A stretch of DNA of 64,000 bases from Bdellovibrionales bacterium (GCA_964230645.1 CAXRHT010000001.1:896001-960000); one strand, 5' to 3'. Shown: positions 1-64,000, counted from the first letter of the stretch. Translations and numbers: made by a program. Notes: a model not told the origin generated them from the sequence alone.

Positions 1-395
1 TCCAAAAACTCATGCTCGTCATGATTGTTATGGGCACCATGTTTTTTATCCAAAGATCAATGCTCGGATAATCTCTCTCACAATAGTTTTATAGACTAGG
101 ATCTCATGGCTTGCAGTTTTCCTCTCGATAGACAGCAAGCCTCCACTCTCAAAACAAGTAGTGACAGTGCTCCCTCTCTTCACGCTCATGACACACCACT
201 TGATCATAGCGACCATTCAACTCCCAATTCAAATGTTCTAGCAAAGCATTCATTGAGGCCATCAAAACCAGACGTCAGCGAACTGATAGAAGGCCTCCTT
301 CCATTCTCATTACCTTTTCATAAAGTTTTTTTCTTGCTTAGCGGCTCCTTAAACCATAAGGATGGGGATCTCTTTAATTTCTGGGGGTATCCATC

Positions 396-1946
396 ATGGC
401 AAAGATGTCTTTTCTTTTCCTTATGTTATTTTACGTCACCACAGCCCGTGCCCTTGAGGACCTTGAAACTTTCAAAGTGGATTTAGGAGAAAAGCTTTTT
501 CTTGAAGACCGCTTCTCCCAAGGTTTTTTCAAGCAACATGATGGAGACTACAACTCACCGGCTCCTGAGGGCGCATCCATTCTTGAGCAATTTGAGTATC
601 TTGAAGAAAACCTTCCCCACCCCCAAAGAGGACAGCAGGTGAGCTGTGCTTCTTGTCACTTCGTCGACCAAATGACTGATGTTCAAGAGGGTCTTGTTCT
701 CACTTATAACGACTTCTCTGCCTTTTCTAGAGTGCCCGCCCGTGGAGACCAACAAACTCGCACCCCTCGAAATAGTATGAATATGGTTTTGCCTAATGCT
801 CCAGAAGGTGGCCCTCTTCACTGGGATGGGGAGTTTTACTCGCCAAGCTCTCTAACTTGCGCCACCTTAGTGGGAAGAAATATGGGTTGGCTTCTTGGTG
901 AGGAGTCTCAGGCTCGTCAACACGTTGTGAATGTTCTAAGAAAGGACTCTGGCACTTACCCATCTGTTTCAGAGCTTAAAGGCTCTTACGCCGAGCTTTT
1001 TAAAAAAATCGGTATAGAATTAACTGAACTCTCAGATCCTCAACTTTTAGAACTCACTTGCAACACAGTGGGAATCTACTTAAAGGATCTTGATTTTGCA
1101 AAAGACGAAGATGGTCAGTTTATAGGTTCAGCTTACGATCAATTTTTATTACAAAATGGTGTGAGGTCCCAACGTCTTCCTAATGAAACTCAAGGAGAAT
1201 ACCTCACCTACTTAAAAGACCAAGTTCGCACTATTCAAGACTGGCAGTGGATTGAACCCTCTCCTATGAAATATCACAATGAGGATTCTGTCTTTGGTCC
1301 AAAGGAACTTCAGGGTCTTAAAGCTTTTCTTGGTCGCTCCCAGTGCGCCACTTGTCACCGGCCCCCGGAGTTCACCGACTACAGATTTCATAATACAGGC
1401 ATCAGCCAATTCACTTTTGATAGCTTACATGGGAGAGGGGCTTTCTCGAATTTGAAGATTCCAAGTCACAACGACCGCCTTCTTGACCCCGCAAGTAGTT
1501 TCGTAGGCACGGAAAACCATCCCCACTGGCAGGGCGATTTTAGAAAGAGTCCCGAAAAAGACGAGCCCAAATTTGTGGACCTAGGTATTTGGAATATAAT
1601 CGGTCATCCAGATAAAAAAGAAGTGCAACCACAAGTTAAAAAAATGATCTGTGAGTCCTACCAACTAAAAAACTGTGAGTGGTCCGATGAGGAGTATCTT
1701 ACTAAATCAATAGCACTCTTTAAAACTCCCACCCTTAGAAGCTTAGGCCAGTCCGCCCCCTATCTTCATGATGGCAGTGCTGAGGACATTTTAAGTGTGT
1801 TAACTCTTTATCTCAGGGGCTCTCATTTTGCCCAAAAAGGCCAAATGCGAAACCCTGATCCCTTCATGAGAGCCATGAGTATTCACCCTCATGATTTCAG
1901 AGCTCTTGAGGCCTTCCTGCAAAGTCTTAACGAAGATTATGATTGA
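396..1946 (+). CDS. Exported di-haem cytochrome c peroxidase / MauG-family protein
   Basis: Signal peptide; two CxxCH motifs (CASCH, CATCH); family motifs RNS..WDG, FTDYRFHNTG and FKTPTLRSLGQSAPYLHDGS. Confidence 0.85.
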   Translation: MAKMSFLFLMLFYVTTARALEDLETFKVDLGEKLFLEDRFSQGFFKQHDGDYNSPAPEGASILEQFEYLEENLPHPQRGQQVSCASCHFVDQMTDVQEGLVLTYNDFSAFSRVPARGDQQTRTPRNSMNMVLPNAPEGGPLHWDGEFYSPSSLTCATLVGRNMGWLLGEESQARQHVVNVLRKDSGTYPSVSELKGSYAELFKKIGIELTELSDPQLLELTCNTVGIYLKDLDFAKDEDGQFIGSAYDQFLLQNGVRSQRLPNETQGEYLTYLKDQVRTIQDWQWIEPSPMKYHNEDSVFGPKELQGLKAFLGRSQCATCHRPPEFTDYRFHNTGISQFTFDSLHGRGAFSNLKIPSHNDRLLDPASSFVGTENHPHWQGDFRKSPEKDEPKFVDLGIWNIIGHPDKKEVQPQVKKMICESYQLKNCEWSDEEYLTKSIALFKTPTLRSLGQSAPYLHDGSAEDILSVLTLYLRGSHFAQKGQMRNPDPFMRAMSIHPHDFRALEAFLQSLNEDYD

Positions 1947-2017
1947 TGGCCGCTTCTAAGCCTCATTCGTTTTCTGAGTAAGGCTCAGACCTAAAATTCT
2001 ATAGATTTGGTTCCAAA

Positions 2018-2075
2018 TCCGGACAAAGTTCGGACAAATCTTCCCTGTCCGGTATCCGTCTTAAACTCTGTCCGG
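2018..2075. promoter_or_regulatory. Cluster of four CGGACA/TGTCCG sites (putative operator)
   Basis: TCCGGACAAA 2018, TTCGGACAAA 2029, CTGTCCGG 2045, CTGTCCGG 2068; two in each orientation, upstream of the 2123 start. Confidence 0.45.
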
Positions 2076-2122
2076 CTCAGCCATTGCTTCTACCAAGTTC
2101 CGTCCGAATAAAGGAGGAAACA

Positions 2123-2335
2123 ATGAATGAAAATAACCCCATCAAAAAACAAATTTTATCAATGCTCACAAATTATGGCTTAAACCCCATGGAGTGGGAC
2201 CTCTCTGGTCTTAGTCTGAGTGAAAAAGCCTTCGTATTAAAAAATAGGTTTGATAGCGAATTTCAGCTTATGGGTTTTCTGGATAACCAATCAAAAAGCC
2301 CCGTGTTAAAAAGTTTAGAGCTTATTAGCCTTTAG
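2123..2335 (+). CDS. Small hypothetical protein (70 aa, GLNPxEW motif)
   Basis: Strong RBS AAGGAGG at 2111 before ATG 2123 (ORF track starts at 2084). Confidence 0.7.
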   Translation: MNENNPIKKQILSMLTNYGLNPMEWDLSGLSLSEKAFVLKNRFDSEFQLMGFLDNQSKSPVLKSLELISL

Positions 2336-2943
2336 TAAACACCCAAACAGGAATAAGAAAACATGGAAAGATCCCACTGATCTTTCCGAGGAAGTGTGGT
2401 GGCCTCGGGAAGTTTTGGAATCAAGCTTTGCGCAAAACTCTTCCACTGGGCCTCACCGTAAAGTCTTTCAAACTGCCTTTTCAAACGACAAAAAAGACCA
2501 ATATCACTGGCATCAAGCCAAGAGGTCTTGTTGTAGCGATTCACCGGCGGCTTTTCTCCCCACGCAATTTGAATCATAAGTTTTAAAGCTTTGATGAGAG
2601 CTTTTCTTACGAAAAGGGCTGAATCATCCGTTCCACACTGATTGGGTACGGACTGAATTTGTTTTTCAAAATAATCAAAGCGCCGAAAAATATCGTAACA
2701 CCCACCGGGCGAGTTTGTTTTCATACACTTATTAAAAGCGGTCATCACCCCAGATTCGTACTGCCCTCTTTCATCGTCTTGATAGAAACCTTTGACCAGA
2801 CGCTTTTTTACCTCTGTCATCTGAATATCACAAACGGTTGTCGGAGGATCACGGTAAACCAGGACAAGGAGTATTAATACGACAATAATAAAACCCAGCA
2901 GAAGTTTTGGAATTTGCTGAAATTTAAGAATTAAATCATTCAT
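2332..2943 (-). CDS. Membrane-anchored Cys-containing hypothetical protein
   Basis: N-terminal hydrophobic helix, six Cys; 3 bp downstream of the AlgE-like gene. Confidence 0.75.
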   Translation of the reverse strand: MNDLILKFQQIPKLLLGFIIVVLILLVLVYRDPPTTVCDIQMTEVKKRLVKGFYQDDERGQYESGVMTAFNKCMKTNSPGGCYDIFRRFDYFEKQIQSVPNQCGTDDSALFVRKALIKALKLMIQIAWGEKPPVNRYNKTSWLDASDIGLFCRLKRQFERLYGEAQWKSFAQSLIPKLPEATTLPRKDQWDLSMFSYSCLGVY

Positions 2944-2946
2944 AAA

Positions 2947-4359
2947 TTAAAAGAAGTATCCAATCTGAACTAAGAACTGACCAAAGTTACTATCAGCCTG
3001 ATTGTTAGAGTTCGTGACGTCAGCATTTTCAAAGGCGGCGCCGGGAAAAAAGTGAGCGTAAGTAAAACGAAAGTTCATCCCACTTTGCCATTTCATATCC
3101 ACCCAGATATCAAACTCATTACCTATATCTTTTTCCTCACCAAAAATAAGATCTCCGTTTTGTACTCTTTGGTCATAAAATCGTCCGGCTTGTCCAAACT
3201 GGATATCATCACTGCCTTCGGTCTTTGTCATATGCCACCAGGCCGCTCCTAGCGTAATATTATCAACAATATCCACATCAAGGCCTGCGTGAAACATACT
3301 CAAATTTCCCCAACGGATGAGATCCATAAGACCCGCTTGTCCGTAAACTTCATAAAAGAAGCTATCATAGCTTCCCACCTGATCATCGCTGGCGTCTTCG
3401 TCTCCGGAGTCATAGTGATACCCCGCCCAGAAGCCTAAATTGTTGTGCTCCACAAAGCGGTAACCCATTTTAAGGTCAATAGCGGTTTGCGCGATCTCGG
3501 GCTTTTGCACATTGGAGTTCACTTGATTGACTGGAGCCACCTTTTCTTCTCCCGTAACATAGGAGAGGAAAAAGGTTCCAAAAAGGGCTGTGCTCTCAAT
3601 CCCCATCTCAAGGGAAAGCCTTTGCATATTAAGACCATTTAAAACCGAGAGCCCACCATCAGGGGAGCCTAAATCCCGATTCACCTGCACAAGATTAAAG
3701 GTAAATATATCAATGGCGTCAGCAAGGTTCTTTACATCCACGTTTAAAATGTAGTGATTCTCTTCCGGATCAGAGCTTAAAGTTTGATTCGAAACACGTT
3801 CAAACTCCTGCACCTTTGCAGCGATAAGTGAGAGCTCTAAAGACTCCCAGTCCCACCCCACACTTAGGAGGTCAAAGGAGTAAGGAACATTAAACCACTC
3901 GTTACTCCCATAGGTGTAACCAAGTCCCAAATGAAGTTGCTTTCTTCCAAAATGAATTCCAAGAGAGTCGTCCACTTTCCAGAGCGCCCAGGCTTGGTTC
4001 ACTAAAAGACCATTGGTACGAGAGAAACCATCGTGCTGCCCACTGCGGGAATCTCCGTTGGCTCCACCCCAGTCGGCAAAATTTAAAAAGCGAAAAAAGG
4101 TCTCAATGTATTCGCCTTTATAAAGGCGAATATCAAATTGCGCTCGGTGGCTCGCTTGAGACTCATCCTCGTTTTCTGGAAACCCACCACCAGTAGCTGC
4201 ACGAAGGTTTTCGTAACGAACCCTCAGGCCTCCACCCGGTTGGAAGTAAACATCTTTTGAAAGAAGTTTGAAGGGATTCTCCGCTTTCTCTTCTTGAGAA
4301 AACCCAGGAAGACAAAACCCTAAAACAATAACAATAAGTCCAAGCTGCCGTAACCACAT
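2947..4359 (-). CDS. Alginate export (AlgE-like) outer-membrane beta-barrel protein
   Basis: Signal peptide; LRVRYE, GRKQLHLG, W.NVPYSFD, SGD.D, DIGNEFD motifs; terminal aromatic strand (VQIGYFF). Confidence 0.75.
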   Translation of the reverse strand: MWLRQLGLIVIVLGFCLPGFSQEEKAENPFKLLSKDVYFQPGGGLRVRYENLRAATGGGFPENEDESQASHRAQFDIRLYKGEYIETFFRFLNFADWGGANGDSRSGQHDGFSRTNGLLVNQAWALWKVDDSLGIHFGRKQLHLGLGYTYGSNEWFNVPYSFDLLSVGWDWESLELSLIAAKVQEFERVSNQTLSSDPEENHYILNVDVKNLADAIDIFTFNLVQVNRDLGSPDGGLSVLNGLNMQRLSLEMGIESTALFGTFFLSYVTGEEKVAPVNQVNSNVQKPEIAQTAIDLKMGYRFVEHNNLGFWAGYHYDSGDEDASDDQVGSYDSFFYEVYGQAGLMDLIRWGNLSMFHAGLDVDIVDNITLGAAWWHMTKTEGSDDIQFGQAGRFYDQRVQNGDLIFGEEKDIGNEFDIWVDMKWQSGMNFRFTYAHFFPGAAFENADVTNSNNQADSNFGQFLVQIGYFF

Positions 4360-4487
4360 AGTCCTTTAATTATAGAATGACTTTAAGGGTATAGGAACCT
4401 TGCCCCCCTTATTTAGTCGGTGTTTAATAAAAAACACAGTCTAGCTCTGGCCCTGGGACAAAAGTCCCGAGAAAAAGTGAAAAAAAC

Positions 4488-4515
4488 TCCAGTTTTCCCC
4501 TCTAAAGGCCGATAG
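4488..4515 (+). promoter_or_regulatory. Putative sigma-28 (FliA) promoter
   Basis: TCCAGTTT-N12-GCCGATAG versus the enterobacterial consensus TAAAGTTT-N11-GCCGATAA; 30 bp upstream of the 4545 start. Confidence 0.45.
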
Positions 4516-4544
4516 AAAGTGAAAGTACGTCAGCAGCAGAGGAG

Positions 4545-5945
4545 TTGGCAGTGATTCGCATCATCCATAGTCTCGTTATTATTTTATTTGTTCCCTCACT
4601 TTTAGCCCAAAGTAGCAGTCCTTTTTCTGAAGCCGCTCAGGTGCGAGGCAGTCTTCTGCCCTTTCAGTTCCCAGTCAACGAGGGGGAATTTCGTAGCAAT
4701 GAGTATGGCGACTTTGCTGGGCACTTACTAATAAGCCCCTCAAGCCTTGAAACAAATCTAAGAAACTACTCCGCGACCCTGCAAGATTTCAGAAACCAAC
4801 CCGGTATGAGTGGATACTTTGAGGGAATGGAAGAAAGACTGGCAACAGCTGGAATCCCGGCTCGTGATATCCGCGTGGTAATGAGAAAAAACGAGAGAGG
4901 GTTTTATATCCCCCAACTGGTACGCCCCAGAAGACTTGCAAATGGAGAACTTGCTCCCTGGGACCCTGAATACCCTGCCCGAGGCATGCAGTTTATTTCT
5001 TCCAATCACGAGGACCAAATCTTTAGGGCCGATGCTAACGGAAACGCAAGACTCGTTGGGTGTCGTAGTACAATCAGCAACGAACGAATTCAAAATGGCG
5101 AGTGCGCGATCCCTCAACCAAGACAGCGTTCCTGTGGCTTTGACCCTTATATTCGAGACACAGGAAAAAACTTTCAAGAAATCTCAGAGAGCAATTTCAC
5201 TTGTACCAAAGGGCCGAATCAACCCACCAATGAATATTTATGTATGGCCTGTAACCTCTATTTTGAGAGCCGAGGGGAAGGCTCTTTAGGAATGGAGGCT
5301 GTGGCGGAGCTGACTCTTGCCGATCAAGCCCATCAAGTGAGGAGAGGACGTGCTGGAAGCTCCCCCATTTGCGATGCCGTTTACAAGGCCAATCGTTTTT
5401 CATGGACTTTGGGTAATGCCGAAGTGGATGTATCTCGAGTGCGCGACTGGCATGCTTGGCAGCAAGCCCTTTATATATCAACCCAAACAGCCCATATGTC
5501 AGGGCAATCCAACCCTCCCATACACGATCCAAAGCTTCACTGTTATCGCTACTACGTTTCGACCATTACGTTTCAAAACTTTGAGCAACTTCCGGGATGG
5601 GCTAGAACCTATTATGATCAAACCTTAAATATGGGAGATAATTTCCGTCCCCTGTGTGTGGGAAATCATATTTTCATGCGTGACCCGAATGAACGCAACT
5701 GTCCGCAGCCCGATATTTCAAGGACAAGAGAAAATGATATGGACTCTGAAACCCACCGTCGCATGTTCTTTAACGAATGCCTTAGTGTCGATGAACCTCA
5801 TGAGGTGCATCAAACCCCTCCGGCTCCAAACACACAACTGTGTTCTGAGAACACAATTGAAAGAGCCATAAGAGCTCACCGAGCCACAGGTGTGGACAAC
5901 ACCCCTCCAGGAATTTACTCACCAGAAAGTGAAGTGGCCGAATAA
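4545..5945 (+). CDS. Secreted protein with SleB/CwlJ-like cell wall hydrolase (Hydrolase_2) domain
   Basis: Signal peptide; CMACNLYFESRGE..GMEAVA, ICDAVY..RFSW and GNHIF motifs; GAGGAG RBS before TTG. Confidence 0.75.
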   Translation: MAVIRIIHSLVIILFVPSLLAQSSSPFSEAAQVRGSLLPFQFPVNEGEFRSNEYGDFAGHLLISPSSLETNLRNYSATLQDFRNQPGMSGYFEGMEERLATAGIPARDIRVVMRKNERGFYIPQLVRPRRLANGELAPWDPEYPARGMQFISSNHEDQIFRADANGNARLVGCRSTISNERIQNGECAIPQPRQRSCGFDPYIRDTGKNFQEISESNFTCTKGPNQPTNEYLCMACNLYFESRGEGSLGMEAVAELTLADQAHQVRRGRAGSSPICDAVYKANRFSWTLGNAEVDVSRVRDWHAWQQALYISTQTAHMSGQSNPPIHDPKLHCYRYYVSTITFQNFEQLPGWARTYYDQTLNMGDNFRPLCVGNHIFMRDPNERNCPQPDISRTRENDMDSETHRRMFFNECLSVDEPHEVHQTPPAPNTQLCSENTIERAIRAHRATGVDNTPPGIYSPESEVAE

Positions 5946-6130
5946 AAAAGTTTTTTTGTTTCAATTTGAGAAACCCTAAAACTTTTTCTCCAAACTAGAG
6001 GGCGTAGAGCAAAATTTGCGATTTTGTGGAATGCGAAACTCTCTCTATTTCGCCATAATAATAGACACAATGTGGGATCTTTTCTTAAGGGGACTAAGAA
6101 AAGGAAAAGGTCAAACGGGGGAGATTAAAA

Positions 6131-6667
6131 ATGGGTAAGGGAAAGTTTAAACTAATCTTAAGTTTTATTTTCATCACAATTATAGCTATCGGTTTTCAGA
6201 ACTGTTCTGAAGAAAACTTTGTCACGCAAGGTAATGGTCAACCTTATGAGGGCCTAACACCGGGTGGATCAGCAAACCGTGATCCAGGCGCTGACAATCC
6301 AAACAACACCAATGGCTCTAATAAAAACCCAATGGGATTTCAACCAGAGTTTGTGTGTAAAAGTCCAAGAAGCGAATTCTTAAACAGCGTTCAATTTGGT
6401 CAACACATCGAACAAGGACCAACCATCCTTATTAAAACCATCGAAGGCACCGGCCACGGAGTTCCTTGGAACGAAAATGCCACAACTCACAAAACAAGCA
6501 TCATTGTCTCTACACTCTCAGGAGAGCAACCCGTTACTATAGAGGCTATCAACCAATTAGGCTCCTTAGAGCAATCAGGTCTCATTGATGTTCGCTACGA
6601 CAATCATCCAAACGGGATAGGGCATGAGTCCTTTGAGTGTGAAGAAGTAGAGATCTCAAAGTTCTAA
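6131..6667 (+). CDS. FQNC-type lipoprotein, unknown function
   Basis: Leader ending IGFQNCS; GGGGGAG RBS. Confidence 0.75.
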   Translation: MGKGKFKLILSFIFITIIAIGFQNCSEENFVTQGNGQPYEGLTPGGSANRDPGADNPNNTNGSNKNPMGFQPEFVCKSPRSEFLNSVQFGQHIEQGPTILIKTIEGTGHGVPWNENATTHKTSIIVSTLSGEQPVTIEAINQLGSLEQSGLIDVRYDNHPNGIGHESFECEEVEISKF

Positions 6668-6696
6668 ATTAGAAATAAACTTTTAGTTTTAAAAAC

Positions 6697-6750
6697 AAAA
6701 GGCATCTTTACAAGGTTCTTACCCAACCTGACAAAAGATGCCTTTTTTAT
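6697..6750. terminator. Bidirectional intrinsic terminator
   Basis: AAAAGGCATCTTT...AAAGATGCCTTTT inverted repeat with A/T tails between convergent genes. Confidence 0.7.
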
Positions 6751-6777
6751 TTTACTCTCATTTTTTTTAATCCTGAA

Positions 6778-7635
6778 TTAGAAAATAGACTTACAAAGCC
6801 TAGCTCTCAGTGGCATCACCACATTGGTGTGATCCAAAGGCTTTTCGTTTTCGACGTTACGACGATTGAGAGCGCTGATGGAAAGACCATCTGACCAACC
6901 TCTTGCTTCAAGTTGCAAAAACCTCGTTTTTAAATCTTCAATGGCACTCATGTAACTCTCAATAAATTCAGAATCTCTGGGGAAGCTCTCCCCTAGCTCA
7001 TGAAGTCCGTAGTTAGCCATCTTGTGTGATTCTCCAGGCAGAAGACTTCTTAGTGGCGAGATGGCACGGTAGCTCACAAAGCCAAGCTTAGTTCTTCCTT
7101 CGGTTAAAACAAGGCCTGCGTTCACATTCATAATAAGGCTATTGATCTCAACAATTCGTAAGGGAAGCCTTTTTGCTCGAAGTTCCAAAACCTCTTCAGT
7201 CACACCCTCTGATTGAGAAAGAATGGATACAAAATCTTGAGCCATGTCCATTTTGCTGGAGCGGTCGGAAGCATAGACACCAGGGCGAAGTTCCATTATT
7301 TGATCAAGCTTACCTGGTTCATCTTCAACCACAAATTCGGTGAGCTCATAAGTGTTAATTCCATTCTGCTCATAAGCTCGTATAGGAACAATTTTATCGA
7401 TCTCTACTAGAAGTTCTGTAGCACTTAAGCGAGAAATCCTAGCACCAACTGTGACGTGCACAGAGGGATGGGGCTCCACTAAGTGAAGACCATTTTGATC
7501 AACCCCTAATTCAATTTGAAAGTTCTCATCAGAAGAAGAAAGTGTGAGAGCTAGCTCCGTTTCAAAGGCATCACTCTGTTGAGCAAAAGCAGGAAACCAT
7601 AGGACTAAGGAGAGGAGAATTAAAAATGTGCGCAT
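6778..7635 (-). CDS. Secreted hypothetical protein, paralog of 7708..8559; ends LCKSIF
   Basis: Likely ATG at 7635 (MRTFLILL signal peptide); end-to-end similarity to the neighbour. Confidence 0.75.
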   Translation of the reverse strand: MRTFLILLSLVLWFPAFAQQSDAFETELALTLSSSDENFQIELGVDQNGLHLVEPHPSVHVTVGARISRLSATELLVEIDKIVPIRAYEQNGINTYELTEFVVEDEPGKLDQIMELRPGVYASDRSSKMDMAQDFVSILSQSEGVTEEVLELRAKRLPLRIVEINSLIMNVNAGLVLTEGRTKLGFVSYRAISPLRSLLPGESHKMANYGLHELGESFPRDSEFIESYMSAIEDLKTRFLQLEARGWSDGLSISALNRRNVENEKPLDHTNVVMPLRARLCKSIF

Positions 7636-7707
7636 AAAAGGGGGTGTAGCATAGGCAAGGCTTTGCCATGAGGAGAATTTAAAAAGATGTAAAAAAATCA
7701 CTGAAAC

Positions 7708-8559
7708 CTAAAAGATCTTCTGGCAGCTCGGTGCCATAAGGGGATAAACCACATTGGTGTAATCGATAGCCTCTTCTCCCTCATCAAGGGATCTTTGGTT
7801 CTCAGCGCCCATTAAAAACCCAAAGGACCAACCTCTGGCTTCGATCGCTTGGTTTCTAACCCTTAGATCACTAATCGCTGCAAGATATCTTTGAATAAAA
7901 GAGTCTTCAGGAGAAAAAGCCTCACCCATATCTTTTATCATGTAGTTTGCATTTATCCCTCGGCCCACAGAAAAAACATCTCCAAGGGGTCGTGCCCTAT
8001 AGCTTAGGGTTTGAAGAGAACTTCGGCCTTCTTTTAGAACAGTTTCCCCTTCTACAAATAGAATCATGCTTTCAAGCTCGACTAAATGAAGAGGACTCCC
8101 CTGATCCATAAGCTGAGAAACCTCTTCGGTCACCCCCTCTGAGTTTTCCACTTGATTGACAAAATCAAGAGCCTCTTCCGTTGTTCCATTTTCAACATTA
8201 GCAAAATGACCCGGGCGAAGATTCATAATTTTATCAAGCCTTTGAGGCTCAACTTCAATAACAAACTCGGAGAGTTCATACATTACAATTTCGCCTCTCT
8301 CATAAGCTCTCACCGGAACACTTTCTGGAAGGCTCACTAAAACTTCACTCTCTCCCATTCTGGTAAAATGAGCACGTACTGAAAGGCGCAATTTATCCTT
8401 GGGCCTTACTACATAAAGCCCTTCTCTTTCATGACCAACTTCCATCACATATTCGGGATCAAAAGAAATAAGAGATAAGCTGACATTCGCCTCAAAGGCC
8501 TCCTGCGCGAGGCAGGAGACCGAGGCACACATCAACAATAAAACAACAAAAGAACGCAT
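7708..8559 (-). CDS. Secreted hypothetical protein, paralog of 6778..7635; ends SCQKIF
   Basis: Signal peptide; shared blocks VP.RAYE, YEL.EFV.E.EP..LD.IM.LRPG, SEGVTEEV, EARGWS, TNVV.PL. Confidence 0.75.
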   Translation of the reverse strand: MRSFVVLLLMCASVSCLAQEAFEANVSLSLISFDPEYVMEVGHEREGLYVVRPKDKLRLSVRAHFTRMGESEVLVSLPESVPVRAYERGEIVMYELSEFVIEVEPQRLDKIMNLRPGHFANVENGTTEEALDFVNQVENSEGVTEEVSQLMDQGSPLHLVELESMILFVEGETVLKEGRSSLQTLSYRARPLGDVFSVGRGINANYMIKDMGEAFSPEDSFIQRYLAAISDLRVRNQAIEARGWSFGFLMGAENQRSLDEGEEAIDYTNVVYPLMAPSCQKIF

Positions 8560-8728
8560 GAACTATTATGTACCACAGCCCAAAAAGAAAAAAGAGTAGG
8601 CAAAATTTTCATGTCAACAGAGTGATCAAGATCAAAGGAAAAATAAGCATAAAAGAGCTGTCTACTCTCTTAACAGGTGATTTTTTCCCTCTATCTAAAA
8701 CGCGTTAAAGAAACATATAATCCCTTCT

Positions 8729-9565
8729 ATGCGCATAAACGGGAAAGCTCTTATTTTAATACTTTTATTAACAGTGTTTTCAAACACCGTGCTTGCGCAA
8801 CTAAGCTACCGCGAGTACCGCTCCATTCGTTCCATTGGTGAACAAATTCTCGATCGTTTTCCCCCTGAGGACTTTCAGTATGTGGGCCTTGGTGCAAGTC
8901 CCACAGCCGTTATCGCCTATTTGGAATCCGTACTGGGTCCCGAAGCGGTTACCCATTTACCTCTTACAAACGGCATAATGTTAGCTCGGCATTACGAACT
9001 TCACTCGGAGACCTCTTCTCATCCTGAAGAAATTCTCAATCACCACTTTGACACTTTTCTTCCCCAGAAATTTACATCAAAGAAAAATATCCTAGTGATC
9101 GATTTTGCTAACACAGGGCTTTCTCTACAATTTGTCCATAAACGTTTAACGGATTATTTATTAGATCGTCCGGAGCGCGACCTCAACTTAGTCACTCTGG
9201 CTCTAGGAAGAAGAAAACTCTTTTTAGAAGCCTTGAGAGAGACAGGGCTTGAAACCTTAAGACTCTCAAACTTTGCCTACCATCTTTTTCTATCCCAAAG
9301 GTTTGATGAATTCAGGCGTTTTAAAAAATTAGACCTCTCAAGAGTCGACACCTTAAGAGGTTATAAACCACCAGAGATCAATAGATCTCCTCTTAGTTTT
9401 GACGAGTACCGAGAAATCATACGCCAAGACCATTTCGCCCCTGGTGATTACGACCACCTTCTAAGAGGCCTACAGGTACAGATGAAAAAAGACCCTCTTA
9501 ATCGAGATTTTTACGCTCCCAGAGAGTTCCAATCACCTATCCTCTATTGTCATTCTGTTTTCTGA
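8729..9565 (+). CDS. Secreted hypothetical protein with PRTase-like motif; ends YCHSVF
   Basis: Signal peptide; YVGLGASP and ILVIDFANTGLSL motifs. Confidence 0.65.
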   Translation: MRINGKALILILLLTVFSNTVLAQLSYREYRSIRSIGEQILDRFPPEDFQYVGLGASPTAVIAYLESVLGPEAVTHLPLTNGIMLARHYELHSETSSHPEEILNHHFDTFLPQKFTSKKNILVIDFANTGLSLQFVHKRLTDYLLDRPERDLNLVTLALGRRKLFLEALRETGLETLRLSNFAYHLFLSQRFDEFRRFKKLDLSRVDTLRGYKPPEINRSPLSFDEYREIIRQDHFAPGDYDHLLRGLQVQMKKDPLNRDFYAPREFQSPILYCHSVF

Positions 9566-9622
9566 ACTGAAAAAAACCTCTGCCCTCAGAATCTCATCTG
9601 ATAAAAAAGAAACGTCTAAAGA

Positions 9623-9934
9623 TTATTTCTTATAGATTCCAAGGTTCAAGACTTCCACTGAAACCTTACCTTCTTTAATTAGCTCACTCGCCCTGTCATA
9701 GAGATTAGAAGCCATTTGCTCAAGAAGCCCAGGGTCTCTACCAGAAAGCAGTTTTAAGGTAATCGCCGTATGAGGCTCTCCACTCACACTTCCTGCAAAA
9801 GAAATCCCAGGAGAATAAAACCTCGTTTTAACAGCTTCAATGGAAACTGTTTCCTGCTCCCCCATAAGCTTGTGCAAATTTTCAACGGTTTCTGAGGGTA
9901 GCTCAAGTGAGCTCTCAATAATTAAGTGTGGCAT
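9623..9934 (-). CDS. Tautomerase superfamily protein (CHMI-like)
   Basis: N-terminal catalytic Pro (MPHLIIE), VKTR and LLSGR motifs, 103 aa. Confidence 0.75.
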   Translation of the reverse strand: MPHLIIESSLELPSETVENLHKLMGEQETVSIEAVKTRFYSPGISFAGSVSGEPHTAITLKLLSGRDPGLLEQMASNLYDRASELIKEGKVSVEVLNLGIYKK

Positions 9935-10096
9935 CTTTTAAATCTCCCAAATTGAACCAAGAGTGGTTTGATATCCCATAGATAGGGAAGAGTCCAATGA
10001 TTTGAATCTGCCAATCACTCCCCCCCCACCAGAACCTAGGTCTAGGTCCCCGCTCTCTTAATGACTAAGAGTCCTTTTCTAGTAGACTTTAGTCTT

Positions 10097-10777
10097 ATGA
10101 AAACAATGATCTTAATAATCGCCTTTTTAGTGACAAGTCTTGGGGCCCAGGCCTATGAAACCTGCGCCACGGAGAGTTTAAATTCCAAAGAGAATCGCCT
10201 CCTATTAATGACTGATGACTCATTATCTCCAACGGTTTGGACTCAAGATGAAGCCAAAGACCTAAGCTTTTGCATAAGTCCTGACTTCAACAACGAATAC
10301 GACAAACTAGAAACAGCTCTTAGGTGGGCCGCTAATGAATGGATGAGTGTTGCTAACGTAGACTTTCTTTTACGAGAGGATCTCTCCTGTGAGACAAATT
10401 CCAATGTTTTATTCCCAGTGATTAAAGCCCCAAGAAGGGCACGCTATGCTGCCCGCGCCTTTTTCCCCAATTACCCCATTAAAAAGCAGCGCATCCAAGT
10501 CAGGCAACAACATGTTAGAAACCAAGCTCTAGGTGAAATAAAATGGCTCATGCTTCACGAGTTAGGACATGTCCTAGGATTTAGACACGAACATATCCAT
10601 CCTGACCAAGGTGGCAGCTGCCCCGAAAAAAATGGTGCTAATTACGTTGATCTCACAGTCTACGATCCACTCTCGGTCATGCACTATGCTTTATGTAAGG
10701 ATAATAAGACTAAAAACTTCGTACTTTCTGAAAAAGACAAAGAAGGGGCCGAAGCCACCTACCCTTTTACCAGATAA
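10097..10777 (+). CDS. Secreted zinc metalloprotease (matrixin/M57-like metzincin)
   Basis: HELGHVLGFRHEH zinc motif and YDPLSVMHY Met-turn; signal peptide from ATG 10097. Confidence 0.85.
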   Translation: MKTMILIIAFLVTSLGAQAYETCATESLNSKENRLLLMTDDSLSPTVWTQDEAKDLSFCISPDFNNEYDKLETALRWAANEWMSVANVDFLLREDLSCETNSNVLFPVIKAPRRARYAARAFFPNYPIKKQRIQVRQQHVRNQALGEIKWLMLHELGHVLGFRHEHIHPDQGGSCPEKNGANYVDLTVYDPLSVMHYALCKDNKTKNFVLSEKDKEGAEATYPFTR

Positions 10778-10798
10778 ACTGAAAGTCCCTAAATTTAT

Positions 10799-10993
10799 TT
10801 AATAATGCGGAGGAGGTGTCTCAAGGCTAGCGTCTTTGAGTCCAGAGTCATCCTTAGCTTCAATAGCCGTTTTGACAATTTTCTCAAGGGATTCCACTTC
10901 TTTGCGAAGTTCGATGACTACATTATTAAGGTCCTCAATAATCTGATCCTGATAGGTAATTTTAGTTTCTAATTCTGTAAGACGCTCTTCCAT
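10799..10993 (-). CDS. slyX: SlyX family protein
   Basis: ERLTELETKITYQDQIIEDLN...ETPPPHY signature. Confidence 0.9.
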   Translation of the reverse strand: MEERLTELETKITYQDQIIEDLNNVVIELRKEVESLEKIVKTAIEAKDDSGLKDASLETPPPHY

Positions 10994-11260
10994 GGCCAGT
11001 AACTACCACCGAACCTCTTCCTGAGAAATGACTTTTTTCTCCAAAGCAAGCCGAGCCCAAAGAACCCTGCAAGCTCTTGAAATTTGAAATATTTAAACGA
11101 ATCCAAAGCCCTCCTGACGAAAACCCCTTTAAATGCTCAAAATAAAAGCACACCCAGCCAACACCCACGAAAATCCCCAATTAAAACCCCACCGAATCAT
11201 TTGACTTTAAGCCCCAAATTCTAGATAACCAAGGGTCTCAAAAATAAGAGAAGACCTACT

Positions 11261-11340
<80 letters not shown>

Positions 11341-11640
11341 TTAGGCTCATTCAATTGAGCCATTTTCTCAACTACCCAATTTTGTTAACCAATGGAATCA
11401 GCCGCTTAGAGTGTTCGCCCCTTCGAAGTATCATTTTTAATCAGCAAATTTCTTTAAGTTTGCCAGATTCAATGCCTGATTTTGCCTGACGATTTATTGT
11501 TCCAATATATAAATAGATGACAGCGTCTTATCCCAACATTTAAGCAACTTTAGTTCTCTTCACTGAGGCAACAGCGCAGTCACATTAAAAGTTAAACTTT
11601 ATCTACGACAATGCATCCCACAAAATTCTGTTTTTGTTTG

Positions 11641-11670
11641 TATTGCAAAATGTAATCAATAATTATTGCA
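11641..11670 (+). promoter_or_regulatory. Putative operator/promoter of the defence operon
   Basis: Perfect palindrome CAATAATTATTG (11657-11668) and TATTGCA direct repeats (11641, 11664), just upstream of an AAGGAGG RBS. Confidence 0.45.
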
Positions 11671-11694
11671 TAAAGTATTTCTAAGGAGGGGAAG

Positions 11695-11901
11695 ATGGAA
11701 ACTTTAGCTCTACAAAAGAAAAACAAGAGGGACTCAACTTTAACCGTTAGACTCCCCGAAAACATCTACACTAAAGTAAAACGAATTGCGAAAAATCTTA
11801 ATCGTAGCCAATCAGAGATTGTTGAACTTGGAATACTGTTGGTCGATAAAGAGTTCCAAAAAAAGTTTGGAAACAAAAAAAGAGAAAAAGGCTCCAAATG
11901 A
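11695..11901 (+). CDS. Ribbon-helix-helix (CopG/Arc-like) DNA-binding protein
   Basis: STLTVRLPENIYTKVKRIA..NRSQSEIVELGI strand-helix-helix pattern; AAGGAGG RBS; ATGA overlap with the next gene. Confidence 0.8.
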   Translation: METLALQKKNKRDSTLTVRLPENIYTKVKRIAKNLNRSQSEIVELGILLVDKEFQKKFGNKKREKGSK

Positions 11902-13451
11902 GCACATCTTCTCTAGGCTCTATAAATCTTCAGAAGTACCTGTCAGGTTGTGGTGGCGCTGTGCGTGGCACCATGTTGAATGACTGTAAGAACAGATTTT
12001 ATTCAGAAGACTACGAGTTCCGGACATTAAAGAAAAGCTTGATAGCAATCTCCAAGAAAAACGGCACCGGTGACACCGTGGTATTTCCTGCAACTATTCC
12101 TATTTCTCCTGAGATAGTTGCTTTTATGGGGTTATATAGCGGTGATGGAGCCAAAGGCAGTGAGGACCCCAAAAAACCAGGTGCACTGAAAACCTCTATT
12201 GCGTTCTCACAAAGAGAACCTAATTTAGTAAAATTTGCCGTTGGTTCATTCAGATACCTATTTGGTTCCAGTGTTAGATTTACTTACTCTCTTGGCGAAG
12301 ACAGTGCCTACTTTATGGCAGACGAAGGGCTTGAAAAGCTTAAAAAACACTACAATGGGAAATTACCAAGAATACCAAAGCTTAGCTCCATTAGAACCAA
12401 TTTAAATGCTGCAGATGTACGCTACTTACAAGAAAGACGACCCGTTCCTGGTAGTAATGAGGAGCACTTGGCCTTCTATTATTTTCACAAAGCAGCAATG
12501 GAAAAGATCTTGGCCGCCGAAAAGCTAAAAGAGATTCAGAGAGCAGGGATAAGTATTGGCCGGGAAGATAAAATTAGAGCCTCCCTTCGGAGGCCATTCA
12601 AAAAAGGCGCGAGGTCTCCAGGGGGAAGCAGCCGATCCGACGAGTTGTACCTTGGTGGCTTGAATGGTTTTGGCGAATTGTTTTTGCGGATCCTGCAAAG
12701 TGCTGAAGAAACTCTCCTGGAAAACATTGAAAAGTCTAGGGATGACCTCATCCACTGGGAAAAGAAGCCTGAAGAAGGTACCACACTAGATTTATATGAT
12801 TTTTTTACTAATAGTAAGTACTCAAAAATTGAAGGCAGCAGTCCGAAAGTTGAACAATCTGGTCCATATCAACTAAAAGCTAAGTGGGGGACAGGAAAAG
12901 AACTTCTAATAAATAGCAAAATCGACATCAGCCCCCTTTGGCTATATGGTGCAGGACTTTATCTTGCTGAAGGAAGCACTCCTAAGAGCAAATTTTTTTC
13001 GATGTATAAAAGAAAAGAGACTGGGTTTGCAGTTGGATTCACCTCTTCTGAGGGAGCTAGCTTAGAGCTCTACTTAAAATGCCTACAGAAAATTTTTCGC
13101 AAAGAGGATTGCGTTTCAAATTGGAAAATCAAAGTTGGATCACAATATTTCCCCGAACTTGTTAATATTGGGCTGAAATGGGGTATGCCTATGTTGCGCG
13201 GTGGGAATAGCGGAGATGGCAAACTAAGAACGGCCGAAATTTCAATCGACCTTAAAGACTGGGGCCTAAATGTCGCTGACTACCTAAAAAACTATGAAGA
13301 ACTTTTCACTCACGTTGAGCCAACAGGCGCTGGCGTCCCAAGGGTTGATGTTTCAGCGTCCTCAGCATTATCAAAATGGTTTTTTACCTTAATGATGTAC
13401 AGTGTCTTTCATAGAATTTCACCAAACCCAAAGGATGACTTCTGTGATTAA
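11898..13451 (+). CDS. Protein with two LAGLIDADG-like domains (putative endonuclease)
   Basis: ISPEIVAFMGLYSGDGAK..IAFSQREP and ISPLWLYGAGLYLAEGST..VGFTSSEG; both keep the acidic residue (D83, E358). Confidence 0.65.
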   Translation: MSTSSLGSINLQKYLSGCGGAVRGTMLNDCKNRFYSEDYEFRTLKKSLIAISKKNGTGDTVVFPATIPISPEIVAFMGLYSGDGAKGSEDPKKPGALKTSIAFSQREPNLVKFAVGSFRYLFGSSVRFTYSLGEDSAYFMADEGLEKLKKHYNGKLPRIPKLSSIRTNLNAADVRYLQERRPVPGSNEEHLAFYYFHKAAMEKILAAEKLKEIQRAGISIGREDKIRASLRRPFKKGARSPGGSSRSDELYLGGLNGFGELFLRILQSAEETLLENIEKSRDDLIHWEKKPEEGTTLDLYDFFTNSKYSKIEGSSPKVEQSGPYQLKAKWGTGKELLINSKIDISPLWLYGAGLYLAEGSTPKSKFFSMYKRKETGFAVGFTSSEGASLELYLKCLQKIFRKEDCVSNWKIKVGSQYFPELVNIGLKWGMPMLRGGNSGDGKLRTAEISIDLKDWGLNVADYLKNYEELFTHVEPTGAGVPRVDVSASSALSKWFFTLMMYSVFHRISPNPKDDFCD

Positions 13452-14436
13452 CAGCCTAATAATACCGTGCCCATTACAACCAGGTACTGAGATAGAATGT
13501 CCAGAGGAAGCCAAAGAATATCTTGCTGAATACCTCGAAAGCGTTTCTTCTTCGATTGAAGAAGAATGCCTCTCTGCCTCAATGTTAATGTCAGCTACAT
13601 ACGCTGACTTCATTCTAAATTCTAAGATTACAGAAAACTGGTTAGATATTTTTGAATCTCAATTACTTGATGGAGATAGTACTCCAGTCGAGTACACAGA
13701 ATGCTTTGGAAAGCAGCTGTATAAATTCAATTGCTGGAAACAAACGACCGTCCATTCAAATTATGTCTGGTGGTGGCTCAGCTCAACACTTGGAAACGAT
13801 ATAACAGAGAAAGTATTGGACAACCTCACTACGTTCAAACAGGGCTCAGGTTGGTTCTTTAATAAAGAGGTCAGCTGCACAAACCCTAGAACAAGAATGA
13901 AAACAGAACTATTGATGAATTTGTCACTGACAGCTGAAATTGCAAAGGCCTCTGATACTCAAAGAACACTTATTGCAAACCTGGAAAGCACAGCCTCTTC
14001 AGTGCCAAATCTAGGATTTTTAGGAGCAGAGTATTATAGGGCAAAATGCCTATCAATGGAGAATGAACAGTTTCAAGCCAACGATTTAGAGGCACTTTTT
14101 GATGCATGCTCCACGCCTATTGGCTTCAGTGATTTTAATGTAACATCAAAGAAAGATGATTACATGGGAACAGCTAAAAGGGTTGGTAGGGACGCAGCAA
14201 TAATGTCGCCAATAATCAATCTTTATGCACATGAACTAAGCCCCCTCGTCAATGATGAAACAAAGACCAAAATTCTAGTGGGTGTCAAAAGTGCTATGAG
14301 GTTTTTGGAAGATAACCCTCTAAATTTACCAGGATACACAATAAGGGACACAGGTTTTTTATTCGGAAGTGGCGTAACCCCTAACGAAGTAATTAGCTCA
14401 ATTTTTTTGTTAAACCTTCAACATCATGGATTATAG
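13435..14436 (+). CDS. Hypothetical protein, possible alpha/alpha-barrel (prenyltransferase/squalene-cyclase-like)
   Basis: Likely ATG at 13435 overlapping the upstream stop; helical pattern with KQGSGWF and ACSTPIGF motifs. The CDS is secure; the fold is inference. Confidence 0.55.
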   Translation: MTSVINSLIIPCPLQPGTEIECPEEAKEYLAEYLESVSSSIEEECLSASMLMSATYADFILNSKITENWLDIFESQLLDGDSTPVEYTECFGKQLYKFNCWKQTTVHSNYVWWWLSSTLGNDITEKVLDNLTTFKQGSGWFFNKEVSCTNPRTRMKTELLMNLSLTAEIAKASDTQRTLIANLESTASSVPNLGFLGAEYYRAKCLSMENEQFQANDLEALFDACSTPIGFSDFNVTSKKDDYMGTAKRVGRDAAIMSPIINLYAHELSPLVNDETKTKILVGVKSAMRFLEDNPLNLPGYTIRDTGFLFGSGVTPNEVISSIFLLNLQHHGL

Positions 14437-14456
14437 ACCAATAAAAGGAGAACTCG

Positions 14457-16058
14457 TTGAAACACAACTATGATCAACAGCTTGAATTTGACGAAGTCAA
14501 TAGCGGAGAAGACAAAAATATGCTCTTTCCTAAAACCTATATACAGCCATTTGAGCGAGTTTTAGCAGAGCTCGAATTAAATACTTTTGTAGATAAAAAA
14601 TTCGACCTAGCCAGCTATGACATCAGCTCCGACGAACTAAAGCCAATTAGCCCTCCCCCAAAGCACAATGAATTCCTAAACAGAACTGCTTACTGGGAAA
14701 GGATAGGCCCCGGAAAACAACACCTATCACTTCAAGTAAAAGTTGAAGCCACTCAAGCGCTTAATATCAAGTCAAAACTACATCGCGCAAGAAGGCTTCG
14801 GTACGGACCCCATGATTTCCACGAATACCGCGGCAAGTTTTTTCCACAGCTTGTCAGGTCAATATTGAATATTACCCATGTTGAAGTCGGTGCTACTGTC
14901 CTTGATCCATTTAGTGGGTCCGGGACAACTCTTGCTGAGGCCACCTCAACGGGCATGAAAACAATTGGTACCGACATGAATCCCCTATCTGTACTCGTAT
15001 CAAAAGCTAAGACTGAAATTTATCAACTTGGACATAGGCAATTAGAACGACTGATTAAAAAACTTATATCGAATGTTAATAAATACGACGGGACACAAGA
15101 AGACCTTAAAAAAGTCTGGTCCCAGACTGATATAGAGTACCTTGAGAGATGGTTTCCAAGGCATACGTTGAATGAACTAGCTTTTGTCAGAAGAACTTGT
15201 GACAAAATTAGCAACAAGGACAACGTCGTAATCTTTCATGCCTGGCTCAGTAATATTATCAGAGGCGTCTCATGGCAAAAGGCCGAAGACCTTCGCGTTC
15301 GAAAAGAAATTCGAAAAATCCCAAAAAACGAAGCAATAAGGAATTTCTTGTCTGAAGTTGAAAAGCAAACATCCCGAGTATTGCCTTACCTTGAAGTATT
15401 AGAACAACACGAGCCTAGTTTCCATACAGCAAAGGTATTGCTGTCAGACGCAAGAAGCCTCACAACCTCACATCCAGACCTTTTGGGAAGAGTTGACTCA
15501 ATTATTACATCGCCACCATACGCAACAGCGCTCCCTTATCTAGACACAGATAGATTAAGCCTGATAGTTCTGGGGCTACTTCCTAGGAACCAGCATAGAA
15601 GTCAAGAAACCGACATGATTGGTACTCGGGAAGTAACTGAGCGAAAGCGAAAAGACCTATGGGATACTTATCTTTCGCGAAAAAATGAGCTCCCAAACTC
15701 AATTACCACCGTCATTGACCTGGTTGCGAAGCATAACCATCAGGATGAGGTAGGATTCCGCCGCAGAAACCTACCTGCCTTATTAGGTAAGTATTTTCTC
15801 GACATGGCTGATGTATTAAACGAGTCAAAGGCCGCCCTGAGACCCAAAGGATATGCTACATACGTGGTAGGAAACAATAGCACCAATCTTAGCGGCCAAA
15901 AAACTATTATTCCTACAGATGAGTTCCTATGGGAGCTAGGAGAACATATAGGATTAAAACAAGTCAGAGCGATCAATATGGAACTACTCACCTCTAGAGA
16001 TATATTCAAAGAAAACAGGGGCTCTAGCGAAACAATTTTAATTTTTCAAAAGGATTAA
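14457..16058 (+). CDS. Amino-DNA methyltransferase (likely N4-cytosine) with N-terminal extension
   Basis: HDFHEYRGKFFPQ, VLDPFSGSGTT (SAM motif I), IITSPPY (motif IV); AAGGAG RBS before TTG. Confidence 0.88.
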   Translation: MKHNYDQQLEFDEVNSGEDKNMLFPKTYIQPFERVLAELELNTFVDKKFDLASYDISSDELKPISPPPKHNEFLNRTAYWERIGPGKQHLSLQVKVEATQALNIKSKLHRARRLRYGPHDFHEYRGKFFPQLVRSILNITHVEVGATVLDPFSGSGTTLAEATSTGMKTIGTDMNPLSVLVSKAKTEIYQLGHRQLERLIKKLISNVNKYDGTQEDLKKVWSQTDIEYLERWFPRHTLNELAFVRRTCDKISNKDNVVIFHAWLSNIIRGVSWQKAEDLRVRKEIRKIPKNEAIRNFLSEVEKQTSRVLPYLEVLEQHEPSFHTAKVLLSDARSLTTSHPDLLGRVDSIITSPPYATALPYLDTDRLSLIVLGLLPRNQHRSQETDMIGTREVTERKRKDLWDTYLSRKNELPNSITTVIDLVAKHNHQDEVGFRRRNLPALLGKYFLDMADVLNESKAALRPKGYATYVVGNNSTNLSGQKTIIPTDEFLWELGEHIGLKQVRAINMELLTSRDIFKENRGSSETILIFQKD

Positions 16059-16060
16059 GA

Positions 16061-17215
16061 ATGGAAATCAGAACATCTATATACACAGACAAAGATTTAC
16101 CTGAATTGCGAAAAGTAGGCATTGATTGGGATTTCTATGATGCTAAGACAAACAGCTACTTGCACAAACTCCATCCATACCCAGCTAAATTCATCCCCCA
16201 GATACCGCACAAAGCTATAAGTGAATGGAGCAAAAAAGGCGACATGATTCTTGACCCCTTTTGCGGCTCAGGGACAACCCTGCTAGAGGCCTCGCTACTG
16301 ATGAGGCCGTCCTTGGGTGTAGACAACAACGGTGTCGCTTGCCTTGTTAGCAAAGTGAAAACTACTAAATACTCGAAAAATGACATAAAGTGCTTCTCAG
16401 AGCTTCTTGAATCAATAAAAGAATCTAAGTCAAAAAAGAAGAACCCATCCACAGCGCCAAGTTATAAAAATATGGACTATTGGTTTGAAGAGGACGCAAT
16501 AGGTGATTTGTCTAAGATAAAATCTTCTATCTTAGAATTTGAGAACAAGAAAGTTGAAGATCTAGGCATGGCAATAATGTCCTCGATAATTGTGAGAACA
16601 TCCAAGCAGGATAGTGACACCAGATACTCCAGAATTGATCGCGAATATTCTAAAGGCGATGCTTTTGATTGGTTCCTGAGAAAAGCGAAGACTATCACAA
16701 AGGATCTCTTAGAGTACGTTGATGTAAAAAGAGAAAAATCTAAGGTCAAGCTTGGAGACTCCAGAAAGTTAAAGTTTATTGGGGACAACAGCGTTGATCT
16801 CATTGTAACGTCTCCTCCGTATTTGAATGCCTACGACTACCATAAATATCATAGACATAGACTTCATTGGATAAATGCTGATGTCCCCTTTGCCCGGGAT
16901 CTAGAGATTGGCAAACATGATACCTTTACCCGACCCAAAGCAACTCCTGATCGATATTTCCATGATATGAAGGAATGTTTTACGGAATGGTCTCGCGTTC
17001 TTAAAAAAGGCAAAAAGGCATTTGTTGTCGTCGGCGATGCAATAGTTAGCAAGCAACCAGTCCCTGTTGCTGATCTACTAATTGAAGTCGGACTTGAAAG
17101 CGGATTACTTATTGAACAGCATTACGTCAGGGAGATCAGGAAAGATAAAAAAGCCTTTAACCCCTCTAATTCAAGACTTGGACAAGAGCATTTACTTTTA
17201 TTCAAGAACAAATAG
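16061..17215 (+). CDS. Amino-DNA methyltransferase (likely N4-cytosine)
   Basis: HKLHPYPAKFIPQ, ILDPFCGSGTT, IVTSPPY, WSRVLKKGK. Confidence 0.9.
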   Translation: MEIRTSIYTDKDLPELRKVGIDWDFYDAKTNSYLHKLHPYPAKFIPQIPHKAISEWSKKGDMILDPFCGSGTTLLEASLLMRPSLGVDNNGVACLVSKVKTTKYSKNDIKCFSELLESIKESKSKKKNPSTAPSYKNMDYWFEEDAIGDLSKIKSSILEFENKKVEDLGMAIMSSIIVRTSKQDSDTRYSRIDREYSKGDAFDWFLRKAKTITKDLLEYVDVKREKSKVKLGDSRKLKFIGDNSVDLIVTSPPYLNAYDYHKYHRHRLHWINADVPFARDLEIGKHDTFTRPKATPDRYFHDMKECFTEWSRVLKKGKKAFVVVGDAIVSKQPVPVADLLIEVGLESGLLIEQHYVREIRKDKKAFNPSNSRLGQEHLLLFKNK

Positions 17216-17361
17216 GACTTTATTATGGAAAAAGGATATTGAGTTCCAGTAGTTGGTAAATACACTTCAAATGATTTAACTGTTTAAAGACGTGAAAAAT
17301 ATTAAATGGCTCGGGTTAATCTCGCGCTCGTTTTTGCAACTTACAACTCTGTCCCAAAACC

Positions 17362-17479
17362 TATAGTGCTGATTTCCAAGGTCAGCATACGTGGCGTTTC
17401 GCAGAGGTCTTCTGGCCTTCGCCTCCTCTGTAGCCGTTCGATGAATATACGTCTCTAGTCCTTGAAATTTACCGATATG
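17362..17479. repeat. Imperfect palindromic element (REP/MITE-like or structured RNA)
   Basis: ATTTCCAAGG (17372) / CCTTGAAAT (17460) outer arms; inner GCAGAGG/CCTCTGT and AGGTC/GGCCT stems. Confidence 0.3.
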
Positions 17480-17712
17480 GTCCCGGGTCCTGTCGACTCT
17501 CTACTGGTTGGATAAGGCCAGTGCTTTATTTCACGATCCACTGAAATGGGGGGCACAAGATTTTCGGAAGTTTGAATATCCAAAACTAGCCTGTAGCATG
17601 ATTTCGCTCAAATCGTCTCATTTTGAAACCCTAATAGAAACTAATCCAGACAACTTCAAAATGAGCGCAACTATTTTCTCTTTTATGCGTTCTCCTACTA
17701 ACATAGGGGGCT

Positions 17713-18789
17713 ATGATGAAAGTTTTAAACTGTTTATCACTTTTACTGATTTTAGTTTATTTTCAAAACTGTAGTGAACCTTCCTCAGGTGGAATCGGTG
17801 ACCAGCCAACGTCTGGAAATGATACGGACTACAATAAATTAAGGATCAATCGTGCCAATTCTCTTATTGATCCGGAGTTTGAGCACCGGGCTGACTTTAT
17901 TTATCCTACTAATCCTAATTCTGCTACGGATGTTGTAGTTCTCATCCATGGCGGTGGTGGTGAGAAGCACCAATTTGCTAATTCCTTGGGATTTAAAAAT
18001 GAAAATGATCCTGACTACAATTTTGAGACCCCGAACTATAGACAAGAGTACTTGGATTCTCACAATTTAGCCTTTGTTTTTGTGCAGGGATTTAATAGAG
18101 AGTCTCAACCTCAGGCCTATACCTGGGATAATACTATTATGGTTTCAGGACATGATGATAAGGAGCTTTTAAAGCGCCTAGCTAGTTATTTACGAAATAC
18201 AGAGGGGTTTAATAAAGTCTTTCTCATGGGTCATTCTATGGGCGGGAGTATGACCAATCGGATGTGGTGTGAGGCTTCGGCTCATTTTGATGGGTTTGGA
18301 AGTTCCGCTGGGCCCATGTCCCCTACTGTTTTTGATTCTTGTAACCCTGAGACCTATAAACCCTATATTCATGTAACAGGCCTTAATGATAGAATCATTC
18401 AACTGGTGGAACAAAGAATTGGGGGAAGTACGATCAATCACCATGATGACGAGTTCTTAGAGCTTGATTCTGTGACAAGGCTTGCTGGTGGTGAGGCTTT
18501 CGTGCACCCGACTCCTGAGTTCAAAAATGAACTGGTTTCTTATCCTCAACGTGTGGACTGGGTCTGCGGAGAAACTACAAACGCTCCGGCACGAATTCCT
18601 GATAGCTTTTCCTGGCACACAGAAATCTATAGCCAGTGTGGTGGAAAAATAAAAATGATGCTTTTAAAAGACAAGGATCATTGTACAGGAGGAGAGGGGG
18701 GAACCTATAAATGTGATATTCCTCTCACCACCCTTGGGACTACAGATCATTTGGATCGCTTTATCGAATTCTTCAATGAAAACCGATAA
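17713..18789 (+). CDS. FQNC lipoprotein, alpha/beta-hydrolase (LpqC/PHB-depolymerase-like esterase)
   Basis: VYFQNCS leader; IHGGGG oxyanion motif; GHSMGG nucleophile elbow; G.ND; KDH. Confidence 0.8.
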   Translation: MMKVLNCLSLLLILVYFQNCSEPSSGGIGDQPTSGNDTDYNKLRINRANSLIDPEFEHRADFIYPTNPNSATDVVVLIHGGGGEKHQFANSLGFKNENDPDYNFETPNYRQEYLDSHNLAFVFVQGFNRESQPQAYTWDNTIMVSGHDDKELLKRLASYLRNTEGFNKVFLMGHSMGGSMTNRMWCEASAHFDGFGSSAGPMSPTVFDSCNPETYKPYIHVTGLNDRIIQLVEQRIGGSTINHHDDEFLELDSVTRLAGGEAFVHPTPEFKNELVSYPQRVDWVCGETTNAPARIPDSFSWHTEIYSQCGGKIKMMLLKDKDHCTGGEGGTYKCDIPLTTLGTTDHLDRFIEFFNENR

Positions 18790-18802
18790 CAGACATTCAA
18801 AC

Positions 18803-20410
18803 TCACCTAATTTCAGGATAAATTCCGATCACCTCGAGCATCTTATCAACCTGACCTTGGGTGATGCTCTCTTGTCCTGATATCTTATACCAATAGCTCA
18901 TAATATTAGTGATTACACCAGGGTCCATTAAATCTGTATGAGTCTCACAATCAAAATCATAACTATGAGTTGAAGGGTTAAAGACCTGTTTGCAGGCGTA
19001 CTCACTATCGACAAACATATTTGAGTGTCCTTGAACGGAATCGTATAAAAACTGCTCACTTCCTTCATAATCTCCGTTCCAAGAAATGTGAAATGCAGTC
19101 CCGCCATTTACGGATTGATAGTACTTCGAGCCATAAGGATCAAAGGGAGTGTCGTCAATATTGTCACCCGGCTGAAATCCGAATCTATCTGTATCAATTG
19201 AATAAGCTATCTCATAATTCCAATTGGTACTGCCTTCCCATAAAATCCAGTTCGAAACTCCTTGATTATGGTTAACTCTTAAGGCCATAGTTTCAAATGT
19301 ATGAGGAAGACCAAAATTATGACCTAATTCGTGAATTAAAGTATGGTCATGGGATGAATTGGAAACCACAGCGCCTTTCCTTGCTCCATAGCTAATACCT
19401 CCTACCCGGTTTCTGCTCATTGTTGAGTCGAATAAAAAGACAGTCTCACTGGTAGGAGAAATATAATCGAGCAAGCATTCTTTGTGATTAGAGCTTACAA
19501 AATCGATTATAGGCTCTCCTTCACAAACCACTTCCTTTTCTTCATACGTGTCTAAAATAGGCCTCATATGGCCCTCTAAGATTTTATTCATGGTCTCAAT
19601 TTGTTCACTGACTTTAAAGTGAGTAAAACTCGCACTATTATCTTTAGTAGAGTTTATCAAATTATACCGGAAGGTAGGAAGGTTTGAGGGAAGCACTTTA
19701 ATTTCAAAAACTTTAGTTATCGATTCACCGGAGGTAAAGCTTACTCTAAAATCAAGAGTATATGTGCCGGCTTCTTTAACCCCTCCTTTGAGTTCTGTGT
19801 AAAATTGACCTTCTCTAGGAATAATAAAAGAGATGACACCACTTTCGTGTATTCTCTGAGCATAAACACTCTCCCCTGCCATATTGGAGACAATTGTGAA
19901 AACTTTGTTAAAGTTTTCTACCGTAACTCTTTCAACTTTTTTATGAGCATTGAAATTTAAACGAATCAATTTTTCACCAAACTCTCCTTCAGTGAAAGTC
20001 GTTTTAGGAAGAGTGATTAAATCAGGGTATTTTTCAGCCTCATCGGGCTTTTCTTGAATAGAAACAGAGACTCTAATATGGGAAACGCCCCCTTTTGCTA
20101 GTGCCCTAAACTTCAAGGAATAAACCCCCGCTTGCCCCACCTCCGGACGCCAAAGAAAATATCCCACCTCTTCATCGAACGAACTCCCTTCAGGTGGATT
20201 ATCAAGTTTGTAGACAATTTTCTCTTCCACCTCTTGAGTGACTTCTAATTGAATCCCAAATGCTTCCTCCTCTTCATATACCTGAGGAGAAACAGGAACT
20301 AGGGTGGGAGGGTTATCACCCTCTGGAATAGACTCTAAAACTTTGTCCTCACTAGGAGGATTAGAACAAGCGACTAAAAATAAAAGACCTAGTGCAAAAA
20401 CGTACCTCAT
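18803..20410 (-). CDS. Lipoprotein with Ig-like domain(s) and M43/pappalysin-like metalloprotease
   Basis: LVAC lipobox; P.G.SFD..G.F.WRP..QAGVY Ig motif; HELGHNFGLPHTF; IDDTP.DP; NIMSY. Confidence 0.8.
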   Translation of the reverse strand: MRYVFALGLLFLVACSNPPSEDKVLESIPEGDNPPTLVPVSPQVYEEEEAFGIQLEVTQEVEEKIVYKLDNPPEGSSFDEEVGYFLWRPEVGQAGVYSLKFRALAKGGVSHIRVSVSIQEKPDEAEKYPDLITLPKTTFTEGEFGEKLIRLNFNAHKKVERVTVENFNKVFTIVSNMAGESVYAQRIHESGVISFIIPREGQFYTELKGGVKEAGTYTLDFRVSFTSGESITKVFEIKVLPSNLPTFRYNLINSTKDNSASFTHFKVSEQIETMNKILEGHMRPILDTYEEKEVVCEGEPIIDFVSSNHKECLLDYISPTSETVFLFDSTMSRNRVGGISYGARKGAVVSNSSHDHTLIHELGHNFGLPHTFETMALRVNHNQGVSNWILWEGSTNWNYEIAYSIDTDRFGFQPGDNIDDTPFDPYGSKYYQSVNGGTAFHISWNGDYEGSEQFLYDSVQGHSNMFVDSEYACKQVFNPSTHSYDFDCETHTDLMDPGVITNIMSYWYKISGQESITQGQVDKMLEVIGIYPEIR

Positions 20411-20812
20411 AATCTTATTTTCTTAAATTATTGATAGTTTTCATATTCATTTCCCGTCAACAAGCGTAATTTTCTTGAATTGGTAAAATAATCGTATCAA
20501 TCACGGAAAAATTTTTTTGGAAAAGATTTATATCTAAAAAATCTAACGAAGAGCTCCATCAGAGGAGGATGAGGTTAAAATAACGTATTCCTAGCGCTAA
20601 AGAAAAAAACATCCCGGCCAAAGAAAATACCAAAAGTTAATAAATGATTAAGTCGAGGAGATTTCAGAACCATTTAATTAGCTAGATTTAACAATAGAGT
20701 GATAACAACTTTTTCCAAAAGTAAAATCTTTTACCTTAAGATTCTGATGTTAAGCCCGAAAAAGTTGCTGCCGCTCGTTTATTGACTCGGCATCTGAAAC
20801 AAAGGAGTAAGC

Positions 20813-21979
20813 GTGAAAAAATTTATCTTTATCATCTACATCGGACTAATCTGTGCCTGTAGCAGTAGTGAAAACAGCAGTAGCAGTGGCTCGAATAATG
20901 ACCCCTCTGGCACTAACTTCTTAAAGTTTAATCCACCAGCCATAGCTGAAGAGCAGACTACGTCCTCCCAAAGCTTCGATTTGGAAGGAGCCGCTATTGA
21001 ATCAGATCACAGTATCTTAGCCGTTAGCCATTATAAAGCTTTAACCTTTAACGGAAATCGAGATGGTAAATGTATAGGCGCCCCTGGAACCATCCCATTC
21101 GACCTCTGTATGCTGGAAATGCTAGGAATTGATTCACCAGGCTCGTATTCTGGAGAAGCACCCAATGGAGAAAACGTCACTGTGATCGTCGAAGATCTTG
21201 AGGATAATCCTAATGGTTATGACCTATCAGCTGTAGCTACCAACAAAACTCGCGACCAGATCGTTTTTAAATATAAAGCTAATAGTGACGGTACAAAAGG
21301 AATTATAGAAGGCAATCCAGAAGGAATCTTTGGGGAAAACGGACCCGACTATGTTTATCGTATAATATGGGATGATACGGTATCTCCTGGATTGATTGAA
21401 AGCTATTCATCTGAAGGCAGTCGCAATAGCCCCTCAGACTCTTTCTTTACCTCTAGTTACCTGAAAGCCTTAGTCGTTGATGGCAGCGCTGATCTTGTCA
21501 CTAAAAATTACTTCTTCAATCAATTTATGGGGATAGAAAGTCAGAGTCGCTCTAAGTTCGCCCAAATTCGCGTCAACAGTCAGCGTTCCCTGATTATTAG
21601 CAGTAACTGCGAAGATTTAGACGATCCTACTGAGGGTAGTGAATGTTTCAATTTTTCAGACTCTACCTTAGTCGATACTGAAAACGATAGTAATGTCCTC
21701 CAGTGCTTTGAGACTGATTCCATTTATTACAATGATTTAGTTTTGTCAGATGCCGTGGCATTGTCTAATTCCACTCCTGGGAGTTTCGCGTTCACCGAAA
21801 ACTTCGACGACTCATCATGTGAAAATCTGAAAAACCTGGAACTGAATGAATCTCCTTTCACTATACGATTGGATAAGGATGACGCGGCTTCAAACTCAAT
21901 TAGTGGTATCGCCCATGAGGTGAGGAATAAACCATGGGAAGAGATGAATTTAATTGAGAGCTCCGATTTTTTGGAATGA
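20813..21979 (+). CDS. Lipoprotein, unknown function
   Basis: AAGGAG RBS, GTG start, ICAC lipobox followed by a Ser-rich linker. Confidence 0.75.
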   Translation: MKKFIFIIYIGLICACSSSENSSSSGSNNDPSGTNFLKFNPPAIAEEQTTSSQSFDLEGAAIESDHSILAVSHYKALTFNGNRDGKCIGAPGTIPFDLCMLEMLGIDSPGSYSGEAPNGENVTVIVEDLEDNPNGYDLSAVATNKTRDQIVFKYKANSDGTKGIIEGNPEGIFGENGPDYVYRIIWDDTVSPGLIESYSSEGSRNSPSDSFFTSSYLKALVVDGSADLVTKNYFFNQFMGIESQSRSKFAQIRVNSQRSLIISSNCEDLDDPTEGSECFNFSDSTLVDTENDSNVLQCFETDSIYYNDLVLSDAVALSNSTPGSFAFTENFDDSSCENLKNLELNESPFTIRLDKDDAASNSISGIAHEVRNKPWEEMNLIESSDFLE

Positions 21980-22121
21980 ATGTACTAATGCGAAAAATGA
22001 ATTCTTCATTGAGTTAATCTTATTATCAATATTAAACAGGAAATTCTTGTGGACGGGAATTCCCTTTCAATCATTTTAATTTTTGAGATAATTCAAACAA
22101 AGAAAAACTTAAGGAGCTACA

Positions 22122-23075
22122 ATGGAACGTAAGAACCTCAAATTATGTTTATCAATACTATCTATAATCTTTTTATCTTTCTTTAATACAGCTTGCAGTA
22201 GTGACGGCGGCTCCTCTGGAGGAAACGCTAGCATTGAATCCACAAATGGATTTACAAGCGATGGCTCTCCCCTAACTGTCAATAGAATGGTTGAAAACCC
22301 TAGCTCTTCTTCTCTAAGTACCGCGACGGATTATTATGGGCGATTTGTGGCAGAGGACGATAGCGGCAACCTTTTTGTTGGCACAGCTCACTTTACTCTC
22401 AATCGTGAGGATGACAATACCGCCTACTTTAGTGATTTCTATCTTGATTACTTCGCGCGAGTTACCGGGTACAACTCAAGTACTACAATTCAAGGGAGCT
22501 CTTCGGATTTAGGAGTTCCCGTTGGATATAACTCAAATACCAACTCAGTAACGATTGCTAACTCTAGCCAACGAATTATGAGCTTTTCCGTTGATTTTAC
22601 TGACAATTCAAACATCAACGATGTTAATGCCGCGACTATGGTCTTCTCCACTGATTTTACAACGATGGTTGGTGGTGCTTCAGACTTTTTCTTTGTCGCA
22701 CAAAAAGCCAGCGCTCATTCCACAGCCTCTATTGATGATCTTGATGGGGCTTGGGGGCTGGTTAATTTCACAGCCGCTAGTGGTGAGATGACCATTGATT
22801 CTTTTGCTCAAGTCGTAGCAACAGGGACTGGAGGCAACGACCTGCAAGCCTTTACTGGTCAAAATGAATCCGGTGGCGCTCCCTACGGGGGAGAGTACGA
22901 TATTGTCGATGCTAACGCTGGAGCTTTTGCCTTTGGATTTGATTTAGAATATCAAGCCGGTGATACGCCCACAGCCAGTGGTGATATTCATGGGATTTTC
23001 CTACAATCGCCTGATAAAAATGTTTTGTTCGGCGTTAATAGCCTTGAGAGCATTATTTTTGCAGCCACGCGCTAG
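22122..23075 (+). CDS. Beta-rich lipoprotein, unknown function
   Basis: AAGGAG RBS; FFNTAC lipobox and Gly/Ser linker; alternating beta-strand pattern. Confidence 0.75.
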   Translation: MERKNLKLCLSILSIIFLSFFNTACSSDGGSSGGNASIESTNGFTSDGSPLTVNRMVENPSSSSLSTATDYYGRFVAEDDSGNLFVGTAHFTLNREDDNTAYFSDFYLDYFARVTGYNSSTTIQGSSSDLGVPVGYNSNTNSVTIANSSQRIMSFSVDFTDNSNINDVNAATMVFSTDFTTMVGGASDFFFVAQKASAHSTASIDDLDGAWGLVNFTAASGEMTIDSFAQVVATGTGGNDLQAFTGQNESGGAPYGGEYDIVDANAGAFAFGFDLEYQAGDTPTASGDIHGIFLQSPDKNVLFGVNSLESIIFAATR

Positions 23076-23092
23076 ATTATGGTAGGTAAACT

Positions 23093-23116
23093 GAGGGGAG
23101 CTTCTCCCCTCTCTTA
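23093..23116. terminator. Hairpin terminator between convergent genes
   Basis: GAGGGGAG-CTT-CTCCCCTC. Confidence 0.55.
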
Positions 23117-23117
23117 A

Positions 23118-24329
23118 CTACTCTAAAGCCTTCAGGATAGTCTTAGTCTGGGTTCCACTCGTTTCGATAATTAATTCCAAGTTATTTAAACGAGAAAACT
23201 CTCGGACAATTGGCAGTCCGAAGCCCGAGCCTTTTTCTTGGTGGGTGGCTCCCGGGTCAAACTCTATACCCTGAGTCGTTATCGTAACTTTAGACTCTTC
23301 GCTTACAACCTCAATCGTTGAACCTTCAAAACAGTACTTCACGGCGTTTGAAATTAAATTATCTAACAGGTGCACTCTGAAGTGGACAGGATTGACTAGG
23401 GGGCTAAAATCTGACTTTTTAATATAATTCACGCTTAAATTTCTTTCATTAATTTTAGACTGAAATCCTGCGAGGCAATCGTTTAAAATTGACTCGAAGT
23501 CTATCTGCTCCTTTAAAGGTGAATCCTCATCCTTGCTGCTAGAATTATTGAGGAGAATCTTTTTAATATTGGTAATGTATTTGAGGCTCATTCGGGCGCG
23601 AGAGGGTAATTGCTTGTTGGCATCCAATATTTCCAAATTGGCAGATAAAAGGGCGACGTTTCTTCCTACGTCGTGGGAAAGAATACGGAAGAGCTTTTCG
23701 TTTTCCCGATACTGCAACTCTAATGAGAGCCTTTTTTCAAGTAATTCATTCGAGAGCCTTTTATTTGTCAGGTAGTAGTAACCGAAAATCCCTAGCATGA
23801 GAATAGGTCCGCTTGATAAGTTTGAAAGCCCTACTTGATACCACTGCTCCTTATTGAATTCATTCCAAGTAAAGGTGTAGGTGTGCGCTAGAAACATCAG
23901 AAGTGATGAGACTGACATCGAAACAACACTCCAAATGGTGCCCCACTTGAATCCACAAAGGGGTATACTAAAAAGGGGGACTGCACAAAAGAACATCATT
24001 GAAGGGTTAACCTGCATTCCAGCGTTTACGTTCACACCGATTAAACCTAAAACCGTTAGAAAGCAGATTAAACCGAATATCGTATCACTTTTTCCGATTT
24101 TTGCTTTGTAGAGGAATAAAAGTACCGAAATACCAATGAGATCAATCAAGCAGATTAATGAATCAATATAGATACCCAAAGCAAAACAGAAGACCACTTG
24201 AAAGCCCCACATGTATAGGGCAATTAGGCAGATACCGATTTTCACCCCTTCATTAGGAGCACCATCTCTTTTGAAAGATTGGGTAAACCTAATGTGAAGT
24301 TCGATAAGGAAATTAGCTAGCTTCTGCAA
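23118..24329 (-). CDS. Membrane sensor histidine kinase (degenerate HATPase)
   Basis: About six TM helices; H-box ILSHDV; N-box NLISNAVKY; G2 GSGFGL. Confidence 0.8.
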   Translation of the reverse strand: MQKLANFLIELHIRFTQSFKRDGAPNEGVKIGICLIALYMWGFQVVFCFALGIYIDSLICLIDLIGISVLLFLYKAKIGKSDTIFGLICFLTVLGLIGVNVNAGMQVNPSMMFFCAVPLFSIPLCGFKWGTIWSVVSMSVSSLLMFLAHTYTFTWNEFNKEQWYQVGLSNLSSGPILMLGIFGYYYLTNKRLSNELLEKRLSLELQYRENEKLFRILSHDVGRNVALLSANLEILDANKQLPSRARMSLKYITNIKKILLNNSSSKDEDSPLKEQIDFESILNDCLAGFQSKINERNLSVNYIKKSDFSPLVNPVHFRVHLLDNLISNAVKYCFEGSTIEVVSEESKVTITTQGIEFDPGATHQEKGSGFGLPIVREFSRLNNLELIIETSGTQTKTILKALE

Positions 24330-25003
24330 AGAACGACACCTTGGCCCCGTAAAGTTTTTACTGTCAGATCTAGGAAGGTAATCTTTTTCCTGAGATTTGA
24401 GAGAATGGTATTAAAGTTGTTGTCCGTTACAATGTAGTTTTCTCCATAAAATGAGTGTATTAAAACTTCTTTGGCCACAGGTTCAGTATTCTGGGCAATG
24501 GTCTTGAGTATAAACTTCTCAAATTCATTGAACTCAAGATCCCCACTATGTTTGGGATAAACTAGAGCTGAGGATATATCGTCGATAATCATCGCAATTT
24601 GATTATGGATAGAAAATTTTAAGAGCCTTGAGGAAAAAAGCTCTTTTTTAACTCTTTGGATAATTTCAGCATTACTCATTAAGGTATTCACCAGCTCCAC
24701 TTGATTCTCAACCAAAGCCTTTTCAAACAGCCCCTGATCAGGAGATGACGTTTTCAAAATAAAAGGAATCTTACCAAAAAAGGGGTCCATCGAGATTCTT
24801 TTTAAAACCTCGAAACCGTCCTCTTTTGGCATATAGATATCACAGAAAATTAGGTCCACCAGGTGACCATTTTCTTTTAAGTAGGTTTCCGCTTGTTCAA
24901 AGTTCGACGCCGCAAAAACTTCCAATCCCTCTGAGATTAAAAGTTCCTGATAAAGTTCTAGAAATTCTGGATCATCATCGATCAATAAAACCTGGTCGCT
25001 CAC
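24317..25003 (-). CDS. OmpR/PhoB-type response regulator (atypical receiver)
   Basis: LLIDDD, CDIYMP.EDG; winged-helix end NLRKKI..TLRGQG. Confidence 0.85.
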   Translation of the reverse strand: MSDQVLLIDDDPEFLELYQELLISEGLEVFAASNFEQAETYLKENGHLVDLIFCDIYMPKEDGFEVLKRISMDPFFGKIPFILKTSSPDQGLFEKALVENQVELVNTLMSNAEIIQRVKKELFSSRLLKFSIHNQIAMIIDDISSALVYPKHSGDLEFNEFEKFILKTIAQNTEPVAKEVLIHSFYGENYIVTDNNFNTILSNLRKKITFLDLTVKTLRGQGVVLCRS

Positions 25004-25340
25004 TCGCCCCCCTCAACTCAGATTTACTAACGATATTATATATTTAAGTAAAAAATAAACAATTTCAACATGATAAGGTAATTTAATTTACCTTTATCTA
25101 GTCGGGTCTTCCATTTTAAAATTTATATATTCCAGAACAGGAATCTCATTAAAATTAGAAGGACTGTACGGAACAGTTGTTTTATTTTTTTAATTTAGAC
25201 AGGCATAAGTCGTTTCGGGGTTCAAACGTTCACCCTTGGATTCATGTGAGCGAGAAACCTTTCCTGTCAGAAGAAAAAAGCAAAGGATTTTTATTTTGTC
25301 TACCGATCAAGAGCAAAGATTTAAAAGGGATAGAAAAATT

Positions 25341-25610
25341 ATGATGAAAGAAACTCTTCCAGCTCTGTTGAGAAATAAAGATATTACAATTAAAGAGCTC
25401 TCTAGATTGAGTGAGGTTTCACCGTCGACTATTTACGAATGGAAAAATGGTCGAATACCTGCAAATATTCAAAACGTCCGAGCCGTAGCAGAGATACTCG
25501 AAGTAACACTCTACTACCTTCTGTACGGCACTCATGATCCGCAAAGCTCTACTCATGAGATATCGGAGAACATAGAGGGCACCTATCTCATTACTATTAA
25601 GAAAAATTAG
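25341..25610 (+). CDS. XRE/Cro-CI family HTH regulator
   Basis: TIKELSRLSEVSPSTIYEWKNGRIP..VAEILEVTLYYLLYG; likely ATG at 25341. Confidence 0.85.
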   Translation: MMKETLPALLRNKDITIKELSRLSEVSPSTIYEWKNGRIPANIQNVRAVAEILEVTLYYLLYGTHDPQSSTHEISENIEGTYLITIKKN

Positions 25611-25665
25611 AAATAAAGATTCAATTTAACTGAAGCATCAATTGCTGCAACTGGAGGATTTTATA

Positions 25666-26022
25666 ATGGATCAAAATACTTTACTTTTACTAGGCTCTGT
25701 TAAGATTAGAAATGTGGAAACTGGACAAGAAAAAATTATTGAGGCTAAAGGCTTTGATGTTCTTGGCTTCTTCTTTCCTTTTATTCGTTTACTTATGGCT
25801 GGCCGTTTTGCTCTTGCCGCTGGATTTGTATTCACAATCTTCTTATACCCTGTATGGTCATGGTATATTGGTTTTAATTTCAAAAAAATGAATCTCGAAT
25901 ATCACCTCTCCCATGGTTGGGTTATTGCCACAGGCGATGCTCCTAGGAATAACTCCAATGACAACAATGAGGGGCGTTCTACTACAAAAAGTCAAGAAAT
26001 TGATTCATCCCTTGCCGCCTAG
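25666..26022 (+). CDS. Small membrane protein (DUF2628/HrgC-like)
   Basis: GGAGG RBS before ATG 25666; KGF..GFFFP, two TM segments, L..GW. Confidence 0.6.
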   Translation: MDQNTLLLLGSVKIRNVETGQEKIIEAKGFDVLGFFFPFIRLLMAGRFALAAGFVFTIFLYPVWSWYIGFNFKKMNLEYHLSHGWVIATGDAPRNNSNDNNEGRSTTKSQEIDSSLAA

Positions 26023-26037
26023 GGATGGGGCACGTAT

Positions 26038-26067
26038 GGGATCGTCTCTTTAGGGCGGTCTCTTTTT
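26038..26067 (+). terminator. Putative intrinsic terminator
   Basis: GGGATCGTC/GGCGGTCTC stem (with G-U pairs) followed by a T run. Confidence 0.4.
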
Positions 26068-27250
26068 AAACTAATACCTTCTTATTTCTGATTCTGTTGC
26101 TCGGGAGCTTGATGGCAACAAGAGCGCCTTCCTTATTATTAAAAGAAAGTGTCCCACCCATTCTCTGGATTAAATTGGTTACCACATAGATACCAACACC
26201 CCCCTTAGGGTTTTCTGAAGGGAAGGAGCCTTGATTGAGTTGAGTTAAGATCGACTCAGAAAATCCGGGACCGTTATCTGATATATTAATCATGGAGTCC
26301 GAGCAGTAAATACGTATTTCGGGGTTTAAGATGTGCTTTGAAATTAAGGCTTTCTTGGAGTTCAGAAAAAAACTAATAAAAATCGATTCAAACTGCGTTC
26401 GATCCCCATACACTTCGCACTGGTCGTCGCACTTTACAGTGATTCCTTTTTTTTGAAGTTCCAATAATGAGGCACTCTTAGTAACTATCTCCTCTAAAGA
26501 AATCCAATCCTTAGACTCATGAGCTACATGAGCTATATAGTTCAGATCTCTTAAAATAGTCTCGCTTCTCTCAATTTTTTTATAAACTCGGTCTAATTTG
26601 TCAGATAGCCTTTTGTTACTGTTTTTGAGAGCCTCTTTACGTAGGAGATCAAGATCGAACAAAGGGCTTGCGATCATCCCCTTCACATTATGAGCAATAG
26701 CTGTTGAAACTTGCCCAATGACCGAGAACTTTTCTAGAGATTCGTATTGAAAACTCCTGTTTTGGCTTAAGGTTGAATTGAGGACTATACCTAGAATCGA
26801 AGTCGTAATGATAGCTGTAACTATATCTGACTGTTGGGTTTGACTTACCATGATTTGGTAGGTCTCAAAGGTGTAAAAGAAAGCACTTAGATAAGTGGCA
26901 GATCCTAGTAAAATCAGTATGACGTAGTTTCTCTGACTGATTGGCATAAATAAGGGATAAAAGCAGGTGGTTTGAATATAATTTATAAAATAAAGGGGGC
27001 GGTAGAACTGGGAATAGGAACCATAAAGGTAGGAAATCATTCCTATAATAATGGTTAGAGCTGCCCACCTTTTTTTTAAATAAAGAAGACAGCCTAAACT
27101 TAGACTCAATGAAAAACCCATTTTTACGGAAAAATAGACCCAACGCTCAGATGCTGGCACATGAGGAAATTCGGAGAGGCTAACTATTAAAATTAGTATC
27201 GGATAAATAATAGCGATTAGTTTTATTCGCTTATCGAAATTTGTAGTCAT
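26066..27250 (-). CDS. Membrane sensor histidine kinase
   Basis: TM N-terminus; IAHNVK H-box; FLNSKKA N-box; SDNGPGFS G1; GGVGIY G2. Confidence 0.85.
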   Translation of the reverse strand: MTTNFDKRIKLIAIIYPILILIVSLSEFPHVPASERWVYFSVKMGFSLSLSLGCLLYLKKRWAALTIIIGMISYLYGSYSQFYRPLYFINYIQTTCFYPLFMPISQRNYVILILLGSATYLSAFFYTFETYQIMVSQTQQSDIVTAIITTSILGIVLNSTLSQNRSFQYESLEKFSVIGQVSTAIAHNVKGMIASPLFDLDLLRKEALKNSNKRLSDKLDRVYKKIERSETILRDLNYIAHVAHESKDWISLEEIVTKSASLLELQKKGITVKCDDQCEVYGDRTQFESIFISFFLNSKKALISKHILNPEIRIYCSDSMINISDNGPGFSESILTQLNQGSFPSENPKGGVGIYVVTNLIQRMGGTLSFNNKEGALVAIKLPSNRIRNKKVLV

Positions 27251-27908
27251 AAACGAATTTGTAGCCTTTATTTCTTTCAGAGATGATCATCGAAGCGATC
27301 GTAGGAGATTTCTTTTTTAAATTACTAATATGGGTATCAAGTACATTACGACTAAGATGCTTTCCTTCTCCCCACACCCAATTTTGAATCTGATCCTTTG
27401 AGACCCACACCGACTCTTGTCCGAAGAGTAAACTAAATATCTTATATTCCGTGGAGGTTAAATTGACCGATTCATCATCGACAATGACCTCCGAGTTCAG
27501 AGGATCTATCCTCACACTTTCCAAGCCTGATTTTTTTTGCTTTGCTTTAAGCTGATATTCCGAACGTGCCGCCTGAATACACTCGATTAAAGACTCACAA
27601 GAAAAAGGCTTCTCAAGGAAACGAAACACACCCTTGTTAAGGGCTTCGATTACTAGATCCTTGGTTCCAAAGGCTGTGATCATAATAACAACCGGCTCTA
27701 TTTCTAATCGAGCCATGATTTCAAGAATCGCAATACCCTGATTCTCACCTAAGTTATAATCACAGATCACGACACTTATCGGTTCAGCAATTAGGACCTT
27801 TTCTGCTTCCGATAGACTGAAAGCTTTTAGCACTGGGAAATGAGGAGATACCCCATCCTCTAGACTTAGAGCTAAATCTACATCATCCTCAATTATTAAA
27901 ACCGACAT
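27231..27908 (-). CDS. OmpR/PhoB-type response regulator
   Basis: IIEDD, CDYNLG, MITAF, FLEKPF; LTSTEYKI..VLDTHISNLKKK..KGY. Confidence 0.9.
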   Translation of the reverse strand: MSVLIIEDDVDLALSLEDGVSPHFPVLKAFSLSEAEKVLIAEPISVVICDYNLGENQGIAILEIMARLEIEPVVIMITAFGTKDLVIEALNKGVFRFLEKPFSCESLIECIQAARSEYQLKAKQKKSGLESVRIDPLNSEVIVDDESVNLTSTEYKIFSLLFGQESVWVSKDQIQNWVWGEGKHLSRNVLDTHISNLKKKSPTIASMIISERNKGYKFVYDYKFR

Positions 27909-28030
27909 GCTTTAACTTACCAAATATTGATTATTATTCACCAAAATAAATTAACTTCATTTATCTTGAGCAAAACTTGAGCAAACAAGGGGTATTTAAT
28001 CTGAGAAGATTAAATAAAAAAGGGGATAGT

Positions 28031-28312
28031 ATGGAAATTAGGCTCGATAAGACCTTGCCGCGGCTGATCAAATCGAAAAACATAAGTATTTCATATTTAG
28101 CTAAAAAGACAAAAATCTCCCCTTCAACACTTTATGAGTGGAAAAACGGCAGAATCCCTCAAAACATTACCCATGTAAAAACGGTCGCGACCGCACTTGA
28201 AGTTCCACTCCATTATCTTCTTTTCGAAACGTCGGACCCTTTTTCTCAGGAAGTTCAAATCGACACTCTCGCTCTCGAAGGTCAGTATGAGGTCTCTATA
28301 AAACGTAGATAA
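28031..28312 (+). CDS. XRE/Cro-CI family HTH regulator (paralog of 25341..25610)
   Basis: ISPSTLYEWKNGRIPQNI..LEVPLHYLLF..EGQYEVSIKR; AGGGGA RBS before ATG 28031. Confidence 0.85.
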   Translation: MEIRLDKTLPRLIKSKNISISYLAKKTKISPSTLYEWKNGRIPQNITHVKTVATALEVPLHYLLFETSDPFSQEVQIDTLALEGQYEVSIKRR

Positions 28313-28569
28313 TGTTAAGCGACCGTTTAATTTTGATTTCTAGACAACTAGGCTGCGGTGGCTGCCTCTCGTAGGGACGATCAAACTTATGTAAAAAGGC
28401 CCGTGAACATGGGGCGCTGATCAAGTATATCTTTAAAATCCACCAGATGGCTCCATATTTTCATCAAATCGAGGAGATCAAATATTCTGGGAATGACGAG
28501 CCTCCTATAAACCACGAACTTCTGTAGCTTTTAGGGACTAAAACATTTGAGAGTAAATGGTTTTGGTTA

Positions 28570-29124
28570 TTATCTCCAGTCCCAAATAATCAGAGACCAT
28601 TTCTCACCCTCTGGTGATTCATACACTTTAAAGACTTCAAAGCCGATCTTTTCGTGGGCTCGTATTGATCTTTTGTTCTGCTCTAGGACTTCCGTTACGA
28701 CTGCATCAAAATCAGTTTTCATCTTTTCTTTCATGAACTCGTAGATCTCGCTAAATAAGCCTTTTCCGCGATATTCTTTTTCGATACATACCTGGCCCAT
28801 GATAAAAAAGTTTAAATTATTTAATGGGGTTCCATTGAATTTGGACTTACTGATCTCTAAAAACATTGGTTTTAGTATTTCCAGCTCGTCCTTAAATGAC
28901 ATTAGCATAACTAGAGCGTATCCAATAACTTTACCCCCATCTACTGCGATAATATGCTGGTACTCGGTGTTCATTCGTCTTAACAAATCTATGGAATGAT
29001 CTGCTGTGACGAATCCTTCTTTGATTCTGTCACTTTCATTGAGGGACTTTGCCAGATTCTTTTTCTGTAGGTGGTAAATCTGCTCTAACTCATTAGGTGT
29101 TTCACATTTTTTGATCTTTACCAT
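28570..29124 (-). CDS. GNAT family N-acetyltransferase
   Basis: GQVCIEKEYRGKGLF acetyl-CoA motif; N.RSIRAHEKIGF. Confidence 0.9.
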   Translation of the reverse strand: MVKIKKCETPNELEQIYHLQKKNLAKSLNESDRIKEGFVTADHSIDLLRRMNTEYQHIIAVDGGKVIGYALVMLMSFKDELEILKPMFLEISKSKFNGTPLNNLNFFIMGQVCIEKEYRGKGLFSEIYEFMKEKMKTDFDAVVTEVLEQNKRSIRAHEKIGFEVFKVYESPEGEKWSLIIWDWR

Positions 29125-29284
29125 TATTAACTCATTCTGTGCATACTAAGCTTTGCACGCATTGTCCTTACAATCTGGATTTATGATTGAAGCTTTTGTT
29201 GATTCTCAAGGGTATCCAACAGGTGATTTTTATTACACTCTCCTCAAGTGGGTCCAAAGATATTAAGCTAGCTGTAAAATTTTA

Positions 29285-30619
29285 CTATTTTGGCCGCCCC
29301 CAATCCTTCAACACCCCTCGATAGATCTGGTTTGGGGTTCCAAATAAAATAGTACTTTGGCCAGTAACTACCTCTCTTACGTTTCGCCCACCATTTACCT
29401 GGGAGGCCCTTTGTGGCGATAATAAACCAGATAGAAAGCTTCTAGCGGATAGGAATCGGTATCTCTGCCCTCCTGACTCTACAGGCGTTAAAAGTGGTGT
29501 GAGTTCGAAAAATAAACTCATCCTGCGATCTTCGCTGCGAATAACAGCTTCTGTGTCGACATCAATTGTTTTCACCTGCCGTTTATTGAACCCATGGTTT
29601 GGATTGATCCAGAGGCCTTGCCCGGTTCCTTTTGAGACGTCGATGCTATTACTAACAATCACTATGGGGAGATCGAGTCTGCAACCAGAACTGTCTTCAA
29701 TCTTCGCTCCTGACATTCTTCGAAAGACTGGTGTTGATAGCTTGAAGTGACATTTCCACTTTTCATTTTTTCCAAGATTATTTAGGTTTTCACTGACCCA
29801 CTGGCTTCCGGATCGATAGTGGAGGAACTGAAAGCTGGCATCTGGACGCAGTCCCCTTAGTGTGTACACCACAAAAGAGAGATCTTTTGGTGAAGGAGTT
29901 TGATTTCCAGGTAGTGCTAAAGAAACGTCTCTGACCAGATTGTGTGGGCGTCGCTCGACATTTTCAATTCCTGCTGGGTGGCGGGCAAAAACCCAGTACT
30001 CCAGGTGGTTAAGAGAAGGCACGCCAAAACGCTGAGAGGTTGAATAAGAGCGGCTTGAAAAATCAAAAGCTGAACGTAGGGGCAAATCATAATGAAGCGC
30101 TGGTGGGTTGTTACTAGCAGACCGATCGACGTAAAGGGCTGGATTGAACTGATCAACTATAAGGTGATTAGGTGCTGACTGAGAGACCTTTGTTTTAACC
30201 CCTTGGTAATCGTTGCGTCCGGCCTGCTCGGGATTATACTTATTAGCGTGATAGCGATCTCTAAGAGCACCTAACATCCCTTTGCCGTAACCAGGCTGCC
30301 CAACTTCGTAGTGCTTTGGAAGGCCTCGAAAGTTTGTTAAGACGGCGCTCCACAGATATCCTCCCCCCTCTTCGTTAAAGCCAAAATCCACGAATTTATT
30401 AGGATAGCCTGGCATTCGGCTTCGAACTCTGTGGGTGACCCAGTCATGCTTTGGGCTGTTCTTCAATAGAGATGCGGGCTCAAGATAGGGATTGGTTTCA
30501 TTATGGAGCTCCCCTTCTTGCCAGGTCAGGGGTCCTATTGGGACTTGAGCTGAGGTCAATTGAGAAGTGAGTATTGTGGTGATTGCTATAAGTATTGAGG
30601 TGATGAGTTGGTTTTTCAT
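29285..30619 (-). CDS. Secreted hypothetical protein
   Basis: Signal peptide; AGGAG RBS; 444-aa ORF 12 bp downstream of the esterase gene. Confidence 0.75.
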   Translation of the reverse strand: MKNQLITSILIAITTILTSQLTSAQVPIGPLTWQEGELHNETNPYLEPASLLKNSPKHDWVTHRVRSRMPGYPNKFVDFGFNEEGGGYLWSAVLTNFRGLPKHYEVGQPGYGKGMLGALRDRYHANKYNPEQAGRNDYQGVKTKVSQSAPNHLIVDQFNPALYVDRSASNNPPALHYDLPLRSAFDFSSRSYSTSQRFGVPSLNHLEYWVFARHPAGIENVERRPHNLVRDVSLALPGNQTPSPKDLSFVVYTLRGLRPDASFQFLHYRSGSQWVSENLNNLGKNEKWKCHFKLSTPVFRRMSGAKIEDSSGCRLDLPIVIVSNSIDVSKGTGQGLWINPNHGFNKRQVKTIDVDTEAVIRSEDRRMSLFFELTPLLTPVESGGQRYRFLSARSFLSGLLSPQRASQVNGGRNVREVVTGQSTILFGTPNQIYRGVLKDWGRPK

Positions 30620-30631
30620 TGCCTTACTCCT

Positions 30632-31672
30632 TTATTGGTAATCTTTTAATTTGAGAAAGTACCGATGTCCTAGAAGTCTTAGGCCCTCATTTGAAAAGTG
30701 ATAATTGTCCCCACGGCCTCCGCTCCCATCATTCAAATCTTCATTTGAGGGAAGCCCTTGGGTTCTCACGACACTAACTGAGTTGAAGCTTTCTTCCATG
30801 TCAAAAAAGATTCTCTTTATTCTCTGTTTGGCTCTTGAGATAGAAAGAGGAGCTTGATTAGGGCGATGCCAGGCTTGCCATTGATCGACTGGCTGTCCAA
30901 TGAGAAATGCAAAACACTCCGAGCTATTCTCACAAAATCGCCTTCGAAGGTTTAAATGAAGATTTAAAAGCCTATTGCGATAAACATTGCTATGAAATTC
31001 AAAGAATCTGTTCGGGTTCAAGGGTTCATGATCAACAAGGTGCCAAGAGTTACCCCCTGACATCGCCATGATATCGGCCTCACCCTGTTGCCACAAAACA
31101 GCCACCAATTTGTTCTCGGGGTTTTGCCTAAGAGCTTTGTGGATTCTCGTGATCATATTTGCGTAAAGGTAACGACTGTCGTTTCGACCAGATAAGTTTT
31201 GGACCAAGTGATCCCAAGCCAAAATGGAAGTGGCTCCCTTTGCTACCGGAACTATGAGGAGTTTGCGGCCCGATTGAAGAAGATGCCTTGAGTAGCGTCT
31301 AGCAAAGGACTGTCCGAATCCATGATTGCCATCATCTTGATAGGAGACGTGCTGAAGCTCTCTAGTACCTCCATCAATAATATTTATGCTTCTATCAGCG
31401 TTTAGATTTCGTCCCACCTGGCAAATATTACTTAAAACACTGGGCTGGGTGTAATAAGAATTTTCAAAGACAGAGCCTCGACCTGCGCCCACCGCGTTGG
31501 ATTGTCCAGCGATCACTACAATATCGTAGCCGCCAGTGAAGTTCTCATCACAGTTTTGATTCGCAAAAGCATTTATGGAACCTAATTGTAAAAAGACTAG
31601 GAGCAAGGTGCTTTTTTTAATGAAACAAGACCTAACTGGTCCAAGACAAAAATAGATAAACGTTTTAATCAT
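30632..31672 (-). CDS. Secreted SGNH sialate O-acetylesterase (SASA) family protein
   Basis: IAGQSNAVG, VAKGATSI, WQQGEAD, DNYHF. Confidence 0.85.
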   Translation of the reverse strand: MIKTFIYFCLGPVRSCFIKKSTLLLVFLQLGSINAFANQNCDENFTGGYDIVVIAGQSNAVGAGRGSVFENSYYTQPSVLSNICQVGRNLNADRSINIIDGGTRELQHVSYQDDGNHGFGQSFARRYSRHLLQSGRKLLIVPVAKGATSILAWDHLVQNLSGRNDSRYLYANMITRIHKALRQNPENKLVAVLWQQGEADIMAMSGGNSWHLVDHEPLNPNRFFEFHSNVYRNRLLNLHLNLRRRFCENSSECFAFLIGQPVDQWQAWHRPNQAPLSISRAKQRIKRIFFDMEESFNSVSVVRTQGLPSNEDLNDGSGGRGDNYHFSNEGLRLLGHRYFLKLKDYQ

Positions 31673-31930
31673 TACTCCCCCACTTCATTTTCCCTTTGCA
31701 ACTTGATCTTAGTTTTGTTGAATCCAGATAAAAAAGAAATCCACTTTTTTGCAAAAGGAAGATCTGCTCTTAAGTCACTAATAATTGGAAGCTTTTCAAC
31801 GAGCTAGTTTTAGAGAGTCTCGAATTGAGAAGGGATTGCAGTTTTTTTTGATTTCTAAACAACTTCTTGAAAGTATTCTCAAGTTTATTTCACCCTTTAA
31901 TTCTAAACTCAGATCAAAAAGGTGGTGACT

Positions 31931-33280
31931 ATGAAAATAGTTAAAATTAAGACAGAAAGTATCGCTCACCTCTCCTACCTAATTATTTCAAATAACGAGG
32001 CTGCGGTGATTGACCCCAGAAGAGATGCCGAAATCTATGTGGATGAGGCGCGAGAGCAAGGGGCCGAGATTAAATATATTTTCGAAACCCACCGTAACGA
32101 GGATTATGTTACAGGCTCGCGGGAGGTTAAAAGGCATACCGATGCTACGATTTATCATGGTGAAGGCTTAAATTTTAATTTTGGTGAATTTGTTAAAGAT
32201 GGACAGAGCTTTGAGCTTGGAGATTTAAAACTTAAAATTCTTTCTACTCCTGGCCACACTCCGGAGTCCATTTCTATCGCCCTCTATCCTGAAGAGGAGA
32301 AAAAAGGGGCTGTTGGCGTTTTCACTGGCGACACGCTTTTTGTGAATGATGTGGGTCGAACAGACTTCTTCAAAGATGAAATGGAGAAGTACGCAGGTCT
32401 TCTTTATGATTCAATTCATGAGAAAATACTTCCTCTCGGTAAGCAGACCGTTCTTTATCCTGCTCATGGAGCAGGCTCAGTTTGTGGCGGAGGAATTGCT
32501 GACAGAGAAGTCTCAACCCTTGGTTTTGAAATGGATAATAACCCCATGCTTCAAATCTCACGTGATGAGTTTATTAAAAAGAAAGTAAATGAAACTCACC
32601 AGATGCCACCCTATTTTCATAAAATGGAGGAAGTTAATCTCTCTGGAAACGATGAGCCTTTTATGAACTATAAGCACCTGGAGCTTTTCGGCGCTCAATC
32701 TTTTGAGAGCAAAATGAAATCGGCCCAAGTTGTAGATATTAGGGACGCGGAAGCTTTTCTTGGCTGCGCTATGAAGGAAAGCCTCGCTCTTCCAAAAGAT
32801 ATGATTGGAGCTTACGCTGGCTATTTTCTAGATTACGATAAGGATATTCTTTTAGTAGGCGACAACTTAGACCACTGCAAAGATGCCAATAACGAATTAA
32901 GGCGTCTTGGCTACGATAATGTTCTAGGACTTTTAAAAGGAGGAATGACCCACTGGGAAACTTCTGCTAAACCCATCGAGCAAATTCAATTAGTGAGTGT
33001 GAATGAAATCGAAGACCTTTCAAAAGACTCTGAAACTATATTGGTCGATGTTCGTAAACCTGGAGAATGGGAAGGTGGCATAATCGAGGGGGCTCGCACC
33101 TTGTTTTTAGGGGATCTGGAGGATAACCTCTCAGAGTTTGATAAAAATAAGAAAATTGTCACCTACTGTGGGTCTGGGAAAAGAGCGACTATCGCTGCGT
33201 CTTTATTTAAAAAGCACGGCTTTGAAAACGTGGCTTGTTTTATGGGCTCTATGAAAGCCTACAACGTTAAAAATAGTTAA
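31931..33280 (+). CDS. MBL-fold hydrolase with two rhodanese domains (persulfide dioxygenase/sulfurtransferase-like)
   Basis: FETHRNED, TPGHTPES, FTGDTLF..DVGRTD, PAHGAGSVCG, DVR..EW, YCGSGKRA. Confidence 0.88.
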   Translation: MKIVKIKTESIAHLSYLIISNNEAAVIDPRRDAEIYVDEAREQGAEIKYIFETHRNEDYVTGSREVKRHTDATIYHGEGLNFNFGEFVKDGQSFELGDLKLKILSTPGHTPESISIALYPEEEKKGAVGVFTGDTLFVNDVGRTDFFKDEMEKYAGLLYDSIHEKILPLGKQTVLYPAHGAGSVCGGGIADREVSTLGFEMDNNPMLQISRDEFIKKKVNETHQMPPYFHKMEEVNLSGNDEPFMNYKHLELFGAQSFESKMKSAQVVDIRDAEAFLGCAMKESLALPKDMIGAYAGYFLDYDKDILLVGDNLDHCKDANNELRRLGYDNVLGLLKGGMTHWETSAKPIEQIQLVSVNEIEDLSKDSETILVDVRKPGEWEGGIIEGARTLFLGDLEDNLSEFDKNKKIVTYCGSGKRATIAASLFKKHGFENVACFMGSMKAYNVKNS

Positions 33281-33287
33281 AAAGACA

Positions 33288-33328
33288 CTGGTCTCTAAAA
33301 TCTGAATTTTGAGACCAGCCATTCTTAG
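33288..33328. terminator. Inverted repeat between convergent genes
   Basis: CTGGTCTC-TAAAAT...ATTTT-GAGACCAG. Confidence 0.45.
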
Positions 33329-33391
33329 AAACCTAGTTTAGACAAATGGCCATTACACCGTCAGACTGCATTTCGTGTTTTTGATTTAAGA

Positions 33392-34384
33392 TTACCCAAA
33401 CATCTTGGTGTAAATCTCATTGATGGTGTCTTTTTCCAAACGAGCACCAAACTCAGTCACCAGTCGTGAAGAGCACTGACAAGCAAAGTTACCTGCATCA
33501 AAAAAAGAATGCCCCTTTGTCAGTGCGTAGAGAAAAGATCCGGCAAAAAGGTCACCGGCTCCATTGGTGTCCTTGGCTTTTACTTTCGGAGCCTCGACAT
33601 TGATAACCTGCTCTCCGTCCCACAGACAAGCACCCTCTGGTCCTTGGGTGATTGCAAAGGTTTTGCTGTATTCTTTTAAGCCTTCAATGGCAGAATCGAG
33701 ATTGTCTGTTGCCGTGAAGCTCAAAGCCTCGGCCTCGTTACAAAAAAGAAGATCAACACCCTCACCGATCATTTCTTTAAAACCGTCTTTAAAAAAACCA
33801 ACAATTCCAGGGTCAGATAAAGAGATAGAAGTTTTAACAGAGTTTTTTTCAGCCGTTTTTCTAGCATGAATCGCCGCGGCTCGGCCTGTGTCACTAGTGA
33901 CTAGGTATCCTTCGATATACAAGTACTCACTATTGGCGAGTTCCTCATCTTTTACTTCATTGACTGAAAAGGTTTCTGTAATACCTAAATAACTGTTCAT
34001 GGTGCGGTCGGCATCGGGTGTAACGAAGACAAGACACTTGCCAGTGATCCCGTCGTTTCTCTCAGAGGTGAGATTGGTATGAAGACCATTACTAACGAGG
34101 TCTTTAAAATAAAAGTCTCCGGTCTCATCGTTTGCCACCTTACAGCTATAAAAGGCTGAGGCTCCCAATTGGCTGATTGCGATTAGGGTGTTGGCGGCAC
34201 TTCCACCACAGGTTCTTTTGTGAACTTTACCTTTAATTTTTAGGAGAAGCTCAGCTTGCCGCTTCTCATCAACAAGAGTCATCAAGCCCTTTTCAACTTT
34301 AGATTCCTTTAGAAAATCCTCGGTTGTTTCAATTTCCATATCAACGAGAGCATTACCTACGCCATAAACCTTGTATTTCGCCAT
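33392..34384 (-). CDS. PfkB-family carbohydrate/adenosine kinase
   Basis: GNALVD, GGSAANT, DRTM..YLG, FCNEAEA, DTNGAGDLFAG. Confidence 0.9.
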   Translation of the reverse strand: MAKYKVYGVGNALVDMEIETTEDFLKESKVEKGLMTLVDEKRQAELLLKIKGKVHKRTCGGSAANTLIAISQLGASAFYSCKVANDETGDFYFKDLVSNGLHTNLTSERNDGITGKCLVFVTPDADRTMNSYLGITETFSVNEVKDEELANSEYLYIEGYLVTSDTGRAAAIHARKTAEKNSVKTSISLSDPGIVGFFKDGFKEMIGEGVDLLFCNEAEALSFTATDNLDSAIEGLKEYSKTFAITQGPEGACLWDGEQVINVEAPKVKAKDTNGAGDLFAGSFLYALTKGHSFFDAGNFACQCSSRLVTEFGARLEKDTINEIYTKMFG

Positions 34385-34537
34385 CTATTACCTCGGTATC
34401 TAAGTATTTAGTGAAAGGGAACTTTTAGCATCAGACGAGTGACCTAGCCAGGCTTACCCACTAACACACATTGTAAAACACTTAAAAACCCTTTCTCGGC
34501 TCGTAGAGTTCTTTCTCGCCGAGCCGTGGGAGGAATT

Positions 34538-35284
34538 TTAGTCGATACAGAGTGCCTCTACAACATCGGAAGGACGCACCTCATTGGTGACTGTGGAGAT
34601 TTCAAACTGAAGAAAATCTATTCCATCAGGGGTGATTTGCTCCTCGTCCCAAGTTTTGGAAACATCGACATCAAGAACTAGGTCTTCTTTATGATTACCA
34701 ATACTGGCTTTATTTTCCTCTTTAATAGACAAATAATCACCTCTCACCCATAAAAAGGCCCTTCCAAAACCCACAAGTTCAAGTTGGTTTGTGCCTTGAT
34801 AAAGGACCTCGCCCTCACGAATGGTGTGAATTTCTCGGGAGAGAATTTGATTGGTCTCTCTATTGAAAAGGTTTTTGTAAACAACCACCTGATAATTACC
34901 TTCAAAAAGTTGAAGTTCAAAGCTTTGAATTTCACCGAGGTCGACAGCTTGGTCCTGAGGCTCAATTTCGACCTCACTGACCCACCCTTGCATAGGCTCT
35001 GTGCTTTCATCTGATAGGCACTGGGGGTTTAAAGGGTCTATTTGAAGCTCTTTAAAATAAGACCTCGTAGAATTTTTATCGTTAAGTCCACTGATCGTGT
35101 CGTGGACTCTTGCCTCAGGATTGCCCTCTTTACCAGGGACATACCAGTGGTATCTGTAGATTGGCGCGATTCCACAACATATGGGCTCTACCTGGGCCTC
35201 GACTAATTCGGGGCCTGAGTCCTCGTTACTACAAGCTGAGAGAGCGCAGGCTAGGATTATCATTGTTATTTTTAAATATTTCAT
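34538..35284 (-). CDS. Lipoprotein, unknown function
   Basis: LSAC lipobox; last gene of the 38685->34538 operon. Confidence 0.75.
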   Translation of the reverse strand: MKYLKITMIILACALSACSNEDSGPELVEAQVEPICCGIAPIYRYHWYVPGKEGNPEARVHDTISGLNDKNSTRSYFKELQIDPLNPQCLSDESTEPMQGWVSEVEIEPQDQAVDLGEIQSFELQLFEGNYQVVVYKNLFNRETNQILSREIHTIREGEVLYQGTNQLELVGFGRAFLWVRGDYLSIKEENKASIGNHKEDLVLDVDVSKTWDEEQITPDGIDFLQFEISTVTNEVRPSDVVEALCID

Positions 35285-35313
35285 TTCATACCTCTATTTT
35301 TTTATAGTCGTAA

Positions 35314-36561
35314 TTAGTTCTGTACCATCTCTAAGAGTTGTTGCTCATAAAGCTCATAGCGCATTCTGGAAGGCCATTTGATTTCGGTCAGAGAGTCTAC
35401 ATTGATGGTCGCAATACTTGGAAGTTGGCAATCTTCTGTTGTTTGGGCATCTAAACATTTATTGTATAAACTCTCCACCTCTTTAATGGCTTCTCCAATA
35501 TTTTCAAAACGAGTGTCCATTTTGTCGACATACCTCTCACAGCGTTCGATCTGGTTATTTGAGCAAAAGGGATAAATATGTTGATCCCAACTTGTGACAA
35601 AACGGCTCAGACGTTTCCTTGCGCCTGAAAGGCGACGGAAAATATTGATCAACTCATGAAGGGTTCCCCTTTGATGCTCCACCATAAGGCGATTGTCTGT
35701 ACTTCCAACCCCTGGATAAGGTTCTGTGACCCATTTGACCACAACTCGGTCGCTGGTCTCCATGGCGTCTACGAGTTTGCTCACATTGTCTCTAAAGGTT
35801 TGAACATCAGAGGGGCTATTGACCATGGGGCTTAGATTTTTAAAAGGAGCGGTTCCCCAGGCATTCATCTCGACACTGAGGCTTCCTAATTTTGAAAGCT
35901 CCGAGGCTACCTGCATAAAACCAACGGAGGCGTCCGCACTCAATCCTTCAACTCCGTAGGAGGCTTCGGCGGTCGCAACAATTTTTGAGTAATTGTAAAT
36001 GGAGAGCTTTTCAGTGGCTAAAAGAATTCGGATCCCCTGGCCTTTGACGTATCCGGCGACAAATTGCTTTCCACATCTTCTAAAAAACTCTTGGGGGTTT
36101 TCTTGATAAAGTTTTTTAAATTCCGGTTTTAGCTCCACATCAGTGGCGTACCATTTGCCATATTCAGCACTAGCTTCAATACCCACCATGGCGCGGTCAC
36201 TTTCAAGAGAAAAGCGAGACTCCTCACCGTAGCTGACATTGCCACTAAAGCCTGCGTAACTTCCTCCAGCTGAGACTTGGGTGTTAGTGTATTTATCAAC
36301 ATCTCTATAGGAGGTGATCATCTCAACACTCATTTCTAGAGATTTTGGAGGGACATCACTTTCGCTTGTGTATTGGCTGTATTCATCCTCATCGGTAAAG
36401 ACTTCTGAGTTGTAGCTGACACACTTTTCGTAAACGTTGTCAGTCACTGGATCAACTCCGGCGCCTAAACGAAGTTGAAGGTTTTTATGCTCGGGTATGA
36501 TGGCGGCCTGCCCTAGTTGGGCGAACAATAAGGCCCCGGTAATTATGATTGTTTTATACAT
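35314..36561 (-). CDS. Secreted MACPF-like protein
   Basis: Signal peptide; LGAGVD..CV; FFRRCGKQFVAGYVKG resembles the MACPF signature; two Ser/Gly/Ala amphipathic segments; C-terminal helical Cys region. Confidence 0.6.
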   Translation of the reverse strand: MYKTIIITGALLFAQLGQAAIIPEHKNLQLRLGAGVDPVTDNVYEKCVSYNSEVFTDEDEYSQYTSESDVPPKSLEMSVEMITSYRDVDKYTNTQVSAGGSYAGFSGNVSYGEESRFSLESDRAMVGIEASAEYGKWYATDVELKPEFKKLYQENPQEFFRRCGKQFVAGYVKGQGIRILLATEKLSIYNYSKIVATAEASYGVEGLSADASVGFMQVASELSKLGSLSVEMNAWGTAPFKNLSPMVNSPSDVQTFRDNVSKLVDAMETSDRVVVKWVTEPYPGVGSTDNRLMVEHQRGTLHELINIFRRLSGARKRLSRFVTSWDQHIYPFCSNNQIERCERYVDKMDTRFENIGEAIKEVESLYNKCLDAQTTEDCQLPSIATINVDSLTEIKWPSRMRYELYEQQLLEMVQN

Positions 36562-36589
36562 TTTTTAACTCCTCTTTTTTAAAATTGTT

Positions 36590-38029
36590 TTAGTGATTGT
36601 TGGCAATCCACTTAAGTAACTCGTAGACGAGTCCTGGGGATGGTTCTCTTGTGGCTTCTTCTAGCAAGGCGACAAAGTCCTCGCTCTCGAGATCACGTGT
36701 ATCAGGAAATTTATCGAGCCTACCATAGCAGTAATAGTCATCGTACTGACCATCTAGGAAATCTAAAACGCGATTGACGCCGGTCTCGTTGTTGACGGAG
36801 AGCTTGGCCCAGCGAATTTGGAATTTTTCACCACTGCCTTTATCGGAGAAAAGTTGTGTGTCACGATCAAGACTGTCTTGTAAAATCCCTCTTAAAAACC
36901 ATTCACGCTCTGTGGGACTATTTTTTAGTCTCCCAAGTTCCTTACGAATCTCTTTAGCGTATCTCTTTAACTTGCGACGATCACAAATATAAGGAACGTG
37001 GTAGATTTCATAGCGACCAGAAAGACTGGCTTGGGTACTGTAGAATTGGTAGGCGTTAATTTGCTGCCAATTATACCCCCCCACACCTTTAAGATTGTAT
37101 TTGCTGCTAGGTGCATTCATCAAATCGAAGATATATTGGTAAGGAATGGCATAGTAACCAGGAAGGTTTTGATCGGCGACCTTTAAGCGCATTTTTTCGA
37201 GCAAAGCCTTTTCTTGCTCATTGGGCTCTTTAGTCAGCATTCGAAGCTTTGAGGGAGAGTTCCAGCTATTTCTTACGATGATTGCACCTGGCCCGGCAGG
37301 ATAGTCGTGTGACTTATAAAGAGAGTCGTCAAATCCAACCACAGCCACACTGTGGTCTATCGCTTCTTCAAAGTTTGGTTGATCATAGTCAGCTAGGAGA
37401 TGCTCTATTTTTTCTTTGCTGTAACTGTTGTTCAACAAACCTGTGTAATTATTAAACTGCGAGAAAAGATAGCTGTGCATGGATAGTGTTAAGGCTTTCT
37501 TTTCTCGGATGAGTTGTTTTAGATGCTCAAGACTCCCCGGAATTCGGTAGCTTGTGAGATTAGGCCTAATTCTTTCAAAACCGTAGAAGGTTTCCTTATA
37601 ACCAAAGGCTCCGGAGCCTTTTGGGTAAGAAGGATCAATGTTGGCGGCGTAGCTTGGGCCAGGGCGATCTCCTAATTCATCTCCAGGAACCCCCTGAGAG
37701 TCCTCAGGCCACATATAGTGAGGTGCGATCCCGGGCATGCTTGCTCGCAAAACATTGTCATCGTCGTTGATCTCCTGGCCTTCCCATCCAGGGTTAGTAA
37801 CATTGTTCCAGGTCGTGGTATGGCGATAAAAAGTACTGAGCTTTAAAGGTAGACCGAGTTCTGCAAAATAAAACTCCAAAGCGGTAGTTTCAGATTCGGC
37901 TTGGCAAGACCCCACATTTTGCTGGTCCATACCATTGAGTCTTATTGGAGGTACAGAAGGATAAACTTCTTCCGCTTGTGCTGAGTTACAAAAAGATAAT
38001 ATTAGTAGAGTAAAGATTAAATTTTTCAT
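36590..38029 (-). CDS. Secreted papain-like (C1) cysteine peptidase
   Basis: DQQNVGSC, DHSVAVVGFDD and IVRNSW catalytic motifs; signal peptide from ATG 38029. Confidence 0.85.
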   Translation of the reverse strand: MKNLIFTLLILSFCNSAQAEEVYPSVPPIRLNGMDQQNVGSCQAESETTALEFYFAELGLPLKLSTFYRHTTTWNNVTNPGWEGQEINDDDNVLRASMPGIAPHYMWPEDSQGVPGDELGDRPGPSYAANIDPSYPKGSGAFGYKETFYGFERIRPNLTSYRIPGSLEHLKQLIREKKALTLSMHSYLFSQFNNYTGLLNNSYSKEKIEHLLADYDQPNFEEAIDHSVAVVGFDDSLYKSHDYPAGPGAIIVRNSWNSPSKLRMLTKEPNEQEKALLEKMRLKVADQNLPGYYAIPYQYIFDLMNAPSSKYNLKGVGGYNWQQINAYQFYSTQASLSGRYEIYHVPYICDRRKLKRYAKEIRKELGRLKNSPTEREWFLRGILQDSLDRDTQLFSDKGSGEKFQIRWAKLSVNNETGVNRVLDFLDGQYDDYYCYGRLDKFPDTRDLESEDFVALLEEATREPSPGLVYELLKWIANNH

Positions 38030-38034
38030 AGCGA

Positions 38035-38685
38035 TCAATCCAAAATGAAGTCGAGGATCCAGTCCTCATAAGCTTGAGTTTTTTCAACAAAAGTTCCGCT
38101 CTGAGAGTTTTCGATATTATCTCCAGGACGAATAAGGCTTGGTTCGTAGTAAGCAACAGTTACATGATCTCCCATTTCGTGAATAGAAGGGGCTTTTGAA
38201 TCAACAGTTGTTACAAACTTTGGATCAAAACAGGTTTGAAAGTTTTCAGAGAGTAATTCTTTATTGGAATCTTCAAGAGTGAGCTTTTCAGGCCCTTGGG
38301 GAAACTGCCCCTCGTCTCTCCATTCTTTTCTTGTCTGCATAACAGCAGCAAAGGCCCCCTGACGATTGGACTCAATTGTAGCTTTATGAAGTTTCTTTAT
38401 ATTTTGTCCAATCAGGATAAGGTCGCTATAGCCTTCAATGGAACTTTGGCCAAGATCTGGATAGTTTTCCATGATATCAACATACTTATCCTTCCAATCA
38501 AGGTAAGTAACCCCCATACAACTAATAATAATATCGGCCTGATGGTTCACAATGATCTGTGACTTATAGGATTCGTATTCTCTTATAATATCGTTCATTC
38601 CTTTTTTGGCGTAGGTGCGGGCTTGGGCCTGAGAGGCTGCGAGTAAACCTAATAGAAAAAAGGTCTGTAAAGTTTTCTTAAACAT
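38035..38685 (-). CDS. Secreted hypothetical protein
   Basis: Signal peptide (AQA cleavage), GGAG RBS; first gene of the operon. Confidence 0.75.
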   Translation of the reverse strand: MFKKTLQTFFLLGLLAASQAQARTYAKKGMNDIIREYESYKSQIIVNHQADIIISCMGVTYLDWKDKYVDIMENYPDLGQSSIEGYSDLILIGQNIKKLHKATIESNRQGAFAAVMQTRKEWRDEGQFPQGPEKLTLEDSNKELLSENFQTCFDPKFVTTVDSKAPSIHEMGDHVTVAYYEPSLIRPGDNIENSQSGTFVEKTQAYEDWILDFILD

Positions 38686-38842
38686 AGGGTCTCCAATCGT
38701 TTTTAGTTAAAGGACTTAAATCTTCCATAGGCCATTAAGCCTTGTTTTCCCCTGTCTAATTACAAGGACTGTGCCATGGGTCTTTAGAACCTCAGAGCTA
38801 AATTTGCGGATTTAGGAGCAAAATATGAGGCGAAGAGAAGAG

Positions 38843-38884
38843 TTTGTCCGGAATTTCGAATCTGGAATCTAAGAATCCGGACAG
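38843..38884. promoter_or_regulatory. Inverted TGTCCGGA/TCCGGACA pair in a divergent promoter region
   Basis: TGTCCGGA 38845-38852 and TCCGGACA 38876-38883; same core as the 2018-2075 cluster. Confidence 0.45.
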
Positions 38885-39028
38885 CTGAACGGGCGGAAAA
38901 CACGGCCAGATCGGAATAACCGGGGGCTTGAGGTTGGAACAGCCCTTGCTCTTAGAAGGACACGTGATTCTGCAAAACAGAAAAATTAAAAACAATGTTC
39001 AAACAATTAAACTTTGAGGTTAGATAAA

Positions 39029-39805
39029 ATGTTCAATAAATACTTTTTTACTATTTTATATATACTGCTCGCCAGTCACTCGAGCTCAGCCAAACTTGAT
39101 CTAAACACTTCCGCTCTTGGATGTCCCTTTTTACCTGCTGAATATTATTTAAATCAGATTGAGGTTGCCAATCGACGGATCCCAGAACTCGAATTGGAGA
39201 GATCTCAGACAAATGAAAAGATTAAGGCCAATTCGCTGGCTTTACAGAGCTTGAATTCACAAAAAACTGGTTTGCAAGCCGACATACAAATTTATGAAAA
39301 ACTTCTTCATATGATTCAAGAAGAGATCAACCGAGTCTATTACTCAACAAGGCTTCTGCAAGACATGTCTGAGGAGTGTCAGGAATGTTTAACCTTAGGA
39401 GAGGTTTTCGAATATGTTCAACTAGAATTGCCTGAGGAGTATTGGTCTGTTTTAAAACCTTTAAAGGACTACCTCGCTATTAGAGATGAGATGGTAGAAG
39501 CAGAAAGTAAAAGACTGATTAAGGCTATTGAGACCTTCAGCTCCGAGGTGATGATCCATGATCTTGAGGAGGACATACTTTTATTGACCGAAACTATTGA
39601 AGATAAGAAACAGAAATATGATGAAAGCCTCCGAGACGTTAATGAGCTTCAACTTAGCTTAGAAAGTAGCAATGAAAGACTCAACGAGGTGACTAAAGAA
39701 ATGGCTGACCACAGATCAAGGCTCAGGGAAAATAAAGTCATCGTCGAAAGGCGCGCTTTTGCTGAGAACATGTGCTTTCAACCTCACCCAGACTTTATGC
39801 ATTAA
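39029..39805 (+). CDS. Secreted coiled-coil protein with central CxxC (paralog of 40698..41441)
   Basis: GAGGT RBS before ATG 39029; signal peptide; heptads; ECQECLTL...ELPEEYW. Confidence 0.75.
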   Translation: MFNKYFFTILYILLASHSSSAKLDLNTSALGCPFLPAEYYLNQIEVANRRIPELELERSQTNEKIKANSLALQSLNSQKTGLQADIQIYEKLLHMIQEEINRVYYSTRLLQDMSEECQECLTLGEVFEYVQLELPEEYWSVLKPLKDYLAIRDEMVEAESKRLIKAIETFSSEVMIHDLEEDILLLTETIEDKKQKYDESLRDVNELQLSLESSNERLNEVTKEMADHRSRLRENKVIVERRAFAENMCFQPHPDFMH

Positions 39806-39815
39806 GGTGGTTCAT

Positions 39816-40682
39816 ATGCGCTATTTATTTTTTACTATTATTTTACTTGCTCAAACCCTCCAGGCCCAAAATCCCTGTCAGCCAGTATTTTGTAGAGCTG
39901 AGGATATTTATTTTGACGCTTTGACGGATCAAAACCACTGCCAAATGGATAAAAGAGTTTCCTGTCAATTGACCAATTATGGTTATGAGATGGACAGACT
40001 CATTGCTCATGGTAACTCCAATTCTTATATCAAACAGAGGCTAAAAAACAAAAAAGGAGAGCTTGTCGATAACTTTGAGCTTAAGGGCTTACTCGATACA
40101 GCTGAACTTGATTATAACGATCATTGTAGCGATCACGTTTCAAGAAAAGAGTTTAAACTTTGCCAAGCCACGGTTCAGTACGCAGTGACCGTTTACAACA
40201 AGGCCTCAGACCTTTTTCGATCTCTGGAGCTCCCCTATTACTCTTCCATTGTCACCAACCAAGAGGTGGTCAGTCTTTACCAAATTTCTGAAAGCCATCA
40301 TAAAAGATCAGACTTCTTTAAGAGTCTTCAACTGGATATGAAAATTGGAGAAGATCTTGGATTATGGAAACTCTTAGAAATTATTAAAGAAGCCTCGCGA
40401 AACGAAAGAGCCAAATACTATATCTGTAATGATAGTCCTGGAAAAATGAAAACATTGATTGCTGATCAGAAATTACTTTTCTTATCCGGTGAAATCAAAA
40501 GAGATCCTACGCTTATTAAAAAAGCCATTGATAATCTTTCCAAAATTCAAAATGTGGGTAGAGTCTTTCAGAGAACCTGTGAAAATCCAGAAGTCGTTGA
40601 CTCTATTTTGCAGGAGACGATTCAGCTTAAAAATATCTGGGAAAACCACAACCTTATTCAAACTTCTAACCATCTTAAATAA
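39816..40682 (+). CDS. Secreted Cys-containing helical hypothetical protein
   Basis: AAGGTGG RBS before ATG 39816; signal peptide; eight Cys. Confidence 0.7.
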   Translation: MRYLFFTIILLAQTLQAQNPCQPVFCRAEDIYFDALTDQNHCQMDKRVSCQLTNYGYEMDRLIAHGNSNSYIKQRLKNKKGELVDNFELKGLLDTAELDYNDHCSDHVSRKEFKLCQATVQYAVTVYNKASDLFRSLELPYYSSIVTNQEVVSLYQISESHHKRSDFFKSLQLDMKIGEDLGLWKLLEIIKEASRNERAKYYICNDSPGKMKTLIADQKLLFLSGEIKRDPTLIKKAIDNLSKIQNVGRVFQRTCENPEVVDSILQETIQLKNIWENHNLIQTSNHLK

Positions 40683-40697
40683 ACAAAGGAAATAAAA

Positions 40698-41441
40698 ATG
40701 CTTAAAACAATCACTCAAACAATTATTTGTACGATTCTTATCTTGCAAGCTCCGCTCGCCTCCTCTTGTCCTTTTCCTTCGGCGGCCACAGTGTACGATA
40801 TGATTCATCACTTTGAGAAAAAGGTCCATACGCTCAATCAACGAAAAGCGACACTCATTGGGCAAATAACGACATTGGCGCCTCGGCTACAAATAGAAAA
40901 ATCAAGAGCTCAAACTCTTGCAACCGATGCCTCAAACTATGCAAAGCTTGTTGAAGCCAATCAGGCTGCGATCAACCAAGCCTACTACATATCTGAGCTC
41001 TTAAAAGAAGTGTCGGTGGAATGCTCTGAATGCCTTACACTTGAGGAACTTTTTGATTACGTGCAAGTTGAGTTGCCCGAGGAATACTGGCCCATTTTAA
41101 GTCCTTTAAAAAGCTACCTGGAGGCTCTTGACGAAAAAGCGGGAGCCGAGAAGCAAAGGCTCACTCAAGCTCTAAAAACTTTTAGCTCTGATATTTTGGT
41201 AGAAGAGCTTGAAACTGAGCTTATTTCTTTAATTGAAATTGAAGAGGCAAAACGGACCGCCTATGAGAAGGCTAGTGCAAATGCTACCAACCTTCAGGCT
41301 TCTTACGATAGCGCCAACCAAAACCTGAGGTCAGTCACTCGTCAACTGGAAGAGGCCTCTGCTGAATTGGTGATTTGGCAAGGCTCCACTGGCCAAACTA
41401 GAGAGTCACAATGTTCCGCGGACGGTACCATTGTTAAATAG
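40698..41441 (+). CDS. Secreted coiled-coil protein with central CxxC (paralog of 39029..39805)
   Basis: AAGGA RBS; signal peptide; ECSECLTL...ELPEEYW. Confidence 0.75.
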   Translation: MLKTITQTIICTILILQAPLASSCPFPSAATVYDMIHHFEKKVHTLNQRKATLIGQITTLAPRLQIEKSRAQTLATDASNYAKLVEANQAAINQAYYISELLKEVSVECSECLTLEELFDYVQVELPEEYWPILSPLKSYLEALDEKAGAEKQRLTQALKTFSSDILVEELETELISLIEIEEAKRTAYEKASANATNLQASYDSANQNLRSVTRQLEEASAELVIWQGSTGQTRESQCSADGTIVK

Positions 41442-41447
41442 AGATAG

Positions 41448-41477
41448 AAAGGGAGGCTAGTGGAGCCTCCCCTTTTT
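41448..41477 (+). terminator. Intrinsic terminator
   Basis: GGGAGGCT-AGTGG-AGCCTCCC followed by CTTTTT. Confidence 0.75.
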
Positions 41478-41737
41478 CGAACTTCATGAATCCTCCACTC
41501 ACTCAGAACGAATGTACTCTTTTGTACGGATAATTTCTCAACTTAAAACATTCCACCTAGAAACAAGACCATTTACCTATTTCTAGTCCCAGAGTGTCCG
41601 CAAATCAGTGGATTTCTCTTCTGAAGTCTTGAAATAATATTCATTTATGATTCATCCTGGGACCTTTGCTTTTTAAACTGGAACCCAACACACTGCCTGC
41701 TACAATTATAGGATATGTCAATTTTAAGGGGGGTGGT

Positions 41738-43237
41738 GTGAATAAGCATTTCTATTCATGTTCGATAAAAACTTTAATGTCGGGACTTTTAGTCTCTTGT
41801 TTTCTCTCAATGATTTCCAGTCAGTCTTGGGCTTGGGAACCTGAGGGAGCTACCGTTAGAGATCCCGTGCGTGAACAAGTACGCTATCATACGGAAACTC
41901 GGCCGGCCGTTGAGAGAAATAGGAAGGAAACTAAGAGTGGAGTTTCCAATATGCGAAACCTTCCCACGAAACAGGTCGACAGGAACAATTTCAATAGTCG
42001 CAGTAAGGGAAATAAAGACGACGATGATGATGGGCGAACAAGAAACCCTCATGCATCCTCTGTTCCTGCAGAGAAGTTTAATGACCCATGGGCCCCCTAT
42101 AGAAATTACTCAGCGGGAGAATTTGGGGATGTTGGCGACTACGAGACTCACACCTCAGCGATCCAAAGGGCTATTGCTGTTGCTGATTCGTGCGAAACTT
42201 GCGCAAAAAGCAGTGGGTCCGATGACGATGCGGCTGTCGCCGCTAGACGAGCGGTTATAAACTCCATTTATTCCCAATCGGTAAAAGATGAATATGATAA
42301 CCGCGGAGTGCCTGAAGGTCGAAGAAATATTCCAGCAGGTCCATTAGCGGCAGCGGCTAAATATCGACACGGTCAAGTACCGATGGAAGATGAGCAAGGT
42401 AACATCAAACGCGACGACAATGGTGACCCCATCTATTTGAATGATCAAGAAAGGGCAATTGACGAACTTATTCTTGATGGTGTTGTAACTTACTACAATC
42501 CGGGCCAAGTGCCAATTCCACAAAGCACCTACGAGGAAACGACCACCACTCAAAAGTTAGGCCTTCAGGAAACACTGGTTTTAGTTGCTCCAGGTAGCAT
42601 CGAATTTGGGACAGTTTTGGAGGCCTCGGGCGTGCAATCTGACCTACCCCCTGAAGAGATGTTTGGGCTTGCTATGAACGCTCCCATTTTCCCGGGAGGA
42701 ATCGTGTTAATGAATAACCATTTTGACCCTTCAAGTAATCGCGTGATTATGGTGGATGGTAAAGAAGTCGTCGTTCCAACTATTGACTCGGAAAATGAAC
42801 TGCAGGTCGGCGGAGTCGTACATGAAATGTCTCACGCAGGCGAAATTGCGTTAATTAACCTTTCCAATGATTATTCAAACAGAGGAAAAGACCTGCCTCA
42901 GAATGTACGAGAGGGTAGCGATACTGCTAGGGCCTTAATTGGATCACCGGGGAGTGAGAGATTGCTTGTCGACGTTAACGAATATCTAGAAGACCATGAA
43001 GAGCGAGTAAGTGTTAATGACGAATACGTTAACCAATGGACTGAGGTCATGGCCTATAGCAACCAATATCCTGACAAAGAGCGCAACGTTGAACTTGTTG
43101 GGCGAACTTTGCAAGAGGGAATGGAATTAGACGAAGCCACAGCTCAGAGAGTCGCCAGGGACCTCGTTGAGAGTGAAACATACAAGGAAATTAGAAGACA
43201 ACTCGACGAAGCCGCCGATCACTTTTTGGAAAAATAA
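41738..43237 (+). CDS. Secreted protein with C-terminal HExxH zinc-peptidase-like motif
   Basis: Likely GTG at 41738; signal peptide (SWA/WEP); VVHEMSHAGE and a downstream TEVMAY. Confidence 0.6.
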   Translation: MNKHFYSCSIKTLMSGLLVSCFLSMISSQSWAWEPEGATVRDPVREQVRYHTETRPAVERNRKETKSGVSNMRNLPTKQVDRNNFNSRSKGNKDDDDDGRTRNPHASSVPAEKFNDPWAPYRNYSAGEFGDVGDYETHTSAIQRAIAVADSCETCAKSSGSDDDAAVAARRAVINSIYSQSVKDEYDNRGVPEGRRNIPAGPLAAAAKYRHGQVPMEDEQGNIKRDDNGDPIYLNDQERAIDELILDGVVTYYNPGQVPIPQSTYEETTTTQKLGLQETLVLVAPGSIEFGTVLEASGVQSDLPPEEMFGLAMNAPIFPGGIVLMNNHFDPSSNRVIMVDGKEVVVPTIDSENELQVGGVVHEMSHAGEIALINLSNDYSNRGKDLPQNVREGSDTARALIGSPGSERLLVDVNEYLEDHEERVSVNDEYVNQWTEVMAYSNQYPDKERNVELVGRTLQEGMELDEATAQRVARDLVESETYKEIRRQLDEAADHFLEK

Positions 43238-44307
43238 TGGAGATGAGGAAAATGAGTAAAAGAAAGACATTAACGATTTATGCATTATCACTTCCTGTTC
43301 TCGTATTGTTTTTTACAAACATGGGAGGGCGTTTACCAGGGGACTTAAAAGAGCCACCCAAAGTTGGGCTTGAGCCCCAGGAAATCGCTGATGAAATTCA
43401 GATGATCACTGAAAAAATTGAATCCGGTGAGTACGGGGAAGAAGGTGCTGAAGTAATGAAAGTTCATGTCAATAAAATGGCGAGCTTTCTTTCTAAGGAA
43501 ATCAAAGCCAAAAGGTGTAGCGATATAAGAGAGTACCTTCCTAAGCTCTACGCCGGTAAATATGTGATCTGGAGTACGCCTGAAGGAGAGGTCGTATACT
43601 GCCAAAGCTCAGTAGCTCTCATTAACAAAGCCTATGAAGAGATTCGTGGTAGGAAGCCAAACGACAATGGTCTCTCCAAATGGCTTGGAGTCATCGGCCT
43701 TCAAGGACATTTGGCTGCGATTGCTGGAATTGCTGAAGTGAAACAAAGTAAAGAAAACCCTCTATCGGATTCAGAGCTTGTTGAAGCTCTTTTTCGAGTG
43801 TTCCTTGACGAGCAGCCTTCTTCTCAAGCTATCAACCAATGGGTGAACCACTTGAAAAATGTGGGACTGAGCCAATTGGTCAACGATTTAGGCACTACCC
43901 CTGAAGCCTTGAAGAATTATTCTAGCTTTTTTCATGGGATCAAAGGGAATGTGAGCAAAATAAAGGTGCGCTCTGGTAAATTGGAATTTAAGGGCTGGGC
44001 CTGCTTTTCTCATTCATCAGCACCTGTGACCGTGGAAATTTACTCGGTAGACCGCAAACGCCACACCAGGAAGAAGTTTATTGGCAAAGTGACAACAAGT
44101 CGTGCCAGCAGTGACGGTGTTAATAATGCCTGTGGAACTCAGGGACAAAAACATCACTTTAAACTCCGAATTTCTCAGCGAGACTTTAAACAACGAAGCC
44201 GTGTGGCTCGTTTTTATGCTGTGGACGAGTTTAATGGTGGAAAAGTCTTACTCAATCCTAATAAAGAGATTCATATTCATGAGTACAGACGCGATGATGA
44301 TGATTAA
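43237..44307 (+). CDS. Exported protein with DUF4214-like repeats and C-terminal Ig-like (GWAC) domain
   Basis: AYEEIRGRKP..GL..W and LVEALFRVFLDEQPS..INQW repeats; KGWAC..VEIY; TAATG coupling to the upstream gene. Confidence 0.65.
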   Translation: MEMRKMSKRKTLTIYALSLPVLVLFFTNMGGRLPGDLKEPPKVGLEPQEIADEIQMITEKIESGEYGEEGAEVMKVHVNKMASFLSKEIKAKRCSDIREYLPKLYAGKYVIWSTPEGEVVYCQSSVALINKAYEEIRGRKPNDNGLSKWLGVIGLQGHLAAIAGIAEVKQSKENPLSDSELVEALFRVFLDEQPSSQAINQWVNHLKNVGLSQLVNDLGTTPEALKNYSSFFHGIKGNVSKIKVRSGKLEFKGWACFSHSSAPVTVEIYSVDRKRHTRKKFIGKVTTSRASSDGVNNACGTQGQKHHFKLRISQRDFKQRSRVARFYAVDEFNGGKVLLNPNKEIHIHEYRRDDDD

Positions 44308-44316
44308 GTTTTTAAG

Positions 44317-44340
44317 TTGGGAGAGGTCACTCTCTCCCAA
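44317..44340. terminator. Hairpin terminator between convergent genes
   Basis: TTGGGAGAG-GTCACT-CTCTCCCAA. Confidence 0.6.
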
Positions 44341-44345
44341 TTATT

Positions 44346-44651
44346 TTAAGATTCTTTTTTAGTATTGTCTTTCTTTTGACGTGCCTTAGGAACCGCTAGG
44401 AGTTCCACATAAAAACTCTCTGCCCCTTTTTGAACAAGTTCATCGATGGCCTTGTTGATCTGGGTGAGATGAACCTCTTTTGCCGAGGACGCTTCGGGGC
44501 CTACTTTGCAATCAAAATCCCAAAAATCTTTGCCCTCGGGGAGATCTTTTCTTCTCTCTCTAGCGACATACTTATTGATTTCATGTTTGATAGCATCAAT
44601 TTGTCTCGCTGGCTTTTTATTTTCAACTTGAGTTTGAAACGTCTTTTTCAT
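44346..44651 (-). CDS. DUF6172-like protein
   Basis: MKKTF..AIKHEINKYVARERRKDLPEGKDFWDFDCKVG..FYVELLA. Confidence 0.75.
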   Translation of the reverse strand: MKKTFQTQVENKKPARQIDAIKHEINKYVARERRKDLPEGKDFWDFDCKVGPEASSAKEVHLTQINKAIDELVQKGAESFYVELLAVPKARQKKDNTKKES

Positions 44652-44661
44652 TTTTTACCCT

Positions 44662-45657
44662 CTACTTGGCGTCACCTGTTTTTAATACTTCCCAAAACCG
44701 AGACTTCGATGAGAGGAGTAGCTTTGTTTCCTGGGGAAGAGACTTTTCATAGGCCTCAAGTGTTCGAACAAATCTGTAAAAAGAGGGGCTTTCTTTAAGA
44801 GAAGAAGCATATATATTGATCGCTTCCGCCTCAGCTCGACCTTTAATCTGTTGAACCTTTCTGTAGGCTTTTGATTGAATGGATTTTAGGTCCTTATCGG
44901 TTTTCCCTTCAATCTTAGCTCTCTCCCCTTTTCCGTAAGATCTTATTTTCTCGGCGATTCTTTCTCGCTCAGAGATCATACGTCCATAGACCTTTTTCTG
45001 CACACTGTCTTCATAGGCGATTCTTTTTAATTGCACATCGATAAGGTCAATTCCTAGGGGCGCTAGCTCTTTTTTGGCTTTCTCGATGATAAGAGCACTG
45101 AGCTTTTCACGTCCAATTTCTATGGGCTCAACTTCTCCGGTGATTTCCTCTTGCACTTTAACGATCTTGTCTGTGCCCTCGCTTTCTTCTTTTTCTTCTT
45201 GCTCCTGTCGCCTTTCTTCAATGAGGTCAAGAATCGTGTTGGAGTTTCTCACTGCTTCCACTAAATTATTTCCCGAGATCACATCGCGAGTGATTCCATC
45301 GAGGATTGCATCAAGTCTCGATCTCGCTCCCCGTTCGTTTTGCACTGTTTGAATAAATTTTAAGGGATCGACAATCTTCCAGCGAGCGGTGGTGTCAACC
45401 TCGATATACTTTTTATCTTTTGTCGGGATTTGATTGGGAAACCCGTCCCAACTTAGAATTCTGAGATCAATTCTTCTTACGTCTTGGATAAAGGGAAGTT
45501 TAAAATGAAGACCCGCCTCATTAACACTTCGGATAGGCTTACCAAACTGAGTGATTACGACTTGGCGCCCCTCGTAGACGACATAGCAGGAAGAAAAAAG
45601 CACAAAGATTAAAATGAGTCCAAGGACTCCTGTGAGAATAGCTTTATTTTGATTCAT
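44662..45657 (-). CDS. hflC: FtsH protease modulator HflC
   Basis: SPFH domain: VITQFGKP, GLHFKLPF, TKDKK.IEVD, RMISERERIA..RS.G. Confidence 0.92.
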   Translation of the reverse strand: MNQNKAILTGVLGLILIFVLFSSCYVVYEGRQVVITQFGKPIRSVNEAGLHFKLPFIQDVRRIDLRILSWDGFPNQIPTKDKKYIEVDTTARWKIVDPLKFIQTVQNERGARSRLDAILDGITRDVISGNNLVEAVRNSNTILDLIEERRQEQEEKEESEGTDKIVKVQEEITGEVEPIEIGREKLSALIIEKAKKELAPLGIDLIDVQLKRIAYEDSVQKKVYGRMISERERIAEKIRSYGKGERAKIEGKTDKDLKSIQSKAYRKVQQIKGRAEAEAINIYASSLKESPSFYRFVRTLEAYEKSLPQETKLLLSSKSRFWEVLKTGDAK

Positions 45658-46648
45658 TTTTTAATCCTCCAAAGACAGGGAGCACACCTTCAACCTCAGG
45701 GTCAATGACCGTTATGGTTTCAAGTTTTCCAAGAACTTTTTCTAGAGTTTCAATATAGAGACGATCTTTGGTGATTTTTGGCGCCTTCTTATAGGAGACT
45801 AAAATATCTTTAAAGCGCTCAGCATCCCCTTTAGCGCGGTTTAAAATTGCGGCTGAAAAACCTTCGGCTTCGGCGATTTTTTGCTCCGCCTTCCCTCGGG
45901 CCTCGGGAATGATTTGGTTGTAGTATTTCTCGGCTTGGTTAATGGCCTGCTCTTGTTCTTGTTTGGCTTCATTGACTTTGTTGAAGGAGGGTTTCACTGG
46001 CCCTGGAGGGTTAACGTCCTGAAGTTTGATCGAAACAACTTTTACACCCATATTGTAGCTATCAAGAACCTCTTGGGTGAGTTCTTTGGCTTCTGAGGCA
46101 ATTTCGGTTCTTCCCACAGTAAGAACATCATTTACCAGTCTATCGCCCACCACTCGCCTCATAATGGCCTCTGAGATATCGCGAATGTTTTGGATGGGGT
46201 CTCTAACATTAAAAAGATACTTTTGGGGCTCAGCAATTTGAAACTGAGTGATCCACTCGACATCAGCCACGTTGAGATCCCCGGTTAACATCAACGACTC
46301 ATCGTCATAGCCTGAGTCATCATAAGAGGTTCTTTTCCCTGTCACACTTTTTGTACGAAATCCAAACTCCTCTTGTAGGATCAGTTTTGTCTTTACCTTG
46401 ATTGTTTGGTCGATTCCAAAGGGCAGCTTGAAATGAAGCCCTGGAGAGGTTGTGGTGTGATAATCTCCAAACCTTAAAACAACGCCCTCTTCATCGGGTT
46501 GAATGGTGTAGAAGGAAGAATAAAGAAGTACGCCTACAATAATGAGACCTAGAAAAACGAAGATTCCCTTTGGTTCGTTTGATATCTGATTCCAGATCTT
46601 TCGTAGCTCTTTTCCAACATCAGGTGGTTGGGGTTCGTTAAAGGACAC
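45644..46648 (-). CDS. hflK: FtsH protease modulator HflK
   Basis: GVVLRFG, MLTGDLNVADV, LQDVNPP.PV..SF, IPEARG.A, RLYIETLE. Confidence 0.92.
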   Translation of the reverse strand: MSFNEPQPPDVGKELRKIWNQISNEPKGIFVFLGLIIVGVLLYSSFYTIQPDEEGVVLRFGDYHTTTSPGLHFKLPFGIDQTIKVKTKLILQEEFGFRTKSVTGKRTSYDDSGYDDESLMLTGDLNVADVEWITQFQIAEPQKYLFNVRDPIQNIRDISEAIMRRVVGDRLVNDVLTVGRTEIASEAKELTQEVLDSYNMGVKVVSIKLQDVNPPGPVKPSFNKVNEAKQEQEQAINQAEKYYNQIIPEARGKAEQKIAEAEGFSAAILNRAKGDAERFKDILVSYKKAPKITKDRLYIETLEKVLGKLETITVIDPEVEGVLPVFGGLKNESK

Positions 46649-46727
46649 TTAAGACCTCCTTTTTCGGGCAGTGCGCTCAAATTAGGGGCCTCAGGGCGGA
46701 ATAACAACCATCAGATCTGTTGACTGC

Positions 46728-47057
46728 GTGCGCAACAGCTTTTATCTTTCCCCCGTGGCATTGCTTATACGTTTCTTAATTCTAGCCTTGGTCGTTTATT
46801 TGCTTTTTTTTAGAAAAAGAAGAAAGCCAAGACATAGGGCTTTTAACCCTGAAGGAGAAAAACCTCACAGTAAAAACCCCTACGATATCCTGGGAGTCCA
46901 GAAGGGAAGCTCCCAAGAGGATATTAAAAAGGCCTATCGTAAGGCTCTTTCTTCCTATCATCCTGATAAGGTGGAGCATTTAGGGGAGGATATTCAGGCT
47001 TTAGCAAAAGAGCGCACCAAAGAAATAATGGACGCCTACAAAAGCCTTGCTAGGTAG
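46728..47057 (+). CDS. Membrane-anchored DnaJ (J-domain) protein
   Basis: N-terminal TM helix; NPYDILGV..IKKAYRK..YHPDK. Confidence 0.85.
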   Translation: MRNSFYLSPVALLIRFLILALVVYLLFFRKRRKPRHRAFNPEGEKPHSKNPYDILGVQKGSSQEDIKKAYRKALSSYHPDKVEHLGEDIQALAKERTKEIMDAYKSLAR

Positions 47058-47069
47058 CCTCAATTTCCT

Positions 47070-49748
47070 CTACTGAGGCGCAGTTCCGGTGTTGTAGCCA
47101 CAACCATTATACGGATAATTAGCTGTGTTTATTTCAACATAGGGTCTCTCATCGATATAAACCTTGCCATCAATACATCGGACCTTATAACCGTAATCCT
47201 GATCAAAACAACTTGTACCCTGATCTGAATAGACACGGGGTTGTTTGAAAATGTAAAAAGTGGCTTGATGCCTTTGCTCTCTGCCGTTGACGGTACAGCC
47301 CACGGTTTCCTCTTTACACGTCGAGTATTTGTAAACGTTCAAATCTACAGGCAGACCATCTTTTGTTATGACTCCATCAGTGCAAACGGCTTCTACTGCG
47401 TTTTCTTCAGCGAAGCAAAGGTTGCTATCAAGATTGAAGGGCACAGACTGGCGCTTGAACAGACGGCTAGATCCAATGTGGGTGCGTATAACTGTGTTGC
47501 CGTCAGGGCGTTTTTCTTCGATTTTAATACGCTCATTTATGGTCGAACCGTGGGAAAAAGTCTGCCCATCGAAGGTACAAGCCTTCGCATCGATTTTACA
47601 AGTATTGTAGGGATAGAGGCTGGGATTAAAGTCGACTAACTTTGGATCTCCTTCATCGTCGAGCCCATCGAAATATTTTAGACTTCCATCTAAACACATA
47701 GCTCGCACGCGATTGCCATCCTGACTACAACCTAAGTCGTTTCCTGGCACGTAAGGTATCAATTGACTTTTATAGCGATAAAAAACCCGTTGATGGGGGA
47801 CCTCAACGCCTTCAAGCATGCAGGACTTTGCCTCTACCTCACAGGATTCATGAGGGTAAAGGTTTGTGTTTACGGGATCATAGACAGTTTTACCATCCAC
47901 CTGCCTTCCTTTACGGTTTGATATCTGACCATCAATACACCGAATTTCAACATGGTTACCATTGGACTCACAGGAAATGTCCCTACCAAATCTATCAAAA
48001 TCAGTGGATGGTACTTTATCAAGTTTGAATAAATCCCCTAGACTTCTACCATGGTCAACCGTTTCTCCCTTATAGGTGCAATCTTCAGTAATGACTTGGC
48101 AACTATTATGAGGATAGGCGCTTAAATCAATAGGGTCTGTACCGCCCCATGCTGTCATATCACCATTCCAGCAACGTGCGTTCATTGCGTTATCAAAACC
48201 AGAAACCGAACAACTCCATGACAAGGAGTAATCGACCTTGTCACGCTTATAAAATGTCGTTCGATCACCTGTCTTATAGGTTTTCCCTCTAAAATTACAG
48301 TCTCTCCCGACTACTTCACAAGTTTTATGAGTGTGACCAGGAAGGTTCACTTCGTCAAAACCAAGAAGCTCTCCTTTTTTAAGACGGTCGGTATCATCAA
48401 AAATCGCACCGTCACGGCAGATCACTCTTTTGAAGTTAGCACCACCACACCCTTCAGGGGTGTTATCAAGATTGATCAAATCTTTTCCATAATAGTAAAC
48501 AGAACGCCCTCCCTTAAGGACTTCTCCATTAACCCTACAATCTTTTTGAGGTTCGGGCTTGGTTTCGCAAATTCCGAAGGCTTGTAGAGGCTTATCAAAA
48601 GCGCCATTTTCACAGCGACTAATAACTGCGCCTTCTTCACAGGCTCCTGCAGTAGACTCACTTTCAACGAGGAAACTTTTTACGCTCTCACCGTGAGGAA
48701 CGACCTTCTCAAAAGCTGTGCAGGATTTAGGTTGATTCGGCTCACAAGTTTTCAAGTTAAAGGATGTATCTCCATCTAGAACTCCGTTATTACATTGGCG
48801 TTGGGCTTTCTCGCAGGGCGCCCCTTCCACTCTCTTAAAGGCTGTTACAACCTCTTCATGGGCAATGACTTCACCTGCAAATTGACAACTTTTTTCATCG
48901 TCACTTCCCTCGCAACTAGGAAAGCTATAACTTCCTGTCAGGTTTCCATTTTCGCAGACTCTTTCTTCATCGGCACATCTTCTTGTGTTTTCGTCATATA
49001 CTGTGAAGGCTTTTACAACCTCGGCTTCAAGAAGCGTTTGACCATTAAACTGACAAGTCTTGATTTTATCGCTACAGCTTGCATCTTGGTAGGTCCCAGA
49101 GAGCTGACCGTCTTGACAGACACGGAACTCTTCCAAGCAAGCTCCTTCATCTGACCTTTTAAACGCTTTAATGAAATTACTATCGGCCACTGTGATTCCG
49201 TTGAAAAGACAAGCCTTTTTGACGTCTTTCTCGCAACTGGAGTATCTATAAGTTCCAGTCATGACTCCATTCCGACATCTTCGGTACTGTTTTTGGCACT
49301 CTTGCTCACCTGTCACTGAAGACTGCAGAAAAGCTTCAACACTTTTTCCACTCTCAACGACTTGACCATTAAAAATACAGTTTTGGGTTTCTGTGGCGAC
49401 TTGGGTATCTGTATTACAGAGAGAATAGAGAAAGCTACCATCAAATTCATTTTCCCTACAGGTCCTCATTTGACTTTTACATTGGGCACCAAAGGGACTC
49501 TGAAAAGACTGAACGGCTTCTCCTTCAGGAACGGCAACTCCGTTAAAAAAACAGGTTTTACTGGCTTTCTTTATGATACTGCTACAATCAGCGATCTCAC
49601 AATCAACCCCTTCAAGGTTGACGTCATCACCACCACTTTGAGTGGAAGAGGCTAAATTTTGCTGTTGATGTGCGATCATTTGACCACAGTTCTGAAAGGC
49701 AAAAAATACGAAGATCCCACTAAGGGTAAATCCCAAAATTCGAGCCAT
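47070..49748 (-). CDS. FQNC lipoprotein with 12 tandem four-cysteine repeats
   Basis: GGGGGA RBS before ATG 49748; AFQNCG; repeats C.F.G..V..G..V.AF..C..R.C..G..Y..C. Confidence 0.8.
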   Translation of the reverse strand: MARILGFTLSGIFVFFAFQNCGQMIAHQQQNLASSTQSGGDDVNLEGVDCEIADCSSIIKKASKTCFFNGVAVPEGEAVQSFQSPFGAQCKSQMRTCRENEFDGSFLYSLCNTDTQVATETQNCIFNGQVVESGKSVEAFLQSSVTGEQECQKQYRRCRNGVMTGTYRYSSCEKDVKKACLFNGITVADSNFIKAFKRSDEGACLEEFRVCQDGQLSGTYQDASCSDKIKTCQFNGQTLLEAEVVKAFTVYDENTRRCADEERVCENGNLTGSYSFPSCEGSDDEKSCQFAGEVIAHEEVVTAFKRVEGAPCEKAQRQCNNGVLDGDTSFNLKTCEPNQPKSCTAFEKVVPHGESVKSFLVESESTAGACEEGAVISRCENGAFDKPLQAFGICETKPEPQKDCRVNGEVLKGGRSVYYYGKDLINLDNTPEGCGGANFKRVICRDGAIFDDTDRLKKGELLGFDEVNLPGHTHKTCEVVGRDCNFRGKTYKTGDRTTFYKRDKVDYSLSWSCSVSGFDNAMNARCWNGDMTAWGGTDPIDLSAYPHNSCQVITEDCTYKGETVDHGRSLGDLFKLDKVPSTDFDRFGRDISCESNGNHVEIRCIDGQISNRKGRQVDGKTVYDPVNTNLYPHESCEVEAKSCMLEGVEVPHQRVFYRYKSQLIPYVPGNDLGCSQDGNRVRAMCLDGSLKYFDGLDDEGDPKLVDFNPSLYPYNTCKIDAKACTFDGQTFSHGSTINERIKIEEKRPDGNTVIRTHIGSSRLFKRQSVPFNLDSNLCFAEENAVEAVCTDGVITKDGLPVDLNVYKYSTCKEETVGCTVNGREQRHQATFYIFKQPRVYSDQGTSCFDQDYGYKVRCIDGKVYIDERPYVEINTANYPYNGCGYNTGTAPQ

Positions 49749-49839
49749 TAAGTCCCCCACTCGACCTTTATTCAAACACACTATAGTTGCTTAATTCTAC
49801 TATATATCGGTACTTCTCACCATTTTAATAAAAGAAATC

Positions 49840-49884
49840 TCTCGGTGTGAAACTAGTTACTGGGTGAGATGTTTCACACCGAGA
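49840..49884. repeat. Perfect 14-bp inverted repeat (terminator and/or operator)
   Basis: TCTCGGTGTGAAAC-N17-GTTTCACACCGAGA; T-rich tail on the minus strand. Confidence 0.65.
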
Positions 49885-49920
49885 TCACAGAGAAGTCCCA
49901 GATTAAAACAACAGGAATTT

Positions 49921-50676
49921 CTACTGGTGGAAACACTGGGTGAAATAGTAGCGATTATTGCCAAAAGACACACCCACTCCAGTTTTTGAGTATCTGGGGT
50001 TTAGGATGTTGTTGCGGTGGCCTGTTGAGCCCATCCAGGTTTGTACTGCGAGCGAAGCCGAAGGTCTTGAGGCCATAAAGATGTTTTCGGCTTTAGCTCC
50101 TGGAAGACCGAAGAGCTGGGCTCTTTTTGAAAAACTGCCGTAAGTGGGACTGGTGTGAGAGAAGAAGTTGTCCATGGCCATATCAAGGCTATGGGCCTCG
50201 GCTAAGTCGCGACAAGCTTTGGATTCTTTTAAGTCAGACAAGCCCCTTTTGCTACGCTCGCTATTTATAAGTTCAATCACTTCGCAAGCCACGACCCTTT
50301 CAGGACTTGAGCAATCATCAACGGCATTATTGGCAGAGTCATCCTCATTGACCGGGTCAGTTTCTTCTTCGGGCTCCTCAGGAGTTTCTGGATTTTCCGG
50401 AGGCATGGGGTGATCGTTATCATTATCAGTAGGTGTGTCTGAATTATCGCTATTATTGCTCTGATCTGAGCTTTCTTCATCCTCTGGGCTACTTGATTCT
50501 TCAGAGGTGCTTCCATTCTCTTCTGGTGATGAGTTTTGGTCTGTGTGTTCTTCGCTTTGGCTTGTACTAGTAGCTTGAGTCTGGGGTGAACTGGAAGACA
50601 TTTGGTCGCCACAAGAGGCAAGAAATAAGAAGCTCCCTAAAGTGATAATATAACTAATTTTGTTCCAAAAACTCAT
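49921..50676 (-). CDS. CAP (SCP/YkwD-like) domain lipoprotein with long acidic linker
   Basis: LASC lipobox; LINSERSKRGL, AHSLDM..FFSH, AENI, WMGSTGHRNNIL. Confidence 0.9.
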   Translation of the reverse strand: MSFWNKISYIITLGSFLFLASCGDQMSSSSPQTQATSTSQSEEHTDQNSSPEENGSTSEESSSPEDEESSDQSNNSDNSDTPTDNDNDHPMPPENPETPEEPEEETDPVNEDDSANNAVDDCSSPERVVACEVIELINSERSKRGLSDLKESKACRDLAEAHSLDMAMDNFFSHTSPTYGSFSKRAQLFGLPGAKAENIFMASRPSASLAVQTWMGSTGHRNNILNPRYSKTGVGVSFGNNRYYFTQCFHQ

Positions 50677-50823
50677 AGACTCCCCACCATCAACTATAGA
50701 ATAGAACATGCCGAGGAAAACAGGAAAAAGAGTCTCAATTTAAGAATTAAAAATAGACTTTTAGATACCAGCTTAAAAAAATCGGTCTTTTTGCTGGCCA
50801 CTCTGTCTTTATTGTAGTCACCT

Positions 50824-51513
50824 TTATTTCTCACAGCGAACGACGTATTGGTATTTCAGGGTCTCTTCCATCTGGTCACACTTGAAATTCGCAGAACTTA
50901 GCTCTTTGATCACCTGTGAGGCTTTCATGCGATGAGAATCTCTTGGACCAGGACCTCCAACACCTTTTTCTGGGTCGACCACATAAACTGAGGCGTTTGA
51001 AGGAAGGGTCTCGTACATTTTTTTTGAGTATTCTTTACGGCTAGGAACATGATGCCAGGTGTTTAAAAAAACAACCTTTGATACGTCCTTTAAAGCTTCT
51101 CCAGGGGAATTCTCTGGAATAAGTTTTGCGGTGGTATTTTGCAGTGATTCTTTTTCGATACGATTTTTCATAAAATCAATTAAATTTGCATCCACATCAA
51201 GAGCGTAAACTTTTCCTTTACTTCCAACAGCCTTGCTTAGATGAGAAAGAAGATAGCCGGTTCCAGCTCCGATATCAGCGACCCTGTCGCCGGTTTCAAT
51301 CTCCATAATCTGAATGATAGTTTTAGGCTTTTGCCAATTATCGCGTTTGGGGTTGTCAAACTTTTTGGACCACTTCTCAGCATCTGAGAAATCATGATTT
51401 ACCGCTTCACCCCGCGGGTGTTGATGGTTTTTATTGTTGTCTGGGTATTGGCAGCCAGATAAGCATACGAGCATACAAAGTTTAAGTAGAAGAATTAAAG
51501 TATTATGTTTCAA
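50824..51513 (-). CDS. Class I SAM-dependent methyltransferase with lipoprotein-like leader
   Basis: RDNWQKP, VADIGAGTGY, VYALDV, WHHV; LSGC lipobox. Confidence 0.85.
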   Translation of the reverse strand: MKHNTLILLLKLCMLVCLSGCQYPDNNKNHQHPRGEAVNHDFSDAEKWSKKFDNPKRDNWQKPKTIIQIMEIETGDRVADIGAGTGYLLSHLSKAVGSKGKVYALDVDANLIDFMKNRIEKESLQNTTAKLIPENSPGEALKDVSKVVFLNTWHHVPSRKEYSKKMYETLPSNASVYVVDPEKGVGGPGPRDSHRMKASQVIKELSSANFKCDQMEETLKYQYVVRCEK

Positions 51514-51695
51514 TTTTTACCTCTTATTTATTCGACATTTCGAATCCACCAAGTATCTTAACCCCTAAAGTTAATTTTAACAGAATTAACTTTATTTTAC
51601 ATATTGCTTCTTTTTGAAATCCGGCTATTGCCCCCTAAACAGAATTGCCATCGGTCGGAAATAGTTTAAAATCAACTGTTAAAAGGATTTTATTT

Positions 51696-53273
51696 ATGAT
51701 TAAAAAATTAGTCGCCTTCCCTTTACTTTTGACAGTGCTGGTATCTTGCACGGGAGCGAAAAATGAAGATTTTAGAATTCAGATAGATGGTAAAGAAAAA
51801 ATACTTCCTCGTGAGGAAACTTTAGTTATTAACAATGGGTTTTTCTTTCCAAGCTTTGACTGGAACCGCACAAGCCTTTTGAGAAGCCTGCTTCCTATTC
51901 ACAATGTCATGGAAGGGCTAATTTCCTATGACTTTTCAGATAAAAAAAACGCTATCCGTCCTGCACTGGCCCAATCTTGGAAGCAACTTGAAAACGGCAA
52001 AGTTTGGGAATTTCAACTTAGAAAAAATTTGAAATGGTCTGATGGTAAAAATGTCTCCGCTCAGCATTTTCTGGATCACATACTCTATCAGCTTGAACCG
52101 GAAAATGGTTTTCGCGGAGTTGAAATATTATTTAAGATAAAAAATGCTGAGTCTTTCTATAAAGGAGAGGTGAAGAAGGAACAGCTGGGAATTAAAGTAG
52201 TAGATAAGAATACTCTTCGTTACACTCTTGAAAAGCCCTTTTTCCAATTTCCAAGCTACATGGTCCTAACAGCTTTTTTACCTATTAGACTCGACTATAT
52301 AGAAAAACACCAAGAGGACTGGGGTAATCGCGTTGATATCCCAGTCACTGGACCATTCAAGCCTCTACATATTGCAAACTCAGGCGAAGTTTTTTTAGAG
52401 AGGAATGAGAAATTCTATGGTGAATCACCTCAATTCAAATACATGAAAATTATGCCAATAGAGGACCAGGGAACGGCAGCAAGATTATTTTCAAAAAATA
52501 AGATCGATATCAATTTCGAAATCCCTCCACACCTAGTAAAGAAAAAACATGCCTCGATCCAATCAAGACCCACACTCGCTGTTTTGGTTCTGGCTTTCAA
52601 TATGCAAAAACCAAGTTTTCAAAATTTTGGCATTCGCAACACTCTGGCTAAAGGAACCCGACGATCCAATTTAGTGAGTGCGCTTGGCTCCGAATTTATT
52701 GCGTATAGATCACTTTATCCTGAGATAGCTCCAGGAAGTGAACAGATTCCAAAAATTAAAGAAACCCTCGTACCCAAAGATTTAGAGAGTCTAAAAAGGT
52801 TGAATAAGGAAAACCTCAAAATTACGACCTGGAAAATTCCAATCTGCGAAACCGCTGCTGAGACCATTCAACATCAATGGGAGAAGGACCTTGGATTTCG
52901 TGTTGAAATAGATATCACCCCACACAAAATTATGCTTAGTAAATTAAAAAAATTAGATTTCGACATGGCCGTTCTTCCTTTTACATCCATAGTGGAAGAC
53001 CCCGGCTTTATAATGGAGTATATAGAATTTGCCACCTATGGAGCCGATCCTCCCGAAAAAGTTCTAGATGCAATCTCTTCTGCGAATGCGACTGAGAACT
53101 TCGACGAAAGGATGAAGAAGTTTGTTGTGGCAGAAAAACAATTCCAAAAAGAGCTACCTTCTATTCCACTTCTCATGATTAAAAAAAGTGTTCAGGTTCA
53201 GGAGTCCGTAAAAAATTATCATATGGGCAACTTTGGGTACTTTCCAATGAAAGACGTGCGTTTGGAAAGATAA
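51696..53273 (+). CDS. Peptide ABC transporter substrate-binding protein (family 5, OppA-like)
   Basis: LVSC lipobox; EGL..PALAQSW..WEFQLRKNLKWSDG; TGPF. Confidence 0.88.
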   Translation: MIKKLVAFPLLLTVLVSCTGAKNEDFRIQIDGKEKILPREETLVINNGFFFPSFDWNRTSLLRSLLPIHNVMEGLISYDFSDKKNAIRPALAQSWKQLENGKVWEFQLRKNLKWSDGKNVSAQHFLDHILYQLEPENGFRGVEILFKIKNAESFYKGEVKKEQLGIKVVDKNTLRYTLEKPFFQFPSYMVLTAFLPIRLDYIEKHQEDWGNRVDIPVTGPFKPLHIANSGEVFLERNEKFYGESPQFKYMKIMPIEDQGTAARLFSKNKIDINFEIPPHLVKKKHASIQSRPTLAVLVLAFNMQKPSFQNFGIRNTLAKGTRRSNLVSALGSEFIAYRSLYPEIAPGSEQIPKIKETLVPKDLESLKRLNKENLKITTWKIPICETAAETIQHQWEKDLGFRVEIDITPHKIMLSKLKKLDFDMAVLPFTSIVEDPGFIMEYIEFATYGADPPEKVLDAISSANATENFDERMKKFVVAEKQFQKELPSIPLLMIKKSVQVQESVKNYHMGNFGYFPMKDVRLER

Positions 53274-53275
53274 AT

Positions 53276-53305
53276 AAAAAAGGAGGACAATATGCCCTCC
53301 TCTTT
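53276..53305. terminator. Bidirectional terminator
   Basis: A-run, AGGAGG..CCTCCT stem, CTTT; between convergent genes. Confidence 0.55.
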
Positions 53306-53324
53306 AAAATTACTGGCGTTTCGT

Positions 53325-53654
53325 TTAGTGCAGTTTGGCGTGTTTGAAGGCGCTTACGCGGTCGTGGGCGGTTTTGATTTGGCTTGTGAGATCTTTGTCG
53401 AGATCCTTGGAATTCTCTGCAAAGAGCTTAGCGCTATCGGCGGCTTGTTCTACCTCTATTAAAGCCTCTTTGGCGTCATCAGTTGAGCCGTTTTCGATGA
53501 TATCGCGTAGTTCACGGGCTTTCTTGGCAAATTCGTTCATGACCGCTTCAAGCTCTGGTGTTTTTTTGTCAGATTTTTGCGCCATTTCTTCGGTGTCACA
53601 AACATAATCGCAAATTGGTTTATATTCTGATTTATACATTTCACTGAGTTGCAT
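53325..53654 (-). CDS. Small helical hypothetical protein
   Basis: AAGGA RBS; 109-aa amphipathic helical ORF. Confidence 0.65.
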   Translation of the reverse strand: MQLSEMYKSEYKPICDYVCDTEEMAQKSDKKTPELEAVMNEFAKKARELRDIIENGSTDDAKEALIEVEQAADSAKLFAENSKDLDKDLTSQIKTAHDRVSAFKHAKLH

Positions 53655-53787
53655 TAGAAATCCTTTCGTTAAATTTACACTTTGAAGGTAACAGAAACTT
53701 CAAGAGAATTGATTGAGGGGATATTTCAGAAATTTGTAGTTTTTTAAAGATTTGGCGTTTGCCTCGACGCTTGTCTAACTTTGACGC

Positions 53788-54576
53788 TCAAGAGCCTAAC
53801 AGTTGTTGTAAGAGAATAGAGCTTCCCGCAATGAGTACGAAAAAACCAAAAGCTTTCTTTAAACTTCTCTCTGACACTCGGCCCGCAAATTGAATTCCGA
53901 AAAATAATCCAAAAAGTGCTACCAGAGCGGACACGAGAAGTAAAAACCAATTGATTTCATAGGAGCGACTAAGAACATCTGTTCCAAAACCAAATAAAGA
54001 GTTAATAGTTATAACAAAGAGTGAGGTCGCAACTGCGGCCTTCATCCCCAGGCCGCCGATTAAAGCCAGAGAGGGTACGATGAGAAAGCCACCACCAGCG
54101 CCCACAAAACCTGTGATCACACTAACGACAAAACCTAGGAAAGCTAGAAACGAAAGATTCGGAGAGCCTTGGCTTTTTTTATCCTTTCTTCCACGAATCA
54201 TTGAAATAGAGGCAATAAGCATTAAGAGGGCAAAAACAATCATGATTAGAATGTCTTTTGTTAGAATAAAGGACGAGATCTGGAGAATCTCCTCTGGAAG
54301 GCTAGGAACAATGATCGCTCTGGAGAGCCAAATGCCCACAAGGCCTGGAAGAGCAAAGGCTAAGCCCCTTTTTACGTTAATCTCTCCTTTTTGAAAATAC
54401 TTAAAAACACCCACCAAGGAAACTATACCAACGATAAAAAGCGAATATCCCGTAGCTTGAGCTGGCGGTATGTTAAACAAGTAGACAAGGATGGGGACTG
54501 TAAGAATAGATCCACCACCTCCCATTAATCCTAGTGAGAGGCCCACAAAAAGCATGGCAACATAGCCTAAAATCAT
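53788..54576 (-). CDS. Sulfite exporter TauE/SafE family permease
   Basis: GLMGGGGSILTVPILVY and GFVGAGGGFLIVP repeats; AVATSL. Confidence 0.9.
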   Translation of the reverse strand: MILGYVAMLFVGLSLGLMGGGGSILTVPILVYLFNIPPAQATGYSLFIVGIVSLVGVFKYFQKGEINVKRGLAFALPGLVGIWLSRAIIVPSLPEEILQISSFILTKDILIMIVFALLMLIASISMIRGRKDKKSQGSPNLSFLAFLGFVVSVITGFVGAGGGFLIVPSLALIGGLGMKAAVATSLFVITINSLFGFGTDVLSRSYEINWFLLLVSALVALFGLFFGIQFAGRVSERSLKKAFGFFVLIAGSSILLQQLLGS

Positions 54577-54998
54577 CCATCCACCTTGTCAGACGAAAAG
54601 GTTTTACGATAGATAAACATACCGATCACCATTGAAACTACGAAGTTTACACTGGCCATATTCCCAGAGAATAAACTCACCACCCCGGGGCCTGGACAGA
54701 AACCAGAAAGACCCCACCCTATTCCAAAAAGCAGAGAGCCAGTCACAAGACTTTTTGTAATTTGGCTTTTTTTCGGGATCGAATAACTGCCCTTCAGTGC
54801 TGGTCCTTTTTCTGGCTTGAGGGTTAAGTAAGCCACAGAGTGTACGGCAATGGCTCCTACCATTACGAAGGCAAGAGCCGGATCCCAGTTTCCAAATAGA
54901 TCTAAAAATCCAACGATTTTCTGAGGCTGGGTCATTCCCGAAATTCCAAGTCCAAGAGCAAAAATAATTCCTGACAAAAAAGAGACAATAAGACTCAC
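54573..54998 (-). CDS. YeeE/YedE-family sulfur transport membrane protein
   Basis: SGMTQP.KIVGFLD..WDP.L, FGIGWGLSGFCPGP. Confidence 0.88.
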   Translation of the reverse strand: MSLIVSFLSGIIFALGLGISGMTQPQKIVGFLDLFGNWDPALAFVMVGAIAVHSVAYLTLKPEKGPALKGSYSIPKKSQITKSLVTGSLLFGIGWGLSGFCPGPGVVSLFSGNMASVNFVVSMVIGMFIYRKTFSSDKVDG

Positions 54999-55432
54999 TG
55001 TACTCCTCCTACATTAAAAAAATGAAAGGTCACAGCCACAGTGAGAAACCCAGCTGCCATAAAACTAAGGGTGGCTATGATTGATCTTAGGGAAAGGCGA
55101 CTCATTCCACAGACTCCATGACCACTGGTACAGCCACTGCCAAGTCTTGTGCCGAAACCAACAAGCAGTCCTCCTAAGGAAACCAACCAAAACTTTTGTT
55201 CAAAAGTGTTCACTAAGGAATCTGGATAGAATAAAACAAGACCCAAGCCTCCAAGGATAAGTCCTGCTAAAAAGACAATCTGCCATTGGTTCTCTTCTAA
55301 TCTAAAACCAAAGAAGCTACTCTCAACAATTCCACTGATTCCGGCGATTTTTCCGTTAAGTCGCAACATCATCGTGGCCGATAGACCAATTAATGCTCCA
55401 CCTATTAAAGCGTTTACAATATCGGCGTTCAT
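54995..55432 (-). CDS. YeeE/YedE-family sulfur transport membrane protein
   Basis: GKIAGISG, GFGTRLGSGCTSGHGVCG..RLS.RS. Confidence 0.9.
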   Translation of the reverse strand: MNADIVNALIGGALIGLSATMMLRLNGKIAGISGIVESSFFGFRLEENQWQIVFLAGLILGGLGLVLFYPDSLVNTFEQKFWLVSLGGLLVGFGTRLGSGCTSGHGVCGMSRLSLRSIIATLSFMAAGFLTVAVTFHFFNVGGVQ

Positions 55433-56475
55433 TTCTTCACCGGTTGTTTGAGTTCATTCCAACGCATCATTCCTCCTTCAAGGCTCATGGGGTGCTGAAA
55501 ACCTAGCTCTAAAGCTTGAGTTGTCGCTTTAGCTGAACGCTTTCCACCTTTGCACACAAAGACCGTTCTCTTTTCTTTGTCAAAATTCTTTAGTCTTTCT
55601 TTAAAGTCATCGTCAAGCTCGACTAAAACGGACTCTTTGATATGACCGAGCTCTCCACAGTACTCCCTAGGAGAGCGTACATCAATAACATTGACGTTTC
55701 CTAAATGAACTTGCAATAGCTGCTCGATACTAATTTCAGGCACTCCTGATTCAGCCTCATTAGGCTCAAGTTCTGAGGCTTCTTTTAGACCACATATTTT
55801 ATTCCCGGGAACGGCCTTATCGATCTGTTTTGGATGGGGTAAATTAAGGTTATTCATAATTTCTGTAAACTCTTCTTCGGATTTTTCTAAGTTCAATCGA
55901 GGGTTGTGTTTTTTCTCCATCTCAATTGTACTGTGAGTGTGCCCGTTGTAATCATGAGCCGGGTAAACCAAGGTTTCATCAGGCAATTTAAAGAGTTTAT
56001 TTCTAACGCTATTAAAAAGTTTAAGGGGACTTCCTTGTTGAAAGTCAGTGCGTCCGCAGCCCCGGATCAGTAGAGCGTCGCCGGTAAAGACGCGGTCTTG
56101 CAAATGATAGCTAGTGCATGCGTCGGTATGGCCTGGTGTCGAAAGCGCTTTTATTGTTTGGGAGCCAAACTGAAGTTCCTCACCGTCGGCTAAGAGAATA
56201 TCGGCACAATCAAGATCCGCCGCTTTACCGACAACATACTTTGCATTCAGCTTGGAGCGAAGAAAACCAGACCCTGTTATATGATCGGCATGAACGTGTG
56301 TTTCCATGGCATATTTTAAACTCACACCCAACTCACTAATAAGCTTTAAATCACGTTCGACGGTGTCGATTACAGAGTCGATTATGACAGCCTCTCTGGA
56401 GTCCTTGTCCACTAACAAATAGGTGTAAGTGGAGCTCTTAGGTTCAAAAAGTTGATAAAATTCTACGTCTTTCAT
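55429..56475 (-). CDS. Persulfide dioxygenase (ETHE1-like)-rhodanese fusion
   Basis: ETHVHADHITG, TPGHT, TGDALLIRGCGRTDFQ, YPAHDY; rhodanese VCKGGKRS. Confidence 0.9.
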   Translation of the reverse strand: MKDVEFYQLFEPKSSTYTYLLVDKDSREAVIIDSVIDTVERDLKLISELGVSLKYAMETHVHADHITGSGFLRSKLNAKYVVGKAADLDCADILLADGEELQFGSQTIKALSTPGHTDACTSYHLQDRVFTGDALLIRGCGRTDFQQGSPLKLFNSVRNKLFKLPDETLVYPAHDYNGHTHSTIEMEKKHNPRLNLEKSEEEFTEIMNNLNLPHPKQIDKAVPGNKICGLKEASELEPNEAESGVPEISIEQLLQVHLGNVNVIDVRSPREYCGELGHIKESVLVELDDDFKERLKNFDKEKRTVFVCKGGKRSAKATTQALELGFQHPMSLEGGMMRWNELKQPVKK

Positions 56476-56583
56476 TGAGATCCTCCCGAATGATAGATCT
56501 ACTATAATAGAAAGAGAGATTTAAGAATATAAGCCAGCTTATATTGTGTAGAAAATTAAAATCATTTTGAAACAGTTGAGCCT

Positions 56584-57234
56584 TTATTCCACATCAATAG
56601 TGATGGCTCTTAGCCGCTTTTCGTCGAGAATCTTGATCTCGCGACCTTCTTGGGAAATTAGTCCTTGTTTTTCAAGCTCACCCAATGTCTTTATCACTGT
56701 GGGCGTGCGACTGGCGATAAAGTTTGCGATCTCAGATCGAGTCCACAAATGCTCCGGGTAGAGTTTTTTAAGAGTGAGTAATGAAGAGGCGACTCGAGTC
56801 GACACGTCCGCGTCGGTGTTCATCATTCTTCTGATCTCTGAACGCCTTAGCTCTCTTGAGAGAAGTTGCATCAAAGCCAGTGACAGTGAAAAATCCGCTT
56901 CAAGCTTTTGTAGAAAATCTTTTTTCCCCAACTTTTTCGCTAGGCTTGTTTCTAGACATTTCGCTGTGGCGTGGTAGGGCTCATTAGCCACCATGGATCG
57001 GTGCCCCACTGTTCGGCCGGGATGAAAAATTCTAAGGATATGCTCCTGACCTTTGACCGATGATCGTAAAAGAGCAACCAACCCACTTTCCAAATAATAA
57101 ACAGACTCAGGATCGTCACCTTCCCGATAGAGAATCTCCCCTTTTTTCAGAGTGACTTCTTGGGCCGTTTTGAAAATTTCAGATAAATTTCCGATAGAAC
57201 TTTTGCTTCCAGCCATACACCAAAATTCTAGCAT
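56584..57234 (-). CDS. Crp/Fnr family transcriptional regulator
   Basis: cNMP-binding domain (LYREGD..YYLESG); HTH TRSEIANFIASRTPTVIKTL; start may be ATG 57216. Confidence 0.88.
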   Translation of the reverse strand: MLEFWCMAGSKSSIGNLSEIFKTAQEVTLKKGEILYREGDDPESVYYLESGLVALLRSSVKGQEHILRIFHPGRTVGHRSMVANEPYHATAKCLETSLAKKLGKKDFLQKLEADFSLSLALMQLLSRELRRSEIRRMMNTDADVSTRVASSLLTLKKLYPEHLWTRSEIANFIASRTPTVIKTLGELEKQGLISQEGREIKILDEKRLRAITIDVE

Positions 57235-57301
57235 AGTCTTAGGATCTAGGGCACCTAATTAATTATAGATCCTTTGTTTGCGGGCATGTTAAGGTCTTGG
57301 T

Positions 57302-58210
57302 ATGAAAAAATTAAATCTCTGTTTTTTACTCTTTCTTCTTTGCTCCTGCGCTTCAGTTCAAAAGGCTAACAATTCTTCTCCCACAAAAAAGACCCTTCAG
57401 GTGGCCTCTGTTCAGTTCCCGATTGAAGGTAAGAAAAGTGAAAAAGAGTTTTTAAAAAAGGTGAAGAACTATATTGAAGAGGCGCGCTCTAAAAATGCAG
57501 AATTGATTGTTTTTCCAGAGTTATTCTCTCTTGATCTCTGGCCGATTGGATCAAAGTTAAAAGATCGAAAGATTGTTGAAAAAATAGCGAGCCACTCTCC
57601 AAGTATCCTCAATTCTTTGATTAAATTTTCAAGTCAATACAGTATCGACGTCCTTGCAGGTTCCCTACCCGTTCTGGAAAAGGGTAAACTTTTTAATCGA
57701 AGTTTTTATATAAAGCCTTCAGGAGAACTCATCCCTCAAGATAAGCTCACCCTTACACCTTGGGGAAAGGAGGTGGGATTTACTATAGGCAGTAAGATTA
57801 AAACCATTCCTACCTCTATTGGTCATGTGGTCATCCTTATTTGCTACGATGCCGAGTCTCCACAAATTTCTAATGCTTTAACAAATAATAACGTCGACCT
57901 GATTTTAGTGCCATCAATGACAGAAAGTGAGGAGGGGTTTCGGCGAGTGTCACTTTCTTCAAAAACCAGGGCTATTGAGCATCATGCCTATGTGGTCGTA
58001 AGCGGAACTGTAGGAAGCCCCGAAAAGCAGTGGCTAAACATTGGCCAAGCAGGATTTTTCAATCCCCAATATCCTGGCTATCCAGCCTTTTCACAAGTGG
58101 GAAAAAAGAATAAGCCTGGTCTCAGTGTTTTTGAGTTTGATATGGAAAAACTAAGAAAGACCAAAAAAGAAAAGCGGTTTTATCCTGCTAGTGAGACTCT
58201 AGATCTTTAG
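57302..58210 (+). CDS. Carbon-nitrogen hydrolase (nitrilase superfamily) with lipoprotein leader
   Basis: Glu-Lys-Cys triad motifs VFPEL, QDKL, ICYDAE; RAIE; LCSC lipobox. Confidence 0.85.
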   Translation: MKKLNLCFLLFLLCSCASVQKANNSSPTKKTLQVASVQFPIEGKKSEKEFLKKVKNYIEEARSKNAELIVFPELFSLDLWPIGSKLKDRKIVEKIASHSPSILNSLIKFSSQYSIDVLAGSLPVLEKGKLFNRSFYIKPSGELIPQDKLTLTPWGKEVGFTIGSKIKTIPTSIGHVVILICYDAESPQISNALTNNNVDLILVPSMTESEEGFRRVSLSSKTRAIEHHAYVVVSGTVGSPEKQWLNIGQAGFFNPQYPGYPAFSQVGKKNKPGLSVFEFDMEKLRKTKKEKRFYPASETLDL

Positions 58211-59592
58211 TCAGCTTGCCTTAAGTTCATACTCTTCCATTTGCCTTGTTTAAATCTCATAATCAAAAGAATGGATATGGCAACCATATAGACAATCACA
58301 AACTTCCATGAGAGAAGCAGTCCCTCAGGGGACTTCATAAAAAGGATGGCTGGTAAAACCATGAGAGGCCAAGGTACGATCAGTGCCACATAGGATACAA
58401 AGGCCGTATCCCCAGCACCTTTCAGCGCAAAAGAAATATTCAAATAGATACAATCAAACAAAATAAAAATGGCTACAATTTTTAAAAGCTTTGGAACCGT
58501 GGCCGCTACCTCGCTCCACAATTGTGGGTTTTGGGGGTTGCTAAACCAAGAGATGTAAAATTCAGGGATCAGCCAAAAGCTTGAAGCCACAAGACTGATA
58601 TAGATAAACGAAATTCCCACGCCATGCCAAGTTGTCTTGATGGCGGCTTTGATATCGCTCTCTCCCATTTTTTGCCCGACAAGAGTTAAAACTGACTGAG
58701 CAATTCCCATAGAAGGAAGGACTGAGAGCATCATTATGGTCACAGCTATACTCGAGCTTGAAAGGGCCACATCACCATTAGGCAGGCGCCCGATGATAAT
58801 CAAAAACACAGCGAATGCTAAGCCTTCTAAAGCCCACTGCATTCCACTGGGTATTCCATATTTTAGGAATTTCTTAATATAGTTTGTATTCAATCTCCAA
58901 GAAGACCGCATCCGGAAAAGCTTCTCTTGGTTTTTGTGAGAGAGTAGGTAAATGCAAAAAACGATGCCGGCATATCCAGAAAGAGCGGTGGCATAACCAG
59001 CTCCTTTAATTCCCATGGCAGGAAAGCCCCATTTTCCAAAAATGAGCAGTGGGTCTAGAGCGAGGTTAAAGATTAGGCCTACAAAGTTTATAGCAATGAC
59101 TGTTTTTGTTCGACCAATCCCCGTGTAAAACCCACTAATCGCTGCAATAAAGGCCATTGGTAAGGCCGAAAATGCCAATGAATTGAAGTAGTCGACTTCA
59201 AGAGCTTGGATGGAATCAGAATGGCCGACCATCTCAAAGAACCAAGGGGTGAAAAGGTTAAGGATGAGAAAAAGAAGACCACCGAAGACACTAATATATA
59301 TTGATTGCCATACGTAAGAGCCAATTTTGCGCTCCTCGCCTGCGCCTTGGTACTGTGCCACGAAGGCTGTCACATAACTTGCCGTCTGCTGAAGCAGAGC
59401 CATGGGAACCCAGAAAACTCCCATCACAGACATCGCAGCCCCCAAAGCCTCGGTGGAGTAGGCCCCAAGGAAAATTCGATCCACAGTGAGTTGAATGTTC
59501 CAAAAGCTATTGGCAATGATCAGGGGCCAGGCAATATGTAAAATATTTTTGGTTGTATTCCAGTCTAATTTTCTCATTACTTGCTCACCCAA
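58207..59592 (-). CDS. MATE family efflux transporter
   Basis: IAWPLI, VDRIFLG, LIFGKWGFPAMGIKGAGYAT, LKGAGDT; 12-TM pattern. Confidence 0.9.
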   Translation of the reverse strand: MGEQVMRKLDWNTTKNILHIAWPLIIANSFWNIQLTVDRIFLGAYSTEALGAAMSVMGVFWVPMALLQQTASYVTAFVAQYQGAGEERKIGSYVWQSIYISVFGGLLFLILNLFTPWFFEMVGHSDSIQALEVDYFNSLAFSALPMAFIAAISGFYTGIGRTKTVIAINFVGLIFNLALDPLLIFGKWGFPAMGIKGAGYATALSGYAGIVFCIYLLSHKNQEKLFRMRSSWRLNTNYIKKFLKYGIPSGMQWALEGLAFAVFLIIIGRLPNGDVALSSSSIAVTIMMLSVLPSMGIAQSVLTLVGQKMGESDIKAAIKTTWHGVGISFIYISLVASSFWLIPEFYISWFSNPQNPQLWSEVAATVPKLLKIVAIFILFDCIYLNISFALKGAGDTAFVSYVALIVPWPLMVLPAILFMKSPEGLLLSWKFVIVYMVAISILLIMRFKQGKWKSMNLRQAD

Positions 59593-59640
59593 AAAACAGA
59601 GTCTTTGCTGAGCTGATCTTTCCTATTTTGTGGCCCCCTG

Positions 59641-62600
59641 TCAATCAACAGTTGCGGGCTTTTCTTCGAAATTCGCTACTTTCTCATCGGGCTCCATTTG
59701 GTCGATAAAAAGAGAGTAAAGGGAAGGTAAAATCACTAAAGTTAAAAGAGAGGAGGAGATCATCCCCCCAACCACCACAGTCGCCAGAGGCTTTTGCACC
59801 TCGGCTCCTAGGCCAGAGGAAAACATCATTGGTAGAAAACCGAAGATGTCGGTGAAGGCTGTCATTAAAACGGGACGCAGCCGCGCTTTAACACCTTGCT
59901 TAGCGATCTCGTCAGAACTTTTACCTTTCTTATAGAGGCGATTGAAATAGCTGATCAATACAACTCCATTTAAAATACTGATCCCACTAAGGGCTATAAA
60001 ACCAACTCCAGCCGAAATACTAAAGGGCATTCCTTGGAGGAGGAGCGCCAGTACTCCTCCAACCAGTGCTAACGGAGCACAGGCAAAAATTAAAACCACC
60101 TGGTAGAAATTCTTGAAGGCGCCATAGAGCATGCAAATAATTAGGAGAAGAGATAAGGGAACAAGGACAGAGAGTCTTTCTTTAGCTTTGATTAAATTTT
60201 TAAAACTTCCGCCCCACTCTATGAAATAGCCTGCAGGAAGATCGAGCTCTTCTTTTACTTTTTTCCTAGCTTGTTGCACGAATCCTTCAATATCTCGGGT
60301 GCTAGGGTTTATAAGGACAGCCATTCTTCTTTGAGAGTTTTCCCTGCTAATGTCAGAGAAGGTTTTTGTAAATTCGATCTCCGCAAGATCTTTTATGGGA
60401 AGGGTAAACCCTTCAGAGATACCCACGGGAAGGTTCTTAACAAGATCAATATTTTTACGCTCCTCAGAGGAGAGTCTTGTGACGATGGGATACTGCCGAA
60501 CTCCGTCGTATATTACTCCCATCTTGCGTCCACCAATGGCTGTCTCAATAGCATCTAAAACGGGGCGCTCGGTGACACCAAGCTTGGCCAGTGTATTTTT
60601 CTTTGGAGTGTATTGTAACATGGGCGCAAAGCCTTGGGATTGTGATTCGGCTCCAGCAACTCCTGGAACCTCTCGCAGAATGTCAGCCAATTTTTCTGAA
60701 AGTGATATGAGCTGATCCATATCCTCCCCATAGATTTTCGCCGACACTTCAGCGCGGGTTCCCTCTAATAGCTCATTGAAGCGAAGCTCCACAGGTTGGG
60801 AGACCAGGAGAGCTTGCGCTGGCACGAGCTTTTCAAGTTTTGCCTTCACCTTTTTTATCAGTTGAGACTTTGTTTTTATTTTTGAATCTTCGGGCCAATC
60901 AGACTTTGGATGAAGCATCACAAAGGTATCAGCGATATTTATACTCATGGGGTCGGTGGTGACTTCAGAAGCGCCGATTTTTGAAAAAACTTTTTTAACT
61001 TGGGGAAACTCACCAATAACCTGATCGGATAATTTCTGTAAGGCCACAGCATTCTCAGCACTGACATTGGCCGGACGTATCATCTGTAAGGAAAAGTCAC
61101 CCTCATCAAGTTGCGGAATAAACTCAGCCCCAAGAAAATTGAAGGTCGTAATTCCTGAGGTAATTAATAATAGGGTCACAGCGAGCACAAGCTTTTTAAA
61201 GCGTAAAGCTAGATTGAGAACTGGGTCAATGAGCCGTTGAGCAATCCTAAAGACAAAAGGAGTTTTCTCTTTGGGGTCTCCACTTAGGAACGTGGCTGCA
61301 AGAGCTGGTACTAAAGTGAAGGAAAGCGAAAGGGCTGAGCCTAGAGCCATTACGAAGGTCATAGCCATGGGGCCGAACATTCGGCCCTCGATCCCCGTTA
61401 AGGCAAAAAGAGGAATAAAGGTGACTATAACAATAAGCTCCCCAAAACCAGCAGCCTGGCGAATCTCCGAGGTGGCTTTCGTTACTATGTTTTTAACCTC
61501 TTCGCGAGAGAGCTTACGCCCCAAAATCTCCTTTTCCTCTCGAATGCGCCTGACACAGTTTTCAATCACAATCACCGCGCCATCGATAATAATTCCAAAA
61601 TCAAGGGCACCAAGGCTCATCAGGTTTCCGGAGACTTTATAGATTTTCATAAGTGAAAAGGTAATTAATAAAGAGAGAGGAATGGTTAAGGCTGTAATAA
61701 GAGCGGCCCTTAGGTTTCCCACCATCATCAATAAAACCAATACAACCAGAAGAGCACCCAAAACCAGATTATGTTCCACGGTTGAAAGGGTGGCATTTAC
61801 CATTTTTGAGCGATCATATAAAATCTCTAGACGCACGCCTTGGGGCAGGTCTTCCTTAATTTCAAGTAGTTTTTCTTTAACTGCAATAGCCACTGTTCGG
61901 CTGTTTTCTCCAAGAAGCATAAAGGCCGTTCCGATCACGGCCTCTTTTCCCGAGACAGTAGCGGCACCGGTGCGGATCTGCTTATCGAGCTCTACTTTGG
62001 CGATATCCTTGATCCTAATGACTTCAAAAGTAGGCAGCCTTTTAACTATTACATTTGAGATATCCTCTTTGGTTTGCAGAAGACCCACACCACGAATTAG
62101 AACTTGCTCTCCAGTCTGTTGGACAAATCCTCCACCCACATTTTTATTAGATTGTGAAAGAGCTTTTTGAATATCATCGAAATGAAGTCCGTATCGCGCC
62201 ATTTTTTTAATGTTGGGCTGAATGTAGTATTGCTTTTCAAAACCTCCGATGGTGTTCACTTCTGTGACACCCTTCACATTCAGTAGACGAGGCTTAATGA
62301 CCCATTCTTGTAGACTGCGAAGCTCCATGAGCTGCTCTAATCTCTTTTGCTCTCCTTTTGCCTTATTCTCGTATTCAATAGAGTAATGAAAAATCTCTCC
62401 AAGCCCTGTGCTTATGGGCCCCATTTTCGGCGTGAGCCCCTTAGGGAGAGAAACATTTTGGATCTTTTCGCCAATTAACTGCCTGGCTTGATAGATGTCG
62501 TAGTCTTCCTCAAAAATCACCGTGACCTGAGAGATGCCATACTTCGAAACAGATCGAATATTTGTCACCCCAGGTATACCGTTCATTGAATATTCAATGG

Positions 62601-62799
62601 GAAAGGTCACCATCCGTTCTACCTCTTCGGGAACAAGTCCAGGTACTGAGGTGTTGATTTGCACCTGTGTATTTGTGATATCAGGAACGGCATCAATGGG
62701 AAGGGTTAAAAAAGATTTCCCTCCCACTACCGTCATGGCTAAAAAGAAAACAAAAACGAAAATTCTATTTTTAACTGAAAATTCAACAATTTTATTCAT
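59641..62799 (-). CDS. czcA: CusA/CzcA heavy-metal RND efflux transporter
   Basis: LPIDAVPDITNTQVQ, NLMSLGALDFGIIIDGAV, RLRPVLMTA, GAEVQKPLATVVVGG. Confidence 0.92.
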   Translation of the reverse strand: MNKIVEFSVKNRIFVFVFFLAMTVVGGKSFLTLPIDAVPDITNTQVQINTSVPGLVPEEVERMVTFPIEYSMNGIPGVTNIRSVSKYGISQVTVIFEEDYDIYQARQLIGEKIQNVSLPKGLTPKMGPISTGLGEIFHYSIEYENKAKGEQKRLEQLMELRSLQEWVIKPRLLNVKGVTEVNTIGGFEKQYYIQPNIKKMARYGLHFDDIQKALSQSNKNVGGGFVQQTGEQVLIRGVGLLQTKEDISNVIVKRLPTFEVIRIKDIAKVELDKQIRTGAATVSGKEAVIGTAFMLLGENSRTVAIAVKEKLLEIKEDLPQGVRLEILYDRSKMVNATLSTVEHNLVLGALLVVLVLLMMVGNLRAALITALTIPLSLLITFSLMKIYKVSGNLMSLGALDFGIIIDGAVIVIENCVRRIREEKEILGRKLSREEVKNIVTKATSEIRQAAGFGELIVIVTFIPLFALTGIEGRMFGPMAMTFVMALGSALSLSFTLVPALAATFLSGDPKEKTPFVFRIAQRLIDPVLNLALRFKKLVLAVTLLLITSGITTFNFLGAEFIPQLDEGDFSLQMIRPANVSAENAVALQKLSDQVIGEFPQVKKVFSKIGASEVTTDPMSINIADTFVMLHPKSDWPEDSKIKTKSQLIKKVKAKLEKLVPAQALLVSQPVELRFNELLEGTRAEVSAKIYGEDMDQLISLSEKLADILREVPGVAGAESQSQGFAPMLQYTPKKNTLAKLGVTERPVLDAIETAIGGRKMGVIYDGVRQYPIVTRLSSEERKNIDLVKNLPVGISEGFTLPIKDLAEIEFTKTFSDISRENSQRRMAVLINPSTRDIEGFVQQARKKVKEELDLPAGYFIEWGGSFKNLIKAKERLSVLVPLSLLLIICMLYGAFKNFYQVVLIFACAPLALVGGVLALLLQGMPFSISAGVGFIALSGISILNGVVLISYFNRLYKKGKSSDEIAKQGVKARLRPVLMTAFTDIFGFLPMMFSSGLGAEVQKPLATVVVGGMISSSLLTLVILPSLYSLFIDQMEPDEKVANFEEKPATVD

Positions 62800-62810
62800 A
62801 ACTAAAATTC

Positions 62811-63194
62811 CTAATGGGAGTGTCCGTATTCTGATTTGTCGGTTGAGAATATATCGCTGATTGCAATAAGCTCTTTGCCTTGAGTAACTATTGCATCACC
62901 TAAGCTGGGCTTTTTATCCATTTCGCGGAATTTAAAATAACCATCCTTTAATTGGTAATAGCCCTTTTTTTCTTTGACATAAACTATGGCTGTGGAGGGG
63001 ATTTTAAAATCATCACTATCCACTTTTTGAGTTTTTATATTCAGAAGCTTTTCGGACTCTTTAGAGAGTTTAAAGCCCTTTTTATCATCGACATCAACAA
63101 TGGCTTTATGAGGACCGAAACGATGGGATTTGCCATGATGGTCTCCGTGGTCGCCACTCGCAAAAAGAAATAGGCTTAATAATAATACCATCAT
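62811..63194 (-). CDS. Small His-rich periplasmic protein resembling a truncated CzcB/CusB adaptor
   Basis: Signal peptide; DHGDHH and GHSH ends; KLS..LLNIKT joined to IPSTAIV..GDAIVTQG; lies between TolC-like and czcA genes. Confidence 0.6.
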   Translation of the reverse strand: MMVLLLSLFLFASGDHGDHHGKSHRFGPHKAIVDVDDKKGFKLSKESEKLLNIKTQKVDSDDFKIPSTAIVYVKEKKGYYQLKDGYFKFREMDKKPSLGDAIVTQGKELIAISDIFSTDKSEYGHSH

Positions 63195-64000
63195 GGAGCC
63201 TCCTGGATACCTAGGACATCGTATAGTCGTCCTGTGAATTGACTTAATTTTAGAAAAGACTTTTGAGCTAGAATCTCATGACGATCACGGTCCTCCATCA
63301 AGGAGAGAAGCTGATCATGGCCATCGATCATCGAAGGAATTGAAATCAGTCCCCTTAAAAATAGCCGCTCAATGCGGTGATGCTTTTCAAGAAGATCCTT
63401 TTTGTTTGGAATCATACGAAGAGTATCAAAGGTGGTTTTATAGGTGGCCAATAAATTTTCAACCACCACCTCATTCTCTTCTTTTTTAAAGCTAAGTTGA
63501 GTCTTCAGAAGTCGATACTCATTGCTCGCGCGCTGCCGCCCTCCACGGTTCCAGTTAATAATAGGTAGATCTACCTTTAACGACAGGCCAAAGCGGTCAA
63601 CTCTTCGCCCCAGTTCTTCTTCAATTTGAAAAGAGGGTCCAATTTTAAGGTCCGGATAAACTCTCGACTTTTCAAACGAAATCTTTTGCTCTGTCCACCG
63701 GGTCTCGTACTGCATTTCTCTATAATCACTGCTAATGGCCTGTGAGTGTTCCACGTTTTGTGGTGCCACTAAGGGCTTGGATTCAAGGTCCATATCGATT
63801 TTGCAGTTACTCTTTGCATAAAAACCAATAAGATTATCAAGTTTTGTTTTTTCGATGATTAAATCTGAAATTTTCAGTCGGTGTTTGCTGACCTCCATAT
63901 CCACAATATCCAATTGAATTTTCTGCTCTGGAGAGAGCTGACGATTTCGTTTTAGGGAATTTCGCATCTTGATAAATACTTGCAGTGATTCTTGATACAA
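63191..64000 (-). CDS. TolC/CzcC-family outer membrane efflux protein (5' end outside window)
   Basis: YPDLKIG..GLSLKVDLPIINWNRG; F.RGLIS; upstream of the RND gene. Confidence 0.8.
   Translation of the reverse strand: MYQESLQVFIKMRNSLKRNRQLSPEQKIQLDIVDMEVSKHRLKISDLIIEKTKLDNLIGFYAKSNCKIDMDLESKPLVAPQNVEHSQAISSDYREMQYETRWTEQKISFEKSRVYPDLKIGPSFQIEEELGRRVDRFGLSLKVDLPIINWNRGGRQRASNEYRLLKTQLSFKKEENEVVVENLLATYKTTFDTLRMIPNKKDLLEKHHRIERLFLRGLISIPSMIDGHDQLLSLMEDRDRHEILAQKSFLKLSQFTGRLYDVLGIQEAP

Follow-up and report, generated by a model that had tools for sequence, protein, structure and literature searches.

A rare cassette of three genes (g1, g2, and g3) encoding proteins with export-like signals was identified within the window, the whole 64,000-nucleotide stretch of Bdellovibrionales DNA that was analysed. 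The reading favoured here, held tentatively and at a little short of an even chance, is that g3 is a secreted pore-former, likely activated by the co-encoded protease g2, that makes pores in the membrane of another cell. Judged by sequence comparison, the g1-g2-g3 trio is an accessory cassette of the Bdellovibrionota, and its rarity suggests that the C1-type cassette is an accessory weapon rather than core invasion machinery. No published description of it was found.

All four open reading frames (g1 to g4) are on the minus strand at 34538..38685, the span given in the original prediction, with intergenic gaps of 5 bp (g1/g2), 28 bp (g2/g3), and 29 bp (g3/g4), in keeping with the 5-30 bp between co-oriented genes described there. 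The claim that all four proteins carry export signals likewise stands, on judgement by eye: g1, g2, and g3 have a basic N-terminus, a hydrophobic stretch, and A-Q-A or G-Q-A, and g4 has a lipobox (L-S-A-C18). Purine-rich stretches resembling ribosome-binding sites are found upstream of g1, g3, and g4, and there is an in-frame TTG 9 bases upstream of the g2 ATG. The promoter and terminator scans are uninformative on co-transcription, with no more promoter-like sites than chance would give (7, against 8.4 expected). Secreted orphan genes are plentiful in the window. A clean empty site was not found, the flanking kinase having differing neighbours in the two genomes of the same genus with sufficient DNA. 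Contigs from two marine runs agree with the stretch to 99% or more, without other letters or joints; these runs belong to the study that also produced the possible source runs, and are not independent.

Features of the four-gene locus, with positions counted from the first letter of the window.
Feature	Position	Strand	Description
g1	38035..38685	(-)	216 aa; signal-like N-terminus; conserved cassette member; family without assigned function
g2	36590..38029	(-)	479 aa from ATG; papain-like (clan CA, C1-like) cysteine protease; signal-like N-terminus
g2 catalytic domain	37043..37972	(-)	residues 20-329
g2 Gln36	37922-37924	(-)	oxyanion Gln
g2 Cys42	37904-37906	(-)	catalytic Cys
g2 His226	37352-37354	(-)	catalytic His
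g2 Asn254	37268-37270	(-)	catalytic Asn
g2 C-terminal extension	36593..37042	(-)	residues 330-479; family-conserved (Cys349, Cys434)
g3	35314..36561	(-)	415 aa; signal-like N-terminus; predicted MACPF/CDC fold and C-terminal helical bundle
g3 variable loop	36337..36399	(-)	residues 55-75; 16-23 residues, directly before core strand 1
g3 TMH1 insert	36190..36318	(-)	residues 82-124, between core strands 1 and 2
g3 degenerate MACPF signature	36034..36075	(-)	residues 163-176, C-G-x-x-F-x6-G-Q-G
g3 TMH2 insert	35881..36012	(-)	residues 184-227, between core strands 3 and 4
g3 C-terminal helical bundle	35320..35691	(-)	residues 291-414; conserved Cys333, 341, 369, 378
g4	34538..35284	(-)	248-aa predicted lipoprotein; co-oriented orphan outside conserved cassette

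The C1 catalytic Gln, Cys, His, and Asn, reported as intact in the original prediction, are present in g2 (Q36, C42, H226, and N254) and are kept in 24, 24, 26, and 26 rows, respectively, of the 26-row g2 family alignment; the Q36 and C42 misses, in two rows, are gaps in N-terminal fragments. The papain-like identity is upheld by the predicted structure (pLDDT 87), which matches Cwp84 (Z 11.6, rmsd 3.9, 212 aligned), and g2 is, on this model, a papain-fold cysteine protease with an intact catalytic set. It has this set and the fold of residues 19-329 (Z 11-11.6) in common with Cwp84, xylellain, and the cathepsins of papain family C1, but identity to these is only 14-20%, and g2 differs in having no N-terminal prodomain, large inserts, and the 150-residue C-terminal extension. 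The Pfam Peptidase C1 model (PF00112) scores g2 at 13 bits, below its cut-off of 20.7, and matches 11 of the 26 family members at E 0.01 or better. Deep branches of the protease tree are weakly supported, too weak to show co-evolution.

For g3, the predicted fold is of the MACPF/CDC type, with a bent four-stranded core sheet and two helical inserts (AF2 model, pLDDT 87.3, pTM 0.85). When the model was compared by Foldseek, as had been suggested, the 44 matches listed from the top 50 were all MACPF/CDC-type if the Aeg-L pore is included, the best having E 5.9e-7; no gasdermin was listed among these or the VIA matches. The best structural matches are to stonustoxin, Aeg-L, C8, and Mpf2Ba1. VIA gave Z 8.9 each for stonustoxin (4wvm; rmsd 6.0, 289 aligned) and Alternaria Aeg-L (9uj0), 8.5 for 6nal (rmsd 4.2, 225 aligned), and 8.0 for activated CDCL, values near 8-9 being barely above the range that the tool calls common. 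Residues 18-415 of the model align to 4wvm_B 4-381, the helical bundle falling on the helical region after the stonustoxin MACPF domain. Among PDB sequences, the wide-family profile matches the Aeg-L pore protein (E 5.9e-8) and stonustoxin beta (9e-5), the close-family profile has no significant match, and g3 alone matches only Mpf2Ba1 (E 0.13). In the Atlas the recognition value for g3 is below threshold, so that the MACPF/cytolysin clusters there are a lead only. The model, the structural matches, and the wide profile thus agree with the earlier description of the 415-aa protein as MACPF-like. Two relatives are automatically named MACPF-domain proteins in UniRef.

The inserts between strands 1-2 and 3-4 correspond to TMH1 and TMH2 as defined in PMC2954219. 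TMH1 is 43 aa in all 20 complete close-family members and TMH2 is 44 aa in 19 of 21. The family-averaged 180-degree moment reaches 0.48-0.63 at residues 93-102, 192-204, and 207-215, with a weaker 0.31 at 104-112, where the overall mean is 0.19 (sd 0.16); by this measure the inserts have amphipathic beta-hairpin character. The three motifs quoted in the original prediction are at residues 159-174, 96-111, and 196-215, and the two that had been likened to TMH regions both fall inside the predicted membrane-hairpin inserts. These two small-residue amphipathic segments are beyond chance, holding all 14 of the Gly/Ala/Ser-richest windows among 386, as well as several of the 25 with the strongest alternating hydrophobicity.

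Membership of the narrow MACPF family (PF01823) is rejected. The strict signature Y/W-G-T/S-H-F/Y-X6-GG is found in 0/21 close-family members and 0/150 alignment rows, and the Pfam model matches none of the 21 at E 0.1 and does not match g3 at E 1. A relaxed form, C-G-x-x-hydrophobic-x6-G, is present in 20/21 and 69/150; Bth-MACPF likewise departs from the strict signature, according to PMC2954219. Cys47 and Cys163 co-occur in 127 of 150 alignment rows.

The small protein g1 has invariant Cys56, Trp64, and Cys152 across its family and is conserved in 10 of the 13 protease loci. Used alone as a query it matches four other loci (E 4e-12 to 5e-4), and a family profile, built from those same protease loci, matches 7 of 401 genomes, every one a protease carrier. 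There was no Pfam, NCBIfam, or usable Atlas match for g1, and PDB sequence searches with g1, g4, and the HExxH family described below gave nothing credible. None of g1-g4 has a passing family in Pfam or NCBIfam. The lipoprotein g4 had been proposed as an anchor or immunity factor, but no homologue was found in a protein search (lengths of matches considered, 136-434) or at the 12 other protease loci (present in 1/13). A place for g4 in the conserved cassette is rejected; by these comparisons it is a local addition, and it may be a fast-changing immunity gene. Elsewhere the cassette usually has an HExxH lipoprotein as its fourth member, and no gene for this was found in the present genome.

The protease family is rare (9/401 phylum genomes); the wide MACPF-fold family is in 76/401. 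A MACPF-fold gene is within 4.5 kb in 10 of the 13 protease loci, spanning at least five families, and the remaining three are cut by contig ends (contigs of 3.2-5.4 kb). There is a single MACPF-fold gene per cassette in all ten loci that show one, and these genes belong to three supported clades and occur in two gene orders. All five close-family g3 loci for which DNA is available adjoin the protease. Of 20 close-family g3 proteins, six are on a contig equal in size to that of a protease homologue, two pairs having adjacent accession or locus numbers; the other 14 have no such match, which counts against the favoured reading. The co-conservation expected of an operon holds across loci in distant families for the protease, the MACPF-fold gene, and g1, and fails for g4. 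The spread is patchy, with no occurrence in the 40 nearest genomes. Where relatives of g2 and g3 are named, they belong to the Bdellovibrionota.

At 21 other MACPF loci, nine have a neighbour that is Hint-domain and/or subtilase-like or metallopeptidase-like, and 12 have no recognised protease neighbour, which counts against the favoured reading. Lipoprotein signals are seen in the HExxH partners and in most that are subtilase-like, and LRR or collagen-like partners occur in loci of relatives. A genome-collection scan gave at least 79 loci, 75 of those listed matching the catalytic domain only in part and being set aside as generic papain-like, so that the scan says little about occurrence beyond the Bdellovibrionota. 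In metagenomes, a first motif matched 0 stretches and a second matched nine, at eight loci (two clear family genes, one weak fragment, and five chance matches). The specific protease motif had no match in viral contigs.

In the favoured reading, Sec would export all of the proteins and g3 would be released as a soluble, disulfide-braced monomer. It would then be nicked by g2, helped in most relatives by the HExxH lipoprotein, the likeliest place being the 55-75 loop or the 281-290 linker. A ring of g3 would assemble, its two inserts refolding into hairpins to form a beta-barrel pore in a competitor, a prey cell, or a grazer. Because g2 has no prodomain, g1 may restrain or chaperone g2 or g3 inside the producer. 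The 55-75 loop is a candidate activation loop by position, having been compared with the CDCL activation loop as described in PMC11952106. A Cys47-Cys163 disulfide, suggested by co-occurrence rather than coordinates, would keep the nicked N-terminal piece tethered, unlike in a CDCL; if it forms, this too speaks against the favoured reading. BSAP-1 and the CDCLs, which need proteolytic activation near the N-terminus, are precedents. Several observations count against activation by g2: the activating protease for BSAP-1 and BfCDCL is on the target cell and not from the locus of the producer; no conserved cleavage motif or loop sequence is seen in the g3 family; MACPF genes of three divergent clades are partnered by a single protease family; and in one genome the protease gene is without its N-terminal half, including the catalytic Cys, and the MACPF gene is intact.

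The second and third of these points are better suited to the main rival, an arrangement resembling perforin and granzyme, or an enzyme cocktail, in which g3 makes pores without g2 and the co-secreted proteases get in by way of the pore or degrade the cell once it is open. The variety of enzymes beside MACPF-fold genes in the phylum (C1-like, HExxH, subtilase-like, metzincin-like, and Hint-domain) and the conserved 150-residue C-terminal extension of g2 also favour it. It is possible but on balance doubtful, since the lipoprotein signals of the HExxH and most subtilase-like partners point to membrane-tethered proteins rather than free cargo, and in the antibacterial MACPF/CDC-like toxins characterised from bacteria, proteases act as activators. 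An extended form, which we consider unlikely, is that the Bdellovibrionota carry a large, previously undescribed MACPF/CDC-fold family in modular cassettes of perforin plus protease, the pore clades and the enzymes both being interchangeable, the C1-type pore delivering its prodomain-less protease into the target cell and g1 being a separate inhibitor, as a counterpart of perforin and granzyme. If so, it would be a candidate means for these predators to break into other cells or kill them. It is distinctly improbable that g3 is instead a non-lytic surface or envelope protein, acting in adhesion, as a channel in the envelope of the producer, or as a scaffold for secreted proteases. Some MACPF-fold proteins are not known to be lytic, Bth-MACPF is among transport-like genes and is proposed to act in cross-membrane transport (PMC2954219), and the degenerate signature, the unmatched Pfam model, the LRR or collagen-like partners, and the lack of an evident conserved immunity candidate are all compatible with such a role. 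However, fixed insert lengths and conserved alternating hydrophobicity indicate selection for membrane-spanning hairpins, the closest solved relatives are pore-forming toxins, and the patchy spread, with absence from the nearest genomes, is more to be expected of a conflict system than of a function in the envelope.

Patchy distribution, and the pairing of a pore-former with varied types of protease, would also be expected of a self-killing defence module. In bacterial gasdermin-protease operons, the protease triggers pores in the producer's own membrane, and here g2 would sense attack and likewise trigger pores. This is very unlikely, as such operons have cytoplasmic proteins acting on their own membrane, whereas export-like signals are seen by eye in all four proteins here, all members have such signals and conserved cysteine pairs, and the protease motif is unmatched in viral contigs. 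Gasdermins act from inside cells, according to a preprint (10.64898/2026.10.05.756811). That the genes lie together by accident within an island encoding secreted proteins, without functional link, is the most improbable account and is largely refuted for g1-g3. It suits g4 and the abundance of secreted orphans in the window, and the loci are not independent, since block transfer would copy linkage; but linkage in 10 of 13 loci, at least five families, two gene orders, and three MACPF clades argues against it.

Among characterised systems, the CDCL toxins of Bacteroidota (EaCDCL and BfCDCL; PDB 8g33 and 8g32) have a MACPF/CDC core like that of g3 (VIA Z 8.0 and 7.4) and a Gram-negative producer, and the activation loop of CDCL-S is before the core sheet, at a similar place to the variable loop. 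They differ in being two-component and activated by C11 proteases of the target, whereas the cassette has one MACPF gene and a C1-like protease in the same locus; a lipoprotein gene is present at both, in the CDCL operon a BcdI-like one for immunity, whereas g4 is an orphan that may or may not be its counterpart, and the helical C-terminal domain sets g3 apart. Without adjacent large and small CDC-like genes, CDCL membership is rejected. BSAP-1 to BSAP-4 of the Bacteroidales are secreted single-chain MACPF proteins like g3, and cleavage of the N-terminal domain activates BSAP-1, which forms a 13-subunit beta-barrel. They are from a different phylum, and g3 differs in having a Sec-type rather than lipoprotein signal and no match to the Pfam MACPF model; BSAP-1 uses the fragipain of the target, and no receptor-orthologue gene was seen at this locus. 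As the host is not of the Bacteroidales, BSAP membership is also rejected.

Stonustoxin and Aeg-L, like g3, have a helical region directly after the MACPF domain. Stonustoxin alpha and beta are two components with further C-terminal domains. Both toxins are eukaryotic two-component systems without a protease cassette, with 10-14% identity to g3; Aeg-L acts with Aeg-S, according to PMC13341504. The fold is also common to the Pseudomonadota proteins Mpf2Ba1, GNIP1Aa, and Plu-MACPF, the last having a beta-prism as second domain where g3 has a helical one. Mpf2Ba1, which forms prepores after propeptide cleavage (PMC11952106), is insecticidal.

Protease-activated MACPF/CDC-like antibacterial toxins have been described from Bacteroidota, with the protease borrowed from the target. 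The cassette here seems to come with one or two proteases of its own, within a phylum known chiefly for its predators. As neither Pfam nor NCBIfam recognises the pore family, it is missed in annotation and comparative studies. A 524-aa member of the wide family, with two collagen-like neighbours, is annotated in Bdellovibrio bacteriovorus; since this species can be cultured and mutated, a part played by such pores in predation or competition is open to direct test.

The fold proposed in the original prediction for g3, the 415-aa protein of the minus-strand gene cluster, is borne out by modelling. In Pfam and NCBIfam g3 has no match; a representative search with an E cut-off of 0.001 returned 310 homologues, 20 of which form a tight group (E 1e-30 or better). 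This group and one more homologue form the 21 rows of the close-family alignment; the wide-family alignment takes 150 rows from the larger set, one listed hit of 769 aa being left out. With the AF2 model built on the latter (pLDDT 87.3), all 44 Foldseek rows listed in the top 50 are of MACPF/CDC type, the Aeg-L pore counted in; these matches include stonustoxin (E 5.9e-7), Aeg-L, Plu-MACPF, C8, C9, perforin, Mpf2Ba1, and CDCs. A wide VIA search gave Z 8.9 for stonustoxin and for Aeg-L, 8.5 for 6nal, and 8.0 for CDCL, a value that generic helical bundles also reach against the g3 C-terminal part. From sequence alone, the wide-family profile finds Aeg-L at E 5.9e-8. Classification as a narrow MACPF was dropped, as the strict signature is in none of the 21 close-family or 150 wide-family rows and the Pfam MACPF model matches 0 of 21 close-family members; based on its model, g3 is therefore placed in the fold-defined MACPF/CDC superfamily.

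Two inserts of the g3 model occupy the membrane-hairpin positions TMH1 and TMH2, as defined in PMC2954219, and both amphipathic segments singled out earlier are predicted to lie inside them. The first insert has 43 residues in all 20 complete members and the second has 44 in 19 out of 21. Family-averaged hydrophobicity alternates across the inserts, though the model draws helix or loop there.

Likewise, the reading of g2 (479 aa) as a papain-like protease holds, with the catalytic residues present and a papain fold predicted over residues 19-329 (pLDDT 87.1), followed by a conserved extension (residues 330-479). Among 26 homologues (28-41% identity), the catalytic Cys is at residue 38-58 in 23 rows, at 84 in one, and absent from two fragments; so near the N-terminus, it leaves no room for a prodomain. 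The window does contain the four ORFs, spaced by 5, 28, and 29 bp, as well as the catalytic residues and the quoted motifs; export signals of g1-g4 were judged by eye only.

All four profiles were searched against the same 401 genomes of the phylum, giving matches in 9 for the protease, 76 for the wide MACPF family, 7 for g1 (216 aa), and 8 for an HExxH lipoprotein; the g1 and HExxH profiles were built partly from those genomes, therefore their counts indicate rarity, not independent discovery. The g1 sequence alone matches four other loci (E 4e-12 to 5e-4). A clear protease gene is present at 13 distinct loci (the window, L002-L005, L083-L088, L117, and L119; L081 and L082, duplicates of L002 and L003, and the weak fragment L115 were left out). 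A MACPF-fold gene is at most 4.5 kb away in ten, the other three contigs being 3.2-5.4 kb long. The predicted operon conservation thus stands for the protease, the MACPF-fold gene, and g1 (10/13), and fails for the lipoprotein g4 (1/13). An HExxH protein is found at ten loci, with His-Glu-x-x-His invariant and a Glu further downstream, a motif that suggests a zinc metallopeptidase. It was not found in G000, the genome holding the window (best E 0.024, profile search). That g1 is kept in G000 although the HExxH gene has been lost suggests that its partner may be g2 or g3.

The most frequent arrangement runs g1, HExxH lipoprotein, protease, MACPF (L005, L085, L086, L087; L084 ends before g1); others are MACPF-LRR, g1, HExxH, protease (L003, L004, L083) and protease, g1 fusion, MACPF (L002). 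A tree of 30 MACPF cores places the ten protease-linked genes in three supported clades, and 0 of 200 bootstrap trees unite them. Six of the 20 close-family g3 proteins have a contig size equal to that of a protease homologue, including a pair with adjacent accessions in Pseudobacteriovorax antillogorgiicola; the other 14 have no such match, perhaps because contigs are short and the list of homologues is incomplete. Genome G408 carries two g1-fusion genes, of which the first neighbours the protease and the second an HExxH gene at the edge of a contig, and L117 has two tandem protease genes.

G000 is 3.78 Mb (completeness 99.6%), and the GC of g1-g4 is 0.40-0.45 vs 0.43 for the genome. The 40 nearest genomes, among them 12 of the same genus, yielded no match to g2 or g3. 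Named relatives of both are Bdellovibrionota, and genomes labelled 'same order' code for proteins bearing Bdellovibrio or Pseudobdellovibrionaceae names, which points to a host within Bdellovibrionales. The window DNA was found in only four marine metagenome runs, all from one study.

Features in the window, in the g3 model, and at related loci
Feature	Location	Remarks
g3 core strands	residues 74-81, 125-144, 166-183, 228-235	predicted model
g3 TMH1-position insert	residues 82-124	model
g3 TMH2-position insert	residues 184-227	model
tRNA-Pro gene	C1:907261-907337	window about 11261-11337
Four-gene block	window 11898-17215 (+)	near tRNA-Pro; no obvious export signals; last gene with a motif resembling DNA methyltransferases (by eye); may be an integrated defence or mobile island
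Two genes, export-like N-termini	window 29285-31672 (-)	444-aa protein without Pfam match; SASA-family acetylesterase
Divergent five-gene cluster	window 39014-44307 (+)	export-like N-termini in most
Coiled-coil-like paralogues	window 39014-39805, 40698-41441	E 1.5e-41
HExxH-motif gene	window 41666-43237 (+)	
DUF4214 gene	window 43237-44307 (+)	
Shortened genes	L087:7441-9278 (G264)	HExxH gene 324 aa; protease without N-terminal half including catalytic Cys, as if by a single deletion across both; MACPF gene behind intact
g1-like domain fused behind another	L002:1619-2881, L121:1067-2083	
Duplicated HExxH gene	L086:3882-7241	
Longer protease (569 aa), then Hint-domain gene	L088:899-3659	
Second MACPF-fold gene of G000	G000:C3:537135-540128 (L090)	about 997 aa, leucine-rich repeats

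Full-text literature searches, covering few subscription journals, brought up no paper describing this cassette or any MACPF-fold protein from Bdellovibrionota; papers naming both 'MACPF' and 'Bdellovibrio' are, judged by listings, not about it, and accession numbers of six relatives appear in no paper. The main text of a study comparing genomes from the phylum (PMC11656739) is without the terms pore, perforin, cytolysin, papain, or toxin; its supplements could list such families. Single g3 relatives already bear automatic MACPF labels in UniRef. What emerges is a so far undescribed family with the MACPF/CDC fold, carried in a conserved cassette together with a papain-like protease, conserved g1, and usually an HExxH lipoprotein.

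The earlier observation is confirmed, and its interpretation is supported in part only. The preferred reading, a tentative one, takes g3 as a secreted pore-former that the co-encoded g2 would activate. This is favoured by the folds and constrained hairpins, and by a linkage that persists where the gene order or the MACPF clade differs; mere chance as the reason for the neighbourhood is scarcely credible. BSAP-1 and the CDCLs (PMC11952106, PMC11169675, and PMC11901371 for the latter) are precedents for activation, however there the protease comes from the target, and this reliance on the target's protease counts against activation by g2.

Activation is further opposed by several points: no conserved cut site was seen, a Cys47-Cys163 tether is likely, G264 keeps an intact MACPF gene next to a protease gene that has lost one half, and many MACPF loci lack a protease. 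The main alternative, delivery or cocktail action of the pore together with proteases, is rather unlikely; a non-lytic role of g3 is less probable again, and a self-killing defence is very improbable.

Of the 24 strongest wide-family loci without this protease, 20 were examined (the other four being close kin of these), together with the second MACPF-fold gene of G000. A Hint-domain protein and/or subtilase-like or metallopeptidase-like neighbour is present at nine of these 21, several protease-neighbour calls being based on weak Pfam scores, likeness to a scored neighbour, or by-eye motifs; six have a collagen-like gene pair (L106 by likeness to L104), and another six have neither. The second G000 gene has a subtilase-like gene and one encoding 223 aa upstream of it, and similar 940-1100-aa forms are in many genomes of the phylum. 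In a second cassette type (L092, L093, L094, L096, L098, L099, L101, L103), the MACPF-fold gene is accompanied by genes for a secreted Hint-domain protein and for a lipoprotein, which is subtilase-like in several loci and metzincin-like in L101; a protein of 170-245 aa is often encoded as well. In a third (L100, L104-L108), two paralogous collagen-like secreted genes precede the MACPF-fold gene; this collagen-linked type includes the 524-aa protein of Bdellovibrio bacteriovorus, named 'MACPF domain-containing' in UniRef.
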